A stretch of DNA of 64,000 nt, taken from Patescibacteria group bacterium. GTDB lineage: Bacteria; Patescibacteriota; Minisyncoccia; Phycocordibacterales; JAKAEA01. The DNA lies in assembly GCA_040387855.1 (NCBI GenBank), contig JAZKCY010000001.1:104396-168395 (forward strand), in the 5' to 3' direction. The notes below the pieces were generated by a model. It had not been told where the DNA came from. It made no database searches and saw nothing but the letters and a program-made list of their open reading frames with translations. How positions within the stretch are numbered: position 1 is the stretch's first letter; every line of letters begins with the position of its first letter. A program made the position numbers and the translations under genes. This document shows, one piece after another, positions 1 to 64,000 of the stretch.

Positions 1-61
1 GTGAAGATGAGGAAACTATAATTGCCTCGTTTAGAAAATCTAAATAATTTCTTTAAGAAAA

Positions 62-90
62 CTTTATCTCGAAAGAGATAAAGTTTTTCG
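62..90 (+). terminator. rho-independent terminator for an upstream + strand gene
   Basis: Perfect hairpin CTTTATCTC-GAAA-GAGATAAAG followed by a TTTTT run. Confidence 0.5.
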
Positions 91-91
91 T

Positions 92-1612
92 ATGAGGCAC
101 TCGTTATTGCTTCCAGTAATTTTTGGATTCATCTCTGGTGTACTCATTCGTTCGTTTGTTCGCATAGAGAATGGTGTGTGTTTTATTTCGGTCGGCATAT
201 CTATATTAATTTTGATATGGATGTATTTTACGCATCAAATTCACGAACGACGAAATGTAAAAGTTTATTCGCACACGTCGCTCATCATTGCGTTGGTGAT
301 GAGTGCGTGTATTGGAATAGTTCGGTACAACATTTTTGAACATGACAGTGGTGATGCTGTTTTGAAAAGTTTTGTTGAACAGAAAATAGAAGGGAAGGGA
401 GTAGTTGTGAGTGATCCAGAAGAGAGAAGCACATCAGTTAGACTTATTTTAGAGTTACGAGAATTGGGTCAAGAAAAACTGATAAAGCCGACAAAGATTC
501 TTGTTTCAGATTTTCCATACTCACGTGTCGCATATGGTGACGAAGTTCAGATTAAGGGGGTGCTTCAAGAGCCTGAAAATTTTGAAGGAGATACAGGCAG
601 AGAATTTAACTACATTTCTTTTTTAGCAAAAGATAAAATATTTTACATCATGCCTCAAAGTCAGGTGGAAATTATTTCTCATGATAATGGAAATGCTGTT
701 GCCAGTTGGCTACTAGCACTCAAGAAAAAATATATACATTCGATTGACCAAGCAATACCATTTCCCGAATCGCGACTTGGAGCAGGAATCACCATCGCAG
801 GCAAACGAGCACTACCAAAGTCAGTGGAAGAAGATTTTCAAAAATCCGGAACACTTCAAGTAGTTGTACTTTCTGGATACAACATGACGATCGTTGCCGA
901 AGGAATTATGATCATCTGTGCTTCACTACCTTTTATTATTGCTTCTTCACTTGGGATTCTTGGAATCGTGTTATTCACCATTATGGCGGGAGCATCTGCT
1001 ACCGTGGTGCGAGGTGCAGTGATGGCAATCTTAGTAGTATTCTCAAAACTTTTTCATCGACGTTACACAGTCACTCGGGCACTGTGTATTACTGGATGCG
1101 GCATGGTTGTAGTAAACCCGATGCTTCTCGTATTCGATCCATCATTTCAATTATCGTTTCTTGCTACTATCGGGCTCATCTATGTTTCACCAATTGTTGA
1201 GAAACACATGCATTGGGTTACAGAACGTTATAAATTGCGAGAAATCAGTACTGCCACAATTGCAGCTCAATTATTTGTTACACCGTTTCTTCTGTATACA
1301 TCAGGAGTGTTTAGCGTAGTTTCATTACCTGCAAATGTTCTGCTTACGTTAGTTATTCCACTTACTATGCTCGTATGTTTCATAACAGGTATGGTGGGTA
1401 TGTTTGTTCCGTTACTCGCAACGTTACTTGGGTATCTCGCATTTGTCTTTTTAAGATACACTCTCACAACAGTGCACATATTTGCGGCACTTCCGTTTGC
1501 ATCCGTTACTCTTCCATTCTTCCCTTTGTGGTTACTAGTAGTGTCATATGGTTGTTACGCAGTGATCATAAAAAAGTTTTACGAAAATGTAGCTCGGGAT
1601 GAAACATACTAA
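92..1612 (+). CDS. comEC: ComEC/Rec2 competence protein, N-terminal membrane part (DUF4131 plus competence domain); the MBL domain is encoded separately
   Basis: 506 aa polytopic membrane protein with an N-terminal DUF4131-like region followed by a multi-TM competence-domain-like region. No MBL motif is present in this ORF. Confidence 0.6.
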   Translation: MRHSLLLPVIFGFISGVLIRSFVRIENGVCFISVGISILILIWMYFTHQIHERRNVKVYSHTSLIIALVMSACIGIVRYNIFEHDSGDAVLKSFVEQKIEGKGVVVSDPEERSTSVRLILELRELGQEKLIKPTKILVSDFPYSRVAYGDEVQIKGVLQEPENFEGDTGREFNYISFLAKDKIFYIMPQSQVEIISHDNGNAVASWLLALKKKYIHSIDQAIPFPESRLGAGITIAGKRALPKSVEEDFQKSGTLQVVVLSGYNMTIVAEGIMIICASLPFIIASSLGILGIVLFTIMAGASATVVRGAVMAILVVFSKLFHRRYTVTRALCITGCGMVVVNPMLLVFDPSFQLSFLATIGLIYVSPIVEKHMHWVTERYKLREISTATIAAQLFVTPFLLYTSGVFSVVSLPANVLLTLVIPLTMLVCFITGMVGMFVPLLATLLGYLAFVFLRYTLTTVHIFAALPFASVTLPFFPLWLLVVSYGCYAVIIKKFYENVARDETY

Positions 1613-1640
1613 TCAATGTTTTTCTTCACAAAAAAAATTG

Positions 1641-1771
1641 GTCGGGGGAGAGGTGAAAAATAAATAGATGGCTAATATAAACAAAATAAACTTTTGATAA
1701 AGAAAACATAAAGTGATGTGTAACGGTACTCACAACTATCCATAAAAATACAAAATGTCGGGGGAGGGGGT
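1641..1771. repeat. two G-rich direct repeats GTCGGGGGAG(A/G)GGTG, about 116 bp apart, in an AT-rich intergenic region
   Basis: One copy at 1641-1654 and one at 1757-1771, read directly from the sequence. Confidence 0.5.
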
Positions 1772-1794
1772 GCTAAGTGCCGTGTGACATAAAA

Positions 1795-1829
1795 AAACAG
1801 ACGCCCCTCATCATGAGGAGCATCTGTTT
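1795..1829 (-). terminator. rho-independent terminator of sod
   Basis: Inverted repeat AAACAGA...TCTGTTT enclosing GC-rich arms. On the minus strand it is followed by a T-run. Confidence 0.5.
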
Positions 1830-1855
1830 GGTTACACAGCAGTTGTGTAACTTGT

Positions 1856-2452
1856 TTAGGCTTGTGATGCCTTCTTAAAGTTTTCTTCAATAATTTCCCA
1901 ATTAAGATTTTCGAAAAACGCATCAACATATTTTGCTTTTGCTGTTTGATAGTCTAGATAGAAAGAGTGTTCCCACATATCGAGGCCGAGTACGAGGGGA
2001 AGGCCATTGAGCTGACCAAGGTGCTGCTCATCAACCCATGCGTGTGTGAGCTGCTGCATGTGAGGATCCCAGTACAACATTGCCCAACCGATTCCTCTTG
2101 TCATAGCAATTGCCTTAAAGCCGACAAGCCATGCATCAAATGAGGGAGCTTGTTTCTCGATCTGAGATTTTAGGAGTGATCCTTGAGGTAGAGGTTTTGC
2201 TCCTCCTTCAAGAGACTTAAAATAATATTCGTGATTTCGAAGTCCATTGAACTCGAAACTAAAACGTCGCTGGAGTTCACTGAGGACATAGGCATTTTTT
2301 TCTGAGTCACTCATGTATTCACCAATCTTGGTAAGGATGAGGTTTGCATGTTTTACATACCCTGCGTAGAGCTTCAAATGCTCCTCAATGTTTTTTGCTG
2401 AGATTCCTTTCAATTCACCGATACTGAATTTTTGTTCTTGGTACTGATTCAT
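1856..2452 (-). CDS. sodA: Fe/Mn superoxide dismutase
   Basis: Contains the DMWEHSFYLDYQ signature and the Fe/Mn-SOD fold motifs. 198 aa. Confidence 0.85.
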   Translation of the reverse strand: MNQYQEQKFSIGELKGISAKNIEEHLKLYAGYVKHANLILTKIGEYMSDSEKNAYVLSELQRRFSFEFNGLRNHEYYFKSLEGGAKPLPQGSLLKSQIEKQAPSFDAWLVGFKAIAMTRGIGWAMLYWDPHMQQLTHAWVDEQHLGQLNGLPLVLGLDMWEHSFYLDYQTAKAKYVDAFFENLNWEIIEENFKKASQA

Positions 2453-2570
2453 GTGCGTGAGCTAATTGGTAATGGGTATATCCTAACAGACTCTCACAAG
2501 AAAGAATACTTTCACTTTTATTTTTTAAAAAATGTGATATCCTCGCACAGAGGGGAATCACTTCACGTTC

Positions 2571-2867
2571 TTGGGAGATAGGATGTCTCTACCACATACC
2601 GACGACCGTTCATTTCGGCTCAATGCCTGGTCATTGGCACTCCTAGCGAGTGCAACCAAACGCGAGCGACACGGCAGCTTCGATGTTTGCGGTGAAGGAA
2701 AAGAAGATCTCTTCACCTATAAACTCGAGGATGGCCGTGAAGTTCACGAACTTGTGACCACGCCATCAACGCAGGGACCGCTCGCAATTATCGGACTCTT
2801 CGATGCGAACGGTAGGTTGATAGAAGAGTCGACAACTTGGTCTCAGACCACAAACTCTCACGCCTAG
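2571..2867 (+). CDS. small hypothetical protein with elevated GC (about 52%)
   Basis: 98 aa ORF whose composition differs from its neighbours. It is followed immediately by a terminator hairpin that contains its stop codon. Confidence 0.4.
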   Translation: MGDRMSLPHTDDRSFRLNAWSLALLASATKRERHGSFDVCGEGKEDLFTYKLEDGREVHELVTTPSTQGPLAIIGLFDANGRLIEESTTWSQTTNSHA

Positions 2868-2888
2868 GCGTGAGCTTTTTTATTTTTT
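2856..2888 (+). terminator. rho-independent terminator
   Basis: Hairpin CTCACGCC-TAG-GCGTGAG with the TAG stop in the loop, followed by TTTTTTATTTTTT. Confidence 0.6.
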
Positions 2889-2916
2889 CTTCATCTCCAT
2901 TTTTTATACTTAGTGA

Positions 2917-3783
2917 GTGAATACATTAAAAGAATACTCAAGAATAATTTTTGTAAGCCTTTTATTACTTTCAAATATTTTTATTTGGTATGTCTATCTG
3001 TGTGAAAGAAATTCTGGAGAGGTGACAGTATCGTTTTTAAATATTGGACAGGGTGATGCAATCTACATCCAGTCGCCAACAGGTAATCAAATTATGATTG
3101 ATGGTGGACCACCTCATGCAGTGCTTGGAGAATTAAGAAAAGTAATTCCATTTTATGATCGGTCACTCGATATGCTTTTAGTAACCAATCCTGACACCGA
3201 TCACTATGCAGGATTCATCGATGTACTAAAAGGATATGATGTGAAATATGTTGCAGAGCCAGGAACATATTCACCCTCACAAACATATAAAGTTTTTAAA
3301 GAAGAAGTCGCACATGAACATGCTTCAACCACACTCCTGAAAAGAAATATGATTATCCATTTGGGAGGAGGAGCAGATCTTCACATTTTGTATCCAGATA
3401 AAGATGTCTCAAAAGAGACAACTAATGATGGGTCAGTCCTTGCAAAATTAGTGTATAAAAATAATGAAATTATGTTCACTGGTGATGCTCCAAAAAGTTC
3501 TGAAGAATATTTAGTAAGTTTAAATCCACATGATTTAAAAAGCGATGTGCTTAAAGTCGGTCACCATGGTTCTAAGACATCGTCATCAGAGAAATTTGTA
3601 GAGGCTATTAATCCTAGGTTCGCAATAATTTCAGCAGGAGAGAAAAATAGGTACGGACATCCGCATTCTGAGACAACTGATGTTTTTAAAAAACTCGGTG
3701 TGCCTGTTTTCGGTACTTATGAGCATGGAATGATTACCTTAAAACTTGATGGAATAAACGTTGCGACATCATTTGAGAAATAA
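2917..3783 (+). CDS. ComEC/Rec2-type metallo-beta-lactamase domain protein (the C-terminal ComEC module as a separate gene)
   Basis: N-terminal TM helix, then LNIGQGDAIYIQSP and HHGS motifs typical of the ComEC MBL domain. Confidence 0.7.
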   Translation: MNTLKEYSRIIFVSLLLLSNIFIWYVYLCERNSGEVTVSFLNIGQGDAIYIQSPTGNQIMIDGGPPHAVLGELRKVIPFYDRSLDMLLVTNPDTDHYAGFIDVLKGYDVKYVAEPGTYSPSQTYKVFKEEVAHEHASTTLLKRNMIIHLGGGADLHILYPDKDVSKETTNDGSVLAKLVYKNNEIMFTGDAPKSSEEYLVSLNPHDLKSDVLKVGHHGSKTSSSEKFVEAINPRFAIISAGEKNRYGHPHSETTDVFKKLGVPVFGTYEHGMITLKLDGINVATSFEK

Positions 3784-3806
3784 AAAGATGAGCGTATAGT
3801 TATGGA

Positions 3807-4112
3807 ATGGAACGCTATCAACAAGAACTTGATCAATGGTTTAAAGATAATAAGTGGGACTACTGGAAGCCACATGAGATATTAGCGCGGCTCTTTGAAG
3901 AAGGAGGTGAATTCGCTCGATTAGTAAATCACACGTATGGTCCCAAAAAGAAAAAGGCTACTGAGCTAGAGCAAGATGTCGAAGAAGAGTTGGGTGATAT
4001 TATCTATACACTAATTTGCTATGCAAATAGTCATAACATTAATTTAGATACTGCTATTCGGAAAAGCTTTGATAAAGTTATTACACGAGATAAAGATAGA
4101 TATTCACAATAA
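3807..4112 (+). CDS. MazG-like nucleotide pyrophosphohydrolase
   Basis: 101 aa all-alpha protein carrying the EExGE..ELGD MazG motifs. Confidence 0.6.
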   Translation: MERYQQELDQWFKDNKWDYWKPHEILARLFEEGGEFARLVNHTYGPKKKKATELEQDVEEELGDIIYTLICYANSHNINLDTAIRKSFDKVITRDKDRYSQ

Positions 4113-4122
4113 TTTAGCCAAC

Positions 4123-4150
4123 AAAAAATCCCCGGAGAGGGGATTTTTTG
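4123..4150. terminator. bidirectional rho-independent terminator (mazG-like + strand / rpmB - strand)
   Basis: Hairpin AAAAAATCCCCGGAGAGGGGATTTTTTG flanked by an A-run on one side and a T-run on the other. Confidence 0.6.
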
Positions 4151-4156
4151 TTTCTT

Positions 4157-4399
4157 CTATAATACTCCTGCTTTCTTAAGTGTTGCGTATGCTCCGTTCT
4201 TGTTGATCGTCTTGATTGCTTTAGTTGAAAGGGTCAAGATGATGTGTTTATTCATTTCAGGAATAAAGATCTTCTTCTTTTGAAGGTTTGGGTACTTTCG
4301 TACTTTTCCAGTTGGATTGTACTGAGTTGCTCGAGTTCGGTTAGAGTATCCTCCACCCATTCGAGATCCTATTTTCATTACGGGACAAGTCTTTGCCAT
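4157..4399 (-). CDS. rpmB: 50S ribosomal protein L28
   Basis: 80 aa, with MAKTCPV...PNLQKK...LSTKAIKTI matching L28. Confidence 0.8.
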   Translation of the reverse strand: MAKTCPVMKIGSRMGGGYSNRTRATQYNPTGKVRKYPNLQKKKIFIPEMNKHIILTLSTKAIKTINKNGAYATLKKAGVL

Positions 4400-4461
4400 A
4401 TATGTGGTAAGTTAGTGCAAATGATAGTATCATGAGGTTATAAATAACGCAAGACAGAGCA

Positions 4462-5067
4462 ATGGAATTAATCATTATTTACATCATTATCGTTTTAATG
4501 TCGGTTGTCATTCACGAAGTAGCTCACGGCTATGCTGCTGATGTGCAGGGAGATCCCACAGCAAAATACGAAGGTCGACTTACGTTAAATCCATTAAAAC
4601 ACTTAGATCCGATAGGTTCTGTGCTTGTTCCAATTGTTACTAGTATTGCAGGGTTTCCTTTTGGTTGGGCAAAACCGGTACCTTATAACCCTTATAACCT
4701 CAGGAATCAGCGATGGGGAGAGCTTTTTGTGGCTCTAGCTGGGCCATTATCTAATATTCTCATAGCATTGTTTTTTGTAGTCTTTATACGATTAGAGATT
4801 GGCAATATAGTATTTATGAGTCTTGCTCAACAAATTATCATTGTGAACCTTGGTTTGGCGCTGTTTAATATGATTCCCATTCCACCACTTGATGGCTCAA
4901 AGGTGCTTTTTGCATTTCTACCATTTAAATGGATGCATATCCGCCGACAGCTTGAACAATATTCAATGATTTTGATCCTTATACTGATTCTTGTCCCTAC
5001 ATTTGGAAATATCCTTGGATCTGCTATACTTTACCTAACACAGGTGTTAACAGGATTGAATCTGTAG
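4462..5067 (+). CDS. site-2 protease family (M50) zinc metalloprotease
   Basis: HEVAH (HExxH) motif in a TM segment, plus a PPLDGS (NPDG-like) motif. The protein is polytopic. Confidence 0.7.
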   Translation: MELIIIYIIIVLMSVVIHEVAHGYAADVQGDPTAKYEGRLTLNPLKHLDPIGSVLVPIVTSIAGFPFGWAKPVPYNPYNLRNQRWGELFVALAGPLSNILIALFFVVFIRLEIGNIVFMSLAQQIIIVNLGLALFNMIPIPPLDGSKVLFAFLPFKWMHIRRQLEQYSMILILILILVPTFGNILGSAILYLTQVLTGLNL

Positions 5068-5139
5068 GCGTATTTTAAAGCAGTTTGCTTGCTTTTTTAA
5101 ATCGCCTGTAGTACAGTACTGTCTACATTTTTAATAAAT

Positions 5140-5553
5140 ATGCCAACAGTAAATCAACTCATCAAACGAAACCGACAGAAGGTTGTGCGAAAGCCAAAAG
5201 CTATTGCATTACAACGTTCTTTCAACACGATTAAGAACCGACCTGTATATTTCCCATCTCCTTTTAAGCGAGGTGTATGCACAAAGGTAACAACAAAGAC
5301 TCCTAAGAAGCCTAACTCAGCGGTTCGAAAGATTGCCCGAGTACGACTTACCAACGGAATGGAAGTTACAGCCTACATTCCAGGAGAAGGACACAACCTT
5401 CAGGAACACTCAGTAGTATTACTTCGAGGAGGAAAGGTAAAGGATGTTGGTATTCGATACACTATTGTTCGAGGCGTTCTCGATACTGCAGGCGTTGAAA
5501 AGCGACGAAAGGAGCGATCAGCATACGGAACTAAGAAGCCTAAGACTAAATAA
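5140..5553 (+). CDS. rpsL: 30S ribosomal protein S12
   Basis: MPTVNQLIK...PKKPNSA matches the S12 signature. Confidence 0.95.
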
Positions 5554-5565
5554 CATTAATTAATC

Positions 5566-6036
5566 ATGCGACGAAAACTTAAAAAGAAGCATATTCTTCC
5601 ACCAGATCCTATCTATCACTCAGAAAAGGTTGCTAAATTGGTGAACTGCGTAATGGAAATGGGTAAGAAGAATGCAGCTCGAAAGATTGTCTACGGAGCT
5701 TTTGATGTTATTAAGGAAAAGGCTAAGGTAGAAGATCCACTTATCGTATTTGAAGAAGCGCTTCGAAACGTAGGACCAGCAATGGAAGTACGATCACGAC
5801 GAGTTGGAGGTGCAAACTACCAGGTTCCTCGAGAAGTTCGACCGGAACGAAAGCAAGCACTTGCTCTCCGATGGATTATCGACGCAGCACGAGGCAAAAA
5901 GGGCGCTCCTATGGCTCAAAAGCTCGCTGATGAACTCATTGCAGCATCAAAGAATGAAGGTGAAGCTATCAAGAAGCGTGAAAACACTATCAAGATGGCC
6001 GACGCTAACAAAGCATTCGCCCACTTTGCTTGGTAA
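5566..6036 (+). CDS. rpsG: 30S ribosomal protein S7
   Basis: 156 aa S7 family protein located immediately after rpsL. Confidence 0.95.
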
Positions 6037-6063
6037 TCTCCTGAAATTTAGATATCCCCACAC

Positions 6064-6090
6064 AAAACCCCGATTTCTCGGGGTTTTGTT
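6064..6090 (+). terminator. rho-independent terminator after rpsG
   Basis: AAAACCCCGA-TTTCT-CGGGGTTTTG hairpin followed by a T-run. Confidence 0.6.
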
Positions 6091-6101
6091 ATACTTGAGG
6101 T

Positions 6102-6428
6102 ATGAAAAACCTACCATTCCGCTATAAATTTGGATTAATTACATTAGCTCTGTACTTAATGATTGCTGGATTGCTGATAATCACTCATTTTGCGACGGTA
6201 CAAAACGTAGATGGATTAGGTGATTTCTCTATGGCAGGCTTCGTTCTACTAGTAATATCTCTTCCGGGAATACTTTTAGCTACAGGTTTTCCGTCTTTGG
6301 GTATTATTATGGGTGTTTTAGGTAATACTATTGCATATTTCTTGGTTGGATATGTAATTGGTTCAATTAATGATGTATTAAAAAAGCGAGAACTAACTTT
6401 AATTCGACAACCTGAGGATATAATATAG
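6102..6428 (+). CDS. small hypothetical membrane protein (3 TM) inserted between rpsG and fusA
   Basis: 108 aa hydrophobic ORF. The alternative-frame ORF 5804-6127 is treated as spurious. Confidence 0.4.
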   Translation: MKNLPFRYKFGLITLALYLMIAGLLIITHFATVQNVDGLGDFSMAGFVLLVISLPGILLATGFPSLGIIMGVLGNTIAYFLVGYVIGSINDVLKKRELTLIRQPEDII

Positions 6429-6509
6429 ACTTTTCGCTTTGTTTATATTACAATCACCCTTACTTATTAAGAGGCCACACCTCAAAATTTTTATTATCAA
6501 TCAGTTTAT

Positions 6510-8660
6510 ATGCAAAGAGACTATCCGTTAGAAAGAGTACGTAATTTCGGTATTATTGCCCACATCGACGCAGGTAAGACCACTACGTCAGAACGAATCT
6601 TGTTTTATACAGGAATGAGCCATAAAATCGGTGAAGTTCACGAAGGAGAAACAGTTACCGACTGGATGGAACAGGAACGAGAGCGAGGTATTACTATTAC
6701 CGCCGCTGCTATTACTTGTTTCTGGAATCCTTCATACATGGGAGATGATGTTTCAAAGAAGCATCGTTTCAATGTTATTGATACTCCTGGACATATCGAC
6801 TTTACCGCAGAAGTGAAGCGCTCATTGCGAGTACTCGACGGTGCCGTAGTGGTATTTGACGGTGTGGCAGGTGTAGAACCTCAATCAGAAACCAACTGGC
6901 GATATGCCGATGACGACAATGTGCCTCGAATCTGTTTCATCAACAAGCTTGATCGAATGGGTGCAAGTTTTGATCGATCATTCCAATCTATTATTGATCG
7001 ACTCAATCCAAACGCAGTTCGAGTTCAAATTCCAATTGGAACTGAATCAGATTTCGAAGCTGTTATCGACCTTCTCAAAATGAAGGCCTACTATTTCGAA
7101 GGAGATATGGGTATTAAGATCATCGAAAAAGAAATTCCTGAGGATTACAAGGCAGAAGCAGAGAAATATCGAGCTATTCTTGTTGAAAAGATTGCAGAAC
7201 AAGATGACGAGATGCTTACAGCATACCTTGATGGAAAAACTGACTTTCCTATTGATCAATTGAAAGCAGTTCTACGAAAGGCTTGCCTTCAGGTAAAGCT
7301 TATTCCGGTATTTACTGGATCTGCCCTTAAAAACAAGGGAGTTCAGCTTGTACTCGACGGAGTTGTCGATTATCTTCCAGGTCCAAAGGATGTTCCTCCA
7401 GTTCGAGGTCTTGATCCAAAGGATGGAACTACCGAAATCTTCCGAAACGCCTCAGATGAAGAACCTTTTGCCGCTCTTGCATTCAAACTTCAAAACGATC
7501 CATTCGTAGGTCAGCTTACCTTCTTCCGAGTATATTCAGGAACAATTGAAGCAGGATCTTATATTTACAACGCATCTACTGGAGATAAAGAGCGTTTAGG
7601 CCGAATTGTACGACTTCAAGCAGATAAGCGAGAAGAAGTGAAAAAAGTGTTTGCTGGAGAAATTGCCGCAGCCGTAGGTCTTAAAACTGCAAAAACTTCT
7701 CATACCTTCGCAGATGAAGCAAATCCTATTATTCTTGACCCTATTAAGTTCGTAGAACCTGTGGTTTCACAGCGAATCGAGCCTAAAACAAAGGCAGATC
7801 AGGAAAAGATGGGTACAGCTATGAAAAAGCTTTCTGACGAAGATCCAACCTTTAAGATCAGTTCAAATACAGAAACAGGAGAAACTATTATTTCAGGTAT
7901 GGGTGAATTGCACCTAGAAATCATGGTTGATCGAATGAAACGAGAATTCGGCGTAGAAGCAAACGTAGGTAAGCCACAAGTGGCATATCGAGAGACCATT
8001 ACTGGTACTTCAGAGGCTGAACACAAGTACATCAAACAGTCTGGAGGTAAAGGTCAGTACGGACACGTTCGAATCACTCTTAAGCCAATGGAGCCGCTTG
8101 TAGAGGGTGCTAAGATGCCAAAGAACGTAAAGCGATATGAAGACTTTGAATTCATCGATTCTATTAAGGGAGGAGTTATTCCACAGGAATTTATTCCTGC
8201 AGTAGAAAAGGGAGTGCACGAAGCTATGGATCGTGGAATTCTCGCAGGATTCAAGATGGTAAATGTTTCTTGTGAACTTACATTCGGTTCATACCACGAT
8301 GTGGACTCTTCAGAACTCGCATACAAGATTGCAGGATCTCAGGCCTTCCAAGACGGTGCAAAGCGTGCAAAACCTGTTATTTTGGAGCCTATTATGAAAG
8401 TAGTGGTTACAGTTCCACAAGAATTTTTTGGAGATATTACTGGAAGTCTTTCAGCAAAACGAGGTCTTATTGAAGGAGATACTGAGCGCCCAGGAGGACT
8501 TAAAGTTATTACTTCTAAAGTACCGCTTTCAGAAATGTTCGGATATGTAAGTCAGGTTCGATCAATGACCAAGGGACGAGGAAGTGTAGATATGGAATTT
8601 AGTAACTACGAAATCGTGCCAGGAAACGTAGAAAAGACTATTATCGAAGCTCGAAAATAG
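6510..8660 (+). CDS. fusA: elongation factor G
   Basis: N-terminal [10 protein letters not shown]-domain motif, 716 aa. Confidence 0.95.
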
Positions 8661-8683
8661 TAAAAACTAAGTAAACAAATAAA

Positions 8684-8721
8684 AAACCACTCTAAGCAAG
8701 TCTGCTAAGGGTGGTTTTTTG
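8684..8721. terminator. bidirectional terminator (fusA + strand / 8724..9557 - strand)
   Basis: AAAAAACCACTCTAAGCAAGTCTGCTAAGGGTGGTTTTTT. Confidence 0.55.
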
Positions 8722-8723
8722 TA

Positions 8724-9557
8724 TTAAAGAGCGGGGAAGTGCTCGTGTAATTCGCTTGAATAGTAAAATTCTTGGGCTAATCCGCCAAAACTATAAGTTT
8801 TACCTAAGATATCAAGCTCTGCGCCTCCAATTTTAGGAGATGCATTTGGCTTAGAGTGCGAAAAGCCTATATTATAAAGGGTACTTACTATTCCCGGATT
8901 AGTAGAAATATCAAAGTTGGCCTTTTCCCATTGAGTAATGACCTGTTTGTTATAAAGAGCTGCATAAAGATAGCTATAATACCTACTGTTTTCATCAATA
9001 ATACGGCTAAAACGCTCTGTATTTATGTCATCTGTAGATGTTGCAGTAAAATCAAGTAGATTTTCATATGATGGCCCTAAATAATAAGGAGAACGTGTAT
9101 TCTTAAGGTTTTGCTCTATATGTATGGCCGTTTCTTGTTTAATGCCCATCACACCCCACGAAAACTGGCTTTGGTTACCCAAAAGTTTCAAAGGAGCAAA
9201 AACAGACTTAAAAATCTCACGTTCTGTATGAAAAAGGCGTAACTGCTCTACGGCGAGCTCTGCTACAAGCAATCGAGGGCTTGTATTTGATGCTTTAGCG
9301 GCTTTATTTATAGATTCTTTATCGCGAATAACTGCTTCTTTAAATACCTTCCATTCATCACCTTCCGCCCATTGTGGGGTATTTTGTGATGTGGGTGTAG
9401 AAGATGAAGTTTTAAAAAAAGTATCTTGTTGATCAATAATGCTTTTTGAGTTTGTCCATTGCCATTTAACGGCGAAATATCCTGCAACGAGTACAAAACC
9501 AATGAGTGCAAAGAGGTACACAAGTATAATCCATATTTTTCTTATCCACATATTCAA
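8724..9557 (-). CDS. hypothetical membrane-anchored (N-terminal TM) extracytoplasmic protein
   Basis: 277 aa with a single N-terminal TM helix. No recognisable family. Confidence 0.4.
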   Translation of the reverse strand: MNMWIRKIWIILVYLFALIGFVLVAGYFAVKWQWTNSKSIIDQQDTFFKTSSSTPTSQNTPQWAEGDEWKVFKEAVIRDKESINKAAKASNTSPRLLVAELAVEQLRLFHTEREIFKSVFAPLKLLGNQSQFSWGVMGIKQETAIHIEQNLKNTRSPYYLGPSYENLLDFTATSTDDINTERFSRIIDENSRYYSYLYAALYNKQVITQWEKANFDISTNPGIVSTLYNIGFSHSKPNASPKIGGAELDILGKTYSFGGLAQEFYYSSELHEHFPAL

Positions 9558-9607
9558 TAGTTGAGTTTCTTATTAGATGCTATGATTTTACTATTATACA
9601 TAATCAG

Positions 9608-12184
9608 TTGAGAATATCTTTTATGAAAGCATTATTATCCCGCATAGGAATTAGCCTTCTCATATGCGCTTTTGTTGTTGGTCCACTTAATGTTGGGCAA
9701 GCACAAACTGTTGATGTACCAGCTCCCGTAGCTAGCTTTGTCACAATTCCAAGTGCTGTGCTTAGACTTGAATACAATAGTGCACAAATGGATCCTTCAT
9801 TAGTTGCAACTTTTAAAATTATTGTTAACTCAGGATCTCAAGAAAGAAAAGTATATGAGACTGGTTTTGCAGATCAGCTTATATTTATGAAGACAGGTAA
9901 TTGGGTAAATGCAAATTCATATAGTCGAACGGTAACTCCTCCAGCAAATGTTACAAAGACTCAAGACCAGTACGGAAGAACTATCTTTACTATTCCAGCA
10001 AATCAACAAGCAGAGTTTACACAAGTTACAAAATATAATCCGAAGCAGCTTTTTGCGGGAAGATACTATGCGAAGATTGCTAATGTGTATGCGCCAGCAA
10101 GTACTTCAGGTACCGATGACTATTTTTCTGCACCTGTAAATAAATCAAATGAAGTAACTATTGTTGGAGAAGTTTCTCCATACATTGATTTTGTTCATGT
10201 TGGTAACAATGCTGTGTCTATCAACGGTCAGCGTTTTGCTCGATTCGAAAATCAAGTATTAATTGATGGAGTAGTGCTCTACGGAAAACGACCTTCATTA
10301 GGAAATAAAGGAGCAGCTGTTTCATTTAATTATGTAGGAGCAAAGCTTACGCCTGGACGTCATTCTATTGCAATCAATCATCCAGTGACCGGAAGAAGTA
10401 ATACTATGTGGTTTGAAATTCCTGGAACAGTACCTACTAATCCTACAATACCGGGATGTCCTACAGGAGCGATGTATAATTCTCTTACAGGTGCTCCTTG
10501 CGTGCCTTCTACAACAGGTGTAATTACAGTAAGTCTTGATGCAGGTACTCCTTCAATAACAACTCACACAGTACATTCAGTATATGGCGCACAAGGTGTA
10601 GAAATGCAGAAGTTTGCAGCACGAGCTGTAAATGCTGATACAAAATTTATTTCTACAGGTGTTAGCTTCACGGGAGAGATTCCAACTGCTGTGTATCTCT
10701 ATGATGGAAATACTCTTATTGATTCACGATCAGGAGCAGCAAACGTTACATTTAATTTCCCTACATCAAACATTGTAATTGCAAAAGATACAACTCGAGT
10801 ATTCACTATTAAAGCAGATTTTGCTCCTACTACAGCAAATGGAGCTACATCAAAAAGTGTAGTTACGTCAGCACAATATTTAAGTGATACAATCATTACG
10901 ATCCCTACTGCTGGAGTGACTGGAAATGTACAAAACTTTACAAGTTCAACAACTGGATCACAGGCAAATCTTACCTTTGTATCTGGAACTGCTTCAACAT
11001 TAACAAGTATATCAACAGGTGAGACAAGTGCAGTTACAGGTACAATTGCATTTAAAGTAAAGCCTGTAGGAGGATCAGCTGCAATTCCTTCAACATCTGA
11101 TTTTGAATTAAAACTTAATTCTTCAGCATATTCTCCAATCACAATTACAAACAAGACCGTCACTATGACGAGTGCAACTGGAGCTGCAACGGGAAGTATT
11201 CTCGCTGAAGGAAGTGAATACACAATTCAGGTAACTGGTGTAATTCAACCTTTTGCAATCCCTGTGACTGGTATCTCAACCGGATATTTTTCTCTCACAA
11301 GTACAAAGTTTACTGTTGGTGGAACTGTGGTAACTCAAACATCAGGACTCGAAAACTTTAAGACAAATAGTGTAACTGTTGTAAAATCAGGACCAATGCC
11401 AGAATCTTCTGTCACTGTTTTTTCACCAAATGGAGGTGAGAGTATAAATGGCAATACATCATTCGCAATCAAGTTTAAACCTATACCCGGAGTTCAACAC
11501 TTTGTAAATCTTATTGATGAATCAAATTCACCAAGTAATAAGGAGTATGATTTAAGATACTCTAATGGAAATGCTGTCATGGGGGAAACAACAGAACAGC
11601 AAACCTTTGTTGCTATTGTACCTCCTGGTTATAATATTACATCAGGAAATAAATTTAAGATTGAAGTTTGCGCAAATTTCAAATGTGATAAAAGTAATGA
11701 GTATTTTACTTTTACAACATCAAATGTAACTCCAGCACCTACAACTCCTACTATCACAGGTTACAGTTTGATTAATGCTGATACAGATCAAGTAATCGCT
11801 GGGTATGAAACTATCAGCAATGGGGTCACACTAAATCTTGCAACACTTCCTACAAAAAATCTCAACATCCGAGCAAATGTTGCCGGAGGAACTGCAAGTG
11901 TTAAATTCACCACATCAGGTGCACAGTCATCAACCTATACAGAGAGTGGAGCGCCATTTGCTCTAAAAGGCGATACCAATGGTAATTATCTCCCTTGGAC
12001 ACCTATTGCTGGCACATACACTGTTATAGCTACTCCTTACAGCAAAATAAGCGCTCAGGGCACAGCTGGAACCGCGGTAGCACTTACATTTAAGGTTGTA
12101 ACTTCAACTACTACTGCTGCTGACTATAGTTTCAGCGAACAAGTGGCAAATATTGTGAATGCTCTCAATAATTTGTTTAGATAA
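9608..12184 (+). CDS. large secreted/surface protein (signal peptide; Thr/Ser/Val/Gly-rich beta-type repeats; Cys pairs)
   Basis: 858 aa with an N-terminal signal peptide (MKALLSRIGISLLICAFVVGPLNVGQA). Composition resembles an adhesin or S-layer protein. Confidence 0.5.
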   Translation: MRISFMKALLSRIGISLLICAFVVGPLNVGQAQTVDVPAPVASFVTIPSAVLRLEYNSAQMDPSLVATFKIIVNSGSQERKVYETGFADQLIFMKTGNWVNANSYSRTVTPPANVTKTQDQYGRTIFTIPANQQAEFTQVTKYNPKQLFAGRYYAKIANVYAPASTSGTDDYFSAPVNKSNEVTIVGEVSPYIDFVHVGNNAVSINGQRFARFENQVLIDGVVLYGKRPSLGNKGAAVSFNYVGAKLTPGRHSIAINHPVTGRSNTMWFEIPGTVPTNPTIPGCPTGAMYNSLTGAPCVPSTTGVITVSLDAGTPSITTHTVHSVYGAQGVEMQKFAARAVNADTKFISTGVSFTGEIPTAVYLYDGNTLIDSRSGAANVTFNFPTSNIVIAKDTTRVFTIKADFAPTTANGATSKSVVTSAQYLSDTIITIPTAGVTGNVQNFTSSTTGSQANLTFVSGTASTLTSISTGETSAVTGTIAFKVKPVGGSAAIPSTSDFELKLNSSAYSPITITNKTVTMTSATGAATGSILAEGSEYTIQVTGVIQPFAIPVTGISTGYFSLTSTKFTVGGTVVTQTSGLENFKTNSVTVVKSGPMPESSVTVFSPNGGESINGNTSFAIKFKPIPGVQHFVNLIDESNSPSNKEYDLRYSNGNAVMGETTEQQTFVAIVPPGYNITSGNKFKIEVCANFKCDKSNEYFTFTTSNVTPAPTTPTITGYSLINADTDQVIAGYETISNGVTLNLATLPTKNLNIRANVAGGTASVKFTTSGAQSSTYTESGAPFALKGDTNGNYLPWTPIAGTYTVIATPYSKISAQGTAGTAVALTFKVVTSTTTAADYSFSEQVANIVNALNNLFR

Positions 12185-12211
12185 ATTTTAGCTAGAATCT
12201 AAAGTTTGAAA

Positions 12212-12237
12212 GGCTCGTCTTTAAAGACGAGCTTTTC
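12212..12237 (+). terminator. rho-independent terminator
   Basis: GCTCGTCTT-TAA-AGACGAGC hairpin followed by TTTT. Confidence 0.6.
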
Positions 12238-12239
12238 AT

Positions 12240-12267
12240 TTGACATTATTTCCTGTTCTGCTACTAT
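12240..12267 (+). promoter_or_regulatory. sigma70-like promoter for tuf (TTGACA, 16-nt spacer, TACTAT)
   Basis: Hexamers and spacing read directly from the sequence. Confidence 0.45.
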
Positions 12268-12369
12268 GAGACCTATCGCATTTTTGCGTCGTTTTTTGTA
12301 TCTATCTTGGACAGTTTGGATGCAAAAGAATTAATAGTTAGTTCATTTATTACTTAATTTAATAATTTT

Positions 12370-13563
12370 ATGGCAGAAGTATTCGATCGCTCAAAACCAC
12401 ACGTTAACGTGGGTACTATCGGACACGTTGACCACGGAAAGACAACTCTTACCGCGGCTATTCTTAACGTGCTCGGTCTTTCAGGACAGACAGTTAAGAT
12501 GAAGAACGTTAATGATATCGACTCAGCGCCTGAAGAAAAGGCACGAGGTATTACTATTGCGCTCTCACACAATGAGTACTCAACAGTAAATCGACATTAC
12601 GCTCACATTGATGCTCCAGGTCACGCCGACTACATCAAGAACATGATTACTGGTGCCGCTCAAATGGACGGTGCTATCCTTGTAGTAGCAGCAACTGACG
12701 GAGTTATGCCACAGACACGAGAACACATTCTTCTTGCTCACCAGGTGGGTGTACCTAAGATTATCGTGTTCCTCAACAAAGTAGACATGGTTGATGACCA
12801 GGATCTTATTGACCTTGTTGAAGAAGAAGTCCGAGATCTTCTTACAAAAAATGATTACGACGGCAAAAATACTCCTATTATCCGAGGTTCAGGCCTTAAG
12901 GCTCTTGAAGCAAAGGATATTAATGATGAATGGGCACAGAAAGTTCTAGAACTTACAAAGACTTTGGATGAATTCATCCCTGTTCCTGTTCGAGACACAG
13001 AAAAGCCTTTCCTTATGCCAGTAGAAGACATCTTCTCTATTGAAGGACGAGGAACTGTGGTTACTGGAAAAATTGAACGAGGAATGATTAAGGTTGGAGA
13101 AGACGTAGAAATCGTTGGACTCAAGCCTACAGCAAAGACAACTGTTACTGGTATCGAAATGTTCAACAAGCAGTTGAATGAAGGTATGGCAGGAGACAAT
13201 GCCGGAATTCTCGTTCGAGGTCTTAAGAAAGAAGACATCACTCGAGGTCAGGTTCTTGCTAAGCCAGGATCTGTAGTTCCTCATACAGACTTCGAAGCAG
13301 AAGTATACATCTTGAAGAAAGAAGAAGGAGGTCGACACACTCCATTCTTTACAGGATACAAGCCACAGTTCTACATCCGAACAACTGACGTTACTGGAGA
13401 AGTAACACTCGCAGAAGGAGTAGAAATGGTTATGCCAGGAGATACAGTTACCTTTAAGGTAAAGCTTGTAGCACCAGTTGCTCTTGAAAACAACACACGA
13501 TTTGCTATCCGAGAAGGAGGAAAGACTGTGGGAGCGGGAGTTGTAACAAAGATCGTAGCATAA
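12370..13563 (+). CDS. tuf: elongation factor Tu
   Basis: [10 protein letters not shown] motif, 397 aa. Confidence 0.95.
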
Positions 13564-13616
13564 GTATAGGTTCGAGTTTCATATCGAAACTTGAAGTTCA
13601 TTAACAACAAAGCATC

Positions 13617-13979
13617 ATGACTGAAGCAACGACAAAAAAAACATCCCGAAAAGCAGCACCTAAGAAAGATGGTATTCAGCGACTACGTATTCGCGTACGA
13701 GCCTACGAATACAAGATTCTCGATGTATCTGTAAAACAAATTATGGATACAGCACTTCGTTATGATGCTCAGGTTGTTGGACCTATTCCACTTCCTACAG
13801 AAATCAAGAAGTACACCGTGAACCGATCTGCATTCGTATATAAGAACGCGCGAGAGCAGTTTGAAATGCGAACTCACAAGCGATTGATTGATATTATCAA
13901 TCCTTCAGCTAAGATCATTGAATCTCTTACCAACCTCAACTTGCCATCTGGCGTCAATATCGACGTTAAGATTATCTAA
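13617..13979 (+). CDS. rpsJ: 30S ribosomal protein S10 (with a short basic N-terminal extension)
   Basis: [13 protein letters not shown] core matches S10. Confidence 0.9.
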
Positions 13980-14001
13980 GGAGAGCTGTAAATAAACCGA
14001 C

Positions 14002-14622
14002 ATGAAATTTATTCTAGGAATAAAACAGAATATGACACAGCTCTTCAATACTGAGGGCAAGGTGCAGCCAGTAACAATCCTTTCAACAGGACCTGCTACT
14101 GTAACTCAAGTGAAGACACCAGAAACTGATGGTTATAAGGCTATTCAGGTTGGTTTTGGTGAGCGACACGAAAAGAATATCAACAAAGCTCAGAAAGGAC
14201 ATTTCAAAACTCTTGGAAATTTCCGATACGTAAAGGAATTTCGAATTAAGGGTGATGCTGCTCCTACATTTAATGTTGGAGACAAGATTGATCTTGCATC
14301 TTTCAAAGAAGGTGATGTTGTTACTATCTCAGCTGTTACAAAAGGTAAAGGTTTCCAGGGTGTAGTGAAGCGACACGGATTCGGTGGAGGTCCACGATCA
14401 CACGGTCAGAAGCACTCTGAACGAGAGCCAGGATCTATTTCTGGAGGAACTCGAAACGGAGGACGTGTGCCCCTAGGTATGCGAATGGCAGGCCGAATGG
14501 GATCTGATCGCGTTACTATTAAGAATCTCAAAATTGCTCAGATCAATGCTGAAGCAGGTTTGATTGCACTTCAAGGAGCAATCCCAGGTCGACGAGGTAC
14601 TCTTGTTGAAATCCGAGGATAA
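14002..14622 (+). CDS. rplC: 50S ribosomal protein L3
   Basis: L3 family protein at the expected S10-operon position. Confidence 0.9.
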   Translation: MKFILGIKQNMTQLFNTEGKVQPVTILSTGPATVTQVKTPETDGYKAIQVGFGERHEKNINKAQKGHFKTLGNFRYVKEFRIKGDAAPTFNVGDKIDLASFKEGDVVTISAVTKGKGFQGVVKRHGFGGGPRSHGQKHSEREPGSISGGTRNGGRVPLGMRMAGRMGSDRVTIKNLKIAQINAEAGLIALQGAIPGRRGTLVEIRG

Positions 14623-14642
14623 TCTTTCTCTAATCAAAATTT

Positions 14643-15296
14643 ATGAAAACAAAAATTTACAACATAAAAGGCGAAGAGAAAGGTGACTTCACACTTCCTG
14701 AAGATATCTTTTCTACTCCGTGGAATGCTGACTTAGTTCACCAAGTTGTGACATCTATGATGTCTAATGCACGAAATCCTATTGCTCATGCAAAGACTCG
14801 AGCAGAAGTACGAGGAGGAGGTAAGAAGCCTTGGCAGCAGAAAGGTCTTGGTCGCGCACGACACGGTTCTACTCGATCACCTATCTGGGTAGGTGGAGGT
14901 GTTGCACACGGACCACGAAATGATAAGAACTTTGATCGAAAGATCAATCGAAAGATGAAAGCAAAGGCTCTCTTTGCAATCCTTTCAAAGAAATTTAAGG
15001 ACAATGAAATTCTTTTTGTTGATTCACTTGAATTAGCAGCTCCAAAGACAACTGAAGCTCTTACTGTTATGAAGTCACTAAGTGGTATCAAGGGATACGA
15101 GCGACTTACACAGAAGCGAACAAATGCAGCATTTATCGCCCTTCCTGGAAAGAGTGTTGCAACTGAAAAGAGTTTCAATAACTTTGGAAACGTAGAAGTA
15201 GGAGATGTACGAAATCTCAATCCTCTCCATGTATTGAATTATAAATTCCTAGTGATTGCTAATCCAGAAGAATCTCTTAAAACTCTCACTAAATAA
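14643..15296 (+). CDS. rplD: 50S ribosomal protein L4
   Basis: L4 family protein at the expected operon position. Confidence 0.9.
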   Translation: MKTKIYNIKGEEKGDFTLPEDIFSTPWNADLVHQVVTSMMSNARNPIAHAKTRAEVRGGGKKPWQQKGLGRARHGSTRSPIWVGGGVAHGPRNDKNFDRKINRKMKAKALFAILSKKFKDNEILFVDSLELAAPKTTEALTVMKSLSGIKGYERLTQKRTNAAFIALPGKSVATEKSFNNFGNVEVGDVRNLNPLHVLNYKFLVIANPEESLKTLTK

Positions 15297-15307
15297 TTAC
15301 TACAAAC

Positions 15308-15679
15308 ATGGCATTATTTGGATCAAAAAAGAAAACAGAAGCAAAGAAAGACGTAGCTGAAACAAAAGCAGTTGCAACAGTTGATGCTACTCGAGTTGGA
15401 TCACGAAGTCTTTCTCACATCATTAAGCGACCTCGAATTACAGAAAAAGCTTCTGTAATGTCAGAACTTGGAGTATATACATTTGAAGTATCATCAGATT
15501 CAACAAAGAAAACTATTGCTGAAGCTGTAAAGGGACTCTACAATGTAACTCCTGTTAAAGTGACAGTTTCATCTGTACCTGCAAAGAAGGTCTTTGTACG
15601 AGGAAAGTGGGGGATCAAGAAGGGAGCAAAGAAGGCATATGTGTTCCTTAAGAAAGGAGACACTATCGAGTTTGTATAA
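15308..15679 (+). CDS. rplW: 50S ribosomal protein L23 (with N-terminal extension)
   Basis: L23 core plus an N-terminal extension, at the expected operon position. Confidence 0.85.
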   Translation: MALFGSKKKTEAKKDVAETKAVATVDATRVGSRSLSHIIKRPRITEKASVMSELGVYTFEVSSDSTKKTIAEAVKGLYNVTPVKVTVSSVPAKKVFVRGKWGIKKGAKKAYVFLKKGDTIEFV

Positions 15680-15726
15680 TAATAAAAACCTAAGGGACCA
15701 GGACACCCGATATACCTGCGAACACC

Positions 15727-16578
15727 ATGAAAACATACCGACCAACAACAAAATCACGCCGAAATATGACCTCCATCAACTATGGAGACTATTTAACAGC
15801 GTCAGAACCACAGAAGTCACTTACTCATGGTTTCAAGCGATCAGTAGGACGCAACCATCATGGTAAAGTAACAACTCGACATAAGGGTTCAGGCCACAAG
15901 CGACTCTATCGAGATGTTGATTTCTCATACAACAAGTATGAAATCCCTGCAAAGATTGCAACTATCGAATATGATCCAAACCGAACAGGATTTATTGCAC
16001 TTGCAGTATATGCAGACGGAGAAAAGCGATACATTCTCGCTCCAAAATCAATGCGAGTAGGAGATACTTTCATTGTATCTGAGAAGGCAGATGTAAAGCC
16101 TGGAAACAGACTTCCATTAAGCAAAATCCCTGTAGGAACATTTGTATATAACGTAGAATTAAAGAAGAACGGAGGAGCAAAGATTGCTCGATCAGCAGGA
16201 AACTTCGTAGAAGTGATCGGTCATGATGCAGGATTTGCATTCATCAAAATGCCTTCAAGTGAAGTTCGACGAGTTGTTGATACAGGATTTGCATCAGTAG
16301 GAACCGTATCAAACGATGAAAACCGACTTGTTAATCTTGGAAAAGCGGGACGAAGTCGATGGTTGGGAATTCGACCAACAGTTCGAGGTACTGCCATGAA
16401 CCCAGTAGACCACCCATACGGAGGAGGAGAAGGACGACAGGGACGAGGAACTCGACGAGCAAAGTCTGTATACGGAAAGCCAACAGGAAAGGGACAGAAG
16501 TCACGACGAGCAAAGAAGTACTCAAACGTCTTCATTGTTTCTCGACGAAAAGTTGGAAAGAAGAAGGACAACAAATAA
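15727..16578 (+). CDS. rplB: 50S ribosomal protein L2
   Basis: 283 aa with an intact C-terminus, L2 family. Confidence 0.95.
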   Translation: MKTYRPTTKSRRNMTSINYGDYLTASEPQKSLTHGFKRSVGRNHHGKVTTRHKGSGHKRLYRDVDFSYNKYEIPAKIATIEYDPNRTGFIALAVYADGEKRYILAPKSMRVGDTFIVSEKADVKPGNRLPLSKIPVGTFVYNVELKKNGGAKIARSAGNFVEVIGHDAGFAFIKMPSSEVRRVVDTGFASVGTVSNDENRLVNLGKAGRSRWLGIRPTVRGTAMNPVDHPYGGGEGRQGRGTRRAKSVYGKPTGKGQKSRRAKKYSNVFIVSRRKVGKKKDNK

Positions 16579-16591
16579 TACTCCATACAAA

Positions 16592-16620
16592 AATCCCCAC
16601 CATCTGGTTGGGGTTTTTTG
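16592..16620 (+). terminator. rho-independent terminator immediately after rplB
   Basis: CCCCACC-ATCT-GGTTGGGG hairpin followed by TTTTTTG. Confidence 0.65.
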
Positions 16621-16624
16621 TTTG

Positions 16625-16652
16625 TTGACAAAACACAGAAATACTATATAAC
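16625..16652 (+). promoter_or_regulatory. sigma70-like promoter (TTGACA, 16-nt spacer, TATAAC) upstream of the MYG1 gene
   Basis: Hexamers read directly from the sequence. Confidence 0.45.
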
Positions 16653-16706
16653 TACGCACAGAATCCAGCTCGCGTGAGTATGGAAGGGGAGACACATGTT
16701 TAAAAC

Positions 16707-17618
16707 ATGGGAGAACTCGTGAACGACAAGCTTCCGATTCGTTGGTCAGGCGAGAAGCTGGTGGCATGCACTCACAGCGGACGGTTTCATGGTGATGAAA
16801 TCCATGCTGCCGGCGTCTTGGCTGCCCGCGGCATGGTTAACGAGTTTCGGCGGAGCCGAGACCCTGCAGTGCTCGCCACGTGTGATCTGCGTTTCGACGT
16901 GGGCTACATGTACGATTCAGCCACTATGGACTTCGACCACCATCAAGACGGTGGAGCCGGTGTTCGGGACAACGGTGTGCCGTATGCATCGGCCGGGCTT
17001 ATCTGGGCTCACTTCGGCCATGAGTTGTGCAACGACGATGCCGAGGTACATGCAGAGGTCGACAGGATCCTGTTCCAGCCGATCGACGCACGGGATGTGG
17101 GCTACGACAAGCACATCAAGGCTGGCCAGGGGCTCGTCTACGGCATTTCCGACGACATCCGTCGTCGCAACCCGCCGCCGTTTAGTGACGTAAATTCGGA
17201 CGCTGTCTTCTTAGAGGTGGTGGAGGAGGCCAGGCGTCGTATTGTCGCGGAAGTCGCACTCGTGACGACCGATCTCCGGATCATTCCTCCGTATATCGAG
17301 CGAATGCTCGCTGTTGCGGATACGCCGGGGCTGCTCGTGCTCGACATCGCCTACGACTGGCCCAAGGTTATGCAGAAGTACGCCCCGAACATCTCGGTGA
17401 TCGTCTTTCCGAGCGAAGACGAGAGCGGCTGGAGAGTTCAGTCGGTCAACCTGCAGAAGAGACCGTTGCCTCGTTTATGGGCTGGCAAAAACGGCGCGGA
17501 CATGGTGAAAGCCTCGGGTGTGGCAGACGCACAGTTCTGCAACGCTAAGGGTTATCTCGCCAGTGCCCAAAGCATGGAAGGCGCCGTGGCTTTAGCAGAA
17601 ATCGTGCTTCGAATATAG
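16707..17618 (+). CDS. MYG1/UPF0160-family metal-dependent hydrolase (3'-5' exonuclease-type), high GC (about 59%)
   Basis: Contains CTHSGRFHGDE, RSRDP, CDLRFDVG, DHHQ and SAGLIWAHFGH, matching the conserved MYG1 motifs across the full length. Composition is foreign relative to the surrounding ribosomal-protein genes. Confidence 0.85.
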   Translation: MGELVNDKLPIRWSGEKLVACTHSGRFHGDEIHAAGVLAARGMVNEFRRSRDPAVLATCDLRFDVGYMYDSATMDFDHHQDGGAGVRDNGVPYASAGLIWAHFGHELCNDDAEVHAEVDRILFQPIDARDVGYDKHIKAGQGLVYGISDDIRRRNPPPFSDVNSDAVFLEVVEEARRRIVAEVALVTTDLRIIPPYIERMLAVADTPGLLVLDIAYDWPKVMQKYAPNISVIVFPSEDESGWRVQSVNLQKRPLPRLWAGKNGADMVKASGVADAQFCNAKGYLASAQSMEGAVALAEIVLRI

Positions 17619-17619
17619 G

Positions 17620-17655
17620 AGGAGATCGACTCGTCGGTCTTGCTCCTTTTTTTTA
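17620..17655 (+). terminator. rho-independent terminator after the high-GC MYG1 gene
   Basis: GGAGATCGAC...GTCGGTCTTGCTCC imperfect hairpin followed by T8. Confidence 0.5.
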
Positions 17656-17681
17656 TACCTCTACAGTGATACGATATATCT

Positions 17682-18629
17682 ATGTTTACTACTATCTACA
17701 TTCCCACAAGAATTCAAAACGATACTGCATCAGCAATTTTTATATTAAAGAAATATGGCCGAGAAAAATTTCCAGGGATTGAAAACGCAAAGATAGAAAT
17801 TAGATCTGTTATACCTGTAGGTTTTACTGAAGAAGCTTTGGAAAAAGAGGGGATAGTACTTGTTGATATTGGAAAGGGTAAATTTGATCACCATGGCTCA
17901 GAAGTACAAATTACTTCAACCGATCTCGTATGTAAATTCTTGGGTGTTATAGATAATCCAGCATTAGAAAAGCTTCGAAAATATGTGGAGCGATGTGACT
18001 TTTTTGGTAAAGGCATTATTTCAAATGATCCATTAGATAGAGCTTTTGGATTGCCAGGGCTCCTTATAAATTTAAATAAAAAGCATAACTCAGAGCCAAA
18101 TTCTGTGTACCCAATAATTGCCGAACTTTTTGATGCTCACGTTTTAGAAGAAGAACAGCGTACAGTAGGGTTACCAAAAGAAGTTGAAGAAAAAACCACA
18201 GCTGGATTGGTGGATATATTTAGCCTCAAGCATCATGGCAAAAATATTAAGTGCATCTATATTGCTTCAGATAATATCAGCCTTTCAGGATACCTTCGTT
18301 CTCAAATGGGCGGAGCATATGATGTTGCGATTATTCATATGAGCACAGGACATATAAATATTATGACTCGTCCTGCCAAGCGTGTTGATTTACATGCTCT
18401 CATTGCTGTCATACGCCGCTCAGAGCTTATGAAACGTGGTGACGTGAAGCTCTACACCAATGATCTTCTTTCTCAGACAGGCCGCTTTGATAAGGTCCCT
18501 CAGTGGTATTATGATCCTGCTACAAACTCACTTCAAAACGGAGGGATCAATCCAGGGCAAATAGAAAAGACTGTACTCTCTCGAAAAGAAATAATTGAAT
18601 TGGTGAAAGTGGGATTGGGAGATAGATAA
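17682..18629 (+). CDS. divergent MYG1-like paralog (low GC); the N-terminal His/Asp metal motif is not conserved
   Basis: VLVDIGKGKFDHHG aligns to the DVG..DHHQ region of the upstream MYG1, but the THxGxFHxDE block reads TRIQNDTASA. Confidence 0.5.
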   Translation: MFTTIYIPTRIQNDTASAIFILKKYGREKFPGIENAKIEIRSVIPVGFTEEALEKEGIVLVDIGKGKFDHHGSEVQITSTDLVCKFLGVIDNPALEKLRKYVERCDFFGKGIISNDPLDRAFGLPGLLINLNKKHNSEPNSVYPIIAELFDAHVLEEEQRTVGLPKEVEEKTTAGLVDIFSLKHHGKNIKCIYIASDNISLSGYLRSQMGGAYDVAIIHMSTGHINIMTRPAKRVDLHALIAVIRRSELMKRGDVKLYTNDLLSQTGRFDKVPQWYYDPATNSLQNGGINPGQIEKTVLSRKEIIELVKVGLGDR

Positions 18630-18637
18630 TATTTTTT

Positions 18638-19087
18638 ATGATTATAGAACCAGATCAGCACTATTATGAAAATGGGAAATATGTGTGGACTCCTGAAAAA
18701 AGGGCTGCTGCGTGGGAAAAATGTTTTACTGTTTTAGAACAAGAAGCGACATCTGGAAAATTTAAAAAGATAGTGATGCTTATTGGCATTCCAGGAGCAG
18801 GGAAGAGTACCTACACTAAAGCTCATGATAGTGAGTCTACTATTATATTTGATGGAGTCTTTGTAAATCCGAAAGAACGGGAACGAGCTATTACTATTGC
18901 ACATTCAACAGGCCTTCCGATTGAAGGGGTGTGGCTTAATACACCTTTAGAAATATGTTTGGAAAGAAATGCTCAAAGAACTGATGATAGAAAGGTACGG
19001 GAGGATCATGTAACTATGATGTATGAGAATTTACAGAAAAATAAGCCTCGTTTAGAAGAGGGATATACGACATTTATAGAGCAATAA
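18638..19087 (+). CDS. small P-loop NTPase/kinase (AAA_33 / polynucleotide-kinase-like)
   Basis: 149 aa with Walker A GIPGAGKST, a downstream D/R-rich lid, and a size and architecture resembling Pnk/zeta-type kinase domains. Confidence 0.55.
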   Translation: MIIEPDQHYYENGKYVWTPEKRAAAWEKCFTVLEQEATSGKFKKIVMLIGIPGAGKSTYTKAHDSESTIIFDGVFVNPKERERAITIAHSTGLPIEGVWLNTPLEICLERNAQRTDDRKVREDHVTMMYENLQKNKPRLEEGYTTFIEQ

Positions 19088-19093
19088 AGACAC

Positions 19094-19121
19094 TTGACAA
19101 TATATATAGCTGTGCTATAAT
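19094..19121 (+). promoter_or_regulatory. consensus sigma70 promoter (TTGACA, 16-nt spacer, TATAAT) for the 19172 gene
   Basis: Perfect hexamers read directly from the sequence. Confidence 0.55.
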
Positions 19122-19171
19122 ATACACCGTACCAGTTCCGTCAGTTTTCACCTACTAGAAAGGGTCATTCC

Positions 19172-19855
19172 ATGACCGCTTCGTCCACCCCCAGCGTCGC
19201 TTCCGCCAAGATCCTGATGTCCAGCCTCCGCACCGTGAACCGGTTCGTGCTGAACTTCCAGGTCGAGGGCCTGCGCCCGCCGAGCAACTTCCCGCCGATC
19301 CGCGAGTGCGCCCCCCTCACCACGGGGACCAAGGCGCCCAAGCAGGTCGAGCGCGGCGAGAAGCTCGTCGAGCGGACCCGCGAGGTCTGCTCGCTCGATG
19401 CCCCGAGCATCATCAGCGCCTGCTTTGACGCCGGCCTGATCTACTGCAAGATGCTCATGCTCCCCAAGGGTCCGCCCACGGTCAGCATGCGCTTCAAGCG
19501 GCAGACGGAGCAGACCGACGCGGTCGCCCCGAACGACGCCAACTACCTCACGACGGAGATCGAGACGATCTACGGTCCGTGGATGGTGATGCTCCAGGGC
19601 TCGCTCCGGCTCGACTGCAACTTCGACCCCTACGGGCTCACCGTGGAGGAGGAGGCCGAGTACCTGCGGAAGCGCTACCGGAACGCCGGCACGCACAACG
19701 CGACGGAGATCGAGCGCAAGGTCAAGCAAGAGGCCACGGGCACGCCGTACCTCCTGACCGGGACGCACTACGTCGAGGCCCTGCGGCTCACCCCGCCGGC
19801 CTACCACAGGCTGTTCGCCCACGAGGGTGCGCTCCTGCTCGACGGCGAGCTCTAG
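19172..19855 (+). CDS. hypothetical protein, very high GC (about 65%, strongly GC3-biased), unknown function
   Basis: 227 aa with normal amino-acid composition and GC-ending codons. The overlapping minus-strand ORF 19148..19969 is judged to be a high-GC antisense artefact. Confidence 0.6.
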   Translation: MTASSTPSVASAKILMSSLRTVNRFVLNFQVEGLRPPSNFPPIRECAPLTTGTKAPKQVERGEKLVERTREVCSLDAPSIISACFDAGLIYCKMLMLPKGPPTVSMRFKRQTEQTDAVAPNDANYLTTEIETIYGPWMVMLQGSLRLDCNFDPYGLTVEEEAEYLRKRYRNAGTHNATEIERKVKQEATGTPYLLTGTHYVEALRLTPPAYHRLFAHEGALLLDGEL

Positions 19856-19911
19856 GTCGATGTTCGACCCAGCGTTTTGATGAACAATACCCCAAACTAG
19901 AAAGGTGAACA

Positions 19912-19940
19912 GGCCGATGCATAAACTGCATCGGCCTTTC
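19912..19940 (+). terminator. rho-independent terminator after the 19172 gene
   Basis: GGCCGATGCA-TAAAC-TGCATCGGCC perfect 10-bp stem followed by TTT. Confidence 0.6.
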
Positions 19941-19953
19941 ACTTGGGAAAGAT

Positions 19954-19980
19954 TTGACATGCTCCACACTTTCGTATAAT
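19954..19980 (+). promoter_or_regulatory. consensus sigma70 promoter (TTGACA, 15-nt spacer, TATAAT) re-initiating the rpsS-rplV-rpsC... operon
   Basis: Hexamers read directly from the sequence. Confidence 0.55.
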
Positions 19981-20031
19981 ATGTGACTCACGCTCTGAAC
20001 TAGAGCTCTTTTGTTTCATATATATCTATCC

Positions 20032-20385
20032 ATGGCACGATCACTCAAAAAAGGACCATACGTTGACGAAAAGCTTCTCAAGAAAATTGAGGGCAAAAAG
20101 CCACAGGCTACTGGGGTTATTAAGACCTGGGCACGTGCAAGTCAGATTTCACCAGAAATGGTAGGTTTTATCTTTGGCGTTCACAACGGTAAGGATCATA
20201 TCGAAGTTTTGGTATCTGAAGAAATGGTGGGTCATCGTCTTGGTGAATTTTCTCCAACAAAGAAATTCCTACGACACGGAGGTAAGATGCAGAAGGAGCT
20301 TGAACAGAAAAAGAAGGAATCAGAAATTGCAGCAGCGCAATCTGCTAAGGCTGCAACAGCTGATGCCGGTGCTAAGAAAAAATAA
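20032..20385 (+). CDS. rpsS: 30S ribosomal protein S19 (Lys/Ala-rich C-terminal extension)
   Basis: [12 protein letters not shown] matches S19. The start is placed at the internal ATG of the ORF listed from 20011. Confidence 0.9.
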
Positions 20386-20390
20386 TTACT

Positions 20391-20753
20391 ATGGCCAAGG
20401 TAACCGCAAAACTTTCAAATTATCGACAGTCAACCCGTAAGGTCCGCATCGTTGCAAACCTTGTCCGTGGTAAAAAAGCTACAGCAGCTGTAACTGAGCT
20501 CAATTTTCTTGCGAAACGTGCAGGGGATCCTCTTGCAAAGCTTATTGAGTCTGCTCTTGCAAATGCTAAGAATCTTAATATCGACAAGGAAAACCTTATT
20601 GTTAAGGAGATTCGAGTTGATCAGGGAGTAACTCTTCATCGATCAATGCCACGAGCACGAGGACGAGCATTTCCAATTAAGAAGCGATCAGCGCACGTAA
20701 TGCTTACTCTAGAAGAGGCAGCACCAAAAGCATCTAAGAAGAAATCTAAATAA
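20391..20753 (+). CDS. rplV: 50S ribosomal protein L22
   Basis: L22 family protein at the expected operon position. Confidence 0.9.
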   Translation: MAKVTAKLSNYRQSTRKVRIVANLVRGKKATAAVTELNFLAKRAGDPLAKLIESALANAKNLNIDKENLIVKEIRVDQGVTLHRSMPRARGRAFPIKKRSAHVMLTLEEAAPKASKKKSK

Positions 20754-20756
20754 TTT

Positions 20757-21413
20757 ATGTCACACACCGTACATCCATATTCACATCGTTTAGGAATCTT
20801 GAGAGACTGGAAGTCTCGCTGGTTTGGAACTGATAAAAAGTTCCGAGACTTTCTAAAATGCGACGTTCTTCTTCGAGAATATCTTGTGAAGAAGCTACGA
20901 GGGATGTATGTAAGTGGTATCGAAATTGAACGAAACGAGAAGGCACTCCGTGTCATTATCAAAACCTCACGACCTGGAATGATTATTGGTCGAAGTGGAG
21001 AAAACTCAGTAAAGCTTAAGAACGACATTCAGAACTTTATCAAGAAACTTAAAGTTTCTATCACACAGGAACTCAAAGTAGATATTGAAGAAATAAAGTC
21101 ACCTGAATCAAATGCTGCCATTGTAGGTATGATGGTTGCAGAAAGCTTAGAGAAACGACTTCCATTCCGACGAGTACTCAAGCAGACTGTTGAGAAAGTT
21201 ATGGCAAATCGAGAAGTTCAAGGAGTGCGAGTAGCACTAGGAGGACGACTTGGTGGAGCTGAAATGGCACGATATGAAGAACTAAAGCGAGGTCGAATTC
21301 CTTTGCAAACATTGCGAGCGGATATTGATTTTGCACGAGAAAAGGCTCACATGACATACGGTGATATTGGTATCAAAGTATGGATCTATAAGGGCGACAT
21401 ATTTAAGAAATAA
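20757..21413 (+). CDS. rpsC: 30S ribosomal protein S3
   Basis: KH-domain S3 family protein at the expected operon position. Confidence 0.9.
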   Translation: MSHTVHPYSHRLGILRDWKSRWFGTDKKFRDFLKCDVLLREYLVKKLRGMYVSGIEIERNEKALRVIIKTSRPGMIIGRSGENSVKLKNDIQNFIKKLKVSITQELKVDIEEIKSPESNAAIVGMMVAESLEKRLPFRRVLKQTVEKVMANREVQGVRVALGGRLGGAEMARYEELKRGRIPLQTLRADIDFAREKAHMTYGDIGIKVWIYKGDIFKK

Positions 21414-21422
21414 TATACTGCC

Positions 21423-21848
21423 ATGCAATTTTTCCCTAAAAAAGTACTACATAGAAAATGGCACGTAATGCGCCGAAATCCAAGTCGAGTAAAGATGGAT
21501 ACACGAGGCAATAAGCTTTCATTCGGATCATTTGGTATCAAAGCTGTTTCAGAACAGCGAGTAAAATCAAATCAGATTGAAGCTGCTCGAAAGGTGATCT
21601 CTCGATCACTTGGAAAGACTGGGAAGATTTGGGTTCGAATTTTCCCAGATATGCCATATACCCAGAAGCCTGCTGAAGTGAAGATGGGTAAGGGTAAAGG
21701 AGACCCAGTAGGATATCAGGTGCAAGTATGGCCTGGACGAGTACTCTTTGAAGTCGATGGTATCGATGAAAAGACAGCTCGAGAAGCTCTACGAAAGGCA
21801 GGAACAAAACTTCCTCTTAAAACAAAGGTAGTAAGTCGAGAAGGATAG
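21423..21848 (+). CDS. rplP: 50S ribosomal protein L16
   Basis: L16 family protein at the expected operon position. Confidence 0.9.
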   Translation: MQFFPKKVLHRKWHVMRRNPSRVKMDTRGNKLSFGSFGIKAVSEQRVKSNQIEAARKVISRSLGKTGKIWVRIFPDMPYTQKPAEVKMGKGKGDPVGYQVQVWPGRVLFEVDGIDEKTAREALRKAGTKLPLKTKVVSREG

Positions 21849-21903
21849 TCGAATTTAGGAGCTACGATTGACTAATGTCAAAAAATAGCTAGAATCAACC
21901 ACA

Positions 21904-22086
21904 ATGTCATCATTTAATAAAACAAGTGCACAAGATCTTCAGAAAACTCTCGTTGAGAAACGAAAGGCTCTTCAATCTTTTCGATTCAACCTTTCAGGTT
22001 CAAAGACTCGAAATGTAAAAGAAGGACGAGGAATAAAGAAAGAAATTGCACAAATTCTCACTGCTCTTAACGCGCGAAACGCATAA
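21904..22086 (+). CDS. rpmC: 50S ribosomal protein L29
   Basis: 60 aa L29 family protein at the expected operon position. Confidence 0.8.
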   Translation: MSSFNKTSAQDLQKTLVEKRKALQSFRFNLSGSKTRNVKEGRGIKKEIAQILTALNARNA

Positions 22087-22089
22087 GTT

Positions 22090-22354
22090 TATGACACACG
22101 AACACACAACAAAAGCAAAGACACTTGAAGGAGTTGTTTCATCAGATAAGATGAAGGATACTGTCGTGGTTGTCGTAGAACGATATGTAAAGCACCCAAA
22201 GTACCAGAAATTCGTACAGTCACGAAAGAAGTATAAGGTGCACGACGAAGGCAATAAGGCAAAAGTAGGGGACAAAGTGGTTATTATTGGAACACGACCT
22301 ATTTCACGACATAAGTCTTTCCGAATTTTAGAAATAAAGTCAGCGCAGCAATAG
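22090..22354 (+). CDS. rpsQ: 30S ribosomal protein S17
   Basis: S17 OB-fold motifs. Start placed at the ATG after the rpmC stop. Confidence 0.85.
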
Positions 22355-22364
22355 CAAAACGTAT

Positions 22365-22739
22365 ATGATACAGCCCCGCTCAATAGTTAAAATAGCCGAC
22401 AACACAGGTGCCAAGATTGGCCGAATTTTCAAAGTACTTGGATCTTCAAAAAAGCGCTATGCGGAAATTGGCGATATCGTGGTTCTTTCTGTGCAAAAGG
22501 CTGAACCTCGAAAGTCAGTTAAGAAGAAAGATGTATTAAAAGCTGTTGTTGTGCGACAGAAGAAAGCATTTCGACGAGAAGATGGTTCATACATCCGATT
22601 CGATGAAAACGCAGTTGTAATTATTAACCAGACCAAGAAAGAGTACGGTGCAGTAGGAACCCGAGTTTTCGGACCAGTGCCACGAGAACTTTCTGGAAAA
22701 TTCCAAGCAGTAATTTCATTAGCACCTGAAGTGCTCTAA
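22365..22739 (+). CDS. rplN: 50S ribosomal protein L14
   Basis: MIQPRS..ADNTGAK matches L14. Confidence 0.95.
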
Positions 22740-22750
22740 TATTCAAATAT

Positions 22751-23017
22751 ATGCAGATCAAATCAGGAGATAATGTAATAGTGCTTACCGGTAAGGACAA
22801 AGGAAAGTCTGGAAAGGTAGTTAAGGCATTCCCAAAGGAAGACAAAGTTCTTATTGAGGGAGTAAATATCAAAAAGCGCCACAAGCGAGCAACTCGCCAA
22901 GGACAAAAAGGTCAAATTGTTGAAATGCCTCATCCAATTCATGTTTCAAACGTGAAAAAGGCTGATGATGCTAAGCCAAAGAAGACTACTAAGAAGGCTA
23001 AAGCTGAAACTAAATAA
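22751..23017 (+). CDS. rplX: 50S ribosomal protein L24
   Basis: KOW motif, L24 family. Confidence 0.9.
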   Translation: MQIKSGDNVIVLTGKDKGKSGKVVKAFPKEDKVLIEGVNIKKRHKRATRQGQKGQIVEMPHPIHVSNVKKADDAKPKKTTKKAKAETK

Positions 23018-23022
23018 ATATC

Positions 23023-23607
23023 ATGAAGTCTGTTAAGGAAAAAAATAATACATCATTCGATGCCCTCAAGGGATCTTTCGGATACAAAAATAAGATGCAG
23101 TCACCACGATTGGTGAAGGTAGTTGTATCTTCAGGTATTGGTTCTCAGAAAGATAAAAAGAAGATTGAGCTTATTGCTGATCGACTAGGAAAAATTACAG
23201 GTCAGAAAGCTGCTCCACGAGGTGCGAAGCAATCAATTTCAAACTTTAAGAGCCGACAGGGAGATACCGTTGGGTATCAAATGACACTACGAGGACAGCG
23301 AATGTTTGATTTCCTCGATAGATTCTTAAATGTTGCGCTTCCTCGAACACGAGACTTCCGAGGAATTTCAGCACGGGGAATTGATGATATGGGTAATTAT
23401 ACCGTAGGAATCAAAGAGCATACTATCTTCCCAGAAACAACTGATGAAGATGTAAAGGATGTGTTTGGTTTGGCGGTTACTGTAGTAACCACATCAGACA
23501 ATAAGAAGGAAACAAAGGCTTTTCTTGATTTCTTAGGTTTCCCATTCAAGAAGGCTGAGAACGACGTTAAGGAAGCAAAGGAAGCTAAGAAAAAAGACAA
23601 AAAATAG
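23023..23607 (+). CDS. rplE: 50S ribosomal protein L5 (Lys-rich C-terminal tail)
   Basis: L5 family protein at the expected operon position. Confidence 0.9.
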   Translation: MKSVKEKNNTSFDALKGSFGYKNKMQSPRLVKVVVSSGIGSQKDKKKIELIADRLGKITGQKAAPRGAKQSISNFKSRQGDTVGYQMTLRGQRMFDFLDRFLNVALPRTRDFRGISARGIDDMGNYTVGIKEHTIFPETTDEDVKDVFGLAVTVVTTSDNKKETKAFLDFLGFPFKKAENDVKEAKEAKKKDKK

Positions 23608-23664
23608 TATACAAGGCAGAACGTTGACCACAACAACATTTTCTGCTAGTATTTCATTCACTTT

Positions 23665-23850
23665 ATGGCAAAGACATCCGTTATAGCACGATCACAAAAA
23701 CCACCAAAATTTAGCACACGAATTGTTCGTCGATGTTTCCGTTGCGGACGAAAGCGCGGGTACATGAGAGAGTTTGATATGTGCCGAATCTGTTTCCGTG
23801 AATTGGCAAACGAAGGAATGATTCCAGGCGTTAAGAAATCATCTTGGTAA
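23665..23850 (+). CDS. rpsZ: 30S ribosomal protein S14 type Z (zinc-binding)
   Basis: 61 aa with CxxC...CxxC. Confidence 0.9.
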
Positions 23851-23880
23851 TACTGTAACTGTACTGATTCAAATAAATTT

Positions 23881-24267
23881 ATGGACACAATCTCAGATTT
23901 AATAATTCGAATAAAAAATGCAAGCGATGTAGAAAAGGAAACTGTTTCAGTTCCGTTCTCAAAGCTCAAACTCGCTATTGTAGATCTTCTTGAAAAAGAA
24001 GGATTTGTTAAAAATAGTACAAAGCGAGGAAAGAAAGTGCAGAAGTCACTTGAGATTGGTCTTATCTATGATCAGTATGGTCCTCGAGTAAAAGGGGTAC
24101 AGCGAGTATCACATCTTTCAAAGCGAATGTATGGAGGTGTTAAAGATTTGAAATCTGTTAAGCAAGGACACGGAGTACTTGTACTCACAACTCCTAAGGG
24201 AATTATGACTGACGCTGAGGCTCGAAAGCAGAAGGTGGGAGGTGAGCTTCTCTTTAAAATCTGGTAA
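23881..24267 (+). CDS. rpsH: 30S ribosomal protein S8
   Basis: S8 family protein at the expected operon position. Confidence 0.9.
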   Translation: MDTISDLIIRIKNASDVEKETVSVPFSKLKLAIVDLLEKEGFVKNSTKRGKKVQKSLEIGLIYDQYGPRVKGVQRVSHLSKRMYGGVKDLKSVKQGHGVLVLTTPKGIMTDAEARKQKVGGELLFKIW

Positions 24268-24271
24268 TTAT

Positions 24272-24799
24272 ATGTCACGAATCGGCAAAAAAATAATAGA
24301 AATTCCTGAAAAGACTGAAGTCACCGTAGCCGGTGGTAAAGTTACTGTAAAAGGACCAAAAGGAACACTTGAAAAAGAGTTTGGATCTTTTGTTGAAGTA
24401 AAAGTTGTAGATAAAACTGTGGTAATTGAACCAAAGAAATCTGCACCAGAGGCTTTTTGGGGAACATACGCTTCTCATATTACAAATATGGTAAAGGGTG
24501 TAACAGAAGGTTTTACTAAGAAACTTATCCTTGAAGGAATTGGATATAAAGCCGATGTAAAGGGAACTGATTTGGTGATGGCTCTTGGATTTTCTCATCC
24601 AGTAAAGATGGCAATCCCTACTACCTTGAAAGTAACCTCAGATAAAGGTATTGTAACTGTAACAGGTGCAAATAAAGAAGAAGTAGGACAATTTGCAGCA
24701 GTTGTTCGAGCTTGGAAGAAGCCAGAACCATATAAAGGTAAAGGGTTCCGATATGAAGATGAAGTTATTCGTCGAAAGGTAGGTAAGAAGTCTGCATAA
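24272..24799 (+). CDS. rplF: 50S ribosomal protein L6
   Basis: MSRIGKK start; L6 family. Confidence 0.9.
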   Translation: MSRIGKKIIEIPEKTEVTVAGGKVTVKGPKGTLEKEFGSFVEVKVVDKTVVIEPKKSAPEAFWGTYASHITNMVKGVTEGFTKKLILEGIGYKADVKGTDLVMALGFSHPVKMAIPTTLKVTSDKGIVTVTGANKEEVGQFAAVVRAWKKPEPYKGKGFRYEDEVIRRKVGKKSA

Positions 24800-24804
24800 C
24801 ATTT

Positions 24805-25155
24805 ATGAATAAGAGCACTATTAAATACGAAAAAAGAGCACGACGACACGGACGTATCCGAGCGAAAATTTCTGGTACCCAGGAAAAACCTCGAATTTCA
24901 GTGTATAAGTCTAACAAGCAGGTATATGCTCAGATCATTAATGATGATCTAGGTACTACTCTTGCAGCAGCTTCAACTCAGAAGGTTGCTGGAAAGGGAA
25001 TGCTTGAAAAAGCAAAGGCTGCAGGTATGGAACTTGCAAAGCTTGCTCTTAGCAAAAACATTTCAAAAGTAGTTTTTGATCGAGGAGGTTTTATTTACAC
25101 TGGTCAGATTAAAGCGTTTGCTGAAGGAGCACGCGAAGGAGGACTTTCATTCTAA
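24805..25155 (+). CDS. rplR: 50S ribosomal protein L18
   Basis: L18 family protein at the expected operon position. Confidence 0.9.
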   Translation: MNKSTIKYEKRARRHGRIRAKISGTQEKPRISVYKSNKQVYAQIINDDLGTTLAAASTQKVAGKGMLEKAKAAGMELAKLALSKNISKVVFDRGGFIYTGQIKAFAEGAREGGLSF

Positions 25156-25161
25156 ATATAT

Positions 25162-25848
25162 ATGTCAGAAGAACAGAAACAACCTAATACACCCGCAACA
25201 CCAAATACACAAGCAGAGTTTGGAACCTCTTCAGGTGTTCACAATGCTCAGGGTGCTCGACCTCCACAGCGAGGTCCTCGACGAGATGGACCTACTTCAG
25301 CAGGTGGACGACCAGATTTCAAAAAGAATCCTCGACGATTTGCAGGACGACCTGAAAAACAGAAGCCTGAATATGATCAGAAGATCATTGATATCCGACG
25401 AGTAGCCCGAGTGGTTGCTGGAGGACGACGATTTAGTTTCTCAGTAGCGCTCGTTATTGGAGACCGAAAAGGTAAAGTAGGAGTAGGACTTGGAAAAGCG
25501 GGGGATACAGCACTTGCTATTGAAAAGGCTATGAAGAGTGCAAAAAAGAAACTCGTAAAGATTCCTATGACAAAGACTATGTCTATTCCTTATGAGACTA
25601 CCGCAAAGTTTTCTTCATCAGTTGTAGTTCTTACTCCAGCTCCTGGACGAGGAATTGTAGCAGGAAGTTCTGTTCGAAGTATTATCGAGCTTGCAGGACT
25701 TAAGGATATTGGAGCAAAGCTTCGCTCAGGTTCAAAGAACCGATTAAACAATGCCCGAGCAACTATTCATGCATTGAAGAGTCTTACCCCACATCGAAAA
25801 GTAATTATGGCTCAGCAGGGACGTGGAGCAAAGGTAGAAGCTAAATAA
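25162..25848 (+). CDS. rpsE: 30S ribosomal protein S5 (about 60 aa Pro/Gln/Arg-rich N-terminal extension)
   Basis: S5 core from about residue 70. Confidence 0.9.
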   Translation: MSEEQKQPNTPATPNTQAEFGTSSGVHNAQGARPPQRGPRRDGPTSAGGRPDFKKNPRRFAGRPEKQKPEYDQKIIDIRRVARVVAGGRRFSFSVALVIGDRKGKVGVGLGKAGDTALAIEKAMKSAKKKLVKIPMTKTMSIPYETTAKFSSSVVVLTPAPGRGIVAGSSVRSIIELAGLKDIGAKLRSGSKNRLNNARATIHALKSLTPHRKVIMAQQGRGAKVEAK

Positions 25849-25855
25849 AACTATC

Positions 25856-26296
25856 ATGCAGATTCATCAGTTAAAAAGAAAAACAGAAAATAAAAAGCGC
25901 ATGATTGTTGCGCGAGGAGGTAAGCGTGGAAAAACAGCTGGCCGAGGTACAAAAGGTCAAAAAGCACGAGCAGGACGAAAGATTCGACCTGAAATGCGAG
26001 ATATCATCAAGAAGATTCCTAAAATGCGAGGACGTGGTAAGAACAGCAACGTAAGTATTTACGAGCGAGATACTCCTGTAAATATCGTTGCTATTGAGGC
26101 AGCATTTGCAAACGGTGATACGGTAACTCAGGCTACACTTTTGGAAAAGGGGATTATTTCTATTCGAAATGGTAAAATGCCTACAGTAAAGATTCTCGGT
26201 ATTGGAGATCTTACAAAGAAGCTCACTTTTAAAGATCTAGCAGTGTCTGCATCAGTAAAGGCAAAGATTGAAAAAGCTGGCGGAAACATTTCATGA
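25856..26296 (+). CDS. rplO: 50S ribosomal protein L15 (directly after rpsE; no rpmD/L30 gene)
   Basis: L15 family protein. Confidence 0.9.
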   Translation: MQIHQLKRKTENKKRMIVARGGKRGKTAGRGTKGQKARAGRKIRPEMRDIIKKIPKMRGRGKNSNVSIYERDTPVNIVAIEAAFANGDTVTQATLLEKGIISIRNGKMPTVKILGIGDLTKKLTFKDLAVSASVKAKIEKAGGNIS

Positions 26297-27567
26297 ACTC
26301 ACTCTGGTCAAAATTAAGATTAATTATAGGAGACAAGGTACTACGACGAAGGATTTTTATAACCCTTGGTCTTCTTGTCGTATTTAGATTACTTTCAGTT
26401 ATTCCAATTCCTGGTATTGATACACTTCGATTAAACTCACTCTTTGCTGGAAACCAGCTTCTCGGATTCTTAAACATCTTCTCTGGAGGTAGTTTGTCAA
26501 ACCTTTCAATTGTGATGCTTGGAGTTGGTCCTTACATTACTGCATCTATTATCATGCAGTTGTTGACCTTGATGTCTCCTCGATTGAAGACAATGTACCA
26601 AGAAGAAGGTGTTGCAGGACGAATGAAGTTTGCTCAGTACTCACGAATGCTTTCTATTCCGCTTGCACTTATCCAAGGTTTTGCATTCCTTACTCTTTTT
26701 GAACGACAGGGTGTTATCGATACATTGACCGTATTTGATATGATTCGAAACCTCATGATTATCACAGGAGGATCAGTATTCCTTATGTGGCTTGGAGAAC
26801 GAATCAGTGAATTCGGTATTGGAAACGGAGTATCTCTCCTTATCTTCGGAGGTATCATTGCTGCATTGCCATTAAGTGTCACACAAATTGCATACCAGTT
26901 TGATCAGTCACAACTTCCTGTGTACATAGCACTTCTTATTGCTGCTGTAGCTATGATCTATGCGATTGTTGTTATCACTGAAGCAGAACGTCCAATTCCA
27001 GTAACCTATGCTAAGCGAGTGCGAGGTAATAAGGTATATGGAGGTGTTTCAACCTATCTTCCATTACGACTCAATCAGGCTGGGGTTATTCCAATTATCT
27101 TTGCGATGTCATTGCTGTTGTTGCCACAAGTAATCTTCCGATTCTTGGCTCAGGTAGACAATGCAACTGTTCAGGCCGCATCTCGATGGGTTGATACGAC
27201 TCTTCAAAATCAGTGGGTATATGCAAGTATTTACTTTATTCTTATCTTTGCATTTACCTACTTCTACACAGCAGTAACCTTTGATCCTCAGAGTCTCTCA
27301 ACCAATCTTCAGAAAAATGGTGCATTTGTTCCAGGAGTGCGACCAGGACAATCAACAGCGGTATACATGTCTCGAATGTTGACTCGTCTTACAGCTTTCG
27401 GAGCACTCTTCCTCGCAATCATTGCTGTGGTGCCCCTCATTGTTCAAGGTCTTGTACCAAGTGCTTCATCGATTGCAATTGGAGGTACGGGATTACTCAT
27501 CGTTGTATCAGTAGTTATTGATCTCATCAAAAAGACCGAAGCTCAGGTATCAATGAAAGAATACTAA
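26293..27567 (+). CDS. secY: preprotein translocase subunit SecY
   Basis: 424 aa, 10 TM, SecY motifs. Confidence 0.95.
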   Translation: MNSLWSKLRLIIGDKVLRRRIFITLGLLVVFRLLSVIPIPGIDTLRLNSLFAGNQLLGFLNIFSGGSLSNLSIVMLGVGPYITASIIMQLLTLMSPRLKTMYQEEGVAGRMKFAQYSRMLSIPLALIQGFAFLTLFERQGVIDTLTVFDMIRNLMIITGGSVFLMWLGERISEFGIGNGVSLLIFGGIIAALPLSVTQIAYQFDQSQLPVYIALLIAAVAMIYAIVVITEAERPIPVTYAKRVRGNKVYGGVSTYLPLRLNQAGVIPIIFAMSLLLLPQVIFRFLAQVDNATVQAASRWVDTTLQNQWVYASIYFILIFAFTYFYTAVTFDPQSLSTNLQKNGAFVPGVRPGQSTAVYMSRMLTRLTAFGALFLAIIAVVPLIVQGLVPSASSIAIGGTGLLIVVSVVIDLIKKTEAQVSMKEY

Positions 27568-27609
27568 TTCAAAAAACCTCTTCATGAGGTTTTTTGTTAT
27601 ACTAAGAAT

Positions 27610-28200
27610 ATGACACCCCAAACATTTTTATTTTTTGGCCGATCAGGATCTGGAAAGGGAACACAGGCTAAACTTCTTATAGATTATTTAAAAAAGAAAA
27701 CACCAGAAACTCAAGTAGAATATATAGAAACTGGAAGTAAACTCCGAGAATTTTCAAACGAAGTAGGCCTAACTGCAAAGATGACATCTGATATTATGAA
27801 AGTGGGGGGACTTCTACCTTCATTCATTCCAATCTGGATTTGGACTAACTACTTTGTGCGCTATATGGATGGATCAGAACATCTCATTCTCGATGGTCTT
27901 TCACGACGGGCGTATGAAGCACCTATTCTTGATGATGCCCTTAAGTTTTATAAGCGTGAAAAACCTTTTGTGCTTCTCATTGATGTGCCTCGAGACTGGG
28001 CAAAGGATCACTTATTACATCGAGGACGATCAGACGACACACAGAAAGATATTGATTCACGACTTGATTGGTATGACTCAAATGTATTACCAACAGTAGA
28101 GTACTTCAAAAACAATGAGTATTATACGTTTATTACTATTAATGGTAATCAGAGTATTGAAGACGTGCATAAACAGATCCTAGAAAAAACTGGGATGTAA
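27610..28200 (+). CDS. adk: adenylate kinase
   Basis: GRSGSGKGTQ P-loop. 196 aa and somewhat divergent. Confidence 0.75.
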   Translation: MTPQTFLFFGRSGSGKGTQAKLLIDYLKKKTPETQVEYIETGSKLREFSNEVGLTAKMTSDIMKVGGLLPSFIPIWIWTNYFVRYMDGSEHLILDGLSRRAYEAPILDDALKFYKREKPFVLLIDVPRDWAKDHLLHRGRSDDTQKDIDSRLDWYDSNVLPTVEYFKNNEYYTFITINGNQSIEDVHKQILEKTGM

Positions 28201-28206
28201 GCTTAT

Positions 28207-28977
28207 ATGATTACTATTAAGTCTCAAAAAGAAATAGAAATTTTACGAGAGGGAGGTAAGCGCCTTGCCTCTATTCTTGCTGAAGTTGTAAAAGAAGTAA
28301 AGGCTGGTGTATCAACAGATTATTTAAATACTTTTGCTGAGAATCTTATTAAAAAAGGTGGAGATAAATCTGCATTTTTAAACTACAAACCAAAAGGTGC
28401 CGACCGACCATTTCCTGCAAGTTTGTGTGTGTCAGTAAATGACGAAGTTGTGCACGGTATTCCAAATGAAAAGCCTAAAGTTTTGGAGGAGGGGGATGTA
28501 GTGAGCCTTGATCTTGGCTTGATTCATAAAAAGATGTTTACCGATCATGCAGTAACGGTTGCTGTAGGTAAACCTTCAAAAGATGTACAAAAGCTAATTA
28601 CAATTACTAAGGAGGGCCTCATGATGGGCATCAAAGCCGCAAAACCGGGCAAGACGACAGGGGATATTGGTTTTGCTATTGAGTCACATGCCAACCCTCA
28701 CAAACTCGGTATCGTAGAAGAATTGGCCGGACACGGTGTTGGTTATTCTGTACATGAAGAACCATTTGTTCCAAATTATGGACGCCCTGGAGAAGGAGTG
28801 CTTTTGAAACCAGGCATGGTGTTGGCTATTGAACCTATGTTTACGTTGGGAACAGCAGATATTGATTTCGACGATGATGGATATACAGTGCGAACATCTG
28901 ATGGATCTATGGCAGCGCACTTTGAACATACTATTGTGATTACTGAAGATGGAGCTGAGATACTCACAACTTTGTAG
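28207..28977 (+). CDS. map: methionine aminopeptidase type I
   Basis: Pita-bread fold with conserved D/H/E metal ligands. Confidence 0.9.
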   Translation: MITIKSQKEIEILREGGKRLASILAEVVKEVKAGVSTDYLNTFAENLIKKGGDKSAFLNYKPKGADRPFPASLCVSVNDEVVHGIPNEKPKVLEEGDVVSLDLGLIHKKMFTDHAVTVAVGKPSKDVQKLITITKEGLMMGIKAAKPGKTTGDIGFAIESHANPHKLGIVEELAGHGVGYSVHEEPFVPNYGRPGEGVLLKPGMVLAIEPMFTLGTADIDFDDDGYTVRTSDGSMAAHFEHTIVITEDGAEILTTL

Positions 28978-29019
28978 TTTTTAAAATTTAAAAAAATGAA
29001 GCTGTGATATAATTTTCCT

Positions 29020-31797
29020 ATGGAAAATCCAAATCTACTTCAACCAGAACAAAAATTTTCTTCACCTGAAGAAGAGTTAGCATATTTAAGAAATCAGGTA
29101 GCTGTGCGAGAGAGGGAACTCATGGCACGAGGTGCAGAAGTTACACGTGATGAAGTTATTTCAGATAAAGTAAAAGATTACAGCTATGCTCCCACACAAG
29201 CTGTGTTACACGAGACCCACAAAGCACCCGATACTTATATAGAAGACTTAGCCCTCAATCTCGCTCCTGAGACTCATGATTATAAAATTATAGAACTTGT
29301 AAAAATCCTTAAAGAAAAGGGGATTAAAAATGCTATGGATGTGGTGGCTGAAATGAATGATCCGCACGTTGAGGATGATTTTCATAGATTCTTAGTACAG
29401 TATGTTAAAAAAGGTTTAGTAATAGATGGATTGAAGCCGAAATCTGAATTGTTTAGAGAGCTTAATATGACACTCTATGAAGTGTCTCTTCCTGACTCAA
29501 AAGATCAGGAAAATAAAAGCATTAAAGAGCTTGTTTCATCGATGGAGCAGTTTTACTCAGGTATGATGGCTATTGAAGACCGTGATGATTCAGGCAGATA
29601 TTTTTCTATTGAAATTGCCAACCCAAATCATAGTGAAGAATTTATTGTATATGTATCGGTGCCTGATACAAAAAAGAATTTGTTTGAAAAGCAAATCCTT
29701 TCACTGTTTCCATTGGCAAAGATCAAAGAAATTCCCGATGACTACAATATCTTTAATGAAGCAGGAGCAACGGTAGGATCAGTTGCAGAATTTGATTCGC
29801 ATGCTGCATTACCTATCAAAACATACGAAACATTTGATCATGATCCAATGAACGTAGTGTTGAATACGTTTTCTAAAATTAAAAAAGACGGCGAAGGTGC
29901 CGCAATTCAGTTTATAATTCGACCGCCTGTTGCAGATGAATATGTAAAGCAATACAAAATGACCCTTGAGCAAGTACAAAAGGGGACAAAGCTTAAGGAT
30001 GCACTTCCAAAATCTATAGCTAAAGAAGTGTTTGGCAGTTTTAAAGATGTGTTCTTCGGAAGTAAAAAAGATGAAGACAAAGATACATCAAAAACTGTTG
30101 ATGAAAATGCAGTAGAGCAATTAAAGAATAAAATTTCTAGTCCAATTGCTGAAGTGAATATTCGTATTATTGCATCAGCACCTACTATTTCTGACGCAGA
30201 TAAAATAATTTCGGACATTGAATCAAGTTTCCGTCAGGTGGAAAATACGCAAGGGAATAAACTTATCTTTAAGCGACAAAGTGGTAAAAAACTTATTGCA
30301 ATGGCAAAAGATTTTTCATACCGAGCTTTTACTTCAGACCATTTACTACCTATAAACTTTAAGGAACTTACAACACTTTTTCACTTTCCAGGATCAACTA
30401 TCAAATCATCTCCACAACTTAAGCAAAGTATGGCAGCATCAGCTCCTGCACCTATGGATATGCCTCAAGATGGAACATTACTTGGTGTAAATAGATTCCG
30501 AAATGTTGAGACTAAAGTATTCATGACTAAAGAAGATCGATTGCGACATATGTATGTGATCGGACAAACTGGAACTGGTAAATCAACTATCCTCAAGAAT
30601 ATGATTGCTCAAGATATTCTCCAGGGAGAGGGAGTATGTATGATTGACCCTCACGGCGTAGATATTTTGGATATTCTTTCTATTATTCCTCCAGAACGAT
30701 ATGAAGATATTATTTACTTTGATCCAAGTGATACAAAGCGACCAATGTCTCTCAACATGCTTGAGTATGATAGACGTTATCCAGAACAGAAGACATTCGT
30801 GGTCAACGAAATGATGTCTATTTTTAACAAGCTTTTCGATATGAAAACATCGGGAGGTCCAATGTTTGAACAGTACTTCCGAAATGCAACAATGCTTGTG
30901 ATTGAAGACCCAGATACTGGTTCTACTCTTTTGGACGTATCTCGTGTACTTGCCGATAAAGCATATCGACAGCTGAAAATTGCGCGATGTAAAAATCCTA
31001 TTGTTGTGCAATTCTGGAAAGAGATTGCCGAGAAGGCTGGAGGAGAAGCATCCCTTGGTAATATTGTGCCGTATATTACCTCTAAATTCGACGTATTCCT
31101 CTCAAACGACATCATGAGACCAATTGTGTCTCAGGAACAATCAAGCTTCAATTTTAGAGAGCTTATGGATACTAAGAAGATTCTCTTAGTGAACCTTGCC
31201 AAGGGACGACTTGGAGATATTAATGCCAATCTCATTGGTCTTATTATTGTGGGGAAAATCTTGATGGCCGCACTTTCACGAGCTGATTCACTTCATCTAA
31301 ATCCAGCTCCGTTTTATCTTTATATCGACGAGTTCCAAAACGTAACTACCGATTCTATTTCAACTATTCTTTCTGAAGCTCGAAAGTACAAGCTTTCACT
31401 CAATGTTGCTCACCAATTTATCGCCCAACTAGATGAAGGTATTCGAGACTCCGTGTTTGGAAACGTAGGAAATATGGCGGTATATCGAGTGGGTGCAGAT
31501 GATGCAGAATTTCTTGAAAAACAATTTGCTCCTGAATTTACTGCAAAAGATATTATGAATATTGAGAACTACCATGCATATCTCAAGATACTTGTTCGCG
31601 GAAAGCCGGTAAAACCTTTTGATATTAAGGCACAAGCATCTCCACAAGGTAAGAAAGATCATCTTGAAAAACTCAAAGAACTTTCAGGTTTGAAATATGG
31701 CCGTGATCGAGCAGATGTAGAGGCTGACATTATGCTTAAGTATAAAAAGCCAGATCCTGTGCCTCCAGTTGCACCAGCAGCAGCAACAAAGTTATAA
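29020..31797 (+). CDS. VirB4/TraG-superfamily (FtsK/HerA-like, AAA_10/DUF87) type-IV-secretion-type ATPase with a large soluble N-terminal domain and no TM segments
   Basis: 925 aa with Walker A VIGQTGTGKST, Walker B-like LYIDEFQNV, and the ARKYKLSLNVAHQ (RK...[AS]xQ) motif typical of VirB4/TraC/T4CP ATPases. Confidence 0.55.
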   Translation: MENPNLLQPEQKFSSPEEELAYLRNQVAVRERELMARGAEVTRDEVISDKVKDYSYAPTQAVLHETHKAPDTYIEDLALNLAPETHDYKIIELVKILKEKGIKNAMDVVAEMNDPHVEDDFHRFLVQYVKKGLVIDGLKPKSELFRELNMTLYEVSLPDSKDQENKSIKELVSSMEQFYSGMMAIEDRDDSGRYFSIEIANPNHSEEFIVYVSVPDTKKNLFEKQILSLFPLAKIKEIPDDYNIFNEAGATVGSVAEFDSHAALPIKTYETFDHDPMNVVLNTFSKIKKDGEGAAIQFIIRPPVADEYVKQYKMTLEQVQKGTKLKDALPKSIAKEVFGSFKDVFFGSKKDEDKDTSKTVDENAVEQLKNKISSPIAEVNIRIIASAPTISDADKIISDIESSFRQVENTQGNKLIFKRQSGKKLIAMAKDFSYRAFTSDHLLPINFKELTTLFHFPGSTIKSSPQLKQSMAASAPAPMDMPQDGTLLGVNRFRNVETKVFMTKEDRLRHMYVIGQTGTGKSTILKNMIAQDILQGEGVCMIDPHGVDILDILSIIPPERYEDIIYFDPSDTKRPMSLNMLEYDRRYPEQKTFVVNEMMSIFNKLFDMKTSGGPMFEQYFRNATMLVIEDPDTGSTLLDVSRVLADKAYRQLKIARCKNPIVVQFWKEIAEKAGGEASLGNIVPYITSKFDVFLSNDIMRPIVSQEQSSFNFRELMDTKKILLVNLAKGRLGDINANLIGLIIVGKILMAALSRADSLHLNPAPFYLYIDEFQNVTTDSISTILSEARKYKLSLNVAHQFIAQLDEGIRDSVFGNVGNMAVYRVGADDAEFLEKQFAPEFTAKDIMNIENYHAYLKILVRGKPVKPFDIKAQASPQGKKDHLEKLKELSGLKYGRDRADVEADIMLKYKKPDPVPPVAPAAATKL

Positions 31798-31804
31798 TCG
31801 GTAC

Positions 31805-32410
31805 ATGTCACATCCAAAATACGAACGAACACTTGTGGTTATTAAACCAGATGGTATCCAGCGATCATTGATAGGGGAGATTATTAAGCGATACGAACAA
31901 ATTGGACTTAAATTAGTAGCCATGAAAATGATGATGGCTACGCCTGAGCATATTGAAGCTCATTATACCCTTGATCCAGAATGGCGACGTATTACTGGAG
32001 AGAAAACAATTAAAGGCTATAAAGATAAAGGTCTCACTCCACCAACTGAAGATCCATTGGAAGTGACCGGTGCACTTTTGGGAAAGCTTAAGACTTATAT
32101 GACAGCAGGGCCACTTGTAGCCATGGTGTGGCAAGGCGCTCATGCGGTAAAAATAGTGAGAAAGATAACCGGTGGGACTGAACCACTAACCTCAGATGTA
32201 GGAACAATTCGAGGGGATTATGTGTTGGATTCATATCAAATGACTGATGCTGATGGCCGATCTATTAGAAATTTAATTCATGCATCAGGAACTCCAAAAG
32301 AAGCAGAAGAAGAAATCAAACACTGGTTTAATCCTGATGAAATCATGGATTATAAGCTTGTACAGGAACAAATTTTGTACGACATAAAGATGGGTGGAGT
32401 TTTAGAATAG
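31805..32410 (+). CDS. ndk: nucleoside diphosphate kinase (long form with insertion)
   Basis: TLVVIKPDG and the NxxHxSD region. Start placed at the internal ATG. Confidence 0.8.
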   Translation: MSHPKYERTLVVIKPDGIQRSLIGEIIKRYEQIGLKLVAMKMMMATPEHIEAHYTLDPEWRRITGEKTIKGYKDKGLTPPTEDPLEVTGALLGKLKTYMTAGPLVAMVWQGAHAVKIVRKITGGTEPLTSDVGTIRGDYVLDSYQMTDADGRSIRNLIHASGTPKEAEEEIKHWFNPDEIMDYKLVQEQILYDIKMGGVLE

Positions 32411-32469
32411 AAACATATTTAATTCTTGTTGGTAAGTATTCAAGAAATTTTAAAAACTTATAATGAGTA

Positions 32470-32665
32470 CAGGTCGCTCGGGATATTCATTCTTATTAAG
32501 TATTCTTTAGGGAGCCTAACATCGCTGCAATCTGGTGCGCCCTCGTCGCAAGACGTTGGTACCGAAGAATGTTAGCTGCAGGCACCCACTTAGCTTACCG
32601 CTAGGGTGAATACTCCCGGCGGCCTACTAAACATCTCATCCTTAGCTTTGCTCAGGATGGGATTT
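32470..32665 (+). ncRNA. candidate structured small RNA of unknown family (GC-rich island in AT-rich spacer)
   Basis: A TATAAT box at 32457-32462 lies about 7 nt upstream. A long closing helix pairs AGGTCGCTCGGGATATTC (32471-32488) with GAATACTCCCGGCGGCCT (32608-32625). A central CGTC-GCAA-GACG GNRA hairpin sits at 32546-32557. A 3' hairpin CATCC...GGATG is followed by TTTTT at about 32660. Confidence 0.35.
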
Positions 32666-32688
32666 TTAGTTTCTGGTATAATAATCCT

Positions 32689-33102
32689 ATGCAGCGATTG
32701 AATACTCTCATATTTCTGTTGATAGTCGTAGCAATTATTGCAACGCTGCATTTGGCTGGATTTGAGTTTCAGTTTTACTGGAGATTATATTGGTATGATC
32801 GTATTGTGCATACACTTTCAGGCTTTTGGGTAACATTTGTAACTCTTCAGTTTACTAAAAAGTATACCCAAGCTGATACCTTTAAGATTGCGAGTGTAGG
32901 ATTGGCTGCTATTCTTATTATTGGTATTTTGTGGGAGTTTTTTGAATATGGAATTGGAGCAACCTCATTGAGCGATCTTCATTTTGTAAGTAATAGTATT
33001 GGAGATCTTATTTGTGATATTGCTGGTGGAATTATTGCCATTGTAATGAGTATTATTATTTTTCGCAGAGAACAATTATGGAACAACAAAAAGCTTTCTT
33101 AA
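32689..33102 (+). CDS. VanZ-like family membrane protein
   Basis: 137 aa, 4 TM, VanZ-like motif pattern. Confidence 0.5.
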   Translation: MQRLNTLIFLLIVVAIIATLHLAGFEFQFYWRLYWYDRIVHTLSGFWVTFVTLQFTKKYTQADTFKIASVGLAAILIIGILWEFFEYGIGATSLSDLHFVSNSIGDLICDIAGGIIAIVMSIIIFRREQLWNNKKLS

Positions 33103-34469
33103 CGTTTGCCAGTGGAGTAGGCACCGTTACAGGAGCTAATTTTTTATTAGAGATAGAGACATCCACAGGAATAAAACGAATTGCTGTTGATTGTGGTCTT
33201 GAGCAGGGGAGTGAATTGGCAGATGCTCGAAATCGTGATCCATTTGCCTACGATCCAGCAACAGTAGATATCCTACTTATTACGCATGGCCATATTGATC
33301 ATATTGGAAGAATTCCAAAGTTTGTTAAAGATGGCTTTAAAGGAGTTATCTATTCTACTCCTGCAACAAAAGATATTACATCAGTGATGCTTCCTGATGC
33401 GATGCGCCTCATGATGGAAAGTTCTCAGCGACATGGCGTTCTTCCGATGTATGAGCAAAAAGATTTAGAACAAGCAATGCGTCTTTGGAAAACAATTCCA
33501 TATTACACAAACTTTGCACTTACTCCTGAAATAAATGTGTATCTTAAAGATTCAGGCCATATATTGGGTGCTGCGATGTTTGAGATTTCGCGAAAGGGAA
33601 GCGCTAAAAAAATAGTATTTACGGGAGATTTAGGAAATTCACCATCGCTCTTTTTGCGAGATACTGATCCAGTAACAGATGCTACGTATATGGTCATGGA
33701 ATCTGTATATGGAGATCGCAATCATGAACCTAAAGAAGAGCGTAGAAATAAGTTTGCTGATATTATCCGAGATGTCATCCACCGCAAGCGCACTCTTATT
33801 ATTCCAGCATTTTCGCTTGAGCGAACCCAAGATATTCTCTATGAACTTAATCACCTTATAGAACGCGAAAATATTGGAGATATAAAAGTATTTATTGATT
33901 CACCATTGGCTGCAAAGATTACGGGGATTTATAAGCTCTATAAAGATGATTTCAAAGATTCTGCTAAAAAGTATATTGCAGAAGGAGATGATTTGTTTGA
34001 TTTCCCAAAACTTAAATTCACCTTACAAAAGCATGAATCAGAACGGTTAGATCATATTGCTGGGCCAAAGATTATTATTGCTGGTTCTGGAATGAGTAAT
34101 GGAGGTCGTGTAGTGGGCCATGAACTTCACTATTTACCTGAGCATGACACAACACTGCTTTTGGTAGGGTATCAATCTGCAGGTACTTTGGGCCGACAAA
34201 TTCATGATGGGGCGCGGCAAGTAACCATTGATGAACAGACTATTCGCATTAATGCTGAAGTAAAAAGCATTATGGGCTATTCATCTCATAAAGATTCTGA
34301 TCACTTAATAGAGTTTGTAGAAAAAACTGCTGGGACAGTAAAGCAAGTATTTGTTGCTATGGGTGAACCAAAGTCAGCGCTGTTTTTAGTGCAGCGGTTA
34401 AGAGATTACTTAAATGTAAATGCAAAGTTCCCACGACAAGGGGAGAAGGTGGAACTTGATCTAAATTAA
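33078..34469 (+). CDS. MBL-fold beta-CASP ribonuclease (RNase J / CPSF-like)
   Basis: ITHGHIDHIG in the MBL domain, followed by beta-CASP and RMMBL regions. 463 aa. Confidence 0.7.
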   Translation: MEQQKAFLTFASGVGTVTGANFLLEIETSTGIKRIAVDCGLEQGSELADARNRDPFAYDPATVDILLITHGHIDHIGRIPKFVKDGFKGVIYSTPATKDITSVMLPDAMRLMMESSQRHGVLPMYEQKDLEQAMRLWKTIPYYTNFALTPEINVYLKDSGHILGAAMFEISRKGSAKKIVFTGDLGNSPSLFLRDTDPVTDATYMVMESVYGDRNHEPKEERRNKFADIIRDVIHRKRTLIIPAFSLERTQDILYELNHLIERENIGDIKVFIDSPLAAKITGIYKLYKDDFKDSAKKYIAEGDDLFDFPKLKFTLQKHESERLDHIAGPKIIIAGSGMSNGGRVVGHELHYLPEHDTTLLLVGYQSAGTLGRQIHDGARQVTIDEQTIRINAEVKSIMGYSSHKDSDHLIEFVEKTAGTVKQVFVAMGEPKSALFLVQRLRDYLNVNAKFPRQGEKVELDLN

Positions 34470-34519
34470 TAGGAGCATATAATTACCTCATCGGTTTTAA
34501 TCACTATAATTAGATATAT

Positions 34520-34957
34520 ATGGGAGCAGAATCAATGCCTTTAGGATCAAGTAAAGTTGAAATATCTCAGTATGATATGGATCATGCTCGAGAGAGAGTT
34601 ATTGCGCTAATGTCTAATGGACCTATGTCTGGAGAACATTATGAAACAGAACCAGACGGGCTACCAATAGAAGCTCCAGTGATTAATGGTCCAAAGCATA
34701 AGGAAAGAATTGGAAAGATGCTTAATGAAGGTGAACCATTAACCTATGATTATACTGTAAGTGATGTGAGTACATTCCACCCGGGAGTTACTGCTGCAGC
34801 TGGAAAAGTACATATTGAAGTGAAGAGAGATGAATCAGGAACTGGACTTGAATATAAGTTCAGTTTAATTTCGAATGATCCAAAGACAGGTGAATTATTC
34901 ACTATTGAAAATAATCTTAGTTTTGTAGACGCAGGAATTATTCCAGAAAATTACTAA
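34520..34957 (+). CDS. hypothetical protein
   Basis: 145 aa ORF with no recognised family. Confidence 0.4.
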   Translation: MGAESMPLGSSKVEISQYDMDHARERVIALMSNGPMSGEHYETEPDGLPIEAPVINGPKHKERIGKMLNEGEPLTYDYTVSDVSTFHPGVTAAAGKVHIEVKRDESGTGLEYKFSLISNDPKTGELFTIENNLSFVDAGIIPENY

Positions 34958-35028
34958 GACTTTCTGAAAATACAGCTAAACAAAAACACTCTGATTTCTC
35001 AGGGTGTTTTTGTTTAAGAGGGAAGATA

Positions 35029-35370
35029 TTACTTAGCCTTAGCTACGATTCTCTGGAATGTTTCTGGATGATCAGCTGCGATCTGTGAGAGAACCTTTCG
35101 ATCTAGATTGATGTTAAGTTTCTTTAGAGCTCCCATGAACTTACTAAATGAACCTGCTTCACCAAGACCTGCATTGATTCGAACATTAAAGAGTCGTCGT
35201 GCGTCACCCTTCTTGTCTCGTCGGTGAGCAAATGCATAAGCTCCAGCATGTGAAATAGCTTCATATGCCTGCTTTTCTTTGGTTCCTCGTCCAAAGCGGT
35301 AGCCTTTTACCTGCTTTAATATATTTCGTCGTGTTTTAAGCGCATTAACGCCTTTCTTTACTCGTGACAT
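35029..35370 (-). CDS. rplT: 50S ribosomal protein L20
   Basis: L20 family protein in the rplT-rpmI-infC arrangement. Confidence 0.9.
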   Translation of the reverse strand: MSRVKKGVNALKTRRNILKQVKGYRFGRGTKEKQAYEAISHAGAYAFAHRRDKKGDARRLFNVRINAGLGEAGSFSKFMGALKKLNINLDRKVLSQIAADHPETFQRIVAKAK

Positions 35371-35381
35371 GGTGGTGGATG

Positions 35382-35570
35382 TTAGTTACTGGTTGCAAGG
35401 AAACGAGACATAGCCTTATTCTTCATAACCATAGACATGGTTCGTCGCTTGTGCATTTGTGATCGTCGGCCTTCTTTTGCGTTAAAGTGGTTTTGACCGG
35501 CTTTTCGCATAACGAGTATACCGTTTTTGGTCACTTTTATTCGCTTTGTAAATGATTTGTTGGTCTTCAT
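35382..35570 (-). CDS. rpmI: 50S ribosomal protein L35
   Basis: 62 aa L35 family. Confidence 0.85.
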   Translation of the reverse strand: MKTNKSFTKRIKVTKNGILVMRKAGQNHFNAKEGRRSQMHKRRTMSMVMKNKAMSRFLATSN

Positions 35571-35644
35571 GGAATTGTTCTAACGTGACTAGTATACTCG
35601 CATAAAAGGCTTATTTAGTCAATATATAGGAGTATAGGGCTCTT

Positions 35645-36157
35645 TTACTTCTTTTCAATAACTACGGTTAGGCCTTTTGGGCTCTTTTTAGGAGAATCGG
35701 CAATCTTATATTCTTCAGTAATAAGATGGAGAACCCGTTCCATTCGCTCTTTGAGGAAGTTGAATTCCATAAACTTAGATCGTCCAGTAAGGAAGAGGTC
35801 GATCTTAATTCGATGGCCTTCTCGTAGCCATTCTGAGGCCTTTTTAGCCTTAAGATCAAGATCATGTTCACCAGTTCCTACCTTAACTTGAATATTTTTA
35901 GTCTCGGTAGTTTTAGACTTTGCTTTAGCTGCCTTCTGCTTTTTGTTTTCAGCATACTGGAACTTACCGTAGTCCATGATCTTTGCAATAGGAGGCTTTG
36001 CATTGGGGCTAATTTCAATAAGATCAAGTCCCGCTGAATTTGCCCGTTCCAATGCTTCTCGTGTTGAGATAACACCAAGATTCTCTCCCTGCTCACCAAT
36101 AACCCGGAGTTCCGGGGATTGAATTTGGTGATTGATTCGTGTTCGTTGCGTACTCAG
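35645..36157 (-). CDS. infC: translation initiation factor IF-3, apparently with a non-AUG start (in-frame CTG or similar about 105 nt upstream of the listed TTG)
   Basis: Upstream in-frame sequence with no stop encodes RINHQIQSPELRVIGEQGENLGVIST, which is the conserved IF-3 N-terminal domain. A TAA stop lies at 36173-36175. Confidence 0.7.
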   Translation of the reverse strand: MSTQRTRINHQIQSPELRVIGEQGENLGVISTREALERANSAGLDLIEISPNAKPPIAKIMDYGKFQYAENKKQKAAKAKSKTTETKNIQVKVGTGEHDLDLKAKKASEWLREGHRIKIDLFLTGRSKFMEFNFLKERMERVLHLITEEYKIADSPKKSPKGLTVVIEKK

Positions 36158-36249
36158 ATGGGTAAGTGTTAATTAATAACGTTGGCATACTATAGCACAA
36201 TTTATTTTGAGTGGCAATGAAGGAATGCTCTGTGATATACTCATGAGTA

Positions 36250-37392
36250 ATGGAATCAGGGGAACAAAAAAAGCCTCGTAGTGAACTTAAACCATATTTT
36301 CACCGTGTGTCTTTTATAGAATCGATTGGAGTAAAGATCTTTTTTATGCTCCTGTGTTTCTCACTTGTTGTTGTAATTATTGTTATTGGATATTTCTCAG
36401 GTTTTTTTGAATCAGAAAAGAATCAGCTCCTTCAGGAGGTACTAAAGTTTCTTAATATAGAACTTGTACCTGTATTGCCTGTAATCATAATTCTTTCTGC
36501 GCTCATGGCGTTTTTCTTATCTCGCTATGTTACAAAGCCAATTCGAGATGCAATGCAGGCACTGACTTCAGTATCAGAAGGGCAGACTCACGTGGATATA
36601 GCATCTACAAGACAAGATGAATTAGGAAATCTCATTCTTATTTTGAATGCGACGCTTCGAAAACTCCGTGAAGCGCAACAGCATGCCGAAGATGTGTCTG
36701 ATATGAAATCAAATTTTGTGACGGTAGCTGCCCACCAGCTTCGTACTCCTTCTACAGGTGTAAAATGGGCACTCGATATTCTTGCTCAGGATCAGAATAT
36801 GAGCACTGACTCACGAAATCTGATTGATCAAAGTAAAGTTGCCGTAAATCAAATTGTTACGATTGTTAATGACCTTCTCAATTCTGCCAAAGAGGATAAT
36901 CCAATTGATGGCTATTCGTTTAAGCCAATAAATATTATTGAACTTATCAATGCCTCGATTGCAGGAGAAACGTTGCGAGCGCGAGAGAAGAATGTCCAGA
37001 TTGCTTTTCATAATACAACATACGAACAAGAGATCATGCTCAATCTTGATAAATCAAAGATTGGTATGGCTCTTACAAACCTTTTTGATAATGCCGTAAG
37101 ATATAATCGGCCTAATGGTTTCGTTGAAATTACACTTACAAAAGATACTGATACTGTTGATATTTCTATAAAAGATAATGGAATTGGTATCCCACCAAAT
37201 GAACAGGGGAGAATATTCTCACAGTTTTATCGGGCGGCCAATGCAGTTTCAGCAGAACCAAACGGTAGTGGTATTGGTCTGTTTATGACAAAAAATGCTG
37301 TTGAACAGCATCAAGGAAAAATTTGGTTTGAAACTGAAGAAGGTGTAGGTACAGTCTTCCACATTGTGTTACCCCTTCCTGCAAAGGCTTAA
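36250..37392 (+). CDS. sensor histidine kinase (TM, HAMP-like, HisKA, HATPase_c)
   Basis: H-box AAHQLRTP, N-box NLFDNAVRYN, and G-boxes DNGIGIP / GSGIGL. Confidence 0.85.
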   Translation: MESGEQKKPRSELKPYFHRVSFIESIGVKIFFMLLCFSLVVVIIVIGYFSGFFESEKNQLLQEVLKFLNIELVPVLPVIIILSALMAFFLSRYVTKPIRDAMQALTSVSEGQTHVDIASTRQDELGNLILILNATLRKLREAQQHAEDVSDMKSNFVTVAAHQLRTPSTGVKWALDILAQDQNMSTDSRNLIDQSKVAVNQIVTIVNDLLNSAKEDNPIDGYSFKPINIIELINASIAGETLRAREKNVQIAFHNTTYEQEIMLNLDKSKIGMALTNLFDNAVRYNRPNGFVEITLTKDTDTVDISIKDNGIGIPPNEQGRIFSQFYRAANAVSAEPNGSGIGLFMTKNAVEQHQGKIWFETEEGVGTVFHIVLPLPAKA

Positions 37393-37760
37393 GCTACTGC
37401 TGAAATAATCTCTTCAGGAGTTACGTTCGCTTTAACAAAAAATTTAGAAGCTCCAAGAGCTATCGCTTTATCAATATCGCTTTGTTGGCCTAAATTTGAA
37501 ACCATAATTACATTTATGGTTTTGGTCTTTGCATTTGTCTTGAGCTTTTCTAGAATTTCATAGCCATTCATTCCAGGAAGGAGGATATCAAGGAGAATTA
37601 CTTCAGGCATTTCTCGTTCTGCAATAGCTAATGCTTCGGTTCCTTCTTTAGCTGAAAAGAGTTTATAACCTTTAGCTGCAAGTCGCTGTGCAAGAAGTGA
37701 TTGTAAAAATGGATCATCCTCTACGAGAAGCACTTTTTTTAATGAATTTGCAGTTTCCAT
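37389..37760 (-). CDS. single-domain response regulator (CheY-like receiver)
   Basis: KKVLLVEDD...D...K receiver motifs. Start placed at the internal ATG (METANS). Confidence 0.75.
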   Translation of the reverse strand: METANSLKKVLLVEDDPFLQSLLAQRLAAKGYKLFSAKEGTEALAIAEREMPEVILLDILLPGMNGYEILEKLKTNAKTKTINVIMVSNLGQQSDIDKAIALGASKFFVKANVTPEEIISAVA

Positions 37761-37833
37761 GGGTAAATATATTAGTAGTAATATTGTAGCATGCTCTGTA
37801 AGAACAGCAATTCTCATTCGTTATAGAAGAGAT

Positions 37834-38202
37834 ATGGAATATGTAACAACATCAGACGCACGAGTTCGGCCGTTATATCGAGGTACACAAGTGGTTTGGT
37901 ATATCTTAAATGTACTTGAAGCGCTATTGCTATTCAGATTTGTACTTAAATTATTGGGAGCAAATGCTGCTGCAGGTTTTACAAGCTTTATTTACTCATT
38001 ATCGTACCCGTTTGTCGCACCATTTTTAAATGTATTTCGAGTATCAAAAGTAGCAGGCTCAACATTTGAATGGACAACATTGCTTGCTATGTTTGTATAT
38101 TGGCTCATTGCATGGGCAATTGTACGACTTATTGTCATGAACAAGCCTGTCACAACAAATGAAGCTCGATCTAAGCTCAATAAGCAAGACGTAGAAGTAT
38201 AA
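37834..38202 (+). CDS. YggT-family membrane protein
   Basis: YggT-like TM pattern. Start placed at the internal ATG. Confidence 0.5.
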   Translation: MEYVTTSDARVRPLYRGTQVVWYILNVLEALLLFRFVLKLLGANAAAGFTSFIYSLSYPFVAPFLNVFRVSKVAGSTFEWTTLLAMFVYWLIAWAIVRLIVMNKPVTTNEARSKLNKQDVEV

Positions 38203-38206
38203 TTAA

Positions 38207-38887
38207 TTAAATAGTGTGACTTTGGATCCCTCGTTCATGAGTGTGATCATTCCAAGAAATCAGCTTCCAACGCTGATTTTTTGGTGGTCCAAACCAGCCT
38301 CGCTCATATTGACATATAGTTACCCCTGCATTACTTGCTCCGTTTTGGAAACTCATCACATTGTATGATGACGCATTAAGGTCATCTCCATAAAGCATAT
38401 ATGCAATGAGCATACGGAGAAATATTCCGTGTGTGAGCACAAGAATATTTTTCTCACGTCGTTTGCCAAGGTAAGAGAGTGCTTTACGTGCGCGTTCTTT
38501 AAGATCTAAGAAATTTTCTTCATCAGAAAATCTAAATTCATCGCTATGATAGGCTTTATCTATAGTGTCTACAATTCGGCGTACTGCAGGGTCTTCCACG
38601 GATTTACCAATAATTTCAGATGGATTACGTCGTTCTTTGAGAAGCTCGACAAATTCTAGGTTTCTAGGAGGTTGAAATGACTGATTAATAATAGCTGCCG
38701 TCTCTCGTGTGCGTTCATAGGGACTCACAAGAATAACATCAATAGGAAGATGACAAAGACTTTGTCCTGCTGCTTGTGCTTGAGCTTTGCCTTTTTCACT
38801 AAGCCCGCCATCAGATCCCTGACGGATGCCTTTTGAATTTAGTAAGCTCTCTCCATGTCGTACAAAGTAAAATGTTTTTTGTCGCAT
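38207..38887 (-). CDS. histidine phosphatase family protein (phosphoglycerate mutase-like)
   Basis: N-terminal FVRHGES (RHG) motif, plus a conserved downstream His in LTHG. Confidence 0.75.
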   Translation of the reverse strand: MRQKTFYFVRHGESLLNSKGIRQGSDGGLSEKGKAQAQAAGQSLCHLPIDVILVSPYERTRETAAIINQSFQPPRNLEFVELLKERRNPSEIIGKSVEDPAVRRIVDTIDKAYHSDEFRFSDEENFLDLKERARKALSYLGKRREKNILVLTHGIFLRMLIAYMLYGDDLNASSYNVMSFQNGASNAGVTICQYERGWFGPPKNQRWKLISWNDHTHERGIQSHTI

Positions 38888-40263
38888 TATTTGTATTATA
38901 TAGTACTCTTATACATATGCTGAAATATTATAAAGAACATAAAGCACAAGTTGCTCTTGTCGCATTACTTATTATTGCACTAGTTGCAGGAATAGGGATG
39001 TATTATTTTGTCGCTCCAAATGAACCAAAGGCTAAACCTCCTATAGAGCAAGCTAGTATTCCAACTACTGAGTACAAAAATACAGAATATAATTTTACGG
39101 TTAATTATCCAGCTCAATGGATGCTTAGTGGGGAAGATCAATTTGCCTTAGAACATAAAAGTGGATGTATTGTAGCTATGAATAAACTTGATACAAAAGC
39201 ATTACAAGAAAAATATTCAGGAGGACTTGATATATCTGCAGAGACTTTTTATGAAAATGATTCACGTGATGTATATATAGATAATTCCCATTTTACCTTA
39301 ACTTCATATCAAGAGAGACCTCAAGATTCTAAAAGTGAGATTGCAATTATGGGTGCATATATAGAGCACTTTCCTACAGCTACTAGTTCAAATGTATTGT
39401 CCGTAAAAGGCAAAGACGGTAACTCACTTAATCCTGAATGTATTACTGATTTTTTAAGTCTCATTAAATCTGGCATTAATCTTTCAGGAGAACCGTACAC
39501 TATTGTATATACATCTCAGGGGACAATTACATTGCGCACAAGCTCGTATGTGCTTGGCAGTAATCCTAATTGGGAAAACACTCGTGGTGTGCTCGTATTT
39601 ACAGACACTAAAAAGAAAGAAACTGTGCTTTCATATGTAGATCTTTATTCATATGATCCGCAAAGTCAACTTGTAGGTGATGAATTCTACTTTATTAACA
39701 CCACAGGTATGTTGTCTTCATTCAACCTTCTTACCAAAGAATTAAGAACACTAAGCCTTGCTGGTGTAACCTCCGTTGAATATTTTACTTCACCACGACT
39801 TAATGATTTTTTTGTGTATAAAGATACAGTTTTTTACCTCGCTGGAGACAATTGCAATGAATACCGTGCACAGTGTAATCTTGATCTCTATGCATATTCA
39901 CTAACAACCGAACAGGTTAAGCTCCTTACATCTGGTGTGGCTGCTAGAAAGATTTTGGGATTTGATACTGCATCTCAGAAAATTTATATGGAATATCGTG
40001 ATGGAGATGCAGGATGTATGTGGCAAAGTATCTACTCGTTCTCTTTAGAATTGGCCCAACTTCAGAGAGATGTTGATTATGGGTATTGTGAAGGGGATTC
40101 AGAAAATACTGATGCGTTAAAAAAAGTTGCTGATATCACCACAACGTTACAAGATCAGTTGCGGTATCTGAAAAATATACTAGTTAAAGATGGAGAGATT
40201 TTACCAGGTTCATATGTAAACACAGGTACATATGGTGCAATTCGATACAACGATGAATTATAG
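38833..40263 (+). CDS. hypothetical membrane-anchored extracytoplasmic protein
   Basis: 476 aa with an N-terminal TM helix. The start may be the downstream ATG, which would avoid overlap. Confidence 0.4.
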   Translation: MNLVSSLHVVQSKMFFVALFVLYSTLIHMLKYYKEHKAQVALVALLIIALVAGIGMYYFVAPNEPKAKPPIEQASIPTTEYKNTEYNFTVNYPAQWMLSGEDQFALEHKSGCIVAMNKLDTKALQEKYSGGLDISAETFYENDSRDVYIDNSHFTLTSYQERPQDSKSEIAIMGAYIEHFPTATSSNVLSVKGKDGNSLNPECITDFLSLIKSGINLSGEPYTIVYTSQGTITLRTSSYVLGSNPNWENTRGVLVFTDTKKKETVLSYVDLYSYDPQSQLVGDEFYFINTTGMLSSFNLLTKELRTLSLAGVTSVEYFTSPRLNDFFVYKDTVFYLAGDNCNEYRAQCNLDLYAYSLTTEQVKLLTSGVAARKILGFDTASQKIYMEYRDGDAGCMWQSIYSFSLELAQLQRDVDYGYCEGDSENTDALKKVADITTTLQDQLRYLKNILVKDGEILPGSYVNTGTYGAIRYNDEL

Positions 40264-41212
40264 CGACATTATTTTTATTTTAATCTTAGGGTACTACTTG
40301 TACAGGGGATACAAGCTTGGATTTTTAGTGTTACTTACACGATTGGTTTCTTTTGGAGGAGGCCTATTTATTTCGCTCCTCATATATCAACATGTAGGTA
40401 GACTTTTGGTAGCACGAATCACAACTGTCCCATCTCAAATAGTGTATATAATTAGCTTTATTGTAGTATTTATTCTAGCAGAGCTCCTCTTGGGTATGAT
40501 ACTACGAAGAATCTTCCAGTTTATTCCTGAAGCATGGCGTTTGTCTCGAATAAATAAAATAGCTGGTGTTGTACCTGCAATTGTAGATGGATTTCTTTTC
40601 ATTGGCTTACTGGTATTGCTTTCAACAATTTTGCCAGTACAAGCATCTATCAAGCAAAACGTATCGCAGTCACAGATTGGAGGATATGTGATGAATACAA
40701 TTCCGAAGCTTGATGATTATGCTCAGCGGTTGTTTGGAAACCGTATAGAAGAATCGCTTACTCACTTTAGTGTTCGTCCAAATCCAGATGAAAGTGTTTC
40801 AATTCCGTTTAAGCCAAAAACCGTAAGTATCGATGAAGAAGCAGAACGGGCTATGCTTGATCTCGTAAATGAGGAACGTAGGAAGGTGGGCGCTCAGCCG
40901 CTTGTTATCGATCGTACTATTGTAGAAGTCGCTCGAAAGCATTCTCGTGATATGTGGCAGCGTGGGTATTTTGCGCATGAAAATCCTGATGGAGCAGATC
41001 CATTCGATCGTATGGAAGCTGGAGGAGCTAGCTTTATTACTGCTGGAGAAAATTTAGCATTTGCTCAGACTGTTGGTATTGCTCATACCGGACTTATGAA
41101 TTCACCAGGACACAAAAGGAATATTTTGGATCCAAATTTTGGCAGAGTCGGCATTGGAGTCATAAGTGGAGGCATTTATGGGAAAATGTTTACACAAAAT
41201 TTTGCAAACTAG
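40232..41212 (+). CDS. CvpA-like membrane domain fused to an extracellular CAP/SCP (YkwD-like) domain
   Basis: N-terminal 4-TM CvpA-like region. The C-terminal GHKRNILDPNFGRVGIGV matches the CAP-domain signature. Confidence 0.55.
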   Translation: MVQFDTTMNYSDIIFILILGYYLYRGYKLGFLVLLTRLVSFGGGLFISLLIYQHVGRLLVARITTVPSQIVYIISFIVVFILAELLLGMILRRIFQFIPEAWRLSRINKIAGVVPAIVDGFLFIGLLVLLSTILPVQASIKQNVSQSQIGGYVMNTIPKLDDYAQRLFGNRIEESLTHFSVRPNPDESVSIPFKPKTVSIDEEAERAMLDLVNEERRKVGAQPLVIDRTIVEVARKHSRDMWQRGYFAHENPDGADPFDRMEAGGASFITAGENLAFAQTVGIAHTGLMNSPGHKRNILDPNFGRVGIGVISGGIYGKMFTQNFAN

Positions 41213-41255
41213 TTTTTTAAAGTAATATTTCGCACGTGAGCTCGTCTCATATTCT

Positions 41256-41459
41256 ATGAGCGATTATTATTTTAACTACATTTTTATGAAAGATGATAAT
41301 AAAGTGCATGCAAAAGATACCTTACGAGATTTGAAAGACAATCCTAAGGAAGCTCTCCACAATGATTACGAGCAAACAAAGGCAGATATGCAAAGTATAA
41401 AGGAAAAAGCTACCGGTGAACGGTATGAAGATGAACCTTTTATGGATATGAGACTCTAG
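41256..41459 (+). CDS. small hypothetical protein
   Basis: 67 aa ORF; weak call. Confidence 0.25.
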   Translation: MSDYYFNYIFMKDDNKVHAKDTLRDLKDNPKEALHNDYEQTKADMQSIKEKATGERYEDEPFMDMRL

Positions 41460-41481
41460 CTCATGAATAAAAAATCCTCAA

Positions 41482-41847
41482 CTATATGTGAGGGTTTTTT
41501 GTTGAGAATAATTTTCCCAAAAGATAAAAGCTAAGAATCCCAACTAAACCAAATGATAGATCATGAAGATCAAAGGTACGTGAACTAGAAAGTACCTGAA
41601 GGCTCTCATCTATGAGAGCGAAAGCAATCACAAGTGTGATACCAAGAGATAGAGTAAAGCCAAAAATCTTAGTGGTTTTTCGTTGCAATGCTAGATCTGC
41701 TGCACTAGCAAGGATTCCAAATAACAGAAAATGTCCTACAGAGTCATAATAGGGGATCATTTTAATTGCAGTAGGCATGGTGCCTACATAGGCAAAAATA
41801 GAGAAGCAAACAAGAAAGATAAAAAATGCTAGTGCAAATAATTTCAT
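41482..41847 (-). CDS. VanZ-like membrane protein
   Basis: 121 aa, 4 TM. Confidence 0.45.
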   Translation of the reverse strand: MKLFALAFFIFLVCFSIFAYVGTMPTAIKMIPYYDSVGHFLLFGILASAADLALQRKTTKIFGFTLSLGITLVIAFALIDESLQVLSSSRTFDLHDLSFGLVGILSFYLLGKLFSTKNPHI

Positions 41848-42626
41848 ATAGGTTTAGATACTCTATATCTTTTAACGTGTTTAAGATAGGCCACAATAAT
41901 AAAACTAATAATAACCATTAAAAACCACGAGCTTATCTTTTGGAATGAAACAACCTGCCATGCATGAATCTGATCAGGATATTTCCAAGCACCAAGATAG
42001 GTCGAAATATTCTCTGCTATCCATATGAAAAATGCAATAAGCATGAATGCTATGCCTAATGGAATACTTCTGCGCTTAGTAGTTACGGTAAACAGAAATT
42101 TTGTTTTCCAAAAAAATATAAATATAAGTGGAATAAGCACAAATCTAATATCTTGAATAAAGTGATTGGTAAAGAAGTTTATATAAATAATAATGCCAAT
42201 AAGTAAACTGCTAATATATGATGGATAGCTAGTAAGTTCAGCTTTAAATATTTTCCATGCTTGAGCTAAATAGCTTCCCACTGCAGCATACATAAATCCA
42301 CTGTATAACGGCACATCGGCAATTTTAAATAAACCCTCTTCAGGATAGCTCCATGATCCAATTGATGGGTGCGTCTTATAAGCTTCAAGCGCAAACCCAA
42401 TGACGTGAAATAAAAATATAACTTTTATCTCATCTTTTGTTTCAAGTTTTGTAAGATACAAAATAATCTGAATTCCAACTGCTGCGAGGAATAGAAAGTC
42501 ATAGCGGGCTAGACCAAAGAGGGGAAGATGGTTTGATAAGAAAAGGAGAACAAAAAACGACCCAGCAAAAATAGAGGCTTGTGCCTCTTTAAGTCCGAAT
42601 ATAAAAAATTCCTGAATATGCTTCAT
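41844..42626 (-). CDS. polytopic membrane protein (DUF817-like)
   Basis: 260 aa, about 8 TM. Confidence 0.4.
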   Translation of the reverse strand: MKHIQEFFIFGLKEAQASIFAGSFFVLLFLSNHLPLFGLARYDFLFLAAVGIQIILYLTKLETKDEIKVIFLFHVIGFALEAYKTHPSIGSWSYPEEGLFKIADVPLYSGFMYAAVGSYLAQAWKIFKAELTSYPSYISSLLIGIIIYINFFTNHFIQDIRFVLIPLIFIFFWKTKFLFTVTTKRRSIPLGIAFMLIAFFIWIAENISTYLGAWKYPDQIHAWQVVSFQKISSWFLMVIISFIIVAYLKHVKRYRVSKPI

Positions 42627-42670
42627 GGATATTAGATATAACTATCCATGAAGGTACTATGTTACAAGGG

Positions 42671-43348
42671 TTATCGCAGTACCTGGCGTACATCCTCGTC
42701 ATCCTCAAAATCATGATCTGAGTCATCAGTGTCCTCTTCTTCAACTATGTCTTGTTTGGAATCCAAGGTTTTAAGATCTTTTCGAAATCGTGCTTGATTG
42801 TTGTGTACCGTACCTTCTAATAGTATTTTTGAAAGTTTACGAGCAACTTTAATATCAATAATAGGAATAAGAAACTTTCTGTTTTTTGCCTGCATTTCTT
42901 CACGGCTGTTATCTGAGCTTGTTACGATATCAAGTCGAGCAAGACCACACATTCTAAAATGGTAAGGGCGATCTATGTGTACGTTACTAATTTGCTGATA
43001 GGGAATAGTAGTTTCATGAATAAAAAGAATTCCTCGGTGGAGATGAAGTGCATACTCATCAAGAATAAACTTATATGAACGATACATTACATTTGCTCGG
43101 AGATAGGCAACAAAGATAAAAGAGATACCAAAAAGCACACACCATTGTGAAAGCATTCCTACATCAATAAACCATTCGGGATGGTTTCCTAAGAATTCTG
43201 TGGCTGCTGTATTGAGGTGGCCAAAATACATTGCCCATGAGAGATAGATTAGACCAAGACCAATACCTGTAAGCCACCATCCATATGAGTAGAATAAATA
43301 CATAAAAGTATTTTTTCCGCGTTTGTGTTTTTTCTCAAACTCGAGCAT
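42671..43348 (-). CDS. bacterial PH-domain (bPH_2, YdbS/YdbT-like) membrane protein with an acidic C-terminal tail
   Basis: Two TM helices followed by a PH-like domain. Confidence 0.45.
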   Translation of the reverse strand: MLEFEKKHKRGKNTFMYLFYSYGWWLTGIGLGLIYLSWAMYFGHLNTAATEFLGNHPEWFIDVGMLSQWCVLFGISFIFVAYLRANVMYRSYKFILDEYALHLHRGILFIHETTIPYQQISNVHIDRPYHFRMCGLARLDIVTSSDNSREEMQAKNRKFLIPIIDIKVARKLSKILLEGTVHNNQARFRKDLKTLDSKQDIVEEEDTDDSDHDFEDDEDVRQVLR

Positions 43349-43420
43349 GTGTCTATTGTACAACAAAAGAGGCAACAAAAAATCCCCAACCTTTCGGCAG
43401 GGGATTCTTTGAGGGGAGCT

Positions 43421-43618
43421 TTATGCTCGCTGAACGTTGATAGCGTTCTTTCCTTTTTGTGTGTCTTCTGTATCAAAAGAAACAGCGTCACCTTCTCGTA
43501 GTTCGTCAAAACTAACGCCTACAAGAGAATTAGAGTGAAAGAAAATGTCCTTTCCTCCTTCTTCTGGAGCGATGAAACCGAATCCTTTGTCCATGATCTT
43601 TTTGATTGATCCTTTCAT
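43421..43618 (-). CDS. cspA: cold-shock protein (CspA family)
   Basis: KGFGFI RNP1 motif. Start placed at the internal ATG (MKGSIKK). Confidence 0.85.
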   Translation of the reverse strand: MKGSIKKIMDKGFGFIAPEEGGKDIFFHSNSLVGVSFDELREGDAVSFDTEDTQKGKNAINVQRA

Positions 43619-43811
43619 TGGTTTGATTGTGATTGATAATAAACAAATAGAATGTTCTTTTGATCGACGATTTCGAATCAAGCTCTTTGTTATTGGTAAT
43701 ACTATCATAGTACATGAAATTTGTCAATCTATAAATAATATGGTGAAATTTGAGGCGTTCATATAGAGTTAGATATACTATATATACATTTTATAAATAA
43801 CTAGTAACTTT

Positions 43812-44027
43812 ATGAGTGAATTTGGACCCTCACCAATCCCGCCAATGGGTGGGACAGGAGACTTCGAGAGGAAGCTTCAAGAAGAGATTAAAAAGAAAAA
43901 AGAAAAGGAAGGAGAAGAAGAGCAAGAAAATGATCCAGCATCTCCACAACCAGATGTTGAACAAAGAATAGAAAAGTTAAGAAAAGAAATAGAAGAGAGT
44001 GGTAAGGGTGGAGAATGGGTAGGGTAG
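43812..44027 (+). CDS. small Lys/Glu-rich hypothetical protein
   Basis: 71 aa ORF. Confidence 0.3.
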   Translation: MSEFGPSPIPPMGGTGDFERKLQEEIKKKKEKEGEEEQENDPASPQPDVEQRIEKLRKEIEESGKGGEWVG

Positions 44028-44082
44028 TTCTTGTCCCACTGTTGAGTATGATATGATTTATGAATATACATAATTCATCATC

Positions 44083-45102
44083 ATGGAACCACGACCACGA
44101 AAAGTTGTTCGAATATCTCGTAATAAAGTTTTGTTTGGAAGTATTGTACTTGTAGCTCTTATCTTGTTTGCTGCTCAAATGTCTATGAGCACTATGGGAT
44201 TAAAGCCTGTTGAACTTCGCAACTCTGAAATCCCTGGTGTCGCTTCATCACCAACATCATATCCTTACGATGGTGGATATGGACGACCATATAATGGCAC
44301 ATCTGACATTACTGATACACGGGAATTTCTTAAAGTAAGCTACAACGGGAATATTAAGACTCGTGATGTTTCTGATGTTGTAAAAGATGTGAAGGGCGCT
44401 ATCAGAGAAGTGGAGGGACGAATTGATTCTGAATCAACATCACCACAACATGGCTATGTTTCATTTGTTGTTCCAAAAAGTACTTTTGAAAATTTTAGAG
44501 CTCAGATCGAAAGTATCACGCATGCAAAGCTGTATACTGAAACCGTTTCATCACAAAATCTTTTGGGAGAGAAGCAGGGGATAGAACAAAATATGCAAGC
44601 AGCAACGACATCGCTTGCAACGCTTGAACAAGAAAAGAAGACGTTGGATGCTAAGCATGCTCAAGCTAGTGCTTCTATCAAACGAGATACAACTTCTGTA
44701 CAAAGCCAACTTGTTTCAGTACGACAAAGAATGAACACAGCTCAAGATGAAAACGAGTATGCTTCATTACAGACAGAAGAGTCTACTCTCAATTACAGAC
44801 TATCAGTACTTCAAGAAAACTTAAATAAAGAAAATAGAACATATGCAAATCAGAATGCAAATCTCGTTGCATATATTGAACAGGCTAAAAAGACAGTAGA
44901 TGGTGTTGTAAAACAAGATACTCAATTTACAAATAATGTAGAAACAGTAAATGGATATGTGGCGGTGCAGTGGGTAAGTCTTTGGGATCTTGCGGTGCTA
45001 TTCTCGCCGGTTCATCCATGCATTGTTATACTCATCCTTATTGCGATAGCTATCTTTTATACATATAGAAAGGGATATATTCCAAAGGTAGAGTTTGTAT
45101 AA
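44083..45102 (+). CDS. DUF4349-like protein (N-terminal TM, coiled coil, C-terminal TM)
   Basis: Domain architecture only. Confidence 0.4.
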   Translation: MEPRPRKVVRISRNKVLFGSIVLVALILFAAQMSMSTMGLKPVELRNSEIPGVASSPTSYPYDGGYGRPYNGTSDITDTREFLKVSYNGNIKTRDVSDVVKDVKGAIREVEGRIDSESTSPQHGYVSFVVPKSTFENFRAQIESITHAKLYTETVSSQNLLGEKQGIEQNMQAATTSLATLEQEKKTLDAKHAQASASIKRDTTSVQSQLVSVRQRMNTAQDENEYASLQTEESTLNYRLSVLQENLNKENRTYANQNANLVAYIEQAKKTVDGVVKQDTQFTNNVETVNGYVAVQWVSLWDLAVLFSPVHPCIVILILIAIAIFYTYRKGYIPKVEFV

Positions 45103-45174
45103 ATCAGAGGGCCAATAGGTAATAAAAGACTCTAATCTAGACATATTACTTAAAGTGTGGTATTTTAGTGTGTA

Positions 45175-46323
45175 ATGAAAATAGCTATTAATATCACCCG
45201 TGAACAAATGGGAGGTATTACCACAACAAACCTTAGTCTTCTCAATCAACTTCATGGGTCAAATGATGTGTCTTTTGTTGGAATAGAATTAAATAGCAAC
45301 AGAAGCTTTAAATCAGCATCATTATTTAGACACTTGAGTCCTGAATGGTTTTCTCATCATGTAATAAGCGTGTGCGATTATCCCCTTGGAGTCATGATAA
45401 AGCGATCTAAGAATCTCGCTGATCTAGAAAAGAGATTTGCTCCCATAATCTTACTCATCAGAAAAATTTTACAAAAAGAACGACCTGACGTTGTTCTTTT
45501 AAATGGCACATATTACATGCCCTGGCTCATATCTATCGCATGTAAAAAAGAGAAGATCCCTGTAGTGCTTTGGTATGCGGGTGTACTTTCTCAAGAGACC
45601 TCTCATTTTGCGGTAAAAGAAAAGAACTTGATGTGGAATATGGAACGAGCTGTTGTACACAATGCAACCAAAGTAATTTTCCCATCAACTATTTGTAAAG
45701 AAAAAGTACAAAGATCTGTGGTGAATTCTACTAAAGTACGAAATGCATTGGTGATTCCAAATCCAATTTCTCCATTGTTTACTCAGCACAAATCACCAGA
45801 ATCTTCTGTTGAAAATAGAATTGCTTTTGTTGGCCGATTTGCTCAAATCAAAAATCCTGCAGGTTTTATTAAAATACATAAAGCGCTTTTAAAATGTAAG
45901 TGGAAGCATGAGGCAACCATCGTAACAAACGTACAATCTATTGATCGTAGAAAAATCCCAAAGACTATCACTGTTTTGCCAAGTATGACTCCTAGTGAAT
46001 TGAAGATATTCTATGCAACTCAAGGGGTAATTATATGCCCGTCATTATTTGAAACATTTGGTAATGTCCCAATCGAAGCAGCATGTATTGGTATTCCCGT
46101 TCTTGTACACAATAATATGGGATGCGCTGAAGTGCTCAATGAGTCTAATTTGAGAAAATGTGTTATTGATTTTAATGATGAAGCTGCCGTTATTAAAAGA
46201 GTAAAAGAATTGTGTGGCCAGCAGATTCTCATACGACAGATAAATAATTTAAGAAAAAGAGTAGACGTAAAATATATCTCGCAAGAAATAATTTTGGTAA
46301 TTAAGAGTGTTATAGAGAAATAA
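45175..46323 (+). CDS. glycosyltransferase family 4 (GT-B, group 1)
   Basis: C-terminal ETFGNVPIEAACIGIPVLV matches the E-x7-E GT1/GT4 motif. Confidence 0.75.
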   Translation: MKIAINITREQMGGITTTNLSLLNQLHGSNDVSFVGIELNSNRSFKSASLFRHLSPEWFSHHVISVCDYPLGVMIKRSKNLADLEKRFAPIILLIRKILQKERPDVVLLNGTYYMPWLISIACKKEKIPVVLWYAGVLSQETSHFAVKEKNLMWNMERAVVHNATKVIFPSTICKEKVQRSVVNSTKVRNALVIPNPISPLFTQHKSPESSVENRIAFVGRFAQIKNPAGFIKIHKALLKCKWKHEATIVTNVQSIDRRKIPKTITVLPSMTPSELKIFYATQGVIICPSLFETFGNVPIEAACIGIPVLVHNNMGCAEVLNESNLRKCVIDFNDEAAVIKRVKELCGQQILIRQINNLRKRVDVKYISQEIILVIKSVIEK

Positions 46324-46324
46324 A

Positions 46325-46345
46325 AAACCGCGAACGAGTCGCGGA
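46325..46345. terminator. bidirectional terminator shared by convergent genes
   Basis: CCGCGA-ACGAG-TCGCGG hairpin with an A-run on the + side and a T-run on the - side. Confidence 0.5.
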
Positions 46346-47641
46346 TTAGAAGAACTTGAGCATGAAGGTGATGATGATGAACAATACACCCAGGATGCTC
46401 ACGCTCCAGATGATGTAGCCAAAGAACGAAGGCATCGAGATCCCGCGCCGTTTGGCAATGGCGAAGATCATAAAGTTTGGCGCATTGCCAATGTAGGTGA
46501 GTGCCCCCATATACACGGCGCCAAGACTGATGGCCTTCACGAGGTCTGGTGATTGTGCTGTCAGGTGGGGAAGCGAGGTCGAACCCGTTGTCGATTCGGC
46601 CATCGACATGAATACCAGGAACGTCGGCGCATTGTCGAGCACCGACGAGAACACACCGGTTGCCCAGAAGTACTGTGCTGGCTCGCTCACTCCAAGCGAC
46701 GAACCTGAATGCTGCAGCAGCTGCAGTGCTGGGACCATTGTCATGAAGATCCCGGCGAATACGACTGCCACCTCCACTATCGGTCCGAACTCGAAGTTGT
46801 TTTTTTGTCGCGCCTCTTTTGCAATTGGCGCGAGCTTCGAGTACACGAGTGATATGACGATGGTGATCACGAAGATCACTTCACGCCACGGGCTCGCTAC
46901 CGCAATGACACTGCCTACGATCACCATCATGAGCACTGCATTGCCAAGGCCGATGAGCATGAGTGGCTCCACATGCTCTTTGTCTTGAGCAATATCTTCG
47001 TTGGACTCCTTGTTGTAAAAGTACTTGTCGATCACGAGGTACACAGCGAGCAACACGATGCCGCTCACCAACCAGTAGACCCAAAGATTTCGGGCAAACC
47101 AGAAGAATTCGATTCCTCGCAAGTAGCCGAGGAAGAGCGGTGGGTCACCGAGGGGAGTGAGTAACCCTCCGAGATTGCTTACCAAAAAGATGAAAAACAC
47201 GACAGTATGCCGCACGTGTTTTCGTTCTTGGTTGCTTCGCAATAGTGGATAGATCATGAGGATCGAGGCACCCATTGTGCCCACAACACTCGCCATGATG
47301 TATCCGCTCGCAAGCATCATCGCATTGCGGCCCGGCGTTGCTCGCAGATCACCCTTGATGTGGATGCCTGAGGCAACGATGAACAGCGCAGCGAGGAGCA
47401 GTATGAACTGCACAAATTCGATCCCCGCATGCACGATCAAGTTTCGATCGTGCTGTGCCACGTAGATGGCAACTGGTAAGCCGAGCGTGAGGATCACGCA
47501 CAATTTCACCCAGTTTTTTTCCCACGCATGCTTGGTAAAGCTCACGAGGGGAAGGACTGCGATGAGGCCGAGCAGCACCGCAAACGGCACTACCGACCAC
47601 AGTGTTGGAATCCACGAACTTGCTGCAAGTGATGAAATCAC
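46346..47641 (-). CDS. ArsB/NhaD-superfamily permease (putative ion/anion transporter), elevated GC (about 54%)
   Basis: LTPLGDPPLFLGY matches the TPxGDPPN-type motif, with multi-TM topology. A GTG start sits behind a GAGAGGG Shine-Dalgarno. Confidence 0.6.
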   Translation of the reverse strand: MISSLAASSWIPTLWSVVPFAVLLGLIAVLPLVSFTKHAWEKNWVKLCVILTLGLPVAIYVAQHDRNLIVHAGIEFVQFILLLAALFIVASGIHIKGDLRATPGRNAMMLASGYIMASVVGTMGASILMIYPLLRSNQERKHVRHTVVFFIFLVSNLGGLLTPLGDPPLFLGYLRGIEFFWFARNLWVYWLVSGIVLLAVYLVIDKYFYNKESNEDIAQDKEHVEPLMLIGLGNAVLMMVIVGSVIAVASPWREVIFVITIVISLVYSKLAPIAKEARQKNNFEFGPIVEVAVVFAGIFMTMVPALQLLQHSGSSLGVSEPAQYFWATGVFSSVLDNAPTFLVFMSMAESTTGSTSLPHLTAQSPDLVKAISLGAVYMGALTYIGNAPNFMIFAIAKRRGISMPSFFGYIIWSVSILGVLFIIITFMLKFF

Positions 47642-47777
47642 GACACCCTCTCTGTAAGAACAATTGAATCCGTTCAATCGACGGTCAGACTTTTAAATAC
47701 CACATTATATATATAAAGTCAATATACTAGCAAATAAAAAACCATGAAGCGCGATGGTTTGTCGCGCACTCATGGTG

Positions 47778-48173
47778 TTAAATACTTAGCCCGATTTCTA
47801 TCCGCAAAAGCTCTGAACACCTCTGCATGTCTTCAATCGGTAAGACATGTGCTTCCTTGAAATCTCGATGTCGATCTCTTACTTCTGGGATATCAAACAC
47901 CGACTTCTTGATCATCCGGAAGCAGGCAGGATCATTTTTGATGATTGCCCAGTCTTCACCGGAACCGATGATGATTCCGCATACAAAAGCGATCCACATG
48001 TCCCACGCCTTGAACGAGTGTAGCTCGTCGTTGGGAACTTCCGGTTTCCACGTGGGCAGTGGGCCTGGGTTAAACTTTGCCTGTCCGCGTTGGAAGTAAA
48101 TCATCGAGGTCGTGGGATTGTTTCTTCCATACACCCACAGACACTCAACCGCTGGCAGTTTCACAGACATCAA
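47778..48173 (-). CDS. hypothetical protein, moderately elevated GC
   Basis: 131 aa ORF followed by an ACCAT...ATGGT hairpin and T-run. Confidence 0.4.
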   Translation of the reverse strand: MMSVKLPAVECLWVYGRNNPTTSMIYFQRGQAKFNPGPLPTWKPEVPNDELHSFKAWDMWIAFVCGIIIGSGEDWAIIKNDPACFRMIKKSVFDIPEVRDRHRDFKEAHVLPIEDMQRCSELLRIEIGLSI

Positions 48174-48245
48174 TACCTCCTCGGTTTTGTACAGTAAAGG
48201 TACCGTAGATGATAGTACTAAAATCCAATAAAAAGGCCAGTCGAT

Positions 48246-48449
48246 TTATTTAACTAGATATTTGCCGGCAACACTGAGTGCAAATGAAGGTAAAATAATA
48301 CACACAGTAGTTTGAAGTAATCTAATAAGCACAATGTTGAAGACGGTGCTTCCATCACCATCAGGAGGAGTTGTTGCAATTAGAAGGATGCCAATAATAC
48401 CGAAAGCTATAGATGCGTAGATAAATATTTTAGTAGCAATAGGTTGCAT
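48246..48449 (-). CDS. small membrane protein
   Basis: 67 aa, 2 TM. Confidence 0.35.
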   Translation of the reverse strand: MQPIATKIFIYASIAFGIIGILLIATTPPDGDGSTVFNIVLIRLLQTTVCIILPSFALSVAGKYLVK

Positions 48450-48460
48450 AGAAGTAGTAA

Positions 48461-48664
48461 TTATTTTTTATATTCCAAAACATCACCTGGCTGGCAGTCT
48501 AATGCTTTGCAGATTGCATCAAGAGTTGTAAGTCGTACTGCTTTTGCTTTGCCGTTTTTCAAGATAGAAAGATTGGCCATAGTAATGCCCACTTTTTCTG
48601 TGAGTTCAGTAACGCTCATTTTTCGCTTTGCAAGCATAACGTCAATGTTGATAATAATTGCCAT
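48461..48664 (-). CDS. small XRE-family HTH transcriptional regulator (YozG-like)
   Basis: MSVTELTEKVGITMANLSILKNGKAKAVRLTTLDAICKALDCQPGD. Confidence 0.8.
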   Translation of the reverse strand: MAIIINIDVMLAKRKMSVTELTEKVGITMANLSILKNGKAKAVRLTTLDAICKALDCQPGDVLEYKK

Positions 48665-48671
48665 AAATAGT

Positions 48672-49190
48672 TTATACAGTTAATTCGTTTTCCTTTTTAA
48701 TATCAACAACATTCTGTAAGAGTTTTTGTAGTACACCTGCAAAGGTGGCAATGATAAGTGGTGAACATACAAACGTCATTGCAAAAAGAATGAGTCCAGG
48801 TGCATCATCTCCATCAGCAATAAAAAATGCGAGCGGCATAATAAATACATAACACAAGGTCATACTACCTGCGCAGTACTTTATTGTTTTTAGAGCATTC
48901 ACTGATTCCTGAGAGAACGCAGTGTTCTTATCAATGTATGTTAAAAGCTTGAGACCTTGATAGAGTGCGATGAAAAAGGGAATAGCACTGAGATATAGTC
49001 CTACAAATGCGAAAGGTTGCGACTCTTTAATTCCTGGCCACTCAAGTGCCATTCCTCTATATATGTGAGGGAATGCAAAAATGCAGAGGGCGAGTACCGC
49101 GAGTCCAAATACGATAATGACTGCTTTTAAAAATAATGTTGATCCTTTATTCATAAAACTATGATTAGTTGATGATAAAGAGCTTAGCAT
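48672..49190 (-). CDS. DUF2975-like membrane protein (the usual partner of YozG-like HTH)
   Basis: 172 aa, 4 TM, with the conserved gene pairing. Confidence 0.5.
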   Translation of the reverse strand: MLSSLSSTNHSFMNKGSTLFLKAVIIVFGLAVLALCIFAFPHIYRGMALEWPGIKESQPFAFVGLYLSAIPFFIALYQGLKLLTYIDKNTAFSQESVNALKTIKYCAGSMTLCYVFIMPLAFFIADGDDAPGLILFAMTFVCSPLIIATFAGVLQKLLQNVVDIKKENELTV

Positions 49191-49265
49191 GGCGTATATC
49201 GTAAGTCAATAAATATATATTGTTTTATTATTTTGACTATAAAAAAAGCACTAATGACTTTAGTG

Positions 49266-49892
49266 CTATTTCGATGTATTGCGAACTGCGGCGAAGCATG
49301 TATTCTCCCAAGGGACCCTGAGATCCTGCCCTCCGGTCATGAAGTAGTTTGGAGCGAGTTGGAGTACTCGCTTGTTACTAATCTTCATGAGTACTGGGTT
49401 GTACCCAACGTGGGGTGGGCTCGTGTTGGTTTTATCAAACACCATTTCCCCAAGTGCCAGTACGATGTGGTCGTTCTGGAACTCGGGGTATTTGGCGCCG
49501 AAGGCCAAGAGCTCGACGAGATTTGCCGGACGGCAGTCGTTGTCGACGATGATCTTTAGGATGTCGTTCGTACGCATACTGCGTTCGAACGAAAACATGA
49601 CCATCGTTTCTTCAGCGCTCGCTCGAGTGGTGTCCGAAATTGTACGCGGAATTCGCGGGTTAACCTCCACATACGTACCACGCTCGATATACTCATGCGA
49701 GCTGAGTGTCCGATCAACGGCAACCGAAAATTCTTTCGTTCGAACTTCTGGTCCCGATTCCTTGATCGGGTTCGTCATCGCTTTTTCCTGGGCCTCCTTC
49801 ATCAACCGCTCGCCCTCGTTGTGGGGCGCGCAGCCGATGGTGAGGCCGAGGATCATGACGATGAGGAACGACAGACGGGGAAGCAGTGACAT
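49266..49892 (-). CDS. lipoprotein of unknown function, high GC (about 57%)
   Basis: Signal peptide with lipobox LTIGC. Confidence 0.55.
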   Translation of the reverse strand: MSLLPRLSFLIVMILGLTIGCAPHNEGERLMKEAQEKAMTNPIKESGPEVRTKEFSVAVDRTLSSHEYIERGTYVEVNPRIPRTISDTTRASAEETMVMFSFERSMRTNDILKIIVDNDCRPANLVELLAFGAKYPEFQNDHIVLALGEMVFDKTNTSPPHVGYNPVLMKISNKRVLQLAPNYFMTGGQDLRVPWENTCFAAVRNTSK

Positions 49893-50058
49893 GGTTTCTC
49901 CTTGCAGGGCGCACTGGCTTTTAGTTTCTGCACATGCAGTTACTTCTTGCCAGTAAAGAACGGATCATCAGTACTACATCATATTTAATAATATAAGTCA
50001 AATATAGTTTTTAAATAAAAAACCGCACTACATACACATTGTGTAGACAGGCGGCGAA

Positions 50059-51132
50059 TCAAGTTTGAGGTTTACCTAAAGAACGGAGCAGTCTGTAGTG
50101 GGACACAATGGCCAACCACATCGTGTCGTGTGAGTGGTAGGTCAGTTCGTGGCGTTTGCAGACCCGTCGTACGAGCCTGCAAATTTTGGGGTAGTGGATG
50201 TGGGAAATCCTGGGGAAGAGGTGGTGCTCGATCTGGTAATTTAATCCTCCTAGGAACCAGGTGAGCACTTTGTTTTTTGGAGCGAAGTTGGCCGTCGTGA
50301 GCACTTGATGCTCCGCCCACGCATTTTCCATTGCTCCCTGTTCGGGGTCTGGAAGCGGGAACTTTGTTTCTTCCACTACATGGGCAAGTTGGAATACGAC
50401 GGCAAGTACCACACCCATACACCAACTGGCGAAAAGGTACACGAGCACTACCTGCCAGAACGGATGGAAGAGCGAAGGGATGACAAACGCCCATGTATAG
50501 AACAGAAGCTTGCCTCCAATGAACGTTGCTAGATGCACTCCTCGTGGGCGCGCGAACGGATATTTCCCGATCCGTCCACGTATGACGTTGAGGAAGTCAT
50601 CGAAGAGTTGCCACTTCACAGGAACCAATCCGTACACAAACCACAAATAAATGTGTTGCACGCGGTGAAACCAAAGCCTGGGTTGCGTGGGCGCGAGACG
50701 CCCTAAGATCCCAGTATTGATGTCATCGTCATGCTCCGCAATATTTGTGTATGTGTGATGGACGATGTTGTGCTTGTGCGTCCACACGTACGAACTTCCC
50801 CCTATGGCATCGAGTGAGAATGCAGCGAGACGGTTGATCCATCGGTGTTTTGAAAACGCCTGATGATTCCCGTCGTGCTGAATGCAAAACCCGATTCCTG
50901 CCATCGCCAATCCAATGCTCATGGCGAGCAACATCGCTTGCCACCACGCGGTGGCAAAGAATACGAGCACGATGTAGCTCGCTGCTAGCCACAGCATGAG
51001 CGTGACCGCCTTCACGTAGAGGTCGGCAGTAGCATGGCGACTGCGCTTGGTCATCGCAAAGTAGCGATCCACCGTTTTTTTGAGGTCAGAGAAAAAATCG
51101 CTACGCTTCCGAAACTTGACTGGGGTGATCAT
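50059..51132 (-). CDS. membrane fatty-acid desaturase family protein, high GC
   Basis: Three His boxes: HDGNH, HNIVHH and HQIEHH. Start at the ATG behind GAAAGGAGGG. Confidence 0.8.
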   Translation of the reverse strand: MITPVKFRKRSDFFSDLKKTVDRYFAMTKRSRHATADLYVKAVTLMLWLAASYIVLVFFATAWWQAMLLAMSIGLAMAGIGFCIQHDGNHQAFSKHRWINRLAAFSLDAIGGSSYVWTHKHNIVHHTYTNIAEHDDDINTGILGRLAPTQPRLWFHRVQHIYLWFVYGLVPVKWQLFDDFLNVIRGRIGKYPFARPRGVHLATFIGGKLLFYTWAFVIPSLFHPFWQVVLVYLFASWCMGVVLAVVFQLAHVVEETKFPLPDPEQGAMENAWAEHQVLTTANFAPKNKVLTWFLGGLNYQIEHHLFPRISHIHYPKICRLVRRVCKRHELTYHSHDTMWLAIVSHYRLLRSLGKPQT

Positions 51133-51237
51133 GACACCCTCCTTTCGTTGTAATGCAATTGGTGCTGGTCCAACCAAAGTATACCATCTTGGATGTATAT
51201 TAATTTGAAAGCAGAATCGCAAAGAAATAAAAAGTAC

Positions 51238-52008
51238 CTATACCTCAGAATTCAATATCATTTCAATTTCTTTTTTTACATCCTCATCACTCTTTGTAGG
51301 CATGAGATCTCCTTTTTGATTTCCATAATTACCAGCTTGAGCATGATTCATTCCTTCAATAGGGAAGTCTCTCTGTGACGTTGGAAGATTGCTGCTATAT
51401 GCTGAGAGTTTTTCAGGAGTTAATACACCATCAAGAGAACCATGAATATTTACTACCTTAAAGTTTTTACTTGATACATCGCTGTTGCAGTAGGTTCCTA
51501 CTAAGAGTAATGTCTCAAACTTTTCTGCATGATTTTTTGCATACTCACATGCCATTGCTCCTCCCATTGAATGACCGCCAAGAGTCCATGTTTTTATTTC
51601 AGGATGTGTATCAATTATTTTACCAGCTTGGCCAATACTAAATATCGCGAGATTTAAAGGAGGTTTAGTAACAAACAATATAGAAGGAGAAGAAGTGCTG
51701 GTGACAATACTTTCTAATTTATAAAAGTAAGCTTGAGGATCAACTTTTGCTCCAGGATAATAGATAACTCCTTTTGTAGATGTTGTCGCATTAGGAGCAA
51801 TCTCCCAGTATTTTGGATGCTCAGTTACTGTTATAAGATCTTTATTTGTATTTAAAAATTCTTGAAGTTTAGTTTGATCGGCTTTGTAAATTTGCTTTGC
51901 CCAGATTACAAAAGAAATAACAGCGATCAATAGGAGCGTTATAAGCGTAAGAACTATTTTCCTCCAGAGCTTCATTTTCTTAGGGGTAGGTTGGATAGCG
52001 GTTTGCAT
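51238..52008 (-). CDS. alpha/beta-hydrolase (lipase/esterase-like) with N-terminal TM anchor
   Basis: GHSMGG nucleophile elbow. The start is placed at the internal ATG so it does not overlap the upstream gene. Confidence 0.6.
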   Translation of the reverse strand: MQTAIQPTPKKMKLWRKIVLTLITLLLIAVISFVIWAKQIYKADQTKLQEFLNTNKDLITVTEHPKYWEIAPNATTSTKGVIYYPGAKVDPQAYFYKLESIVTSTSSPSILFVTKPPLNLAIFSIGQAGKIIDTHPEIKTWTLGGHSMGGAMACEYAKNHAEKFETLLLVGTYCNSDVSSKNFKVVNIHGSLDGVLTPEKLSAYSSNLPTSQRDFPIEGMNHAQAGNYGNQKGDLMPTKSDEDVKKEIEMILNSEV

Positions 52009-52138
52009 AAAATATATTATAAAGTGTTTTTTGTTTGTAGGATATTCATAAATAAAAAACTGCGAGATGCATAGAGATGTGAATCTCTCGGCTTTCTCGC
52101 AATAAGTTGGTTGGATGATCCTAACCGATCTTTTCCCT

Positions 52139-52816
52139 TCATTCCTCACTAAGAGGAAATTGGGTCGGAAGTTTCTCGACATGACGTACCATGACATCGA
52201 AACCTCTAAGAATTGTTGGCACGTCTACGCCCGAAAGCTTCACGTGTCCGAATCCCATCTGCCCCATGTCGAGAATCGTGACAACCGTCTCATTTGTCTC
52301 CACCTTGACCTCGATCCTTAAGATGCAGGAAAACTCGGAATCACCGATGCCTTCCAGCCTGCTCTTGAAGTGAGGTAACATCCCGAGCTTGGTGGCGTTG
52401 GACAAGACCCTGTCAGGGATTTCATACATCGCCACGACTTTGCACGGACCGGAGCGCATCTTGAAATACGTAGGGGCCCCAGGTTGCTTGTCGCCGAAGA
52501 CCCGCACGAAATCGTCCGCATCAGTCTCAACTTTATGCTGTGCTGTCACGGGTAAGGACAGCACTAAGGATGTGTCATCCTTAAATTCGGCTTTCCCTCC
52601 ATGAACACCGAATTTAGCCAGAAAGTCGCCGGCAATGTCTTCACCCAGCCTACGTGCTCCTTCTGGTGCCTGAAGATACCATTCCCTCTGGTCACCAGTG
52701 AACCCCGTTCCGATCAAGCGCACTTGAGGATTTCCCGATTTCACAATGCCTCCAAGGCAAGGGTTGTTTGATGAGAACTCTAAGAGGAAATTATAATAAA
52801 ATACATGAGTTGTCAA
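52139..52816 (-). CDS. hypothetical protein, high GC
   Basis: 225 aa ORF with coding-like composition and no recognised family. Confidence 0.45.
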   Translation of the reverse strand: MTTHVFYYNFLLEFSSNNPCLGGIVKSGNPQVRLIGTGFTGDQREWYLQAPEGARRLGEDIAGDFLAKFGVHGGKAEFKDDTSLVLSLPVTAQHKVETDADDFVRVFGDKQPGAPTYFKMRSGPCKVVAMYEIPDRVLSNATKLGMLPHFKSRLEGIGDSEFSCILRIEVKVETNETVVTILDMGQMGFGHVKLSGVDVPTILRGFDVMVRHVEKLPTQFPLSEE

Positions 52817-52899
52817 TTTTATTGTGAAAGTATCTAAAAGAAATAAAAATCCGCAAGAGAGTCGAGGAGAGAATTGAATCTCTCGCGGCTTTCTTGCGG

Positions 52900-53238
52900 C
52901 TACTCATCTTGCATGTGAAGCGACAACCTGATCATCGTGAACCATCTCGCAGGCACGAAATGTGTCGTCTTGAATTCCCCGGGTGTTCGTTCGTGGGGGA
53001 AGTTCACGACCTTACCCGTCTCAGGGGTGTAGGTGGTCAGCCCCATTTCGTTGGGGTTGCAGTTTATGAACTCGGAGTAGAGCTCATCAGGGTCGTTGGG
53101 ATGTACACCCATCACCCCTCGTTCATCTGCCCGGAATCTCCGGATGATCTCGATGACCTCTCCGACTTCATGCCAGCCCCAACTCGCATATGGTTCTGGA
53201 ATGTCTTTGAATCGATGCAAAGCGGGTAACACTTTCAC
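52900..53238 (-). CDS. hypothetical protein, high GC
   Basis: 112 aa ORF with a GTG start behind an AAGGA Shine-Dalgarno. Confidence 0.4.
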   Translation of the reverse strand: MKVLPALHRFKDIPEPYASWGWHEVGEVIEIIRRFRADERGVMGVHPNDPDELYSEFINCNPNEMGLTTYTPETGKVVNFPHERTPGEFKTTHFVPARWFTMIRLSLHMQDE

Positions 53239-53344
53239 GTTTATTCCTTACCACCTTATGGTGGCTGCATAGGAATCTGTTCTTACCTTGGGCTCCCAAG
53301 GTTTCTGCCATTGGTTATATAAAAAATAATAGAAGACTGCAAGT

Positions 53345-53372
53345 AATAAAAAGCCCCGCTAGCATGCCGGGG
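53345..53372 (-). terminator. rho-independent terminator overlapping the stop codon of the 53359 gene
   Basis: CCCCG-CTAGCATGC-CGGGG followed by CTTTTTATT on the - strand. Confidence 0.5.
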
Positions 53373-53739
53373 TGAGACTGCGGGCTCGATTGATGAGCAC
53401 TTCCAAATAGCTGTGCACATCATAATCGAACCACTTCTTTGGACTGTTCGGGTTGAGAATCTTGTCCCTGCTAAACGCCACATGCCCGAGTGGTTCACAC
53501 GCATCCGCAAGATCAGGATAACCTCTCGGCCAGGTTGGCGGATGATGATATCCGGTATAGAGTGTCGCGTCGATAAGGCACGGCTTGTGGTGTGGCAGGG
53601 AACTGAGCTTCACATCCCATGGTACAACTTTAAGCGTGATGAACCCTCGGGCTTTTATGATCCCGAAGATGATCGGCGACAACATTCGCCGCTGGTCCAA
53701 TGGAACGTCGTGAACGACAGTGAGCAACGTAAGAATCAT
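53359..53739 (-). CDS. hypothetical protein, high GC
   Basis: 126 aa ORF with an ATG start behind an AGGAGGG Shine-Dalgarno. Confidence 0.45.
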   Translation of the reverse strand: MILTLLTVVHDVPLDQRRMLSPIIFGIIKARGFITLKVVPWDVKLSSLPHHKPCLIDATLYTGYHHPPTWPRGYPDLADACEPLGHVAFSRDKILNPNSPKKWFDYDVHSYLEVLINRARSLTPAC

Positions 53740-53833
53740 AATATCCCTCCTGGAGAAGATAATACGTCACGGGAGGGAATTGGCAAGAGATTATCAAATA
53801 GCTTTTTATGCTCAACTATTAGATAATTGTAAA

Positions 53834-54262
53834 ATGAAGAAAATAATTAGTGTAATTGTAATTATTACAATTCTACTGTTAGGGTATATTAATATCTTTT
53901 ACTCTGCACCCGCAGAAGATATCTTTGAATTTATTCAAGGATTATTACTGCTATTAATTACTATATTTGTGCCGGCAATATTTATAAAAAAATACATTAA
54001 AAGAACATCAAAGTTATTTGCTACTGGTAAAGGGCTTCTCGTTGGAGGATTACTGGCGATACTCTACAATCTTTTTGATTTTTATTTTATTAAAAAAATA
54101 GTAAATGGCGGTTGTGGTGATCTGTGTGGAATTTCAAATTTTATATTGGGTTTTCTAAGTATTGCCCTAATACTTGTAGGTATTATTTTGTTGATAATTA
54201 ATATAGTTGTAAATATCAAAAGCGGCATTGGTAAAGTTATTGATACTAATTCAAAAAAATGA
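53834..54262 (+). CDS. small polytopic membrane protein
   Basis: Start placed at MKKIISV. Confidence 0.4.
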   Translation: MKKIISVIVIITILLLGYINIFYSAPAEDIFEFIQGLLLLLITIFVPAIFIKKYIKRTSKLFATGKGLLVGGLLAILYNLFDFYFIKKIVNGGCGDLCGISNFILGFLSIALILVGIILLIINIVVNIKSGIGKVIDTNSKK

Positions 54263-55551
54263 AAAATCATAAAAGAGGTTTTGCTCCAGTCATAATAATT
54301 TTTTTGGTAGTTGCTGCTCTTGGAGGTGGTGCATATGTATATACAAATGTTAATGACAAAAAAGAAATCAAAAAAACATTAATAAATGAAAATCCTTTGA
54401 ATGAAACTCCACGTACTGAAAACATACCAAGTACGTCTTCACCATCTCCTAAAACAGCAACGACAACTGTTACTGCTACTACAACTGCAAAAGTTAAAGT
54501 AACACCACCTCCTGTTAAAAAAATAACTATAAGTTGTGCAGCACTCAAACGTAACCTCGTGGTGGGATCAGTGGGGGATGATGTCTATGAACTTCAACGA
54601 TATCTTATGGATCAGGGATTACTCGTAAGAGCAGATTATATTCAAAAGGGAGTCTATGATGAATTTACTCGCGAAGCAGTAGCTCGACTTCATGCAAAGT
54701 TTTCAATTGTTCCTACCGACTTAAGTATTCCGCAGAAAGTTGGAAACTTTGAAAATAAGACCCGAGCATACTTACAAAATGGATGTACAAATACCCAATT
54801 GGTAGCAGCACCTCCTTCTCAGGAAAAACCATTCGATGCTGAATGTCTTTCAAGTTCAGCACCTGCTACTTCTATCGGCATTCCATGTAAACAAAATTTA
54901 ACTACATCAGCATCGGCAAATGTCACAGTGATAACTCCAAATGGAGGTGAGGTGTATTCAATAGGTTCACAGATTCCTGTTATTCGATGGAAGGTACCTT
55001 CTCCCTATAATGCAATTGAACTTGTGCTTATGCCTATGAGTGGAACTAATACCAATAGCCCAATATATAGTGCAAAACTTAAGGGATATGGTTTTGGTGG
55101 ATATGTCCCAAAACAAAACAGCCAATCAGTGGTAGATAGACCAATGATTATGACTGAAAATACTATTGATCAAACGATTCCTCCTGGGCAATATAAAATG
55201 AGAATTTACTATTATGCTGAAGGACAAGATTATACTGAAGCTGAATATCTACCCTTAGGCTATGATGACAGTGATCAATCATTTACACTTATTGATGCTC
55301 CAGAGATTACAGAATTTAGAACATCTCATGAAATTACAAGTGACATCAGATCTACTACATTGGTTTGGAAAACTACAAATGCAGCATTTTGTACAATGAG
55401 TGGTCCTAACTTCGCAGCAAATACTAGTGTGGAAATTGAGAGTGCCGTAAGTACTGGGAATTTAAATGCTACCAGTACCTATATGCTCACGTGTGAAAGT
55501 AAAAAAGGACAAAAGGTTTCAAAATCACTTACTGTTTTTGTAAGTCAATAA
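54259..55551 (+). CDS. secreted protein with a peptidoglycan-binding-like domain (PG_binding_1) and Thr-rich linker
   Basis: Signal/TM at the N-terminus, then GDDVYELQRYLMDQGLL...TREAVARLHAKFSI. Confidence 0.5.
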   Translation: MKNHKRGFAPVIIIFLVVAALGGGAYVYTNVNDKKEIKKTLINENPLNETPRTENIPSTSSPSPKTATTTVTATTTAKVKVTPPPVKKITISCAALKRNLVVGSVGDDVYELQRYLMDQGLLVRADYIQKGVYDEFTREAVARLHAKFSIVPTDLSIPQKVGNFENKTRAYLQNGCTNTQLVAAPPSQEKPFDAECLSSSAPATSIGIPCKQNLTTSASANVTVITPNGGEVYSIGSQIPVIRWKVPSPYNAIELVLMPMSGTNTNSPIYSAKLKGYGFGGYVPKQNSQSVVDRPMIMTENTIDQTIPPGQYKMRIYYYAEGQDYTEAEYLPLGYDDSDQSFTLIDAPEITEFRTSHEITSDIRSTTLVWKTTNAAFCTMSGPNFAANTSVEIESAVSTGNLNATSTYMLTCESKKGQKVSKSLTVFVSQ

Positions 55552-55654
55552 GAGTATAGAACTTAAATACACAAAAGGCTCAGATGAAAATCTGAGTCTT
55601 TTGTGTTTAATGAAGTTAGAATCTCCTTATATGGTGGGGTATTAAAACTTATAT

Positions 55655-56326
55655 TTAAGAAACAAAACTTAAGAATTCATCACCAAAGTTTGTTGTCCTT
55701 TTCGCAAGCATACCTGAACTACTAGTCGTGGCATGGAGCGTGCCTTTTAAAGTTAACCCTTTTGCTTCAAGGTCCTGATATATCAAATCGTAGAACTCTC
55801 TTTTTCCACGAAGTTCAGGATATACTTCTTCCATAAATGTTGTTGCGCCACCCATTGAATATTTATCAAGGTTTACTCCATTAGTTATACAAGCATTTTT
55901 AGGGTCACTAAAATAATGCAAAATTTTAATATGCCAAGGAGTAATGTTATCAATGTATGATAAAAAGATCAGCTTCATATTATTGCTTATGGTTATATTT
56001 CTTGCTGTATTAACTATTGCGTTTTTTAAAGCATCTAGTTTTTCTTGTTCGTGATTTCTAATAGCAATTTGGGATGCATGAATGAAGACTGTAATAAACT
56101 CAGGATTATTCATCAGCTTTTCTTTTGATATAGATTCATCTTCAAGTCTGTTTATTCTCTCTGCCATTTCATTAAACCATTGGGTTTTTCGGGTTTCGAG
56201 CGGAGTATTTACTAAACCAAGTAGTTCTAATGCTGGCCCACCAATAGCAGGAATCATGGAAGCTACAATTTTTGTAATAAACATTGCATGATCGCCAACG
56301 GTTTCTTTTTCTGGGAGTTTACCCAT
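55655..56326 (-). CDS. hypothetical protein (possibly Abi/defence-like; unassigned)
   Basis: 223 aa soluble protein adjacent to the ssrA locus. Confidence 0.35.
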   Translation of the reverse strand: MGKLPEKETVGDHAMFITKIVASMIPAIGGPALELLGLVNTPLETRKTQWFNEMAERINRLEDESISKEKLMNNPEFITVFIHASQIAIRNHEQEKLDALKNAIVNTARNITISNNMKLIFLSYIDNITPWHIKILHYFSDPKNACITNGVNLDKYSMGGATTFMEEVYPELRGKREFYDLIYQDLEAKGLTLKGTLHATTSSSGMLAKRTTNFGDEFLSFVS

Positions 56327-56380
56327 GCTGCGATTATACTCCTGTGATAAAAATCAGCAAATTCATAGGTTCGATTCCCA

Positions 56381-56626
56381 TCATGTCCACATGCTTATTA
56401 GCTTCTCCTTCTTATCTCTTCGCCATTTTTTAATCTGAATTTCTCTTTTGCGAGCAGAGGCCAATGTTGCATGTGTTTCAAGAAACACTATTTTGAATTC
56501 TGATTTAAATTTTGTGTAGTAAGCACCTCGCCCAGAGTTGTGCTCAGCTAATCTCCTTTGTGGTTCATCGGTTACTCCAATATATAAATTGTTATAGGAG
56601 TTTTTTATCATGTAGACGTAGTACAT
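56381..56626 (-). CDS. small GIY-YIG nuclease-superfamily protein (UPF0213/YhbQ-like)
   Basis: YVYMIKNSYNNLYIGVT...RRLAEHN...KKW. Confidence 0.7.
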   Translation of the reverse strand: MYYVYMIKNSYNNLYIGVTDEPQRRLAEHNSGRGAYYTKFKSEFKIVFLETHATLASARKREIQIKKWRRDKKEKLISMWT

Positions 56627-56732
56627 GAGAGGAGTATGAAACAGGGAAGGTGAAACAGATATAAAGAAAAGATAAACACAGAAAAGCCCGTTCGACTCCT
56701 CGAAGACTCGTCGCTCAGGGCACTCGATTCGC

Positions 56733-56770
56733 AGTAACAAAAAACACTACTGTTTTAACAATAGTGTTTT
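56733..56770 (-). terminator. rho-independent terminator of ssrA
   Basis: AAAACACTA / TAGTGTTTT 9-bp stem, followed on the - strand by TTTTTTGTT. Confidence 0.55.
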
Positions 56771-56817
56771 AGGTGGCTTGCCACGAGTGATCCTGCGTTC
56801 TTGCGCGGCGAATCGAG

Positions 56818-57226
56818 TGGAGATGGCGGGAATCGAACCCGCGTGCAAAAGAAGTTCTTAAATGGGTCTACAATGTATAGAGAATCTTAACCACCCGAAG
56901 GTGGGTTTAAACGCAGTGGGTAAAAAGATAATCAAAATTCCCACGTTGCCGAGTCCCTTTATTTCGATCAATCATCGGAACGAGTGAAAGATCTATCTCA
57001 ACGATATACCACCAACACTTAGTAAGTTGAGAAAAAACTAAGGTGGCGTCGTCTGGCTACCGTTTAAAGGGGTTTACGCGAGAGCGAAAGCGAAGTTACT
57101 TGCGTAAGGCGAAGCAACTGCTGTTCGTGCTGATTTTGCACTTGAAGTTTCCGTCAGATTTAAGAGTTAACGGTGCTCTACATTGCGCAGATAAGAAACA
57201 AACTCTTGTCTAGGCCGATCATCCCC
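56818..57226 (-). ncRNA. ssrA: tmRNA (transfer-messenger RNA)
   Basis: The 5' GGGGATG pairs with the 3' CATCTCC-A, including the G3:U70 alanine identity pair. The T-arm reads GCGGGTTCGATTCCCGC. There is an internal in-frame tag ORF ...AVASPYASNFAFALA* ending in TAA. smpB lies immediately upstream. Confidence 0.85.
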
Positions 57227-57323
57227 TGGGAGACATTCACTCACACTCATATATAGAGGGAAGTGAATAGCTTTCAGTGAACGACTGGCCGCAAAGTATT
57301 TAGTTTTCAAAGTGCTTACAAGA

Positions 57324-57782
57324 CTAACGATCTTTATACTCTCTTCGTATCTGACGTTCGGTATCGCGTTTCTTTATTGATTCGCGTTTATCAAACTGCT
57401 TCTTTCCTCGAACTGTTGCAATTTCAACCTTAATCTTGTGTCCTTTATTATACACTGTAATTGGCACTATTGTCAATCCTTTAACGAGGCCTGCAAGTTT
57501 GGCTATTTCATTGCGTGTAAGCAACAATTTGCGGTTTTGCAGAGGATCATAATCATCTACATTTCCTACCTGATATGGAGGGATTTGCATGTGCATTATA
57601 TAGGCTTCTCCACCACGAATGATGATATATGAGCCTTCAAGTGACCCTTGGCCCTTGCGAAGTGACTTCACTTCCTGACCAGATAGCACAATACCAGCCT
57701 CGAAGCGCTCGAGGATTTCGTAGGTAAAGTGGACTTTTCGGTTGTGGATGAGTGTGCTCACATAATTATGATAACAGAGCAT
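57324..57782 (-). CDS. smpB: SsrA-binding protein SmpB
   Basis: NRKVHFTYEILERFEAGIVLSGQEVKSLR. The exact start is uncertain. Confidence 0.85.
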   Translation of the reverse strand: MLCYHNYVSTLIHNRKVHFTYEILERFEAGIVLSGQEVKSLRKGQGSLEGSYIIIRGGEAYIMHMQIPPYQVGNVDDYDPLQNRKLLLTRNEIAKLAGLVKGLTIVPITVYNKGHKIKVEIATVRGKKQFDKRESIKKRDTERQIRREYKDR

Positions 57783-57864
57783 GGCCGAAAGTATAGGGGA
57801 GCTCATGCGTCCATACATATATATACGGTAACGGGATAGCTTTTTTAATGTATAATAATCACCT

Positions 57865-59796
57865 ATGAACGGAAATAATAATCAAACGCCAGGCCCGCGA
57901 TCGCCTCAAAAGCCCAAGGCTCCGTCGGGAAATCAGTTTTTGAAGAATATGTTGACGGGTCTGTTTATCCTCTTCATGTTGATCTTGCTCTACTCAGTAG
58001 TAGCAGAACGACGAGGAAAGGCGGAAGAAATATCATTGTCTCAGTTGGCAAATGATATTACGTCAGGAAAGGTAACGAAAGTTGTGGTAAATGGTGATAC
58101 GGTAAACGCGCATTACGATATTAAGAATGAGGTAGTAAAGACAGCAAAGAAGGAAGACGGTACTGCGCTTACTGACACATTGGTAAACTACGGAGTTACA
58201 CCGCAGCAGCTTTCACAAGTTGCTATTCAAGTTGAAAATCCAAACGGCTTAGCATTTTGGGTTCTCAATCTTGCGCCGATTATTCTCCCAATCTTGATTG
58301 TTATCTTGATTGCATGGTTCATCACTCGCCAAGTGAAGGGAGCTGGTGTACAAGCATTCACCTTCGGACAATCAAAGGCTCGAATTATCCCACCAGATGA
58401 TAAAAAGCAGCGAGTGACATTTAAGGATGTTGCCGGTGCTAAAGAAGCAAAAGAAGAACTCGCAGAAATTGTAGACTTCTTAAAGAATCCAAAAAAGTTC
58501 TTGGAGATTGGTGCACGAATTCCAAAAGGTATTCTTTTGATGGGTTCACCTGGAACTGGTAAGACATTGCTCGCTCGAGCAGTGGCAGGGGAAGCTCAAG
58601 TAGCATTCTTCTCAATCTCAGGTTCTGAATTCGTTGAAATGTTTGTGGGAGTAGGAGCTTCACGAGTACGAGATCTTTTCAAACTCGCAAAACAAGCTGC
58701 ACCTGCAATTATCTTCGTCGACGAAATTGACGCCGTAGGACGAATTCGAGGAACAGGAGTAGGAGGAGGAAATGATGAACGAGAACAAACACTCAACCAG
58801 ATTCTCGTTGAAATGGATGGATTCGAACCAAACGAAAAAGTTATCGTTATGGCCGCAACCAACCGACCAGACGTGCTCGACCCAGCGCTGTTGCGACCAG
58901 GACGATTTGACCGACGTGTGATGATTGATCCGCCAGACCGACATGACCGATTAGAAATTCTTAAAATTCATGCTCGCCAGAAACCATTTGGTGAAGATGT
59001 AAATCTTGAAGTGATTGCAGAACGAACTCCAGGATTTTCTGGAGCCGATCTCTACTCACTTATGAACGAAGGTGCTATCCTTGCAGCTCGTGAAAACCGA
59101 ACAAAGATCACTCAATACGATCTTATCCGATCTATCGAAAAAGTTATGCTCGGACCGGAACGAAAGAGTCATATCTTAAACAAGCGAGAAAAAGAACTCA
59201 CTGCATATCATGAAGCAGGACATGCACTCGTAGCATCAGTACTCGAACACTCAGACCCAGTGCACAAAATCTCTATCATCTCTCGAGGACGAGCAGCGGG
59301 ATACACCCTGAAGCTTCCACTTGAAGATCGACGAATGCAGTCACGAAAAGAATTCATCGACGATATTGCAATGACCCTTGGAGGATTCATTGTAGAAAAG
59401 ATGATCTACGGTGATACAACTACAGGTCCATCAAACGATCTTCAAGTATCAACAGCACTTGCACGAGATATGGTGACTCGATACGGTATGTCTGAGAAGC
59501 TTGGACCTATTGCTCTTGAAGGAGAGGGAGGACGAGCACTCTTCGGACGAGGTGTTGAAGACCATACTCACTCGGAAAAAATCTCTAGTCAGATTGATGA
59601 GGAAGTAGCATTGATTATGAACACTGCTTACAAGAAAGCAGAAGAGATTATCGTGAAGCATAGAAATGTGCTTGAGATAATCACTCGACGATTGATTGAA
59701 ACAGAAACAATCGAACGAGAAGAATTTGATCAGATCCTTGTGGCAAACGGAATCAATCTAAAAAAGAGACAAGAAGAGGTTATAGCTAAAGTATAA
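57865..59796 (+). CDS. ftsH: ATP-dependent zinc metalloprotease FtsH
   Basis: GSPGTGKT Walker A, AAA SRH, and HEAGHA zinc motif. Confidence 0.95.
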
Positions 59797-59804
59797 GAAC
59801 AACA

Positions 59805-59835
59805 AAACCCTGCAGAGATGCAGGGTTTTGTTTTG
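59805..59835 (+). terminator. rho-independent terminator of ftsH
   Basis: CCCTGCA-GAGAT-GCAGGG followed by TTTTGTTTTG. Confidence 0.6.
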
Positions 59836-59842
59836 AAAAATG

Positions 59843-59916
59843 TCCACCCTCTTGGATTCGAACCAAGGACCACCGAGGTATAAGCTCGGTGCTCTAACCA
59901 ACTGAGCTAAGGGTGG
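59843..59916 (-). tRNA. tRNA with anticodon UAU (Ile-type, AUA-reading), 74 nt, CCA not encoded
   Basis: Manual fold: acceptor CCACCCT/AGGGTGG, D-arm GCTC-AGTTGGTTA-GAGC, anticodon arm CCGAG-CTTATAC-CTCGG, variable loop TGGTC, T-arm CTTGG-TTCGAAT-CCAAG, discriminator A. Confidence 0.75.
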
Positions 59917-59984
59917 AATAGGCTGATTCTATAGGAAAAAGAAGCTTTAATCAATGTTACCTGAAAGCCGGGCTTGCGTAGTAT

Positions 59985-61049
59985 ATGCATATGAAAAACA
60001 ATATTATTATCATTGCCGGTATTGCCGTACTCATGAGCTTGTTTTCAGTAGGCTCTACGGCTCACGCCCTTAGTCCTTTACCGGATTTTGAGCGACGAAT
60101 GTGCGTTGGGATTGATTCAAATTTAACCGTAGGTTCACGAGATAAAGTTCCAACTGGATATGTATTTCGATTACAGCAGTATCTACAATCAGCAGGATTC
60201 TTAAATGTTAATCCAACAGGGTATTTTGGATCACTTACCAAAGAAGCAGTACGAAAATTCCAGCAATCAAATGGAGTTTCAGCAACTGGATATTTTGGAC
60301 CTCTTACTCGAGCAAAGCTTAAAGCTGTAAGTTGTACAGATGATATGCCAACTCCACCAGTTGTATCAAAAGATTTTTCTATTAGTGCAACTACAGATAA
60401 ATCTGTATATGTATCTGGTGAACCAATTGTTGTAACTATTACAGCAAAAAATATGGCATCAACTCCAAAGAATATGGAGTTTACCAATGGGTGTGAGACA
60501 GCTCTTAAAATTGGTGATTACGATCAAGTGCCAGTTCGACTTTGTATCTTGATGCTTAGTACAAAAACATTTGCAGCAGGGGAATCAAAGACATGGACAG
60601 TTACACTTCCAAAAGAAGAATATCAGGTACCTGTGGGAACTCACATTCTTGAAGCAAGTATCACAGGATACGGTGCAGCAAAAGTTCCTCTTACTGTAGT
60701 AGCATCACAAACAAGTCTAATGGTGACTTACCCAAAGGGAGGAGAGACATGGAAGATGGGAACTACACAAAAGGTTACATGGATGATGTCTAATGCAACA
60801 CCATACTCACGAGTAGATATTAAAATCCGACCAGCCATAGTATGTATTACTACACCATGTGAAGCAGAACCAGTACTCTCAATTAAAAATGCGCCGTTTG
60901 ATATTGCAAATCCATTTTACACCATCAATCTAAATCAAGGTGCAAACAAAGATGCGATTTTTTCTCCTGGAAATTATACAGCTGAAGTTTGCATAACAGG
61001 CACAACTATTTGTGCAAAGAGTGCATCACACTTTACTGTTGTTGAGTAA
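59985..61049 (+). CDS. secreted protein with a peptidoglycan-binding-like domain (paralog-like to 54259..55551)
   Basis: Signal peptide, then RLQQYLQSAGFL...TKEAVRKFQQSNGVSATGYFGPLT. Confidence 0.5.
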   Translation: MHMKNNIIIIAGIAVLMSLFSVGSTAHALSPLPDFERRMCVGIDSNLTVGSRDKVPTGYVFRLQQYLQSAGFLNVNPTGYFGSLTKEAVRKFQQSNGVSATGYFGPLTRAKLKAVSCTDDMPTPPVVSKDFSISATTDKSVYVSGEPIVVTITAKNMASTPKNMEFTNGCETALKIGDYDQVPVRLCILMLSTKTFAAGESKTWTVTLPKEEYQVPVGTHILEASITGYGAAKVPLTVVASQTSLMVTYPKGGETWKMGTTQKVTWMMSNATPYSRVDIKIRPAIVCITTPCEAEPVLSIKNAPFDIANPFYTINLNQGANKDAIFSPGNYTAEVCITGTTICAKSASHFTVVE

Positions 61050-61113
61050 ATTCTCTGGAACATTAAATAGTTAAAACTAAAACCACTTACTAATAATTAG
61101 TGAGTGGTTTTAG

Positions 61114-63270
61114 TTATTCAAAGTGGATGTCATCTTGTCGTGCGACTTTATTTTTTAAGATGGGGTAGTGGGAGAGCGTAAGATCATGTTCAAGAAGAGT
61201 CCGAGCTTCGGTACGGGCTGCTTCTACCATTTTCAGATTTTTCATTGCTTCCATCGCCAGGTCAGAAACACCCCATTGCTTACGACCATAGAGCTGCCCG
61301 GCACCGCGGAGTTGAAGATCAAATTCAGAAAGTTCAAATCCGTTTTTTGCAGTCTTTAATGCATTGAGTCGGTCCATTGATTTCTGTGATGATGTCTCAG
61401 AAAAGACATAACAGTATGCCTGATGATTGGATCGAATAACACGACCTCGTAATTGGTGCAGCTGTGAAAGACCAAAACGTTCTGCTCCTTCAATAATAAT
61501 AATAGTAGCATTAGGAACATTTACTCCCACTTCAACTACCGATGTGGCAACAAGAATATGTATTTTGCCGTCAGAGAAATCTTGCATCACATCTTCTTTC
61601 TCATCAGGTTTCATCTTGCTATGCAAAATGTCTATGTTGTACTCAGGGAAGACTTCTTTCTTAAGTCGCTTTGCTTCTTCTTTTACCGATTTTGCTTCGA
61701 CAGCAAATTCTTTTGATGGATCTGGCTCATCAATGCGCGGACATATCACATAAAGCTGTCGGCCAGCTTTCATTTCTTCCCGAATCCTTTCGTACGTTTG
61801 CGCACGCTTTGTTGGAGGAATAATATCAGTAATTATTGGCTTTCGTCCTACCGGCATTTGATCAAGCAGCGTTAAATCAAGATCACCAAAGACAGTAAGA
61901 GCGAGCGTGCGGGGAATAGGGGTTGCAGTCATTGAAAGCAGATGTGGAATTTGGGCTTGTTTGTTTACAAGTTTTTGTCGTTGCTTGGTACCAAATCTGT
62001 GTTGCTCATCAATGATTACATATGACAGATGCTTAAACTGCACGGCTTTTTGAATAAGAGAATGCGTTCCAATAAGAATGGGAATTTCACCATTGGCTAC
62101 CCATTTCAAAAGTTGGGTGCGAGAAATGTCGGTCCATCCTTCAGGATTTACTTTTGAAGGAAACTTTTTGCAACCAGATGAAGTGATGAGTCCAATACTA
62201 ATTCCTAAATGATAAAAATATTTAATAAATGATTCGAAATGTTGTTTGGCCAAGATTTCAGTAGGGCACATGTAGGCAACTTGAAGAGTCCCGAAAACTT
62301 GTCCCTTTGGACGAGTGGTTACTGCTGCATAAGTGGTAGTTGCTGCCACTGCTGTTTTTCCAGATCCCACATCTCCTTCAAGAAGTCGTGACATAGGATG
62401 ACCTGATTTAAAATCATCGATGATTTGTGAGATGGCTTTTGCTTGTGCTTCGGTTTCTTTAAACGGAAAACGTGAAGTGAACTTTTCTAAATCAGAATAC
62501 TCTTTTTCGATAATAAATGCAGGATTATTTTCGTTCTCGAGTCTATCTTTTTGTTTTAAGAGCTGGATCATAAACACTTCTTCAAAAGCAAAACGTTTTC
62601 GTGCTGCTTCAGAGTCACTCAATTTGCGGGGAGTGTGAATCCAGATAAGCGCAGTCTTTAATCCAGGTAATTTATATTTTTCTAGAATTTCTTGTGGAAT
62701 TGGATCTTCACATGAATCTAAACTATTTGCAGAAAATACTTTTTGAATAGCATGAAAGATCCATCGTGAAGTAATTCCCTGAGTTTCAGGATATACAGGG
62801 TAGAGACCACCTTGCTCGTGTGATTCGCCAAAAAGGGAAGTGCCTGCAACTGCTGGAGGCTTATCGGTAAATTCATATTCAGGATTTGAAAGATAGAAGC
62901 CTCCTGTTTTTCGTTCACTTACTTTTCCTGTAAAGCGAGCATATGATCCTTCGGGAATCATCTTGGCAATATATGCTTGGTGAAACCACACTACTCCCAT
63001 AGTTCCTGTCGCATCTTCAAGCGTAGCTTTGGCCATGGGGATCTTAGAACGAAAACCTTTTTTTAATTCTACCCCTGTAATTTTTGCATAAATAGAAGCT
63101 GTTTCTCCTTTAACCAAATTAGAAATATTTTTAACATCTCCAGCTTCAGAATAGCGGGTGGGGAAATAGTAGAGCAAATCTTCAATAGTCTTAAGACCAA
63201 GTCGTTGAAGTGCTTTCTTTTGGATATCTAATGTTCGGAAGGCTTTCTCAATCGGTGTCGTGAGTTCCAT
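61114..63270 (-). CDS. recG: ATP-dependent DNA helicase RecG
   Basis: Wedge domain, DVGSGKT Walker A and DEQHRFG Walker B. 718 aa. Confidence 0.9.
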   Translation of the reverse strand: MELTTPIEKAFRTLDIQKKALQRLGLKTIEDLLYYFPTRYSEAGDVKNISNLVKGETASIYAKITGVELKKGFRSKIPMAKATLEDATGTMGVVWFHQAYIAKMIPEGSYARFTGKVSERKTGGFYLSNPEYEFTDKPPAVAGTSLFGESHEQGGLYPVYPETQGITSRWIFHAIQKVFSANSLDSCEDPIPQEILEKYKLPGLKTALIWIHTPRKLSDSEAARKRFAFEEVFMIQLLKQKDRLENENNPAFIIEKEYSDLEKFTSRFPFKETEAQAKAISQIIDDFKSGHPMSRLLEGDVGSGKTAVAATTTYAAVTTRPKGQVFGTLQVAYMCPTEILAKQHFESFIKYFYHLGISIGLITSSGCKKFPSKVNPEGWTDISRTQLLKWVANGEIPILIGTHSLIQKAVQFKHLSYVIIDEQHRFGTKQRQKLVNKQAQIPHLLSMTATPIPRTLALTVFGDLDLTLLDQMPVGRKPIITDIIPPTKRAQTYERIREEMKAGRQLYVICPRIDEPDPSKEFAVEAKSVKEEAKRLKKEVFPEYNIDILHSKMKPDEKEDVMQDFSDGKIHILVATSVVEVGVNVPNATIIIIEGAERFGLSQLHQLRGRVIRSNHQAYCYVFSETSSQKSMDRLNALKTAKNGFELSEFDLQLRGAGQLYGRKQWGVSDLAMEAMKNLKMVEAARTEARTLLEHDLTLSHYPILKNKVARQDDIHFE

Positions 63271-63275
63271 TGCCC

Positions 63276-64000
63276 CTAGAGTATACCAAATTTTTGACCT
63301 TGTTTTACAATAAAGCCTTCATCACAAAGCTTCAGCAAATTTTTATCTATGATCTCAGGAGTAGTACTGATATTTTCTAGTTCTAGTTGCTTTATAAGAC
63401 TTTTTTCTGTCTGAGGGCTTTTTGTAATAGCTCGAACAATAGCAGCTCGTATTTGCCGATTAGAGCCAATAAATTTAGATTGTTTCGTATAGTGCTTGCT
63501 GCGTTTATTTGCATTACCATGAGCCTTTTTGAGCATCACACCATAGTCCATGAGTGCATAGTACCAATCTCTGGGGTTTTTTTGATCTAAAGTTTTTCTA
63601 ACTAACTCTAAAATTTCTGAGTCGTGAATCTCACCATGCTCTTTGGAGAAAAATTCATGAATGTACACTGTCCGAATGTTGGTTTCTATAATTGGATGAG
63701 CTTTATTAAATGCGAATGCTAGGACTGCACCGGCAGTGTATGGCCCAATGCCAGGTAAATCTAATAGTTCTGCATACGTAGTTGGGAATTTTTTAGAATA
63801 CTTTTGTACAACAGTTTGTGCTGCACGCTGCAATGCTAATGCTCGTCTGTTGTAACCCAAGCCTTGCCAATAGGTAAGAACTTGCTGTAATGGAGCTTTT
63901 GCAAGCACTTCTGCTGTGGGAAATACTTCAAGCCATGCTGTGTATTTTGGAATAACTCGTTCTGTCTGGGTTTGTTGAAGCATTATTTCTGAAACCAAAA
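63276..64000 (-). CDS. HhH-GPD base-excision DNA glycosylase (MutY/Nth family), partial; the N-terminus lies beyond the window edge
   Basis: VSEIMLQQTQ...LPGIGPYTAGA HhH-GPD motif. The ORF stays open to position 64000. Confidence 0.65.
   Translation of the reverse strand, partial: LVSEIMLQQTQTERVIPKYTAWLEVFPTAEVLAKAPLQQVLTYWQGLGYNRRALALQRAAQTVVQKYSKKFPTTYAELLDLPGIGPYTAGAVLAFAFNKAHPIIETNIRTVYIHEFFSKEHGEIHDSEILELVRKTLDQKNPRDWYYALMDYGVMLKKAHGNANKRSKHYTKQSKFIGSNRQIRAAIVRAITKSPQTEKSLIKQLELENISTTPEIIDKNLLKLCDEGFIVKQGQKFGIL

Follow-up and report, generated by a model that had tools for sequence, protein, structure and literature searches.

A DesD-like membrane desaturase encoded in a tmRNA-adjacent variable island of a Parcubacteria-type bacterium

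Introduction

The characterised enzyme that aligns from end to end with the protein described here is DesD of Synechocystis sp. PCC 6803 (sll0262), whose reference sequence BAA18502.1 we checked to be a 'delta-6 desaturase / sn-1 linoleoyl-lipid 6-desaturase'. The characterised DesD works only on chains that already carry a delta-9/12 double bond, and such chains may be lacking in the lipids of typical bacterial hosts. An N-terminal cytochrome b5 domain is the defining feature of the eukaryotic front-end enzymes only. The Bacillus delta-5 DesA and delta-10 DesB (NF052548, NF052549) are, like the present protein, bacterial membrane desaturases without cytochrome b5, and the Bacillus Des enzymes draw on a ferredoxin or flavodoxin donor and serve in the control of membrane fluidity. 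DesD was the first front-end desaturase (PMC4728637), and acyl-lipid desaturases act on chains bound in glycerolipids with ferredoxin as the electron donor (PMC9825965). The delta-9 enzymes of the SCD type, such as mammalian SCD1 and the Pseudomonas DesA-like PA3FAD9, share with these proteins the di-iron centre, the use of O2 and three His boxes, which in SCD-type enzymes are spaced HxxxxH / HxxHH / HxxHH (PMC4975390).

Fatty-acid synthesis is missing from Patescibacteria, which are thought to recycle lipids (PMC7242380, PMC12455944, PMC9938205). Our literature search returned no paper on desaturases in CPR bacteria and none on Shine-Dalgarno or leaderless usage in Patescibacteria. Here we examine a desaturase gene singled out by a first-pass annotation of a 64-kb stretch of DNA, which we refer to at its full length as the window, and ask what the gene encodes, how it sits in its genome and where it may have come from.

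Results

Host genome and gene

The sequence evidence identifies the host as a CPR/Parcubacteria-type bacterium, in agreement with the first-pass description of the genome as CPR-like. The NCBI source name is 'Patescibacteria group bacterium', the longest contig measures 981,549 bp, and the named relatives of the window RecG (65-76% identity) all belong to Patescibacteria, Parcubacteria, Paceibacterota or Taylorbacteria. The gene for ribosomal protein S5 ends at 25848 and that for L15 starts at 25856, and the 7 nt between them therefore hold no L30 gene, whose absence from this position is typical of CPR, though not exclusive to it. No fab or pls gene occurs among the scanned ORFs of the 64-kb window, which covers about 6.5% of a roughly 1-Mb genome. 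The window also encodes a Fe/Mn superoxide dismutase (1856-2452), which points to exposure of the cell to oxygen.

The features of the locus are collected in Table 1. A longer, TTG-started ORF of 387 aa was rejected in favour of the ATG start because the alignments with homologues begin at the ATG. Public annotation of the protein already exists, with both NCBI and JGI calling it an acyl-CoA desaturase as against the acyl-lipid reading given here; JGI names its relatives 'linoleoyl-CoA desaturase'.

Table 1. Positions of the desaturase gene, its motifs and signals, and the neighbouring features in the window
Feature	Position	Strand	Basis and remarks
Desaturase CDS	50059-51132	minus	357 aa; ATG at 51132, TGA at 50059-50061
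His box 1, HDGNH, residues 86-90	50863-50877	minus	Translation; H86, D87 and H90 invariant in 32 homologues
His box 2, HNIVHH, residues 121-126	50755-50772	minus	Translation; H121, H125 and H126 invariant in 32 homologues
Third box, QIEHH, residues 300-304	50221-50235	minus	Translation; Q300, H303 and H304 invariant in 32 homologues
Shine-Dalgarno AGGAGGG	51137-51143	minus	4 nt before the ATG; belongs to leader GAAAGGAGGGTG
Possible extended -10 element TGGTATACT	51178-51186	minus	Inferred from reading the sequence only
Intrinsic-terminator-like hairpin and T-run	50013-50056	minus	Directly after the stop codon; RNAfold
tmRNA (ssrA)	56817-57226	minus	ARAGORN; Rfam RF00023, 78.2 bits; conserved anchor of the variable region
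SmpB	57324-57818		Follows tmRNA
Variable mosaic-GC region	46346-56816	none	From the tmRNA 3' end to native gene GT4
DUF2975 membrane protein and HTH_26 (Cro/C1-type) regulator	48461-49190	minus	Pfam; conserved flank downstream of the desaturase

Enzyme family, His boxes and fold

The first-pass call of a membrane fatty-acid desaturase was upheld by a Pfam FA_desaturase (PF00487) match of 130.2 bits (cut-off 29.7; E 1.5e-37), which spans residues 62-334 and profile positions 1-251 of 253 and thus takes in the full domain, and a database search gave 7,990 homologues; a chance occurrence of the signature is out of the question. The three His boxes that had been read from the sequence stand with one correction: HDGNH and HNIVHH are as given, whereas the supposed HQIEHH is off by one residue and is really YQIEHH (in context N-Y-Q-I-E-H-H), the glutamine variant QxxHH. 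This xQxxHH form is present in all 121 of the closest homologues, and H251 and H275 also lie in columns invariant among the 32 aligned homologues. The protein thus retains every conserved residue expected to bind the di-iron centre. PF00487 is the sole Pfam match in the protein, and there is no HPGG motif, so that no cytochrome b5 domain is present.

Profiles for other members of the superfamily gave no competing assignment. The NCBIfam model for the beta-carotene hydroxylase CrtR scored 27 bits against a cut-off of 475, leaving the protein unassigned to any non-desaturase di-iron family of hydroxylases or ketolases, and the Bacillus DesA and DesB models scored 21.2 and 39.1 bits against a cut-off of 500, which sets those enzymes apart as a different subfamily. 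A sequence-level search found no match to AlkB and none to any PDB chain. A structure model (pLDDT 90.3) places helices at residues 36-59, 63-89, 199-220 and 225-251, coinciding with the hydropathy peaks; the modelled protein has two hydrophobic hairpins that make up a predicted four-helix membrane core with the desaturase/AlkB fold.

The alignment with Synechocystis DesD (36% identity over 351 aa with one gap, E 5e-83) runs end to end between proteins of 359 and 357 aa. Common to both are the motifs HDxNH, HNxxHH and QxxHH (the third box of DesD being HQVTHH), an N-terminal 'KF' segment and a C-terminal YRxL..GK tail. DesD, too, is taken to be without a cytochrome b5 domain, because its length is the same and the alignment starts at residue 7. 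The QxxHH box and the full-length homology to this characterised enzyme are the features of a front-end desaturase, and the HxxxH/HxxxHH/QxxHH spacing of the protein differs from the SCD-type pattern. On sequence grounds the protein is an intact integral-membrane di-iron acyl-chain desaturase, predicted to be O2-dependent, and its features assign it to the DesD-like ('front-end', delta-6-type) branch of the FA_desaturase family. The two proteins also differ: identity is only 36%, the window host is a non-photosynthetic CPR bacterium that is unlikely to hold the 18:2 delta-9,12 substrates, and the window gene, unlike that of DesD, is compositionally foreign and sits in a variable island.

Closer in sequence are homologues from Planctomycetota (Tepidisphaeraceae, Planctomycetaceae, Gemmataceae) and other high-GC bacteria, which are 50-62% identical over the full length, share the invariant residues and the Q-box, and are annotated as 'linoleoyl-CoA / acyl-CoA desaturase'; we found no experimental characterisation of these homologues. 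Their genes match the GC of their hosts, whereas the window gene does not.

Composition and expression signals

The high GC noted in the first-pass annotation was confirmed, with a gene GC of 0.521 and GC3 of 0.628 against a whole-window GC of 0.404 and a housekeeping-gene GC3 of 0.20-0.34. GC changes sharply where the desaturase gene begins and ends, and the flanking intergenic DNA is AT-rich and resembles that of the native genome. The desaturase gene is compositionally foreign to the window.

The AGGAGGG Shine-Dalgarno sequence reported for the gene was likewise found in place. It forms part of a leader, GAAAGGAGGGTG-ATG, that is common to three CPR orthologues, being found in the CPR contigs L006 and L007, and that is missing from L008, the one non-CPR copy examined. 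Within the window a Shine-Dalgarno core precedes 7 of 9 GC-rich ORFs and 1 of 49 low-GC3 ORFs, and the Shine-Dalgarno of the desaturase is itself a foreign mark. A leader of this kind travelling with the gene may account for its lasting compositional distinctness. In such genomes a promoter -10 box frequently lies only a few bases ahead of the start codon of native genes, which lack Shine-Dalgarno sites. Upstream of the leader a possible extended -10 element can be read, at which a consensus promoter scan called no promoter. Downstream, the 44-nt segment of hairpin and T-run folded at -13.8 kcal/mol in RNAfold and the initial 80 nt past the stop codon at -16.6 kcal/mol, followed by TTTTTTATTT; a simple terminator scan did not detect the hairpin.

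The tmRNA-adjacent island

The tmRNA gene adjoins SmpB in all five related loci, and the variable region that begins at its 3' end contains seven GC-rich, Shine-Dalgarno-led genes, the desaturase included, interleaved with native-like genes. The gene content of this region differs in every relative. The desaturase stands at the far edge of the island, beside the conserved flank genes, and the DUF2975 and HTH_26 pair is found downstream of the desaturase in the P0017 contig and L006 too, with the HTH_26 protein of the window 91-92% identical to the L006 copy. The same arrangement of a RecG-tRNA-Ile-FtsH-SmpB-tmRNA backbone, a variable island and the desaturase recurs in L006, L007 and the P0017 contig, all of them CPR, and in all four clade members with visible context (the window copy included) the desaturase lies a few kilobases beyond the backbone. 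In the closer relative L010 the DUF2975 flank is present at the site and the desaturase gene is missing. Because the same site is occupied in at least three other members and empty in a closer relative, the desaturase is an accessory gene of the tmRNA-adjacent island.

Like tmRNA-linked genomic islands, this hypervariable mosaic region starts at the ssrA 3' end; unlike them, it has neither an integrase nor a convincing direct repeat of the tmRNA 3' end. The ORFs of 46-56.8 kb in the window yielded no integrase or recombinase domain; in relatives the corresponding position holds a large serine recombinase and phage-like genes, and in the P0017 contig the phage-like genes adjoin the desaturase. 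As a candidate att site, the only repeat of the tmRNA 3' end was a 14-nt near-match, GCGGCGAATC(A/G)AGT (50051-50064 and 56805-56818), which was rejected because it stands at chance level, with about 16 such near-repeat pairs expected by chance in 14 kb by our own estimate. A viral-contig search with the clade alignment found no relative, and nothing therefore supports an origin as prophage cargo. Eleven same-strand genes, each followed by a similar 'AAATAAAAAACCGC' element, had suggested an integron-like cassette array; this was rejected as well, the elements being ordinary hairpin-plus-T-run terminators and an integrase being absent.

Clade, divergence and origin

Phylogenetic placement, which the first-pass annotation had left to be done, was carried out by neighbour joining rooted on DesD. 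It put the gene in a clade of 10 database sequences, with moderate support (bootstrap 79/100). In a profile search the clade scored 638-702 bits and the next match 574, a gap of 64 bits, and with 10 members amid 5.8 billion protein clusters the gene is rare. The nearest clade relatives are 57-66% identical and the non-CPR relatives 59-62%. Among the CPR copies dN is 0.28-0.32, similar to SmpB, RecG and FtsH, and synonymous sites are saturated, for which reason no dN/dS ratio is given; a dN of about 0.3 together with saturated dS across three genomes indicates long-term purifying selection.

The GC3 of the desaturase is 0.61-0.63 in three hosts, where native GC3 is about 0.28 to 0.50, and simple vertical descent does not explain so steady a GC3 at saturated synonymous sites. 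The undecayed GC3 of the window copy suggests that it may have re-entered the genome from a higher-GC relative. In 32 non-CPR relatives flank GC is 0.55-0.67 and the gene-minus-flank difference averages -0.025, with no GC enrichment of the gene. A metagenome-contig search returned 80 loci, all at or below 59% identity, all high-GC and none in the CPR clade, which were used for the GC comparison, and a genome-contig search with the single protein returned four distant loci at 27-41% identity. The island gene probably derives from high-GC bacteria, and the named relatives are all Planctomycetota.

Discussion

The explanation that we favour, and hold to be somewhat better than an even bet, is that the gene encodes a DesD-like acyl-lipid desaturase, acquired ancestrally from a high-GC source and maintained as an accessory gene of the island. 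In this scheme the ancestor of a small Parcubacteria group would have gained the gene and its ribosome-binding site together from a high-GC bacterium, and the gene would since have been kept under purifying selection as an accessory of the ssrA-side variable island; the window copy may have come back into its genome from a higher-GC relative. The enzyme would, like DesD, desaturate acyl chains already esterified in membrane glycerolipids, with a ferredoxin- or flavodoxin-type protein supplying the two electrons and O2 being reduced to water. A cell that depends on host lipids could in this way regulate how fluid its membrane is while neither making nor activating fatty acids. By analogy with characterised enzymes, lipid-bound acyl chains are the most likely substrate, with O2 and a ferredoxin-type donor. 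A six-frame motif scan of the 64-kb window found no credible ferredoxin, flavodoxin, rubredoxin, cytochrome b5 or thioredoxin. L006 and L007 carry an Oxidored_molyb and FNR-like pair close to the desaturase, which was considered as the donor; the window holds no homologue of the pair, and it is kept as a lead.

Foreign composition, the first-pass ground for proposing horizontal acquisition, is evident, but at least three clade members are syntenic in CPR contigs, and a one-off event in this genome does not fit them. We accordingly consider it unlikely that this one genome received the gene in a single recent transfer straight from a non-CPR bacterium. Such a transfer would sit well with a GC3 of 0.63 against the native 0.20-0.34, with a strong Shine-Dalgarno retained where native genes have none, with the six further GC-rich, Shine-Dalgarno-led genes in the same 10-kb region and with non-CPR relatives that are nearly as similar as the CPR ones. 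It is at odds with the finding that the three contigs carrying the closest sequences with visible context are all CPR and share one backbone, with the leader kept among CPR copies and absent from L008, with the clustering of the CPR copies and the profile gap to all others, and with a divergence between CPR copies equal to that of housekeeping genes. An artefact of assembly or binning, by which the desaturase would come from another organism, we regard as highly improbable: the sharp GC jump at the gene borders is what it would predict, yet the gene lies inside a 981,549-bp contig with native genes on either side and AT-rich, native-like intergenic DNA around it, an independent Logan assembly (run SRR26324620) has the identical gene order across 23 kb, and the same arrangement is seen in three other contigs from other samples.

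Two further alternatives concern what the protein does. Function within the desaturase superfamily, the double-bond position included, is not readable from sequence, and since its members with these His boxes include hydroxylases and ketolases, the fold could serve another chemistry, that of a hydroxylase or other oxidase, or the enzyme might desaturate something other than a glycerolipid, for instance a sphingoid base, an alkyl chain or a lipid of carotenoid or hopanoid type. The match to CrtR might hint at this; it is weak and far below its cut-off, and the lack of any sequence-level AlkB or PDB-chain match, the end-to-end homology to a proven acyl-lipid desaturase and the QxxHH box typical of front-end enzymes also speak against such a chemistry, which we think improbable. 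Still less probable, in our judgement, is a silent or useless passenger, unexpressed or inactive for want of an electron donor or of oxygen. All invariant residues are kept, the divergence across three genomes bears the signature of selection described above, and the gene has its own Shine-Dalgarno, terminator and possible promoter; these weigh more with us than its place in a variable island, its absence from a closer relative and the redox-partner motif not found in the window. CPR bacteria are described mostly as anaerobic fermenters, which would favour a passenger, but Patescibacteria from oxic groundwater commonly carry antioxidant genes (both PMC9938205), and the superoxide dismutase in the window likewise suggests that oxygen is met. 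A DesD-like acyl-lipid desaturase of ancestral high-GC origin remains the reading that we prefer.

The desaturase family is well known and the protein is already annotated in GenBank, so that the value of the finding lies in its host and ecology and not in a new mechanism. CPR bacteria are thought unable to build fatty acids and to subsist on the lipids of other cells. For the control of their membrane fluidity an acyl-lipid desaturase would be a minimal answer, consisting of one enzyme and needing neither fatty-acid synthesis nor acyl activation. We put forward, as a tentative proposal that we rate a little below even, that a small group of Parcubacteria edits host-derived acyl chains in the membrane by means of a mobile, ssrA-side desaturase. 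If true, this would be the first enzymatic route by which CPR bacteria, in the absence of fatty-acid synthesis, tune the fluidity of their membranes. The gene would further show that the lineage meets oxygen, and it would give a case for testing that is concrete and clonable, as well as a marker of a gene-exchange hot spot beside the tmRNA in Parcubacteria.

Results

Identity of the desaturase

The 357-residue protein is predicted to be a membrane desaturase of the DesD-like type that has no cytochrome b5 domain, a reading that rests on its alignment to DesD, its histidine-box pattern, the profile results and the helices of its structure model. Its closest characterised relative is Synechocystis DesD (BAA18502.1, 'delta-6 desaturase [Synechocystis sp. 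PCC 6803] / sn-1 linoleoyl-lipid 6-desaturase', confirmed by exact look-up), with 36% identity over 351 aligned residues and one gap (E 5e-83). Pfam FA_desaturase matches at 130.2 bits against a cut-off of 29.7 (E 1.5e-37), which bears out the membrane desaturase family named in the first-pass annotation. Of the three histidine boxes read there, HDGNH and HNIVHH stand, while 'HQIEHH' was one residue off and is really the QIEHH listed in the table; this third box is xQxxHH in 121/121 of the closest database proteins. In an alignment with 31 homologues our protein keeps every invariant column, including H86, D87, H90, H121, H125, H126, H134, H156, H251, H275, Q300, H303, H304, H311 and H345. The alignment-based AlphaFold model has a mean pLDDT of 90.3, and its long helices (36-59, 63-89, 199-220 and 225-251) match two hydrophobic hairpins. 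A sequence search of PDB chains returned no match. A longer reading frame from TTG 51222, present in the mechanical ORF list, was set aside: the homologues all align from the ATG, which the AGGAGGG Shine-Dalgarno already reported for this gene precedes.

Sequence comparison further assigns the protein to the DesD-like front-end branch of membrane desaturases, of which DesD was the first member described (PMC4728637). Eukaryotic front-end enzymes carry a cytochrome b5 fusion, whereas this one does not. Membership of the Bacillus Des group was rejected, the NCBIfam DesB and DesA models scoring 39 and 21 bits, far under the cut-off of 500. A hydroxylase or ketolase assignment, which would have counted against a desaturase, was likewise not returned by the profiles, CrtR reaching 27 bits against a cut-off of 475. 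The delta-9 'first' desaturases have the box spacing HxxxxH / HxxHH / HxxHH (PMC4975390), from which the protein differs, and SCD membership was rejected.

Positions of the features discussed (window coordinates; residue numbers for the histidine boxes)
Feature	Position	Strand	Remarks
ComEC	92-1612
Fe/Mn superoxide dismutase	1856-2452	minus	Sod_Fe_C, E 2.4e-23
rplB	15727-16578
S10-operon insert	16579-20010		~3.4 kb
MYG1/UPF0160-like gene	16707-17618		GC-rich, GC3 0.68
315-aa ORF	17682-18629		native GC; DHH-like motif
AAA_33/zeta-toxin-like ORF	18638-19087
227-aa ORF	19172-19855		GC3 0.96; no Pfam match
rpsS	20011-20385
925-aa protein	29020-31797	plus	weak TraG/VirD4, FtsK, HerA-type ATPase matches
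Cold-shock protein	43424-43618		85% identity to L007 protein; 7.5 kb from desaturase
CitMHS_2 transporter, putative citrate/anion	46346-47641	minus	E 4.7e-136; GC3 0.68; GTG start
HTH_26	48461-48664		far flank, as in relatives
DUF2975	48672-49190		far flank, as in relatives
Desaturase ORF	50059-51132	minus	357 codons; ATG 51132, TGA 50059-50061
His box 1, HDGNH	residues 86-90		read in translation
His box 2, HNIVHH	residues 121-126		read in translation
Third box, QIEHH	residues 300-304		context N-Y-Q-I-E-H-H; glutamine variant QxxHH
AGGAGGG	51137-51143	minus	Shine-Dalgarno ahead of desaturase ATG
Alpha/beta hydrolase	51238-52008		adjoins desaturase; Abhydrolase_5, weak Hydrolase_4 match
tRNA-like T-arm/acceptor fragment GGTTCGATTCCCATCATGTCCAC	56368-56390	plus	inverted vs tmRNA 3' end (56817-56839), 87% complementary
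GIY-YIG fragment ORF, 81 aa	56381-56626		overlaps GGTTCGATTCCCATCATGTCCAC
tmRNA	56817-57226
SmpB	57324-57818
FtsH	57865-59796
tRNA-Ile(TAT)	59842-59916
RecG	61114-63270

Conserved locus and origin of the gene

The best non-identical homologues share 57-66% identity with the desaturase, and three could be placed on contigs. The order is SmpB, tmRNA, three small genes, desaturase, DUF2975, DUF2975 and HTH_26 around P0004 (64%, locus L006); SmpB, large serine recombinase, MerR, phage-like genes, desaturase, DUF2975, DUF2975 and HTH_26 around P0017 (63%); and HhH-GPD, RecG, tRNA-Ile, FtsH, SmpB, tmRNA, four small genes (one a cold-shock protein) and desaturase around P0008 (61%, locus L007). The window has the same backbone, with protein identities to these contigs of 69.5% for RecG, 74% for FtsH, 59-62% for SmpB, 70% for IF3, 74% for L20, 70% for NDK, 92% for HTH_26 and 61-64% for the desaturase. 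Because the dN of the desaturase (0.28-0.32) is close to that of SmpB (0.31-0.35), RecG (0.23) and FtsH (0.20), and synonymous sites are saturated in all four, these comparisons date the desaturase copies to the split of the genomes and indicate purifying selection. The phylogenetic placement proposed in the first-pass annotation was carried out by neighbour-joining with DesD as root, and groups the window protein with P0002, P0003, P0004, P0017, P0030, P0008, P0024, P0029 and P0025 (bootstrap 79/100 for all ten, 100/100 for an inner five). A profile of the ten separates its own members (638-702 bits) from the next-ranked database protein (574 bits); searched against 5.8 billion protein clusters it found no further member, and the scanned JGI contig collection held none.

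Composition sets the gene apart, as that annotation had also observed: its GC is 0.521 and GC3 0.628, against a window GC of 0.404 and native GC3 of 0.20-0.34. Among the best 120 matches of two lists, the named non-CPR relatives are all Planctomycetota (Tepidisphaeraceae, Planctomycetaceae, Gemmataceae). Flanking GC is 0.55-0.67 in 32 non-CPR loci, where the gene lies on average 0.025 below its flanks and never more than 0.023 above; since those loci are GC-rich without enrichment of the gene, and the window copy stands 0.12 over the window mean, the donor was probably high in GC. The leader is common to three CPR copies (window CAACGAAAGGAGGGTGTC-ATG, L006 CAACGAAAGGAGGGTGC-ATG, L007 TATGAAAGGAGGGTGAC-ATG) and absent at the non-CPR copy in L008, which supports a single origin of gene plus leader within the CPR clade. 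Across three CPR hosts with native GC3 of ~0.28, 0.45 and 0.50 the gene keeps a GC3 of 0.61-0.63, despite saturated synonymous sites. Recent re-import of the window copy from a relative of higher GC, as yet unsampled, would account for this steadiness, as would selection acting on the composition of the gene. The horizontal acquisition first suggested is thus upheld in its foreign composition and not as an isolated event: given the shared locus and housekeeping-like dN, the gene fits the description of a rare accessory gene, restricted to one clade and sited at a hot spot beside the tmRNA, better than that of a one-off transfer.

The tmRNA-adjacent island

Relatives closer to the window genome (RecG 74-76% identity) keep the same backbone and carry other genes past the tmRNA. 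L010 lacks the desaturase and has there methyltransferases, an ArsR-type regulator and, after these, DUF2975; L011 has LeuCD/LeuB-like genes; in L012 a large serine recombinase is accompanied by MerR, as on the P0017 contig, and the locus stops before the expected desaturase position. The other window island genes do not recur in the relatives' loci compared. The region of 46.3-56.8 kb is a GC mosaic, in which the CitMHS_2 transporter, a 130-aa ORF, a 208-aa lipoprotein-like ORF, the desaturase and ORFs of 201, 112 and 126 aa are GC-rich (GC3 0.56-0.68), and the alpha/beta hydrolase, DUF2975, HTH_26 and others are native-like (GC3 0.18-0.34). Each island gene has its own hairpin-plus-T-run terminator. 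The CitMHS_2 gene is another foreign-looking gene of the region; the sequence before its start, AGGGTGTC, is the same eight bases as before the desaturase start.

The recombinase and MerR-type gene lie directly after the tmRNA in L012 (18047-20685) and on the P0017 contig, which additionally carries a GP3_package-like gene, and an integrative element appears to target the tmRNA-adjacent site in Parcubacteria. The window island contained no integrase, and a search for a repeat of the tmRNA end gave nothing convincing. The tRNA-like fragment GGTTCGATTCCCATCATGTCCAC may have been left behind by an earlier insertion beside ssrA.

Across the window, a Shine-Dalgarno core (GGAG/GAGG/AGGA, -18 to -7) precedes 7/9 GC-rich ORFs and 1/49 low-GC3 ORFs, a split repeated in L006 and L007. 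In 14/49 of the low-GC3 ORFs a TATAAT-like box ends 4-14 nt ahead of the start codon, a position which suggests that the mRNAs of these ORFs have no leader or a very short one. Our literature search found no paper on such a pattern in Patescibacteria.

Host genome

The window encodes ComEC, EF-G, EF-Tu, a ribosomal-protein operon, SecY, RecG, FtsH, SmpB and tmRNA. Its CPR-like character is confirmed: the named RecG relatives (65-76% identity) are all Patescibacteria, Parcubacteria, Paceibacterota or Taylorbacteria, and there is no L30 gene, since S5 and L15 are 7 nt apart; a missing L30 is a CPR trait. A separate Logan assembly of SRR26324620 repeats the gene order over 23 kb, which argues against a chimeric join. 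The tRNA-Ile with anticodon TAT (UAU) lies between RecG and FtsH, and in the same place in L007, L010, L011 and L012; the usual bacterial reader of AUA is a modified CAU tRNA. The S10 operon is broken between rplB and rpsS by an insert whose local GC reaches 0.73 against ~0.40 for the genome, and which matched no Rfam family. The 925-aa protein may be a coupling protein or DNA-translocation ATPase.

Discussion

The desaturase gene is already annotated in GenBank, where the identical protein is 'MAG: acyl-CoA desaturase [Patescibacteria group bacterium]' on a 981,549-bp contig, and our search for literature on fatty-acid desaturases in CPR bacteria found no paper. The finding is real, was slightly misread at first, and is of moderate interest.

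A motif scan of the 64-kb window yielded no redox partner. In L006 (11743-13073) and L007 (14842-16313), a small Oxidored_molyb protein is paired with a FAD_binding_6/NAD_binding_1 protein of cytochrome-b5-reductase/FNR type, 5-7 kb off the desaturase; the pair is a lead towards a possible electron donor, and the window has no homologue of it. Directly upstream of the L007 desaturase is a cold-shock protein gene (L007 9669-9866), and this adjacency hints at a link with cold adaptation. The adjoining alpha/beta hydrolase recalls the lysophospholipase transferred into a Paceibacteria genome (PMC12455944); we leave it out of the proposed system because it is not conserved beside the desaturase in relatives.

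Acyl-lipid desaturases act on glycerolipid-esterified chains with electrons from ferredoxin (PMC9825965), and reports on Patescibacteria describe them as lacking fatty-acid synthesis and reusing the lipids of other cells (PMC7242380, PMC12455944, PMC9938205). Life with oxygen is reported for many of them (PMC9938205), with which the superoxide dismutase gene fits, pointing to oxygen exposure of this CPR bacterium. A DesD-like enzyme would require nothing beyond O2 and a small redox protein, and would let a cell of this kind place cis double bonds in lipids that its own membrane already contains.

What the first reader, a model, noticed from the sequence alone, without database searches (positions are those of the whole stretch)
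52139..53739. Three consecutive high-GC genes of unknown function with their own Shine-Dalgarno sites and terminators
The 225-, 112- and 126-aa proteins show no recognisable motifs by eye. All three are on the minus strand and all are GC3-rich. The last is followed by a terminator whose hairpin contains its own stop codon. They could be one acquired functional unit such as a toxin/immunity or small-molecule modification set. Nothing in the sequence tells which.
Basis: seen in the sequence. Interest (0 to 1): 0.5.

Follow-up and report, generated by a model that had tools for sequence, protein, structure and literature searches.

The report
Three foreign orphan genes in a Parcubacterium
Three small genes with no detectable relatives sit side by side in an ultra-small (Patescibacteria) bacterium; their GC-rich codons and ribosome-binding sites, which the host's own genes lack, mark them as imported DNA, each looks separately transcribed, and their function is unknown.

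Summary
Three minus-strand ORFs, A 52139-52744 (201 aa from GTG), B 52900-53238 (112 aa) and C 53359-53739 (126 aa), have about 52% GC and GC3 of 0.58-0.65, in a genome of about 38% GC with GC3 of 0.19-0.34. All three score as coding in the stated frame (0-1 of 1000 shuffles reach the score). Each has a Shine-Dalgarno site and a 3' hairpin with a T-run.

This is a low-GC Parcubacteria/Patescibacteria MAG, not an actinobacterium. The three genes belong to a mosaic of at least nine GC-rich genes in the window. SD sites occur before 7 of 9 GC-rich genes and 1 of 55 host-type genes (p = 4.5e-7), and many host genes look leaderless.

No relative was found in 5.8 billion protein clusters (all three), 1.84 billion HMMER representatives (A only), Pfam, NCBIfam, PHROGs, PADLOC, PDB, phages, plasmids or IMG/VR. 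Single-sequence AlphaFold2 failed.

The spacing (120 and 155 nt), separate promoter-like sites and separate terminators argue against an operon or a toxin/immunity pair.

Best reading: horizontally acquired orphan cargo genes, probably co-acquired, since A and B have homologous terminators. Function is unknown. This is an ordinary kind of feature and of modest interest.

The parts
53359..53739 (-). Gene C: 126-aa orphan ORF with ATG start, pI 8.8 and no TM segment. It is the weakest of the three gene calls.
   Evidence: GC3 0.61; codon score 0.199; 0 of 1000 shuffles; only self; called in the Logan assembly, not at NCBI.
53745..53786 (-). Upstream signals of C. A promoter-like TTGCCA-16-TATTAT lies at 53759-53786 and the SD GGAGGG at 53745-53750. 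A UCCCUCC stretch in the leader can pair with the SD.
   Evidence: fold (not better than shuffles).
53345..53372 (-). Weak terminator-like hairpin of C (CCCCG / CGGGG). The TAG stop is in the loop, followed by CTTTTTATT.
   Evidence: -9.2 kcal/mol, z = 0.1.
52900..53238 (-). Gene B: 112-aa orphan ORF with GTG start (PGAP aa from TTG). Acidic and soluble.
   Evidence: GC3 0.65; score 0.208; 1 of 1000; MES2436558.1; AF2 pLDDT 37.7.
53245..53342 (-). Upstream region of B. It holds a weak promoter-like TTGCAG-17-TATAAC (53314-53342), a 75-nt leader with two small hairpins, and the SD AAGGA (53245-53249).
   Evidence: z = -1.6; no Rfam match.
52841..52899 (-). Terminator of B: a 49-nt hairpin plus ATTTTTATTT. 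It is homologous to the terminator of A.
   Evidence: -24.9 kcal/mol, z = -3.5.
52139..52744 (-). Gene A: 201-aa orphan ORF with GTG start. Acidic and soluble. The N-terminal ~65 residues are modelled as a beta-beta-alpha-beta-beta sandwich.
   Evidence: GC3 0.58; score 0.200; 0 of 1000; only self among 1.84 billion representatives; MES2436557.1.
52749..52816 (-). Upstream signals of A: consensus promoter TTGACA-15-TATAAT (52790-52816), a 45-nt leader, and SD GGAGG (52749-52753).
52050..52103 (-). Terminator of A: a 45-nt hairpin plus GTTTTTTATTT. It shares the core GAAAGCCG(C)GAGAGATTCA with B's terminator and shows two compensatory pair changes in the outer stem.
   Evidence: (z = -2.8).
46346..53739 (-). 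The wider mosaic of eleven minus-strand genes. Seven are GC-rich and carry an SD: CitMHS_2 transporter, orf130, lipoprotein-like orf208, fatty-acid desaturase, A, B and C. Four are host-type: mem67, HTH_26, DUF2975 and an alpha/beta hydrolase.

Best explanation
A, B and C are three horizontally acquired orphan protein-coding genes in a mosaic accessory region of a low-GC Parcubacteria (Patescibacteria) genome.

Shown:
- Their base composition, codon usage and translation-initiation signals (45-75-nt leaders for A and B, an SD on all three) belong to a foreign gene class. The class has at least nine members in this window.
- The host's own genes lack SD sites, and many look leaderless.

Inferred:
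- The three came in together as one segment of about 1.75 kb from a donor that uses SD sites and has roughly 53-56% GC. The grounds are their similar GC3 and codon usage and the homologous terminators of A and B.
- They are organised as three monocistronic units. Each has a sigma-70-like promoter, a leader with an SD, an ORF and a hairpin terminator.
- They therefore encode three small soluble cytoplasmic proteins made independently, not a stoichiometric pair or an enzyme operon.

Their biochemical role cannot be read from the sequence. The most likely category is dispensable mobilome-type cargo. Whether it is translated at all by a host that may lack SD-dependent initiation is open.
For: Foreign class:
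- GC3 is 0.58-0.65 against 0.19-0.34 for host genes.
- The GC-rich codon model beats the host model by +0.23 to +0.32 per codon, against -0.28 to -0.44 for host-type neighbours.
- An SD core at proper spacing is present in 7 of 9 GC-rich genes and 1 of 55 host genes, Fisher p = 4.5e-7. A -10 box 4-12 nt before the start codon (leaderless-like) is present in 20 of 55 host genes and 0 of 9 GC-rich genes.
- The anti-SD motif is reported missing in about half of Parcubacteria (PMC9297842).

Real coding sequence:
- The stated frame scores best of six, and only 0-1 of 1000 shuffles reach it.
- Two independent gene callers agree on the calls for A and B. C is called only in the Logan assembly.

Orphans:
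- Only self-hits among 5.8 billion clusters and, for A, among 1.84 billion HMMER representatives.
- The 90% clusters are singletons or hold only start-site variants from this genome.
- No family or PDB hit.

Separate units:
- Spacers are 120 and 155 nt.
- Promoter-like sites are present and terminators follow each gene.

Co-acquisition:
- The terminators of A and B share a core of about 20 nt, found only at these two sites in 64 kb, with compensatory stem changes.

Variable region:
- None of the genes between 44 and 56 kb, apart from a small HTH protein, is present in 80 smpB loci of relatives. FtsH and RecG on the other side are syntenic.

Assembly:
- A second assembly (Logan, SRR26324620) gives the same arrangement.
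Against: - No donor, homologue or strain variant was found. Acquisition therefore rests on composition and initiation signals, not on phylogeny.
- No integrase, transposase or flanking repeats mark an insertion.
- The closest relatives in the comparison share only up to 66% SmpB identity, so 'absent in relatives' is weak evidence.
- Intact ORFs with unameliorated GC3 are equally compatible with recent, unselected and unexpressed DNA.
- C's strand is not settled by purine bias, and PGAP did not call it.
- The internal spacers (GC 0.37-0.40) differ little from other spacers, so a single-segment origin is not proven.
- Structure prediction gave no usable fold, so 'soluble independent proteins' is inferred from hydropathy and gene layout only.
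Confidence: 0.7

Rival explanations
1. The three genes form one functional module. It could be a toxin/immunity or defence set, or a small-molecule modification set, whose products act together.
For: They are adjacent, on the same strand and of the same composition class. A and B share a terminator family, which suggests a common history. The neighbourhood has a weak mobile or defence flavour: orf223 has weak Abi_alpha, CdiI and PHROG hits, and a GIY-YIG gene lies nearby.
Against: Each gene has its own promoter-like site and terminator, with gaps of 120 and 155 nt. Toxin-antitoxin pairs are normally co-transcribed with short or overlapping junctions (established knowledge). There are no hits in PADLOC, Pfam, NCBIfam or PHROGs. 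There are no enzyme domains in any frame. There is no DNA-binding antitoxin-like domain. There are no homologues with which to test co-occurrence.
Confidence: 0.1
2. The segment is recently imported DNA that is not functional in this host. The ORFs were genes in the donor, but here they are silent or untranslated passengers that have not yet decayed.
For: GC3 is unameliorated. The SD-led leaders sit in a genome whose own genes have no SD and are often leaderless. Many Parcubacteria lack the anti-SD (PMC9297842). There are no homologues or variants to show purifying selection. C was not called by PGAP. AlphaFold2 could not fold B or most of A.
Against: All three ORFs, and all seven GC-rich ORFs of the mosaic, are intact. 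A has a perfect TTGACA/TATAAT promoter. The terminators of A and B keep their pairing through compensatory changes. GC-rich neighbours with known families (desaturase, CitMHS_2, MYG1) have full-length domain matches.
Confidence: 0.25
3. The three genes were acquired in separate events from different donors and are adjacent only because this region tolerates insertions.
For: The wider region is a fine mosaic of foreign and host-type genes. Each gene is a self-contained unit. GC3 differs slightly between them: 0.58, 0.65 and 0.61.
Against: The terminators of A and B are homologous and unique to these two sites in 64 kb. Codon usage is similar. No host-type sequence longer than a promoter separates them.
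Confidence: 0.2
4. The feature is an artefact: a chimeric assembly or binning contamination, or spurious ORFs in GC-rich non-coding DNA.
For: It is a MAG. Long stop-free antisense ORFs overlap B and C. ORF length alone is not significant for B.
Against: GC-rich ORFs alternate with host-type DNA on a scale of a few hundred bases, inside a 981-kb contig. A second assembler reproduced the arrangement. The frame-specific codon signal is strong. Start codons are preceded by SD sites and stop codons are followed by terminators.
Confidence: 0.04

Closest known systems
Orphan (ORFan) genes carried on prokaryotic genomic islands, the 'novel gene pool' of islands (Hsiao et al. 2005, PLoS Genet 1:e62; seen only as a reference in PMC12455944; content from my own knowledge)
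   Same: These are compositionally deviant, short genes without detectable homologues. They are clustered in a region that is not shared with relatives and that also carries accessory functions (a transporter, a desaturase).
   Different: No integrase, no direct repeats and no sharp island borders were found. The region is a gene-by-gene mosaic with host-type genes. The foreign genes are richer in GC than the host, and each is a separate transcription unit.
Horizontal gene transfer and genomic islands in Patescibacteria (PMC12455944, mSystems 2025)
   Same: That study reports hundreds of islands and individually transferred genes in groundwater Patescibacteria, with donors both inside and outside the phylum and many hypothetical genes. 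The present locus fits that picture.
   Different: Here the donor is unsampled: there is no homologue at all. The imported genes can also be recognised by a translation-signal difference (SD against no SD). I did not find that difference described there, but I read only the passages shown.
Parcubacteria lacking the anti-Shine-Dalgarno motif in 16S rRNA (Tsurumaki et al. 2022, RNA 28:1041; PMC9297842)
   Same: Host-type genes in this window have essentially no SD (1 of 55). That fits the reported loss of the anti-SD in about half of Parcubacteria.
   Different: The 16S rRNA of this genome is outside the window, so loss of the anti-SD was not tested here. That paper does not deal with SD-bearing imported genes.
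Type II toxin-antitoxin, or polymorphic toxin/immunity, gene pairs
   Same: Small adjacent genes on the same strand in a variable region.
   Different: There is no co-transcription layout, no family match, no DNA-binding antitoxin domain, and there are three genes rather than a pair.
tmRNA (ssrA)-associated integrative islands (Williams 2002-2003; my own knowledge)
   Same: The variable region lies on the 3' side of the tmRNA gene (56815-57226). The other side (SmpB, FtsH, RecG) is syntenic in relatives.
   Different: There is no integrase. There is no direct repeat of the tmRNA 3' end, only a 23-nt inverted copy that brackets a GIY-YIG gene. A, B and C lie 3-4.7 kb from the tmRNA, with host-type genes in between.

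Membership tests
Orphan (taxonomically restricted) genes | No detectable homologue outside the genome | tested here: met
   Only self-hits among 5.8 billion clusters for A, B and C. Only self among 1.84 billion HMMER representatives for A. No tblastn hit in phages, plasmids or IMG/VR. B and C were not searched with full HMMER.
Orphan (taxonomically restricted) genes | Real protein-coding sequence, not a chance ORF | tested here: met
   Frame-specific codon score of about 0.20 nats per codon, with 0-1 of 1000 shuffles reaching it. An SD precedes each start codon. The case is weaker for C. No expression data.
Horizontally acquired genomic island | Composition and codon usage deviate from the host | tested here: met
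Horizontally acquired genomic island | Mobility gene (integrase, transposase or recombinase) | tested here: not met
   No such Pfam domain in the ORFs scanned between 38 and 64 kb. The only nuclease-type gene is a small GIY-YIG.
Horizontally acquired genomic island | Flanking direct repeats, or a duplicated tRNA/tmRNA 3' end | tested here: not met
   No repeat of 8 nt or more flanks A-B-C beyond chance. There is no direct copy of the tmRNA 3' end in the window.
Horizontally acquired genomic island | Absent from the same site in related genomes | tested here: inconclusive
   The genes are absent from 80 smpB loci, but the nearest relative shares only 63-66% SmpB identity. The metagenome scan gave only two short contigs.
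Toxin-antitoxin or toxin-immunity module | Co-transcribed genes with a short or overlapping junction | tested here: not met
   Gaps of 120 and 155 nt contain hairpin terminators and promoter-like sites.
Toxin-antitoxin or toxin-immunity module | Match to a known toxin, antitoxin, immunity or defence family | tested here: not met
   No hit in Pfam, NCBIfam, PHROGs or PADLOC at E <= 0.01. The only matches below 0.1 are single PHROG families of unknown function (E = 0.017 for B, 0.042 for C), treated as noise.
Toxin-antitoxin or toxin-immunity module | Toxicity of one product neutralised by another | not testable with these tools
   Requires expression experiments.
Small-molecule modification or biosynthetic gene set | Recognisable enzyme domains | tested here: not met
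   No Pfam family in any of the six frames across 52100-53800. No PDB sequence match below E = 0.003, and that match is to a designed repeat protein.
Integron gene-cassette array | Promoterless cassettes separated by attC sites, next to an intI integrase | tested here: not met
   Each gene has its own promoter-like site, and the hairpins are followed by T-runs, as in intrinsic terminators. No integrase was found in the ORFs scanned. attC was not searched with a dedicated model.

The most novel reading that the evidence does not exclude
The three proteins are founding members of new protein families. They come from an unsampled SD-using lineage of about 55% GC, possibly the physical host or a mobile element of the host of this episymbiont. 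They are nevertheless expressed in a Parcubacterium whose own genes start translation without an SD. The locus would then be a natural test case for how an SD-independent translation system handles imported SD-led mRNAs, and evidence for host-to-symbiont gene flow. A bolder variant is that this genome has a way of installing single foreign ORFs behind consensus promoters, even inside the rplB-rpsS ribosomal operon.
Probability: 0.1. Interest if true: 0.6.

Novelty: new member of a known kind. Interest (0 to 1): 0.3.

Why it matters
Taken alone, the three genes add three more hypothetical proteins to a phylum full of them. What has some value is the context.

In this genome, imported genes can be told from native ones by two independent marks: GC3 and codon usage, and the presence of a Shine-Dalgarno site and leader. 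That gives a simple way to list recent imports in Parcubacteria that lack SD sites.

It also raises a testable question: are such genes translated at all? If they are, the locus bears on how ultra-small symbionts with reduced ribosomes make use of foreign DNA. If they are not, it shows that a sizeable part of the 'hypothetical' gene content of such MAGs may be untranslated cargo.

Tried and rejected
Searches that found nothing:
- Pfam, NCBIfam, PHROGs and PADLOC on the three proteins and their neighbours.
- Pfam on the antisense ORFs and on all six frames.
- The word-indexed search of 5.8 billion clusters for all three proteins.
- Full HMMER for A.
- IMG/VR pattern scans.
- blastn and tblastn against phages and plasmids. 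The one hit, at E = 0.3 to a Streptomyces kinase, is noise.
- PDB sequence search.
- Rfam at a permissive threshold.

Structure:
- Single-sequence AlphaFold2 gave mean pLDDT 44.9 for A and 37.7 for B.

Ideas rejected:
- Paralogy among A, B, C and the other orphans: no pair below E = 0.17.
- Fragments of one disrupted gene. B and C share a frame but are separated by two stops, a terminator and a promoter. A is in another frame.
- Integron cassettes and a classical tmRNA island: no integrase, attC-like layout or direct repeats.
- Strain variants or recent donors: the 90% clusters of all GC-rich proteins are singletons or hold only start-site variants from this genome.

Inconclusive:
- Synteny through smpB loci and through the hydrolase gene in metagenomes gave no close relative. 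The insertion could not be shown by comparison.
- The ORF-length shuffle test is uninformative for short segments defined by the ORF itself.
Full report
**What is there**

The window has low GC, about 0.35-0.44 per kb. NCBI names its proteins as those of a 'Patescibacteria group bacterium' MAG with a 981,549-bp contig. The best SmpB, FtsH and RecG matches are Parcubacteria and Taylorbacteria MAGs, at 63-74% identity.

Three ORFs lie on the minus strand inside the reported interval:
- A, 52139-52744
- B, 52900-53238
- C, 53359-53739

The 225-aa reading of A begins at a TTG that is the first base of a TTGACA -35 box. The GTG at 52744, 4 nt after GGAGG, gives 201 aa. Both NCBI and an independent Logan assembly call it that way.

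**Are they genes?**

GC is 0.52-0.53 and GC3 0.58-0.65. Host genes have GC3 of 0.19-0.34.

I trained a codon model on the three GC-rich genes of the window that have clear Pfam domains (CitMHS_2, fatty-acid desaturase, MYG1). It scores the stated frame highest of six for all three ORFs, at about 0.20 nats per codon. Leave-one-out scores for the training genes are 0.24-0.31. Of 1000 dinucleotide shuffles, 0, 1 and 0 reach the observed value in their best frame.

Purine bias at codon position 1 supports the minus strand for A and B but does not decide for C. C is also missing from the NCBI annotation, and a stop-free antisense ORF overlaps it. For C, the minus strand is favoured by the codon score (0.199 against 0.083), a GGAGGG 5 nt before the ATG, and a promoter-like site. 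ORF length alone is not informative.

No frame of the 1.7-kb stretch matches any Pfam family. A is in a different frame from B and C. So the three are not pieces of one broken known gene.

**Signals around them**

- A has TTGACA-15-TATAAT, a 45-nt leader and a GGAGG.
- B has a weaker TTGCAG-17-TATAAC, a 75-nt leader and an AAGGA.
- C has TTGCCA-16-TATTAT and a GGAGGG.

A and B end in hairpins of 45-49 nt followed by T-runs, with z-scores of -2.8 and -3.5. These two hairpins share the core GAAAGCCG(C)GAGAGATTCA. It occurs nowhere else in the 64 kb. Their outer stems differ by two fully compensatory pairs, read from the sequences: C-G to U-A and A-U to G-C. They are therefore homologous and have been kept as hairpins.

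C's hairpin is weak: 5 bp, -9.2 kcal/mol, z = 0.1.

The spacers are 120 and 155 nt. This is the layout of three monocistronic units, not of an operon.

**The wider pattern**

The three are part of a mosaic. From 46346 to 53739, eleven genes lie on the minus strand. Seven are GC-rich: a CitMHS_2 transporter, orf130, a lipoprotein-like orf208, a fatty-acid desaturase, and A, B and C. Four are host-type: a DUF2975/HTH_26/small membrane protein trio and an alpha/beta hydrolase. Two more GC-rich genes sit at 16.7-19.9 kb.

Under one uniform criterion, an SD core 4-12 nt before the start codon is present in 7 of 9 GC-rich genes and in 1 of 55 host-type genes (Fisher p = 4.5e-7). A -10 box 4-12 nt before the start, which suggests a leaderless mRNA, is present in 20 of 55 host genes and in none of the GC-rich ones.

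A published survey found the anti-SD motif missing from the 16S rRNA in about half of Parcubacteria (PMC9297842). The genes appear to have arrived with their native ribosome-binding sites from donors that use an SD.

From the usual relation between GC3 and genomic GC (my own knowledge, Muto and Osawa), a GC3 of about 0.6 points to a donor of roughly 53-56% GC. That is not a typical high-GC actinobacterium.

**Relatives**

None were found.
- The three proteins hit only themselves among 5.8 billion clusters.
- A hits only itself among 1.84 billion representatives read in full by HMMER.
- The 90% clusters of all nine GC-rich proteins are singletons or hold only start-site variants from this genome.
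- Nothing turned up in IMG/VR, phage or plasmid collections, the PDB or the four family libraries.

**Protein properties**

The proteins show no TM segment and no recognisable signal peptide (the signal-peptide judgement is by eye, no predictor was run). A and B are acidic and C is basic. They are not similar to each other or to the other orphans.

**Is it an island, and how did it get there?**

The tmRNA gene is at 56815-57226. The SmpB-FtsH-RecG side is syntenic in relatives. None of the genes from 44 to 56 kb is found in 80 smpB loci, apart from one small HTH protein. The relatives are distant, so this is weak evidence.

No integrase or transposase was found in the ORFs scanned between 38 and 64 kb. 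No repeats flank A-B-C. There is no direct copy of the tmRNA 3' end. The arrangement is reproduced by a second assembler on SRR26324620.

So the region is a variable, mosaic accessory zone and not a classical integrative element. The means of entry is unknown.

**Interpretation**

- Shown: three intact, compositionally foreign, SD-bearing orphan coding sequences.
- Shown from sequence signals only, without transcript data: each has its own promoter-like site and terminator.
- Inferred: A and B, and probably C, were co-acquired, given the shared terminator family and similar codon usage, and they are expressed separately.
- Not supported: a toxin/immunity or modification module.
- Open: whether they are translated or selected in this host. 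Recent silent cargo is a serious alternative (about 0.25).

This is a normal kind of finding for a genomic accessory region, and the function remains unknown. I rate interest at 0.3. Most of that is for the SD/no-SD contrast, which makes imported genes easy to recognise and raises a testable question about translating foreign mRNAs in Parcubacteria.

Noticed in passing
window 16580-20010: Four plus-strand genes are inserted between ribosomal protein genes rplB (15727-16578) and rpsS (about 20011-20385), which are normally adjacent. They are a GC-rich MYG1-family gene (16707-17618, GC3 0.68), a host-type 315-aa ORF with no Pfam match that shares an FDHH tetrapeptide with the MYG1 gene (no significant similarity, E = 1.2), an AAA_33/zeta-toxin-like kinase (18638-19087), and a 227-aa orphan of 68% GC with GC3 of 0.96 (19172-19855). 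The orphan sits between a perfect TTGACA-16-TATAAT promoter and a hairpin. A second perfect promoter follows, ahead of rpsS.
   Followed up: partly
whole window (for example 57865, 56326, 52005, 29020, 32689, 34520, 38887): Host-type genes, including ribosomal protein genes, have essentially no Shine-Dalgarno site (1 of 55). In 20 of 55 a TATAAT-like box ends 4-12 nt before the start codon, which suggests widespread leaderless mRNAs. SD sites are confined to the GC-rich genes (7 of 9).
   Followed up: yes
window 56368-56390 and 56817-56839: A 23-nt inverted copy (87%) of the 3' end of the tmRNA gene lies 426 nt from the real 3' end. The two copies bracket a small GIY-YIG nuclease gene (56381-56740). 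This may be a mobile or homing element next to ssrA.
   Followed up: partly
window 59842-59916 (-): A tRNA-Ile with anticodon UAU. To my knowledge this is uncommon in bacteria, which usually read AUA with a lysidine-modified CAU tRNA.
   Followed up: no
window 48461-48664 (-) and L024 17285-17485: The 67-aa HTH_26 regulator next to a DUF2975 membrane protein is 85% identical to a sequence in a distantly related Patescibacteria MAG (SmpB only 57% identical). The high identity may reflect strong conservation or transfer within the phylum.
   Followed up: no
window 55655-56326 (-): A host-composition 223-aa protein has weak matches to Abi_alpha (E = 0.024), CdiI immunity (E = 0.006) and PHROG 26838 (E = 2.8e-5). 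It is a possible abortive-infection or phage-related gene beside the tmRNA.
   Followed up: no
window 53745-53778 (-): In the leader of gene C, a UCCCUCC stretch is complementary to the SD GGAGGGA 20 nt downstream. This could be an SD-sequestering hairpin, but it is not more stable than shuffled sequence (z = -0.5).
   Followed up: partly
window 46318, 47732, 50013, 52050, 52841 (-): Five of the GC-rich genes of the mosaic (CitMHS_2, orf130, desaturase, A, B) end in hairpins followed by a nearly identical tail, GG-TTTTTT-ATTT. Four of the five exact GTTTTTTATTT matches in the window (all on the minus strand) are at these sites.
   Followed up: partly
window 53359-53739 (-): Gene C is not in the NCBI annotation of this MAG. 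It is called only in the Logan assembly of SRR26324620. The NCBI start for B differs too (106 aa against 112 aa).
   Followed up: yes

Follow-up and report, generated by a model that had tools for sequence, protein, structure and literature searches.

A conserved tRNA-Ile(UAU) gene adjoining ftsH in Patescibacteria, a probable TilS-independent reader of AUA

Introduction

How does the bacterium that carries this locus read the isoleucine codon AUA? Most bacteria use a tRNA-Ile2 with a CAU anticodon whose C34 is converted to lysidine by TilS, which is described as an essential enzyme possessed by ~98% of annotated bacterial genomes (PMC12514573). Genome-encoded bacterial tRNA-Ile(UAU) is already known. 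In the tRNAscan-SE 2.0 survey, it is listed for 17 genomes, which belong to Bifidobacterium, Mycoplasma and Neorickettsia (PMC8450103). It is catalogued in 19 species in tRNADB-CE (PMC4013482), and it was characterised biochemically in Mycoplasma mobile (PMC3575796). The gene studied here is another instance. An earlier note, made from the letters alone, had recognised it and proposed that it implied either the loss of tilS or a second AUA-decoding route. Here, we examine the gene, its neighbourhood and its relatives in order to weigh these two possibilities.

Results

The tRNA gene and its fold

The window, which is the whole 64-kb stretch of DNA analysed, contains only two RNA genes detected by ARAGORN, a tmRNA and a tRNA-Ile(tat) called at 59842-59916 on the minus strand; no other tRNA was detected in it. 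The Rfam model RF00005 matched positions 59843-59916 of the same strand with 71.3 bits (gathering score 29). Its alignment spanned the model end to end, with a posterior probability of '*' at all positions and a 7-nt anticodon loop. The anticodon UAU is located at 59880-59882, where the plus strand reads ATA. Both programs bear out the cloverleaf that had been folded by hand in the earlier note, with the loop CTTATAC placing TAT at positions 34-36, and the anticodon (tat) and isotype (Ile) given by ARAGORN are those that it had claimed. The coordinates given in that note were also right, and to them the minus strand can now be added.

In RNA sense, the gene reads CCACCCUUAGCUCAGUUGGUUAGAGCACCGAGCUUAUACCUCGGUGGUCCUUGGUUCGAAUCCAAGAGGGUGGA. 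It shows a 7-bp acceptor stem, D, anticodon and T arms, U33 and the T-loop GTTCGAAT, and its ends are defined by the pair C1-G72 and the discriminator A73. CCA is not encoded, the sequence directly 3' being CAUUUUU. The minimum free energy fold (-32.7 kcal/mol, z = -3.9) was more stable than all of 200 shuffled sequences. Positions 37 and 38 are occupied by A and C, respectively. Position 34 is T in the gene, which thus lacks the C34 (CAT) that characterises canonical TilS substrates.

Table 1. Features of the locus, in window coordinates.
Feature	Position	Strand	Basis
tmRNA	56817-57226	minus	ARAGORN
smpB	57324-57818	minus	
ftsH, 643 aa	57865..59796	plus	Pfam FtsH_ext, AAA, Peptidase_M41
Perfect 14-bp inverted repeat, 4-nt loop, T-runs on both strands	59801..59832	.	
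tRNA-Ile(UAU) gene, 74 nt	59843..59916	minus	ARAGORN, Rfam RF00005, fold, covariation
Anticodon loop CUUAUAC	59878..59884	minus	sequence and Rfam alignment
Promoter-like site TTGATT, 17-nt spacer, TAGAAT	59926..59954	minus	consensus scan
PG_binding_1/BsuPI protein gene	59985-61049	plus	
recG	61114-63270	minus	

The locus and its host

The genes follow one another in the order tmRNA(-), smpB(-), ftsH(+), tRNA-Ile(UAU)(-), PG-binding gene(+), recG(-) and HhH-GPD glycosylase gene(-) (Table 1). The promoter-like site ends 9 nt upstream of the mature tRNA 5' end; it agrees with the consensus at 9 of 12 positions and, with 1 site found for 0.6 expected, is a consensus match only. The hairpin following ftsH is a probable bidirectional terminator common to the convergent ftsH and tRNA genes. 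Judging from these promoter-like and terminator-like signals, the tRNA gene looks expressed. No integrase or phage gene adjoins it in the window. A GIY-YIG ORF is located ~3 kb away.

The window has a GC content of ~40%, and its DNA was also found in Logan assemblies of run SRR26324620. It also holds a ribosomal-protein/EF-Tu/SecY cluster, ComEC, a VirD4-like ATPase and many ORFs without Pfam match. Among named organisms, the FtsH relatives with 70-79% identity came from MAGs labelled Candidatus Parcubacteria, Kaiserbacteria, Paceibacterota and "Patescibacteria group", which indicates that the host is a Patescibacterium of the Parcubacteria/Paceibacteria type. A saccharibacterial host, which MAG labels had first suggested, was rejected in view of these FtsH relatives. 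No tilS gene (PF01171 protein) was found in the window and its flanks, that is in ~77 kb of this genome. Also, neither ileS nor U34-modification genes were detected in the window, its Logan contigs or any fetched locus.

Linkage of the tRNA gene to ftsH in relatives

We fetched 80 metagenome loci carrying FtsH relatives with 48-75% identity to the window FtsH. The presence of tRNA-Ile(UAU) beside ftsH followed FtsH identity, being observed in 24 of the 27 evaluable loci at or above 60% identity, in 11 of 26 between 52 and 60%, and in 0 of 20 below 52%. Overall, the link was kept among relatives whose FtsH is 52-83% identical. The tRNA gene lies just downstream of ftsH, in either orientation, at a median distance of less than 100 bp. 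In a crude neighbour-joining tree of FtsH, these UAU-type loci form essentially one clade that includes the window.

An identical layout was seen in L094, a locus on a 1,001,674-bp contig with an FtsH 79% identical, in which the same arrangement extends from tmRNA through recG and the glycosylase gene. Synteny with recG is shared by L004, L008, L011, L012 and L094, and tmRNA/smpB also precede ftsH in L009 and L094. In more distant UAU-type loci, ftsH is followed by tRNA-Ile(UAU) and then by tRNA-Val(GAC). None of the UAU-type loci showed a CAU tRNA, and tilS was upstream of ftsH in none of the 20 evaluable close relatives. In the window, tmRNA and smpB (56817..57818) fill the slot that tilS takes in tilS-positive relatives; tilS directly precedes ftsH in other bacteria too, some Patescibacteria among them. 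Another 20 loci of lower FtsH identity had neither tilS nor tRNA-Ile(UAU) beside ftsH, so this adjacency is not obligatory.

The earlier note had described genome-encoded UAU tRNAs as rare and found mainly in a few reduced or AT-rich genomes. The rarity holds for the survey cited above, with its 17 genomes, but within this lineage tRNA-Ile(UAU) is the rule. The tie to AT-rich genomes was not borne out, as the GC content of UAU-type loci ranges between 0.32 and 0.59.

Homologues and covariation

A search for the anticodon arm, in which position 34 could be either C or T, covered 185,579 species, each represented by a single genome. Eleven loci were retrieved. Ten are bacterial tRNA-Ile(UAU) genes, all with U34, and almost all of them come from MAGs of Patescibacteria, which bear the labels Saccharibacteria, Paceibacterota, Kaiserbacteria or Patescibacteria group or are unnamed; one MAG is labelled Gammaproteobacteria. 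No C34 form of this arm was found in the bacteria of this set, the sole C34 match being an archaeal tRNA. The MAG MDV bin76 seemed to carry two copies (L008, L009); this was rejected, as they correspond to one copy split at a contig break.

In an alignment of 37 distinct tRNA-Ile(UAU) homologues, 99.5% of the cells of the cloverleaf formed standard pairs. Compensatory changes on both sides were observed at 17 of the 21 pairs, including all five of the anticodon stem. None of 500 shuffles attained the observed value. When the 3' partners were slid by 1-3 columns as a control, only 26-46% of the cells were paired. Residues C32, U33, U34, A35, U36, A37 and A73 were invariant (37/37), as was U12-A23, and C4-G69 was present in 33 of 37. 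This covariation around an invariant loop indicates that the tRNA is under purifying selection with a fixed UAU anticodon. Thus, the gene is real, structurally constrained and deeply conserved. Also, no alternative register was found for the one-nucleotide loop shift envisaged by the earlier note, the loop being the same in all homologues and the pairing collapsing on sliding.

Position 38 was more variable, with C in 23 homologues, U in 7 and A in 7. A38 was present in every CAU tRNA examined. It is a speculation that a pyrimidine at this position might tune the discrimination between AUA and AUG.

AUA usage

In the 77 ORFs of the window, AUA accounts for 265 of 1518 Ile codons (17%) and for 13.7 per 1000 codons, a frequency at which a decoder is needed. 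At the 263 AUA positions of the FtsH genes of UAU-type loci, the residues of homologues were I (0.40), V (0.20), L (0.14) and M (0.03). This profile was indistinguishable from that of AUU and AUC positions, which indicates that AUA is still read as Ile. The core of the earlier reading, a genome-encoded tRNA-Ile(UAU) serving as AUA decoder, is supported by the UAU call and by the codon-usage check that it had suggested, AUA being both used and isoleucine. AUA usage was also considered as a signature of the UAU system, and this was rejected: once GC was controlled, UAU-type and tilS-type loci did not differ (coefficient -0.002).

Identity elements and an Ile2-type body

When the isotype was sought by BLAST against annotated E. 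coli genomes, the best matches were tRNA-Arg and tRNA-Val (77-86% identity), cross-phylum BLAST not being diagnostic. The Rfam family RF04354 (Plastid-ycf2), which overlaps plastid trnI-CAU on the opposite strand, proved more discriminating and was used as a probe for the Ile2 type. On the antisense strand of the tRNA, it scored 47 bits in the window and 43 bits for the UAU tRNA of L003. The only match outside the UAU type, among ~20 tRNAs of five control loci (Val, Leu, Met, fMet, Phe, Gly, Cys), was the CAU tRNA abutting tilS in L082 (34 bits). The probe missed the more divergent UAU tRNA of L047, which has A at position 38. The tRNA-Ile2(CAU) of L098 had a mean identity of 0.74 to UAU tRNAs, versus 0.67 to other CAU or Val tRNAs. 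These comparisons lend modest support to the descent of tRNA-Ile(UAU) from a gene of the tRNA-Ile2 type.

The identity set of E. coli IleRS comprises A73, A35, U36, A37, U12-A23, C4-G69, A38 and C29-G41. The window tRNA possesses A73, A35, U36, A37, U12-A23 and C4-G69, but has C38 and G29-C41, in a comparison with a set that belongs to a type-1 IleRS and may not fit a type-2 enzyme.

Charging and modification

We looked for the synthetase in Minisyncoccus archaeiphilus, which we take to be the sole cultured member of the Paceibacteria. Its IleRS contains PF00133, PF08264 and PF19302 and lacks a Zn finger (no zf-FPG). In a Pfam control, PF19302 was found at the C-terminus of the type-2 MupA, and PF06827 in the type-1 IleRS of E. 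coli. The presence of PF19302 without Zn finger, together with this control, indicates that the IleRS of Minisyncoccus is type-2. A literature search on DUF5915/PF19302 returned nothing. Type-2 IleRS goes with the tilS-less, UAU-using Bifidobacterium and Neorickettsia (Taniguchi 2013, PMC3575796), and the type-1 IleRS of E. coli charges UAU poorly (PMC3575796). To accept U34, an IleRS would have to be type-2, or type-1 with Arg or Lys where E. coli has W905. By analogy with its Minisyncoccus relative, the host would charge tRNA-Ile(UAU) with a type-2 (eukaryote-like) IleRS.

TsaE and MnmA are both present in Minisyncoccus. TsaE makes t6A37 plausible, and A37 of tRNA-Ile(UAU) presumably carries this modification. 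As for tilS, it is not among the ~500 of 1305 Minisyncoccus CDSs listed, from which FtsH is missing as well, so that this is not telling.

tilS-bearing counterpart loci

In 8 metagenome loci, ftsH is immediately preceded by an ORF of the TilS family, as confirmed with Pfam PF01171 and a custom HMM; 3 of these loci have clusters of CAU tRNAs beside tilS. Among the tilS-positive loci, L058 is the one nearest to the UAU clade; its TilS is a short type-II enzyme, whose named relatives belong to Candidatus Moranbacteria and the "Parcubacteria group". Three further Moranbacteria loci contain S1, gmk/cmk, tilS, ftsH and tRNA-Val(GAC), and no UAU tRNA within 10 kb. In one of them, L098, a tRNA(CAU) comes next after the tRNA-Val(GAC) downstream of ftsH. 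A full-length comparison of this tRNA(CAU) with the E. coli ileX-type tRNA-Ile(CAT) beside mug gave 87.8% identity, and both tRNAs have the anticodon stem-loop CGACUCAUAAUCG. Thus, L098 shows that, within Patescibacteria, ftsH can be bordered by tilS on one side and by the gene of its substrate, tRNA-Ile2(CAU), on the other.

In the cultured saccharibacterium Southlakia epibionticum, tilS (SEML1_0730, PF01171) also lies immediately upstream of ftsH (SEML1_0729) and is scored as essential in two of three Tn-seq columns (PMC10633639). Its gene table shows three tRNA-Met (CAU) genes, two of them at most 5 kb from tilS, and only one gene for tRNA-Ile, which belongs to the rRNA operon; MnmA is listed, and MnmE and MnmG are absent from the table as words (PMC10633639).

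The UAU tRNA was present in 0 of the 8 tilS metagenome loci versus 26 of the 46 without tilS upstream (Fisher p = 0.0045, a value inflated by shared ancestry). With the three Moranbacteria loci, which were fetched by their TilS, this becomes 0 of 11 tilS-ftsH loci. No evaluable locus combined a tilS gene upstream of ftsH with a UAU tRNA.

Discussion

Replacement of the lysidine route

We propose that this gene encodes a functional elongator tRNA-Ile(UAU), derived from tRNA-Ile2, which reads AUA by Watson-Crick pairing and does not need TilS, and we give this reading a probability of roughly two in three. In the nomenclature of tRNAscan-SE, it would be a tRNA-Ile3(UAU). The tRNA has most likely replaced the TilS/lysidine route, and we infer that tilS and tRNA-Ile2(CAU) are absent genome-wide. 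Of the two implications drawn in the earlier note, the loss of tilS is thus favoured over a second AUA route.

The replacement could have started from a module that looks ancestral and that Moranbacteria still possess, tilS-ftsH-tRNA-Val-tRNA-Ile2(CAU). A change of C34 to U in the tRNA-Ile2 gene beside ftsH, together with the loss of the neighbouring tilS, would have produced the derived state, in which a U34 tRNA adjoins ftsH and tilS is no longer there. The anticodon U34 A35 U36 would pair directly with AUA, making the conversion of C34 to lysidine by TilS dispensable. Misreading of AUG might be limited by the pyrimidine at position 38, by the modification state of U34, or by the ribosome as in Mycoplasma mobile.

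Alternative explanations

The alternative that deserves the most attention is that tilS and tRNA-Ile2(CAU) sit elsewhere in the genome and that tRNA-Ile(UAU) is a parallel reader of AUA. Such double systems exist in L. casei, L. plantarum, Cyanothece PCC 7424 and Ferrimonas (PMC3575796). Moreover, tilS does occur in Patescibacteria (Moranbacteria, Southlakia) and is not always beside ftsH, as indicated by the 20 loci with neither feature, and our view of this genome amounts to ~77 kb. However, the complete separation of the two systems, in 11 tilS-ftsH loci on one side and 20 close relatives on the other, argues against coexistence, as does the scan of bacterial genomes, in which this tRNA body never occurred with C34. 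The UAU state is also ancient and clade-wide rather than sporadic, and keeping two routes over the long term would be less parsimonious. We therefore regard a redundant decoder as unlikely, although it has to be kept in mind.

The other readings are far less probable. Phages often carry tRNAs for rare codons, and the GIY-YIG ORF nearby could suggest a recent mobile or phage-borne gene, or a decaying pseudogene, without a core role in translation. Yet the chromosomal position between ftsH and recG is kept in relatives down to ~53% FtsH identity, the stems show strong compensatory covariation around an invariant anticodon loop, and the gene has promoter-like and terminator-like signals and no adjoining integrase or phage genes. 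Such an origin, which we hold to be very improbable, is effectively refuted by synteny and covariation. Altered codes are known in some Patescibacteria (UGA reassignment in Gracilibacteria and Absconditabacteria), so one may ask whether AUA has been reassigned here, or the tRNA charged with another amino acid, for example Met as in many mitochondria. Against this stand the I/V/L profile at AUA positions of FtsH, with Met at only 0.03 and no departure from AUU and AUC, the elements A73, U12-A23 and C4-G69 shared with tRNA-Ile, and the dependence of MetRS on a CAU anticodon; on the sequences compared, a reassignment appears highly improbable and effectively excluded. Finally, an anticodon mis-called because of a fold shifted by one nucleotide is hardly conceivable, since two independent programs agree, each of the five pairs of the anticodon stem shows covariation, and sliding the pairing by at least one column makes the paired fraction fall from 99.5% to ~40%.

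Extent and significance of the trait

The reading of tRNA-Ile(UAU) as a replacement for TilS may extend well beyond this genome. A large part of the Patescibacteria (the Parcubacteria/Paceibacteria type and some MAGs labelled Saccharibacteria) would have given up TilS and lysidine for a tRNA-Ile(UAU) charged by a type-2 IleRS and characterised by a pyrimidine at position 38. For this wider proposal, we find the balance tilting slightly in favour. How widely the trait is spread through the lineage, that its linkage to ftsH is fixed, and that Moranbacteria have a tilS-ftsH-tRNA-Ile2(CAU) counterpart all appear to be unreported. In the open literature that was searched, no mention was found of lysidine together with Patescibacteria or CPR, nor of Parcubacteria paired with tilS.

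If the abandonment of TilS is clade-wide, this would be by far the largest TilS-independent bacterial clade known, and Moranbacteria versus the rest would constitute a natural before/after series for the re-engineering of AUA/AUG discrimination. To address how a U34 tRNA avoids AUG, numerous independent sequences are available in the lineage, as is a tilS-positive sister group that shares its gene neighbourhood. Routine use of UAU by a major uncultured radiation would mean that the "near-universal" status of lysidine needs qualifying. Also, annotation pipelines for Patescibacteria and models of minimal translation should then expect tRNA-Ile(UAU) and no tilS, and antibacterials targeting TilS would miss these organisms. 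The interest of the locus would rise further if the clade-wide loss of tilS holds genome-wide.

Comparison with known systems

In the canonical system, TilS converts the CAU anticodon of tRNA-Ile2 to LAU. The locus shares with it the problem of distinguishing AUA from AUG, the ftsH neighbourhood and an Ile2-type body, but differs by T at position 34, hence the absence of a TilS substrate, and by the lack of tilS upstream of ftsH. The C38 of the window tRNA likewise departs from the A38 of canonical CAU tRNAs examined.

Mycoplasma mobile provides a close parallel, as its genome-encoded tRNA-Ile2(UAU) reads AUA in a bacterium with a reduced genome (PMC3575796) and has an Ile2-like body, A37 and A73. 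tilS is lacking in M. mobile and probably here as well. However, the type-1 IleRS of M. mobile owes its adaptation to one Arg of the Zn-binding domain, while the nearest cultured relative of our host has a type-2 enzyme. In M. mobile, U34 is unmodified and the ribosome rejects AUG. Also, that case is an isolated event at the species level, in contrast to a clade-wide trait linked to ftsH.

If the type-2 IleRS proposed above holds, the closest mechanistic analogues would be Bifidobacterium and Neorickettsia, which combine a UAU tRNA with such an enzyme (PMC3575796; PMC8450103). They are unrelated to our host at the level of the phylum, and in them the absence of tilS was established from complete genomes, while here it is proposed with ~77 kb of sequence in view. 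The double systems of L. casei, L. plantarum, Cyanothece PCC 7424 and Ferrimonas also read AUA with a bacterial tRNA-Ile(UAU), but they are sporadic and coexist with tilS, unlike the clade-wide state described here. The suppressor tRNA-Ile1(G34U) of a B. subtilis tilS deletion reads AUA as well and rescues the loss of tilS; it is a laboratory event, and its origin is tRNA-Ile1(GAU) rather than a gene of the Ile2 type.

Outside Bacteria, the archaeal tRNA-Ile3(UAU) of Nanoarchaeum and Korarchaeum similarly replaces a modified-cytidine route in small-genome episymbionts (PMC8450103). Archaeal and eukaryotic cytosolic tRNA-Ile(UAU) belong to other domains of life and are charged by type-2 IleRS. 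In eukaryotes, the anticodon of this tRNA is modified to pseudouridine-A-pseudouridine.

Sequence features of the tRNA-Ile(UAU)

The alignment of 37 distinct tRNA-Ile(UAU) genes (A1) showed a pyrimidine at position 38 in 30 of them (C in 23, U in 7), whereas A38 was found in every CAU tRNA seen as well as in the most divergent UAU group. The acceptor stem began with an unusual C1-G72 pair in 15/37 genes, including that of the window, and the CCA end was encoded in only 7 of the 37.

tRNA arrays downstream of ftsH

Where a tRNA-Ile(UAU) lies 3' of ftsH in more distant lineages (loci L047, L060, L062, L053, L057, and L040), this tRNA was the first gene of a tRNA array, whose order 3' of ftsH was Ile(UAU), Val(GAC), Leu(GAG), Val(UAC), Phe, Gly, etc. 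The tRNA-Val(GAC) was retained at the same place in the Moranbacteria loci where tilS lies directly upstream of ftsH.

Coordinates of the features described.
Feature	Sequence	Positions	Description
Position 38 of tRNA-Ile(UAU)	window	59878	
S10-operon insert	window	16580-20010	
Insert ORF			MYG1/UPF0160 exonuclease
Insert ORF			315 aa, without Pfam match
Insert ORF			AAA_33/zeta-toxin-like kinase
VirD4/TraG-like coupling ATPase	window	29020-31797	925 aa; DUF87, TraG-D_C, FtsK_SpoIIIE
tmRNA and GIY-YIG nuclease region	window	56381-57226	
tRNA-Ile(UAU)	L010	3554-3629	MAG labelled 'uncultured Gammaproteobacteria'
tRNA(CAU)	L002	4446-4520	Haloferacaceae (archaeal)
Region upstream of tmRNA-smpB	L094	588-9049	serine resolvase, HTH/Peptidase_M78 pair, ThiF + Prok-E2_E + BubE set

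Related tRNAs under other taxonomic labels

The tRNA-Ile(UAU) of L010, in which G1 pairs with U72 and the CCA end is encoded, presented an anticodon arm exactly of the Patescibacteria type, and it adjoins a tRNA-Val(GAC). Its presence in this MAG could be due to mis-binning, to horizontal transfer or to an independent origin. The archaeal tRNA(CAU) of L002, whose anticodon stem was identical to that of the Patescibacteria UAU tRNAs, shared 80% identity with the Moranbacteria tRNA-Ile2(CAU) and is probably an agmatidine-type tRNA-Ile2.

Possible inserted elements in relatives and other genes of the window

Among the FtsH homologues, the close relative P0149 suggests an intein inserted in the ftsH of a Patescibacterium, as this protein is 1079 aa long and contains homing-endonuclease and intein domains (PF05204, PF14528, PF14890). 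On the 1.0-Mb contig of the relative with the same gene layout (L094), the genes upstream of tmRNA-smpB look like a ubiquitin-like (Bub/Bil-type) anti-phage island beside the tmRNA gene. The tmRNA of the window, which is directly adjoined by the GIY-YIG nuclease ORF, encodes the tag peptide AKSARTAVASPYASNFAFALA.

The S10 ribosomal-protein operon of the window was split between rplB (L2) and rpsS (S19) by an insert of about 3.4 kb, the GC content of which was higher (0.49 vs. about 0.40). In the roughly 900 bp following the kinase ORF of this insert, ORFs overlapped on both strands and gave zero matches. The gene of the VirD4/TraG-like ATPase immediately followed the ribosomal-protein cluster at its adk-map end, and a similar protein is present in Minisyncoccus, a cultured relative within the Paceibacteria.
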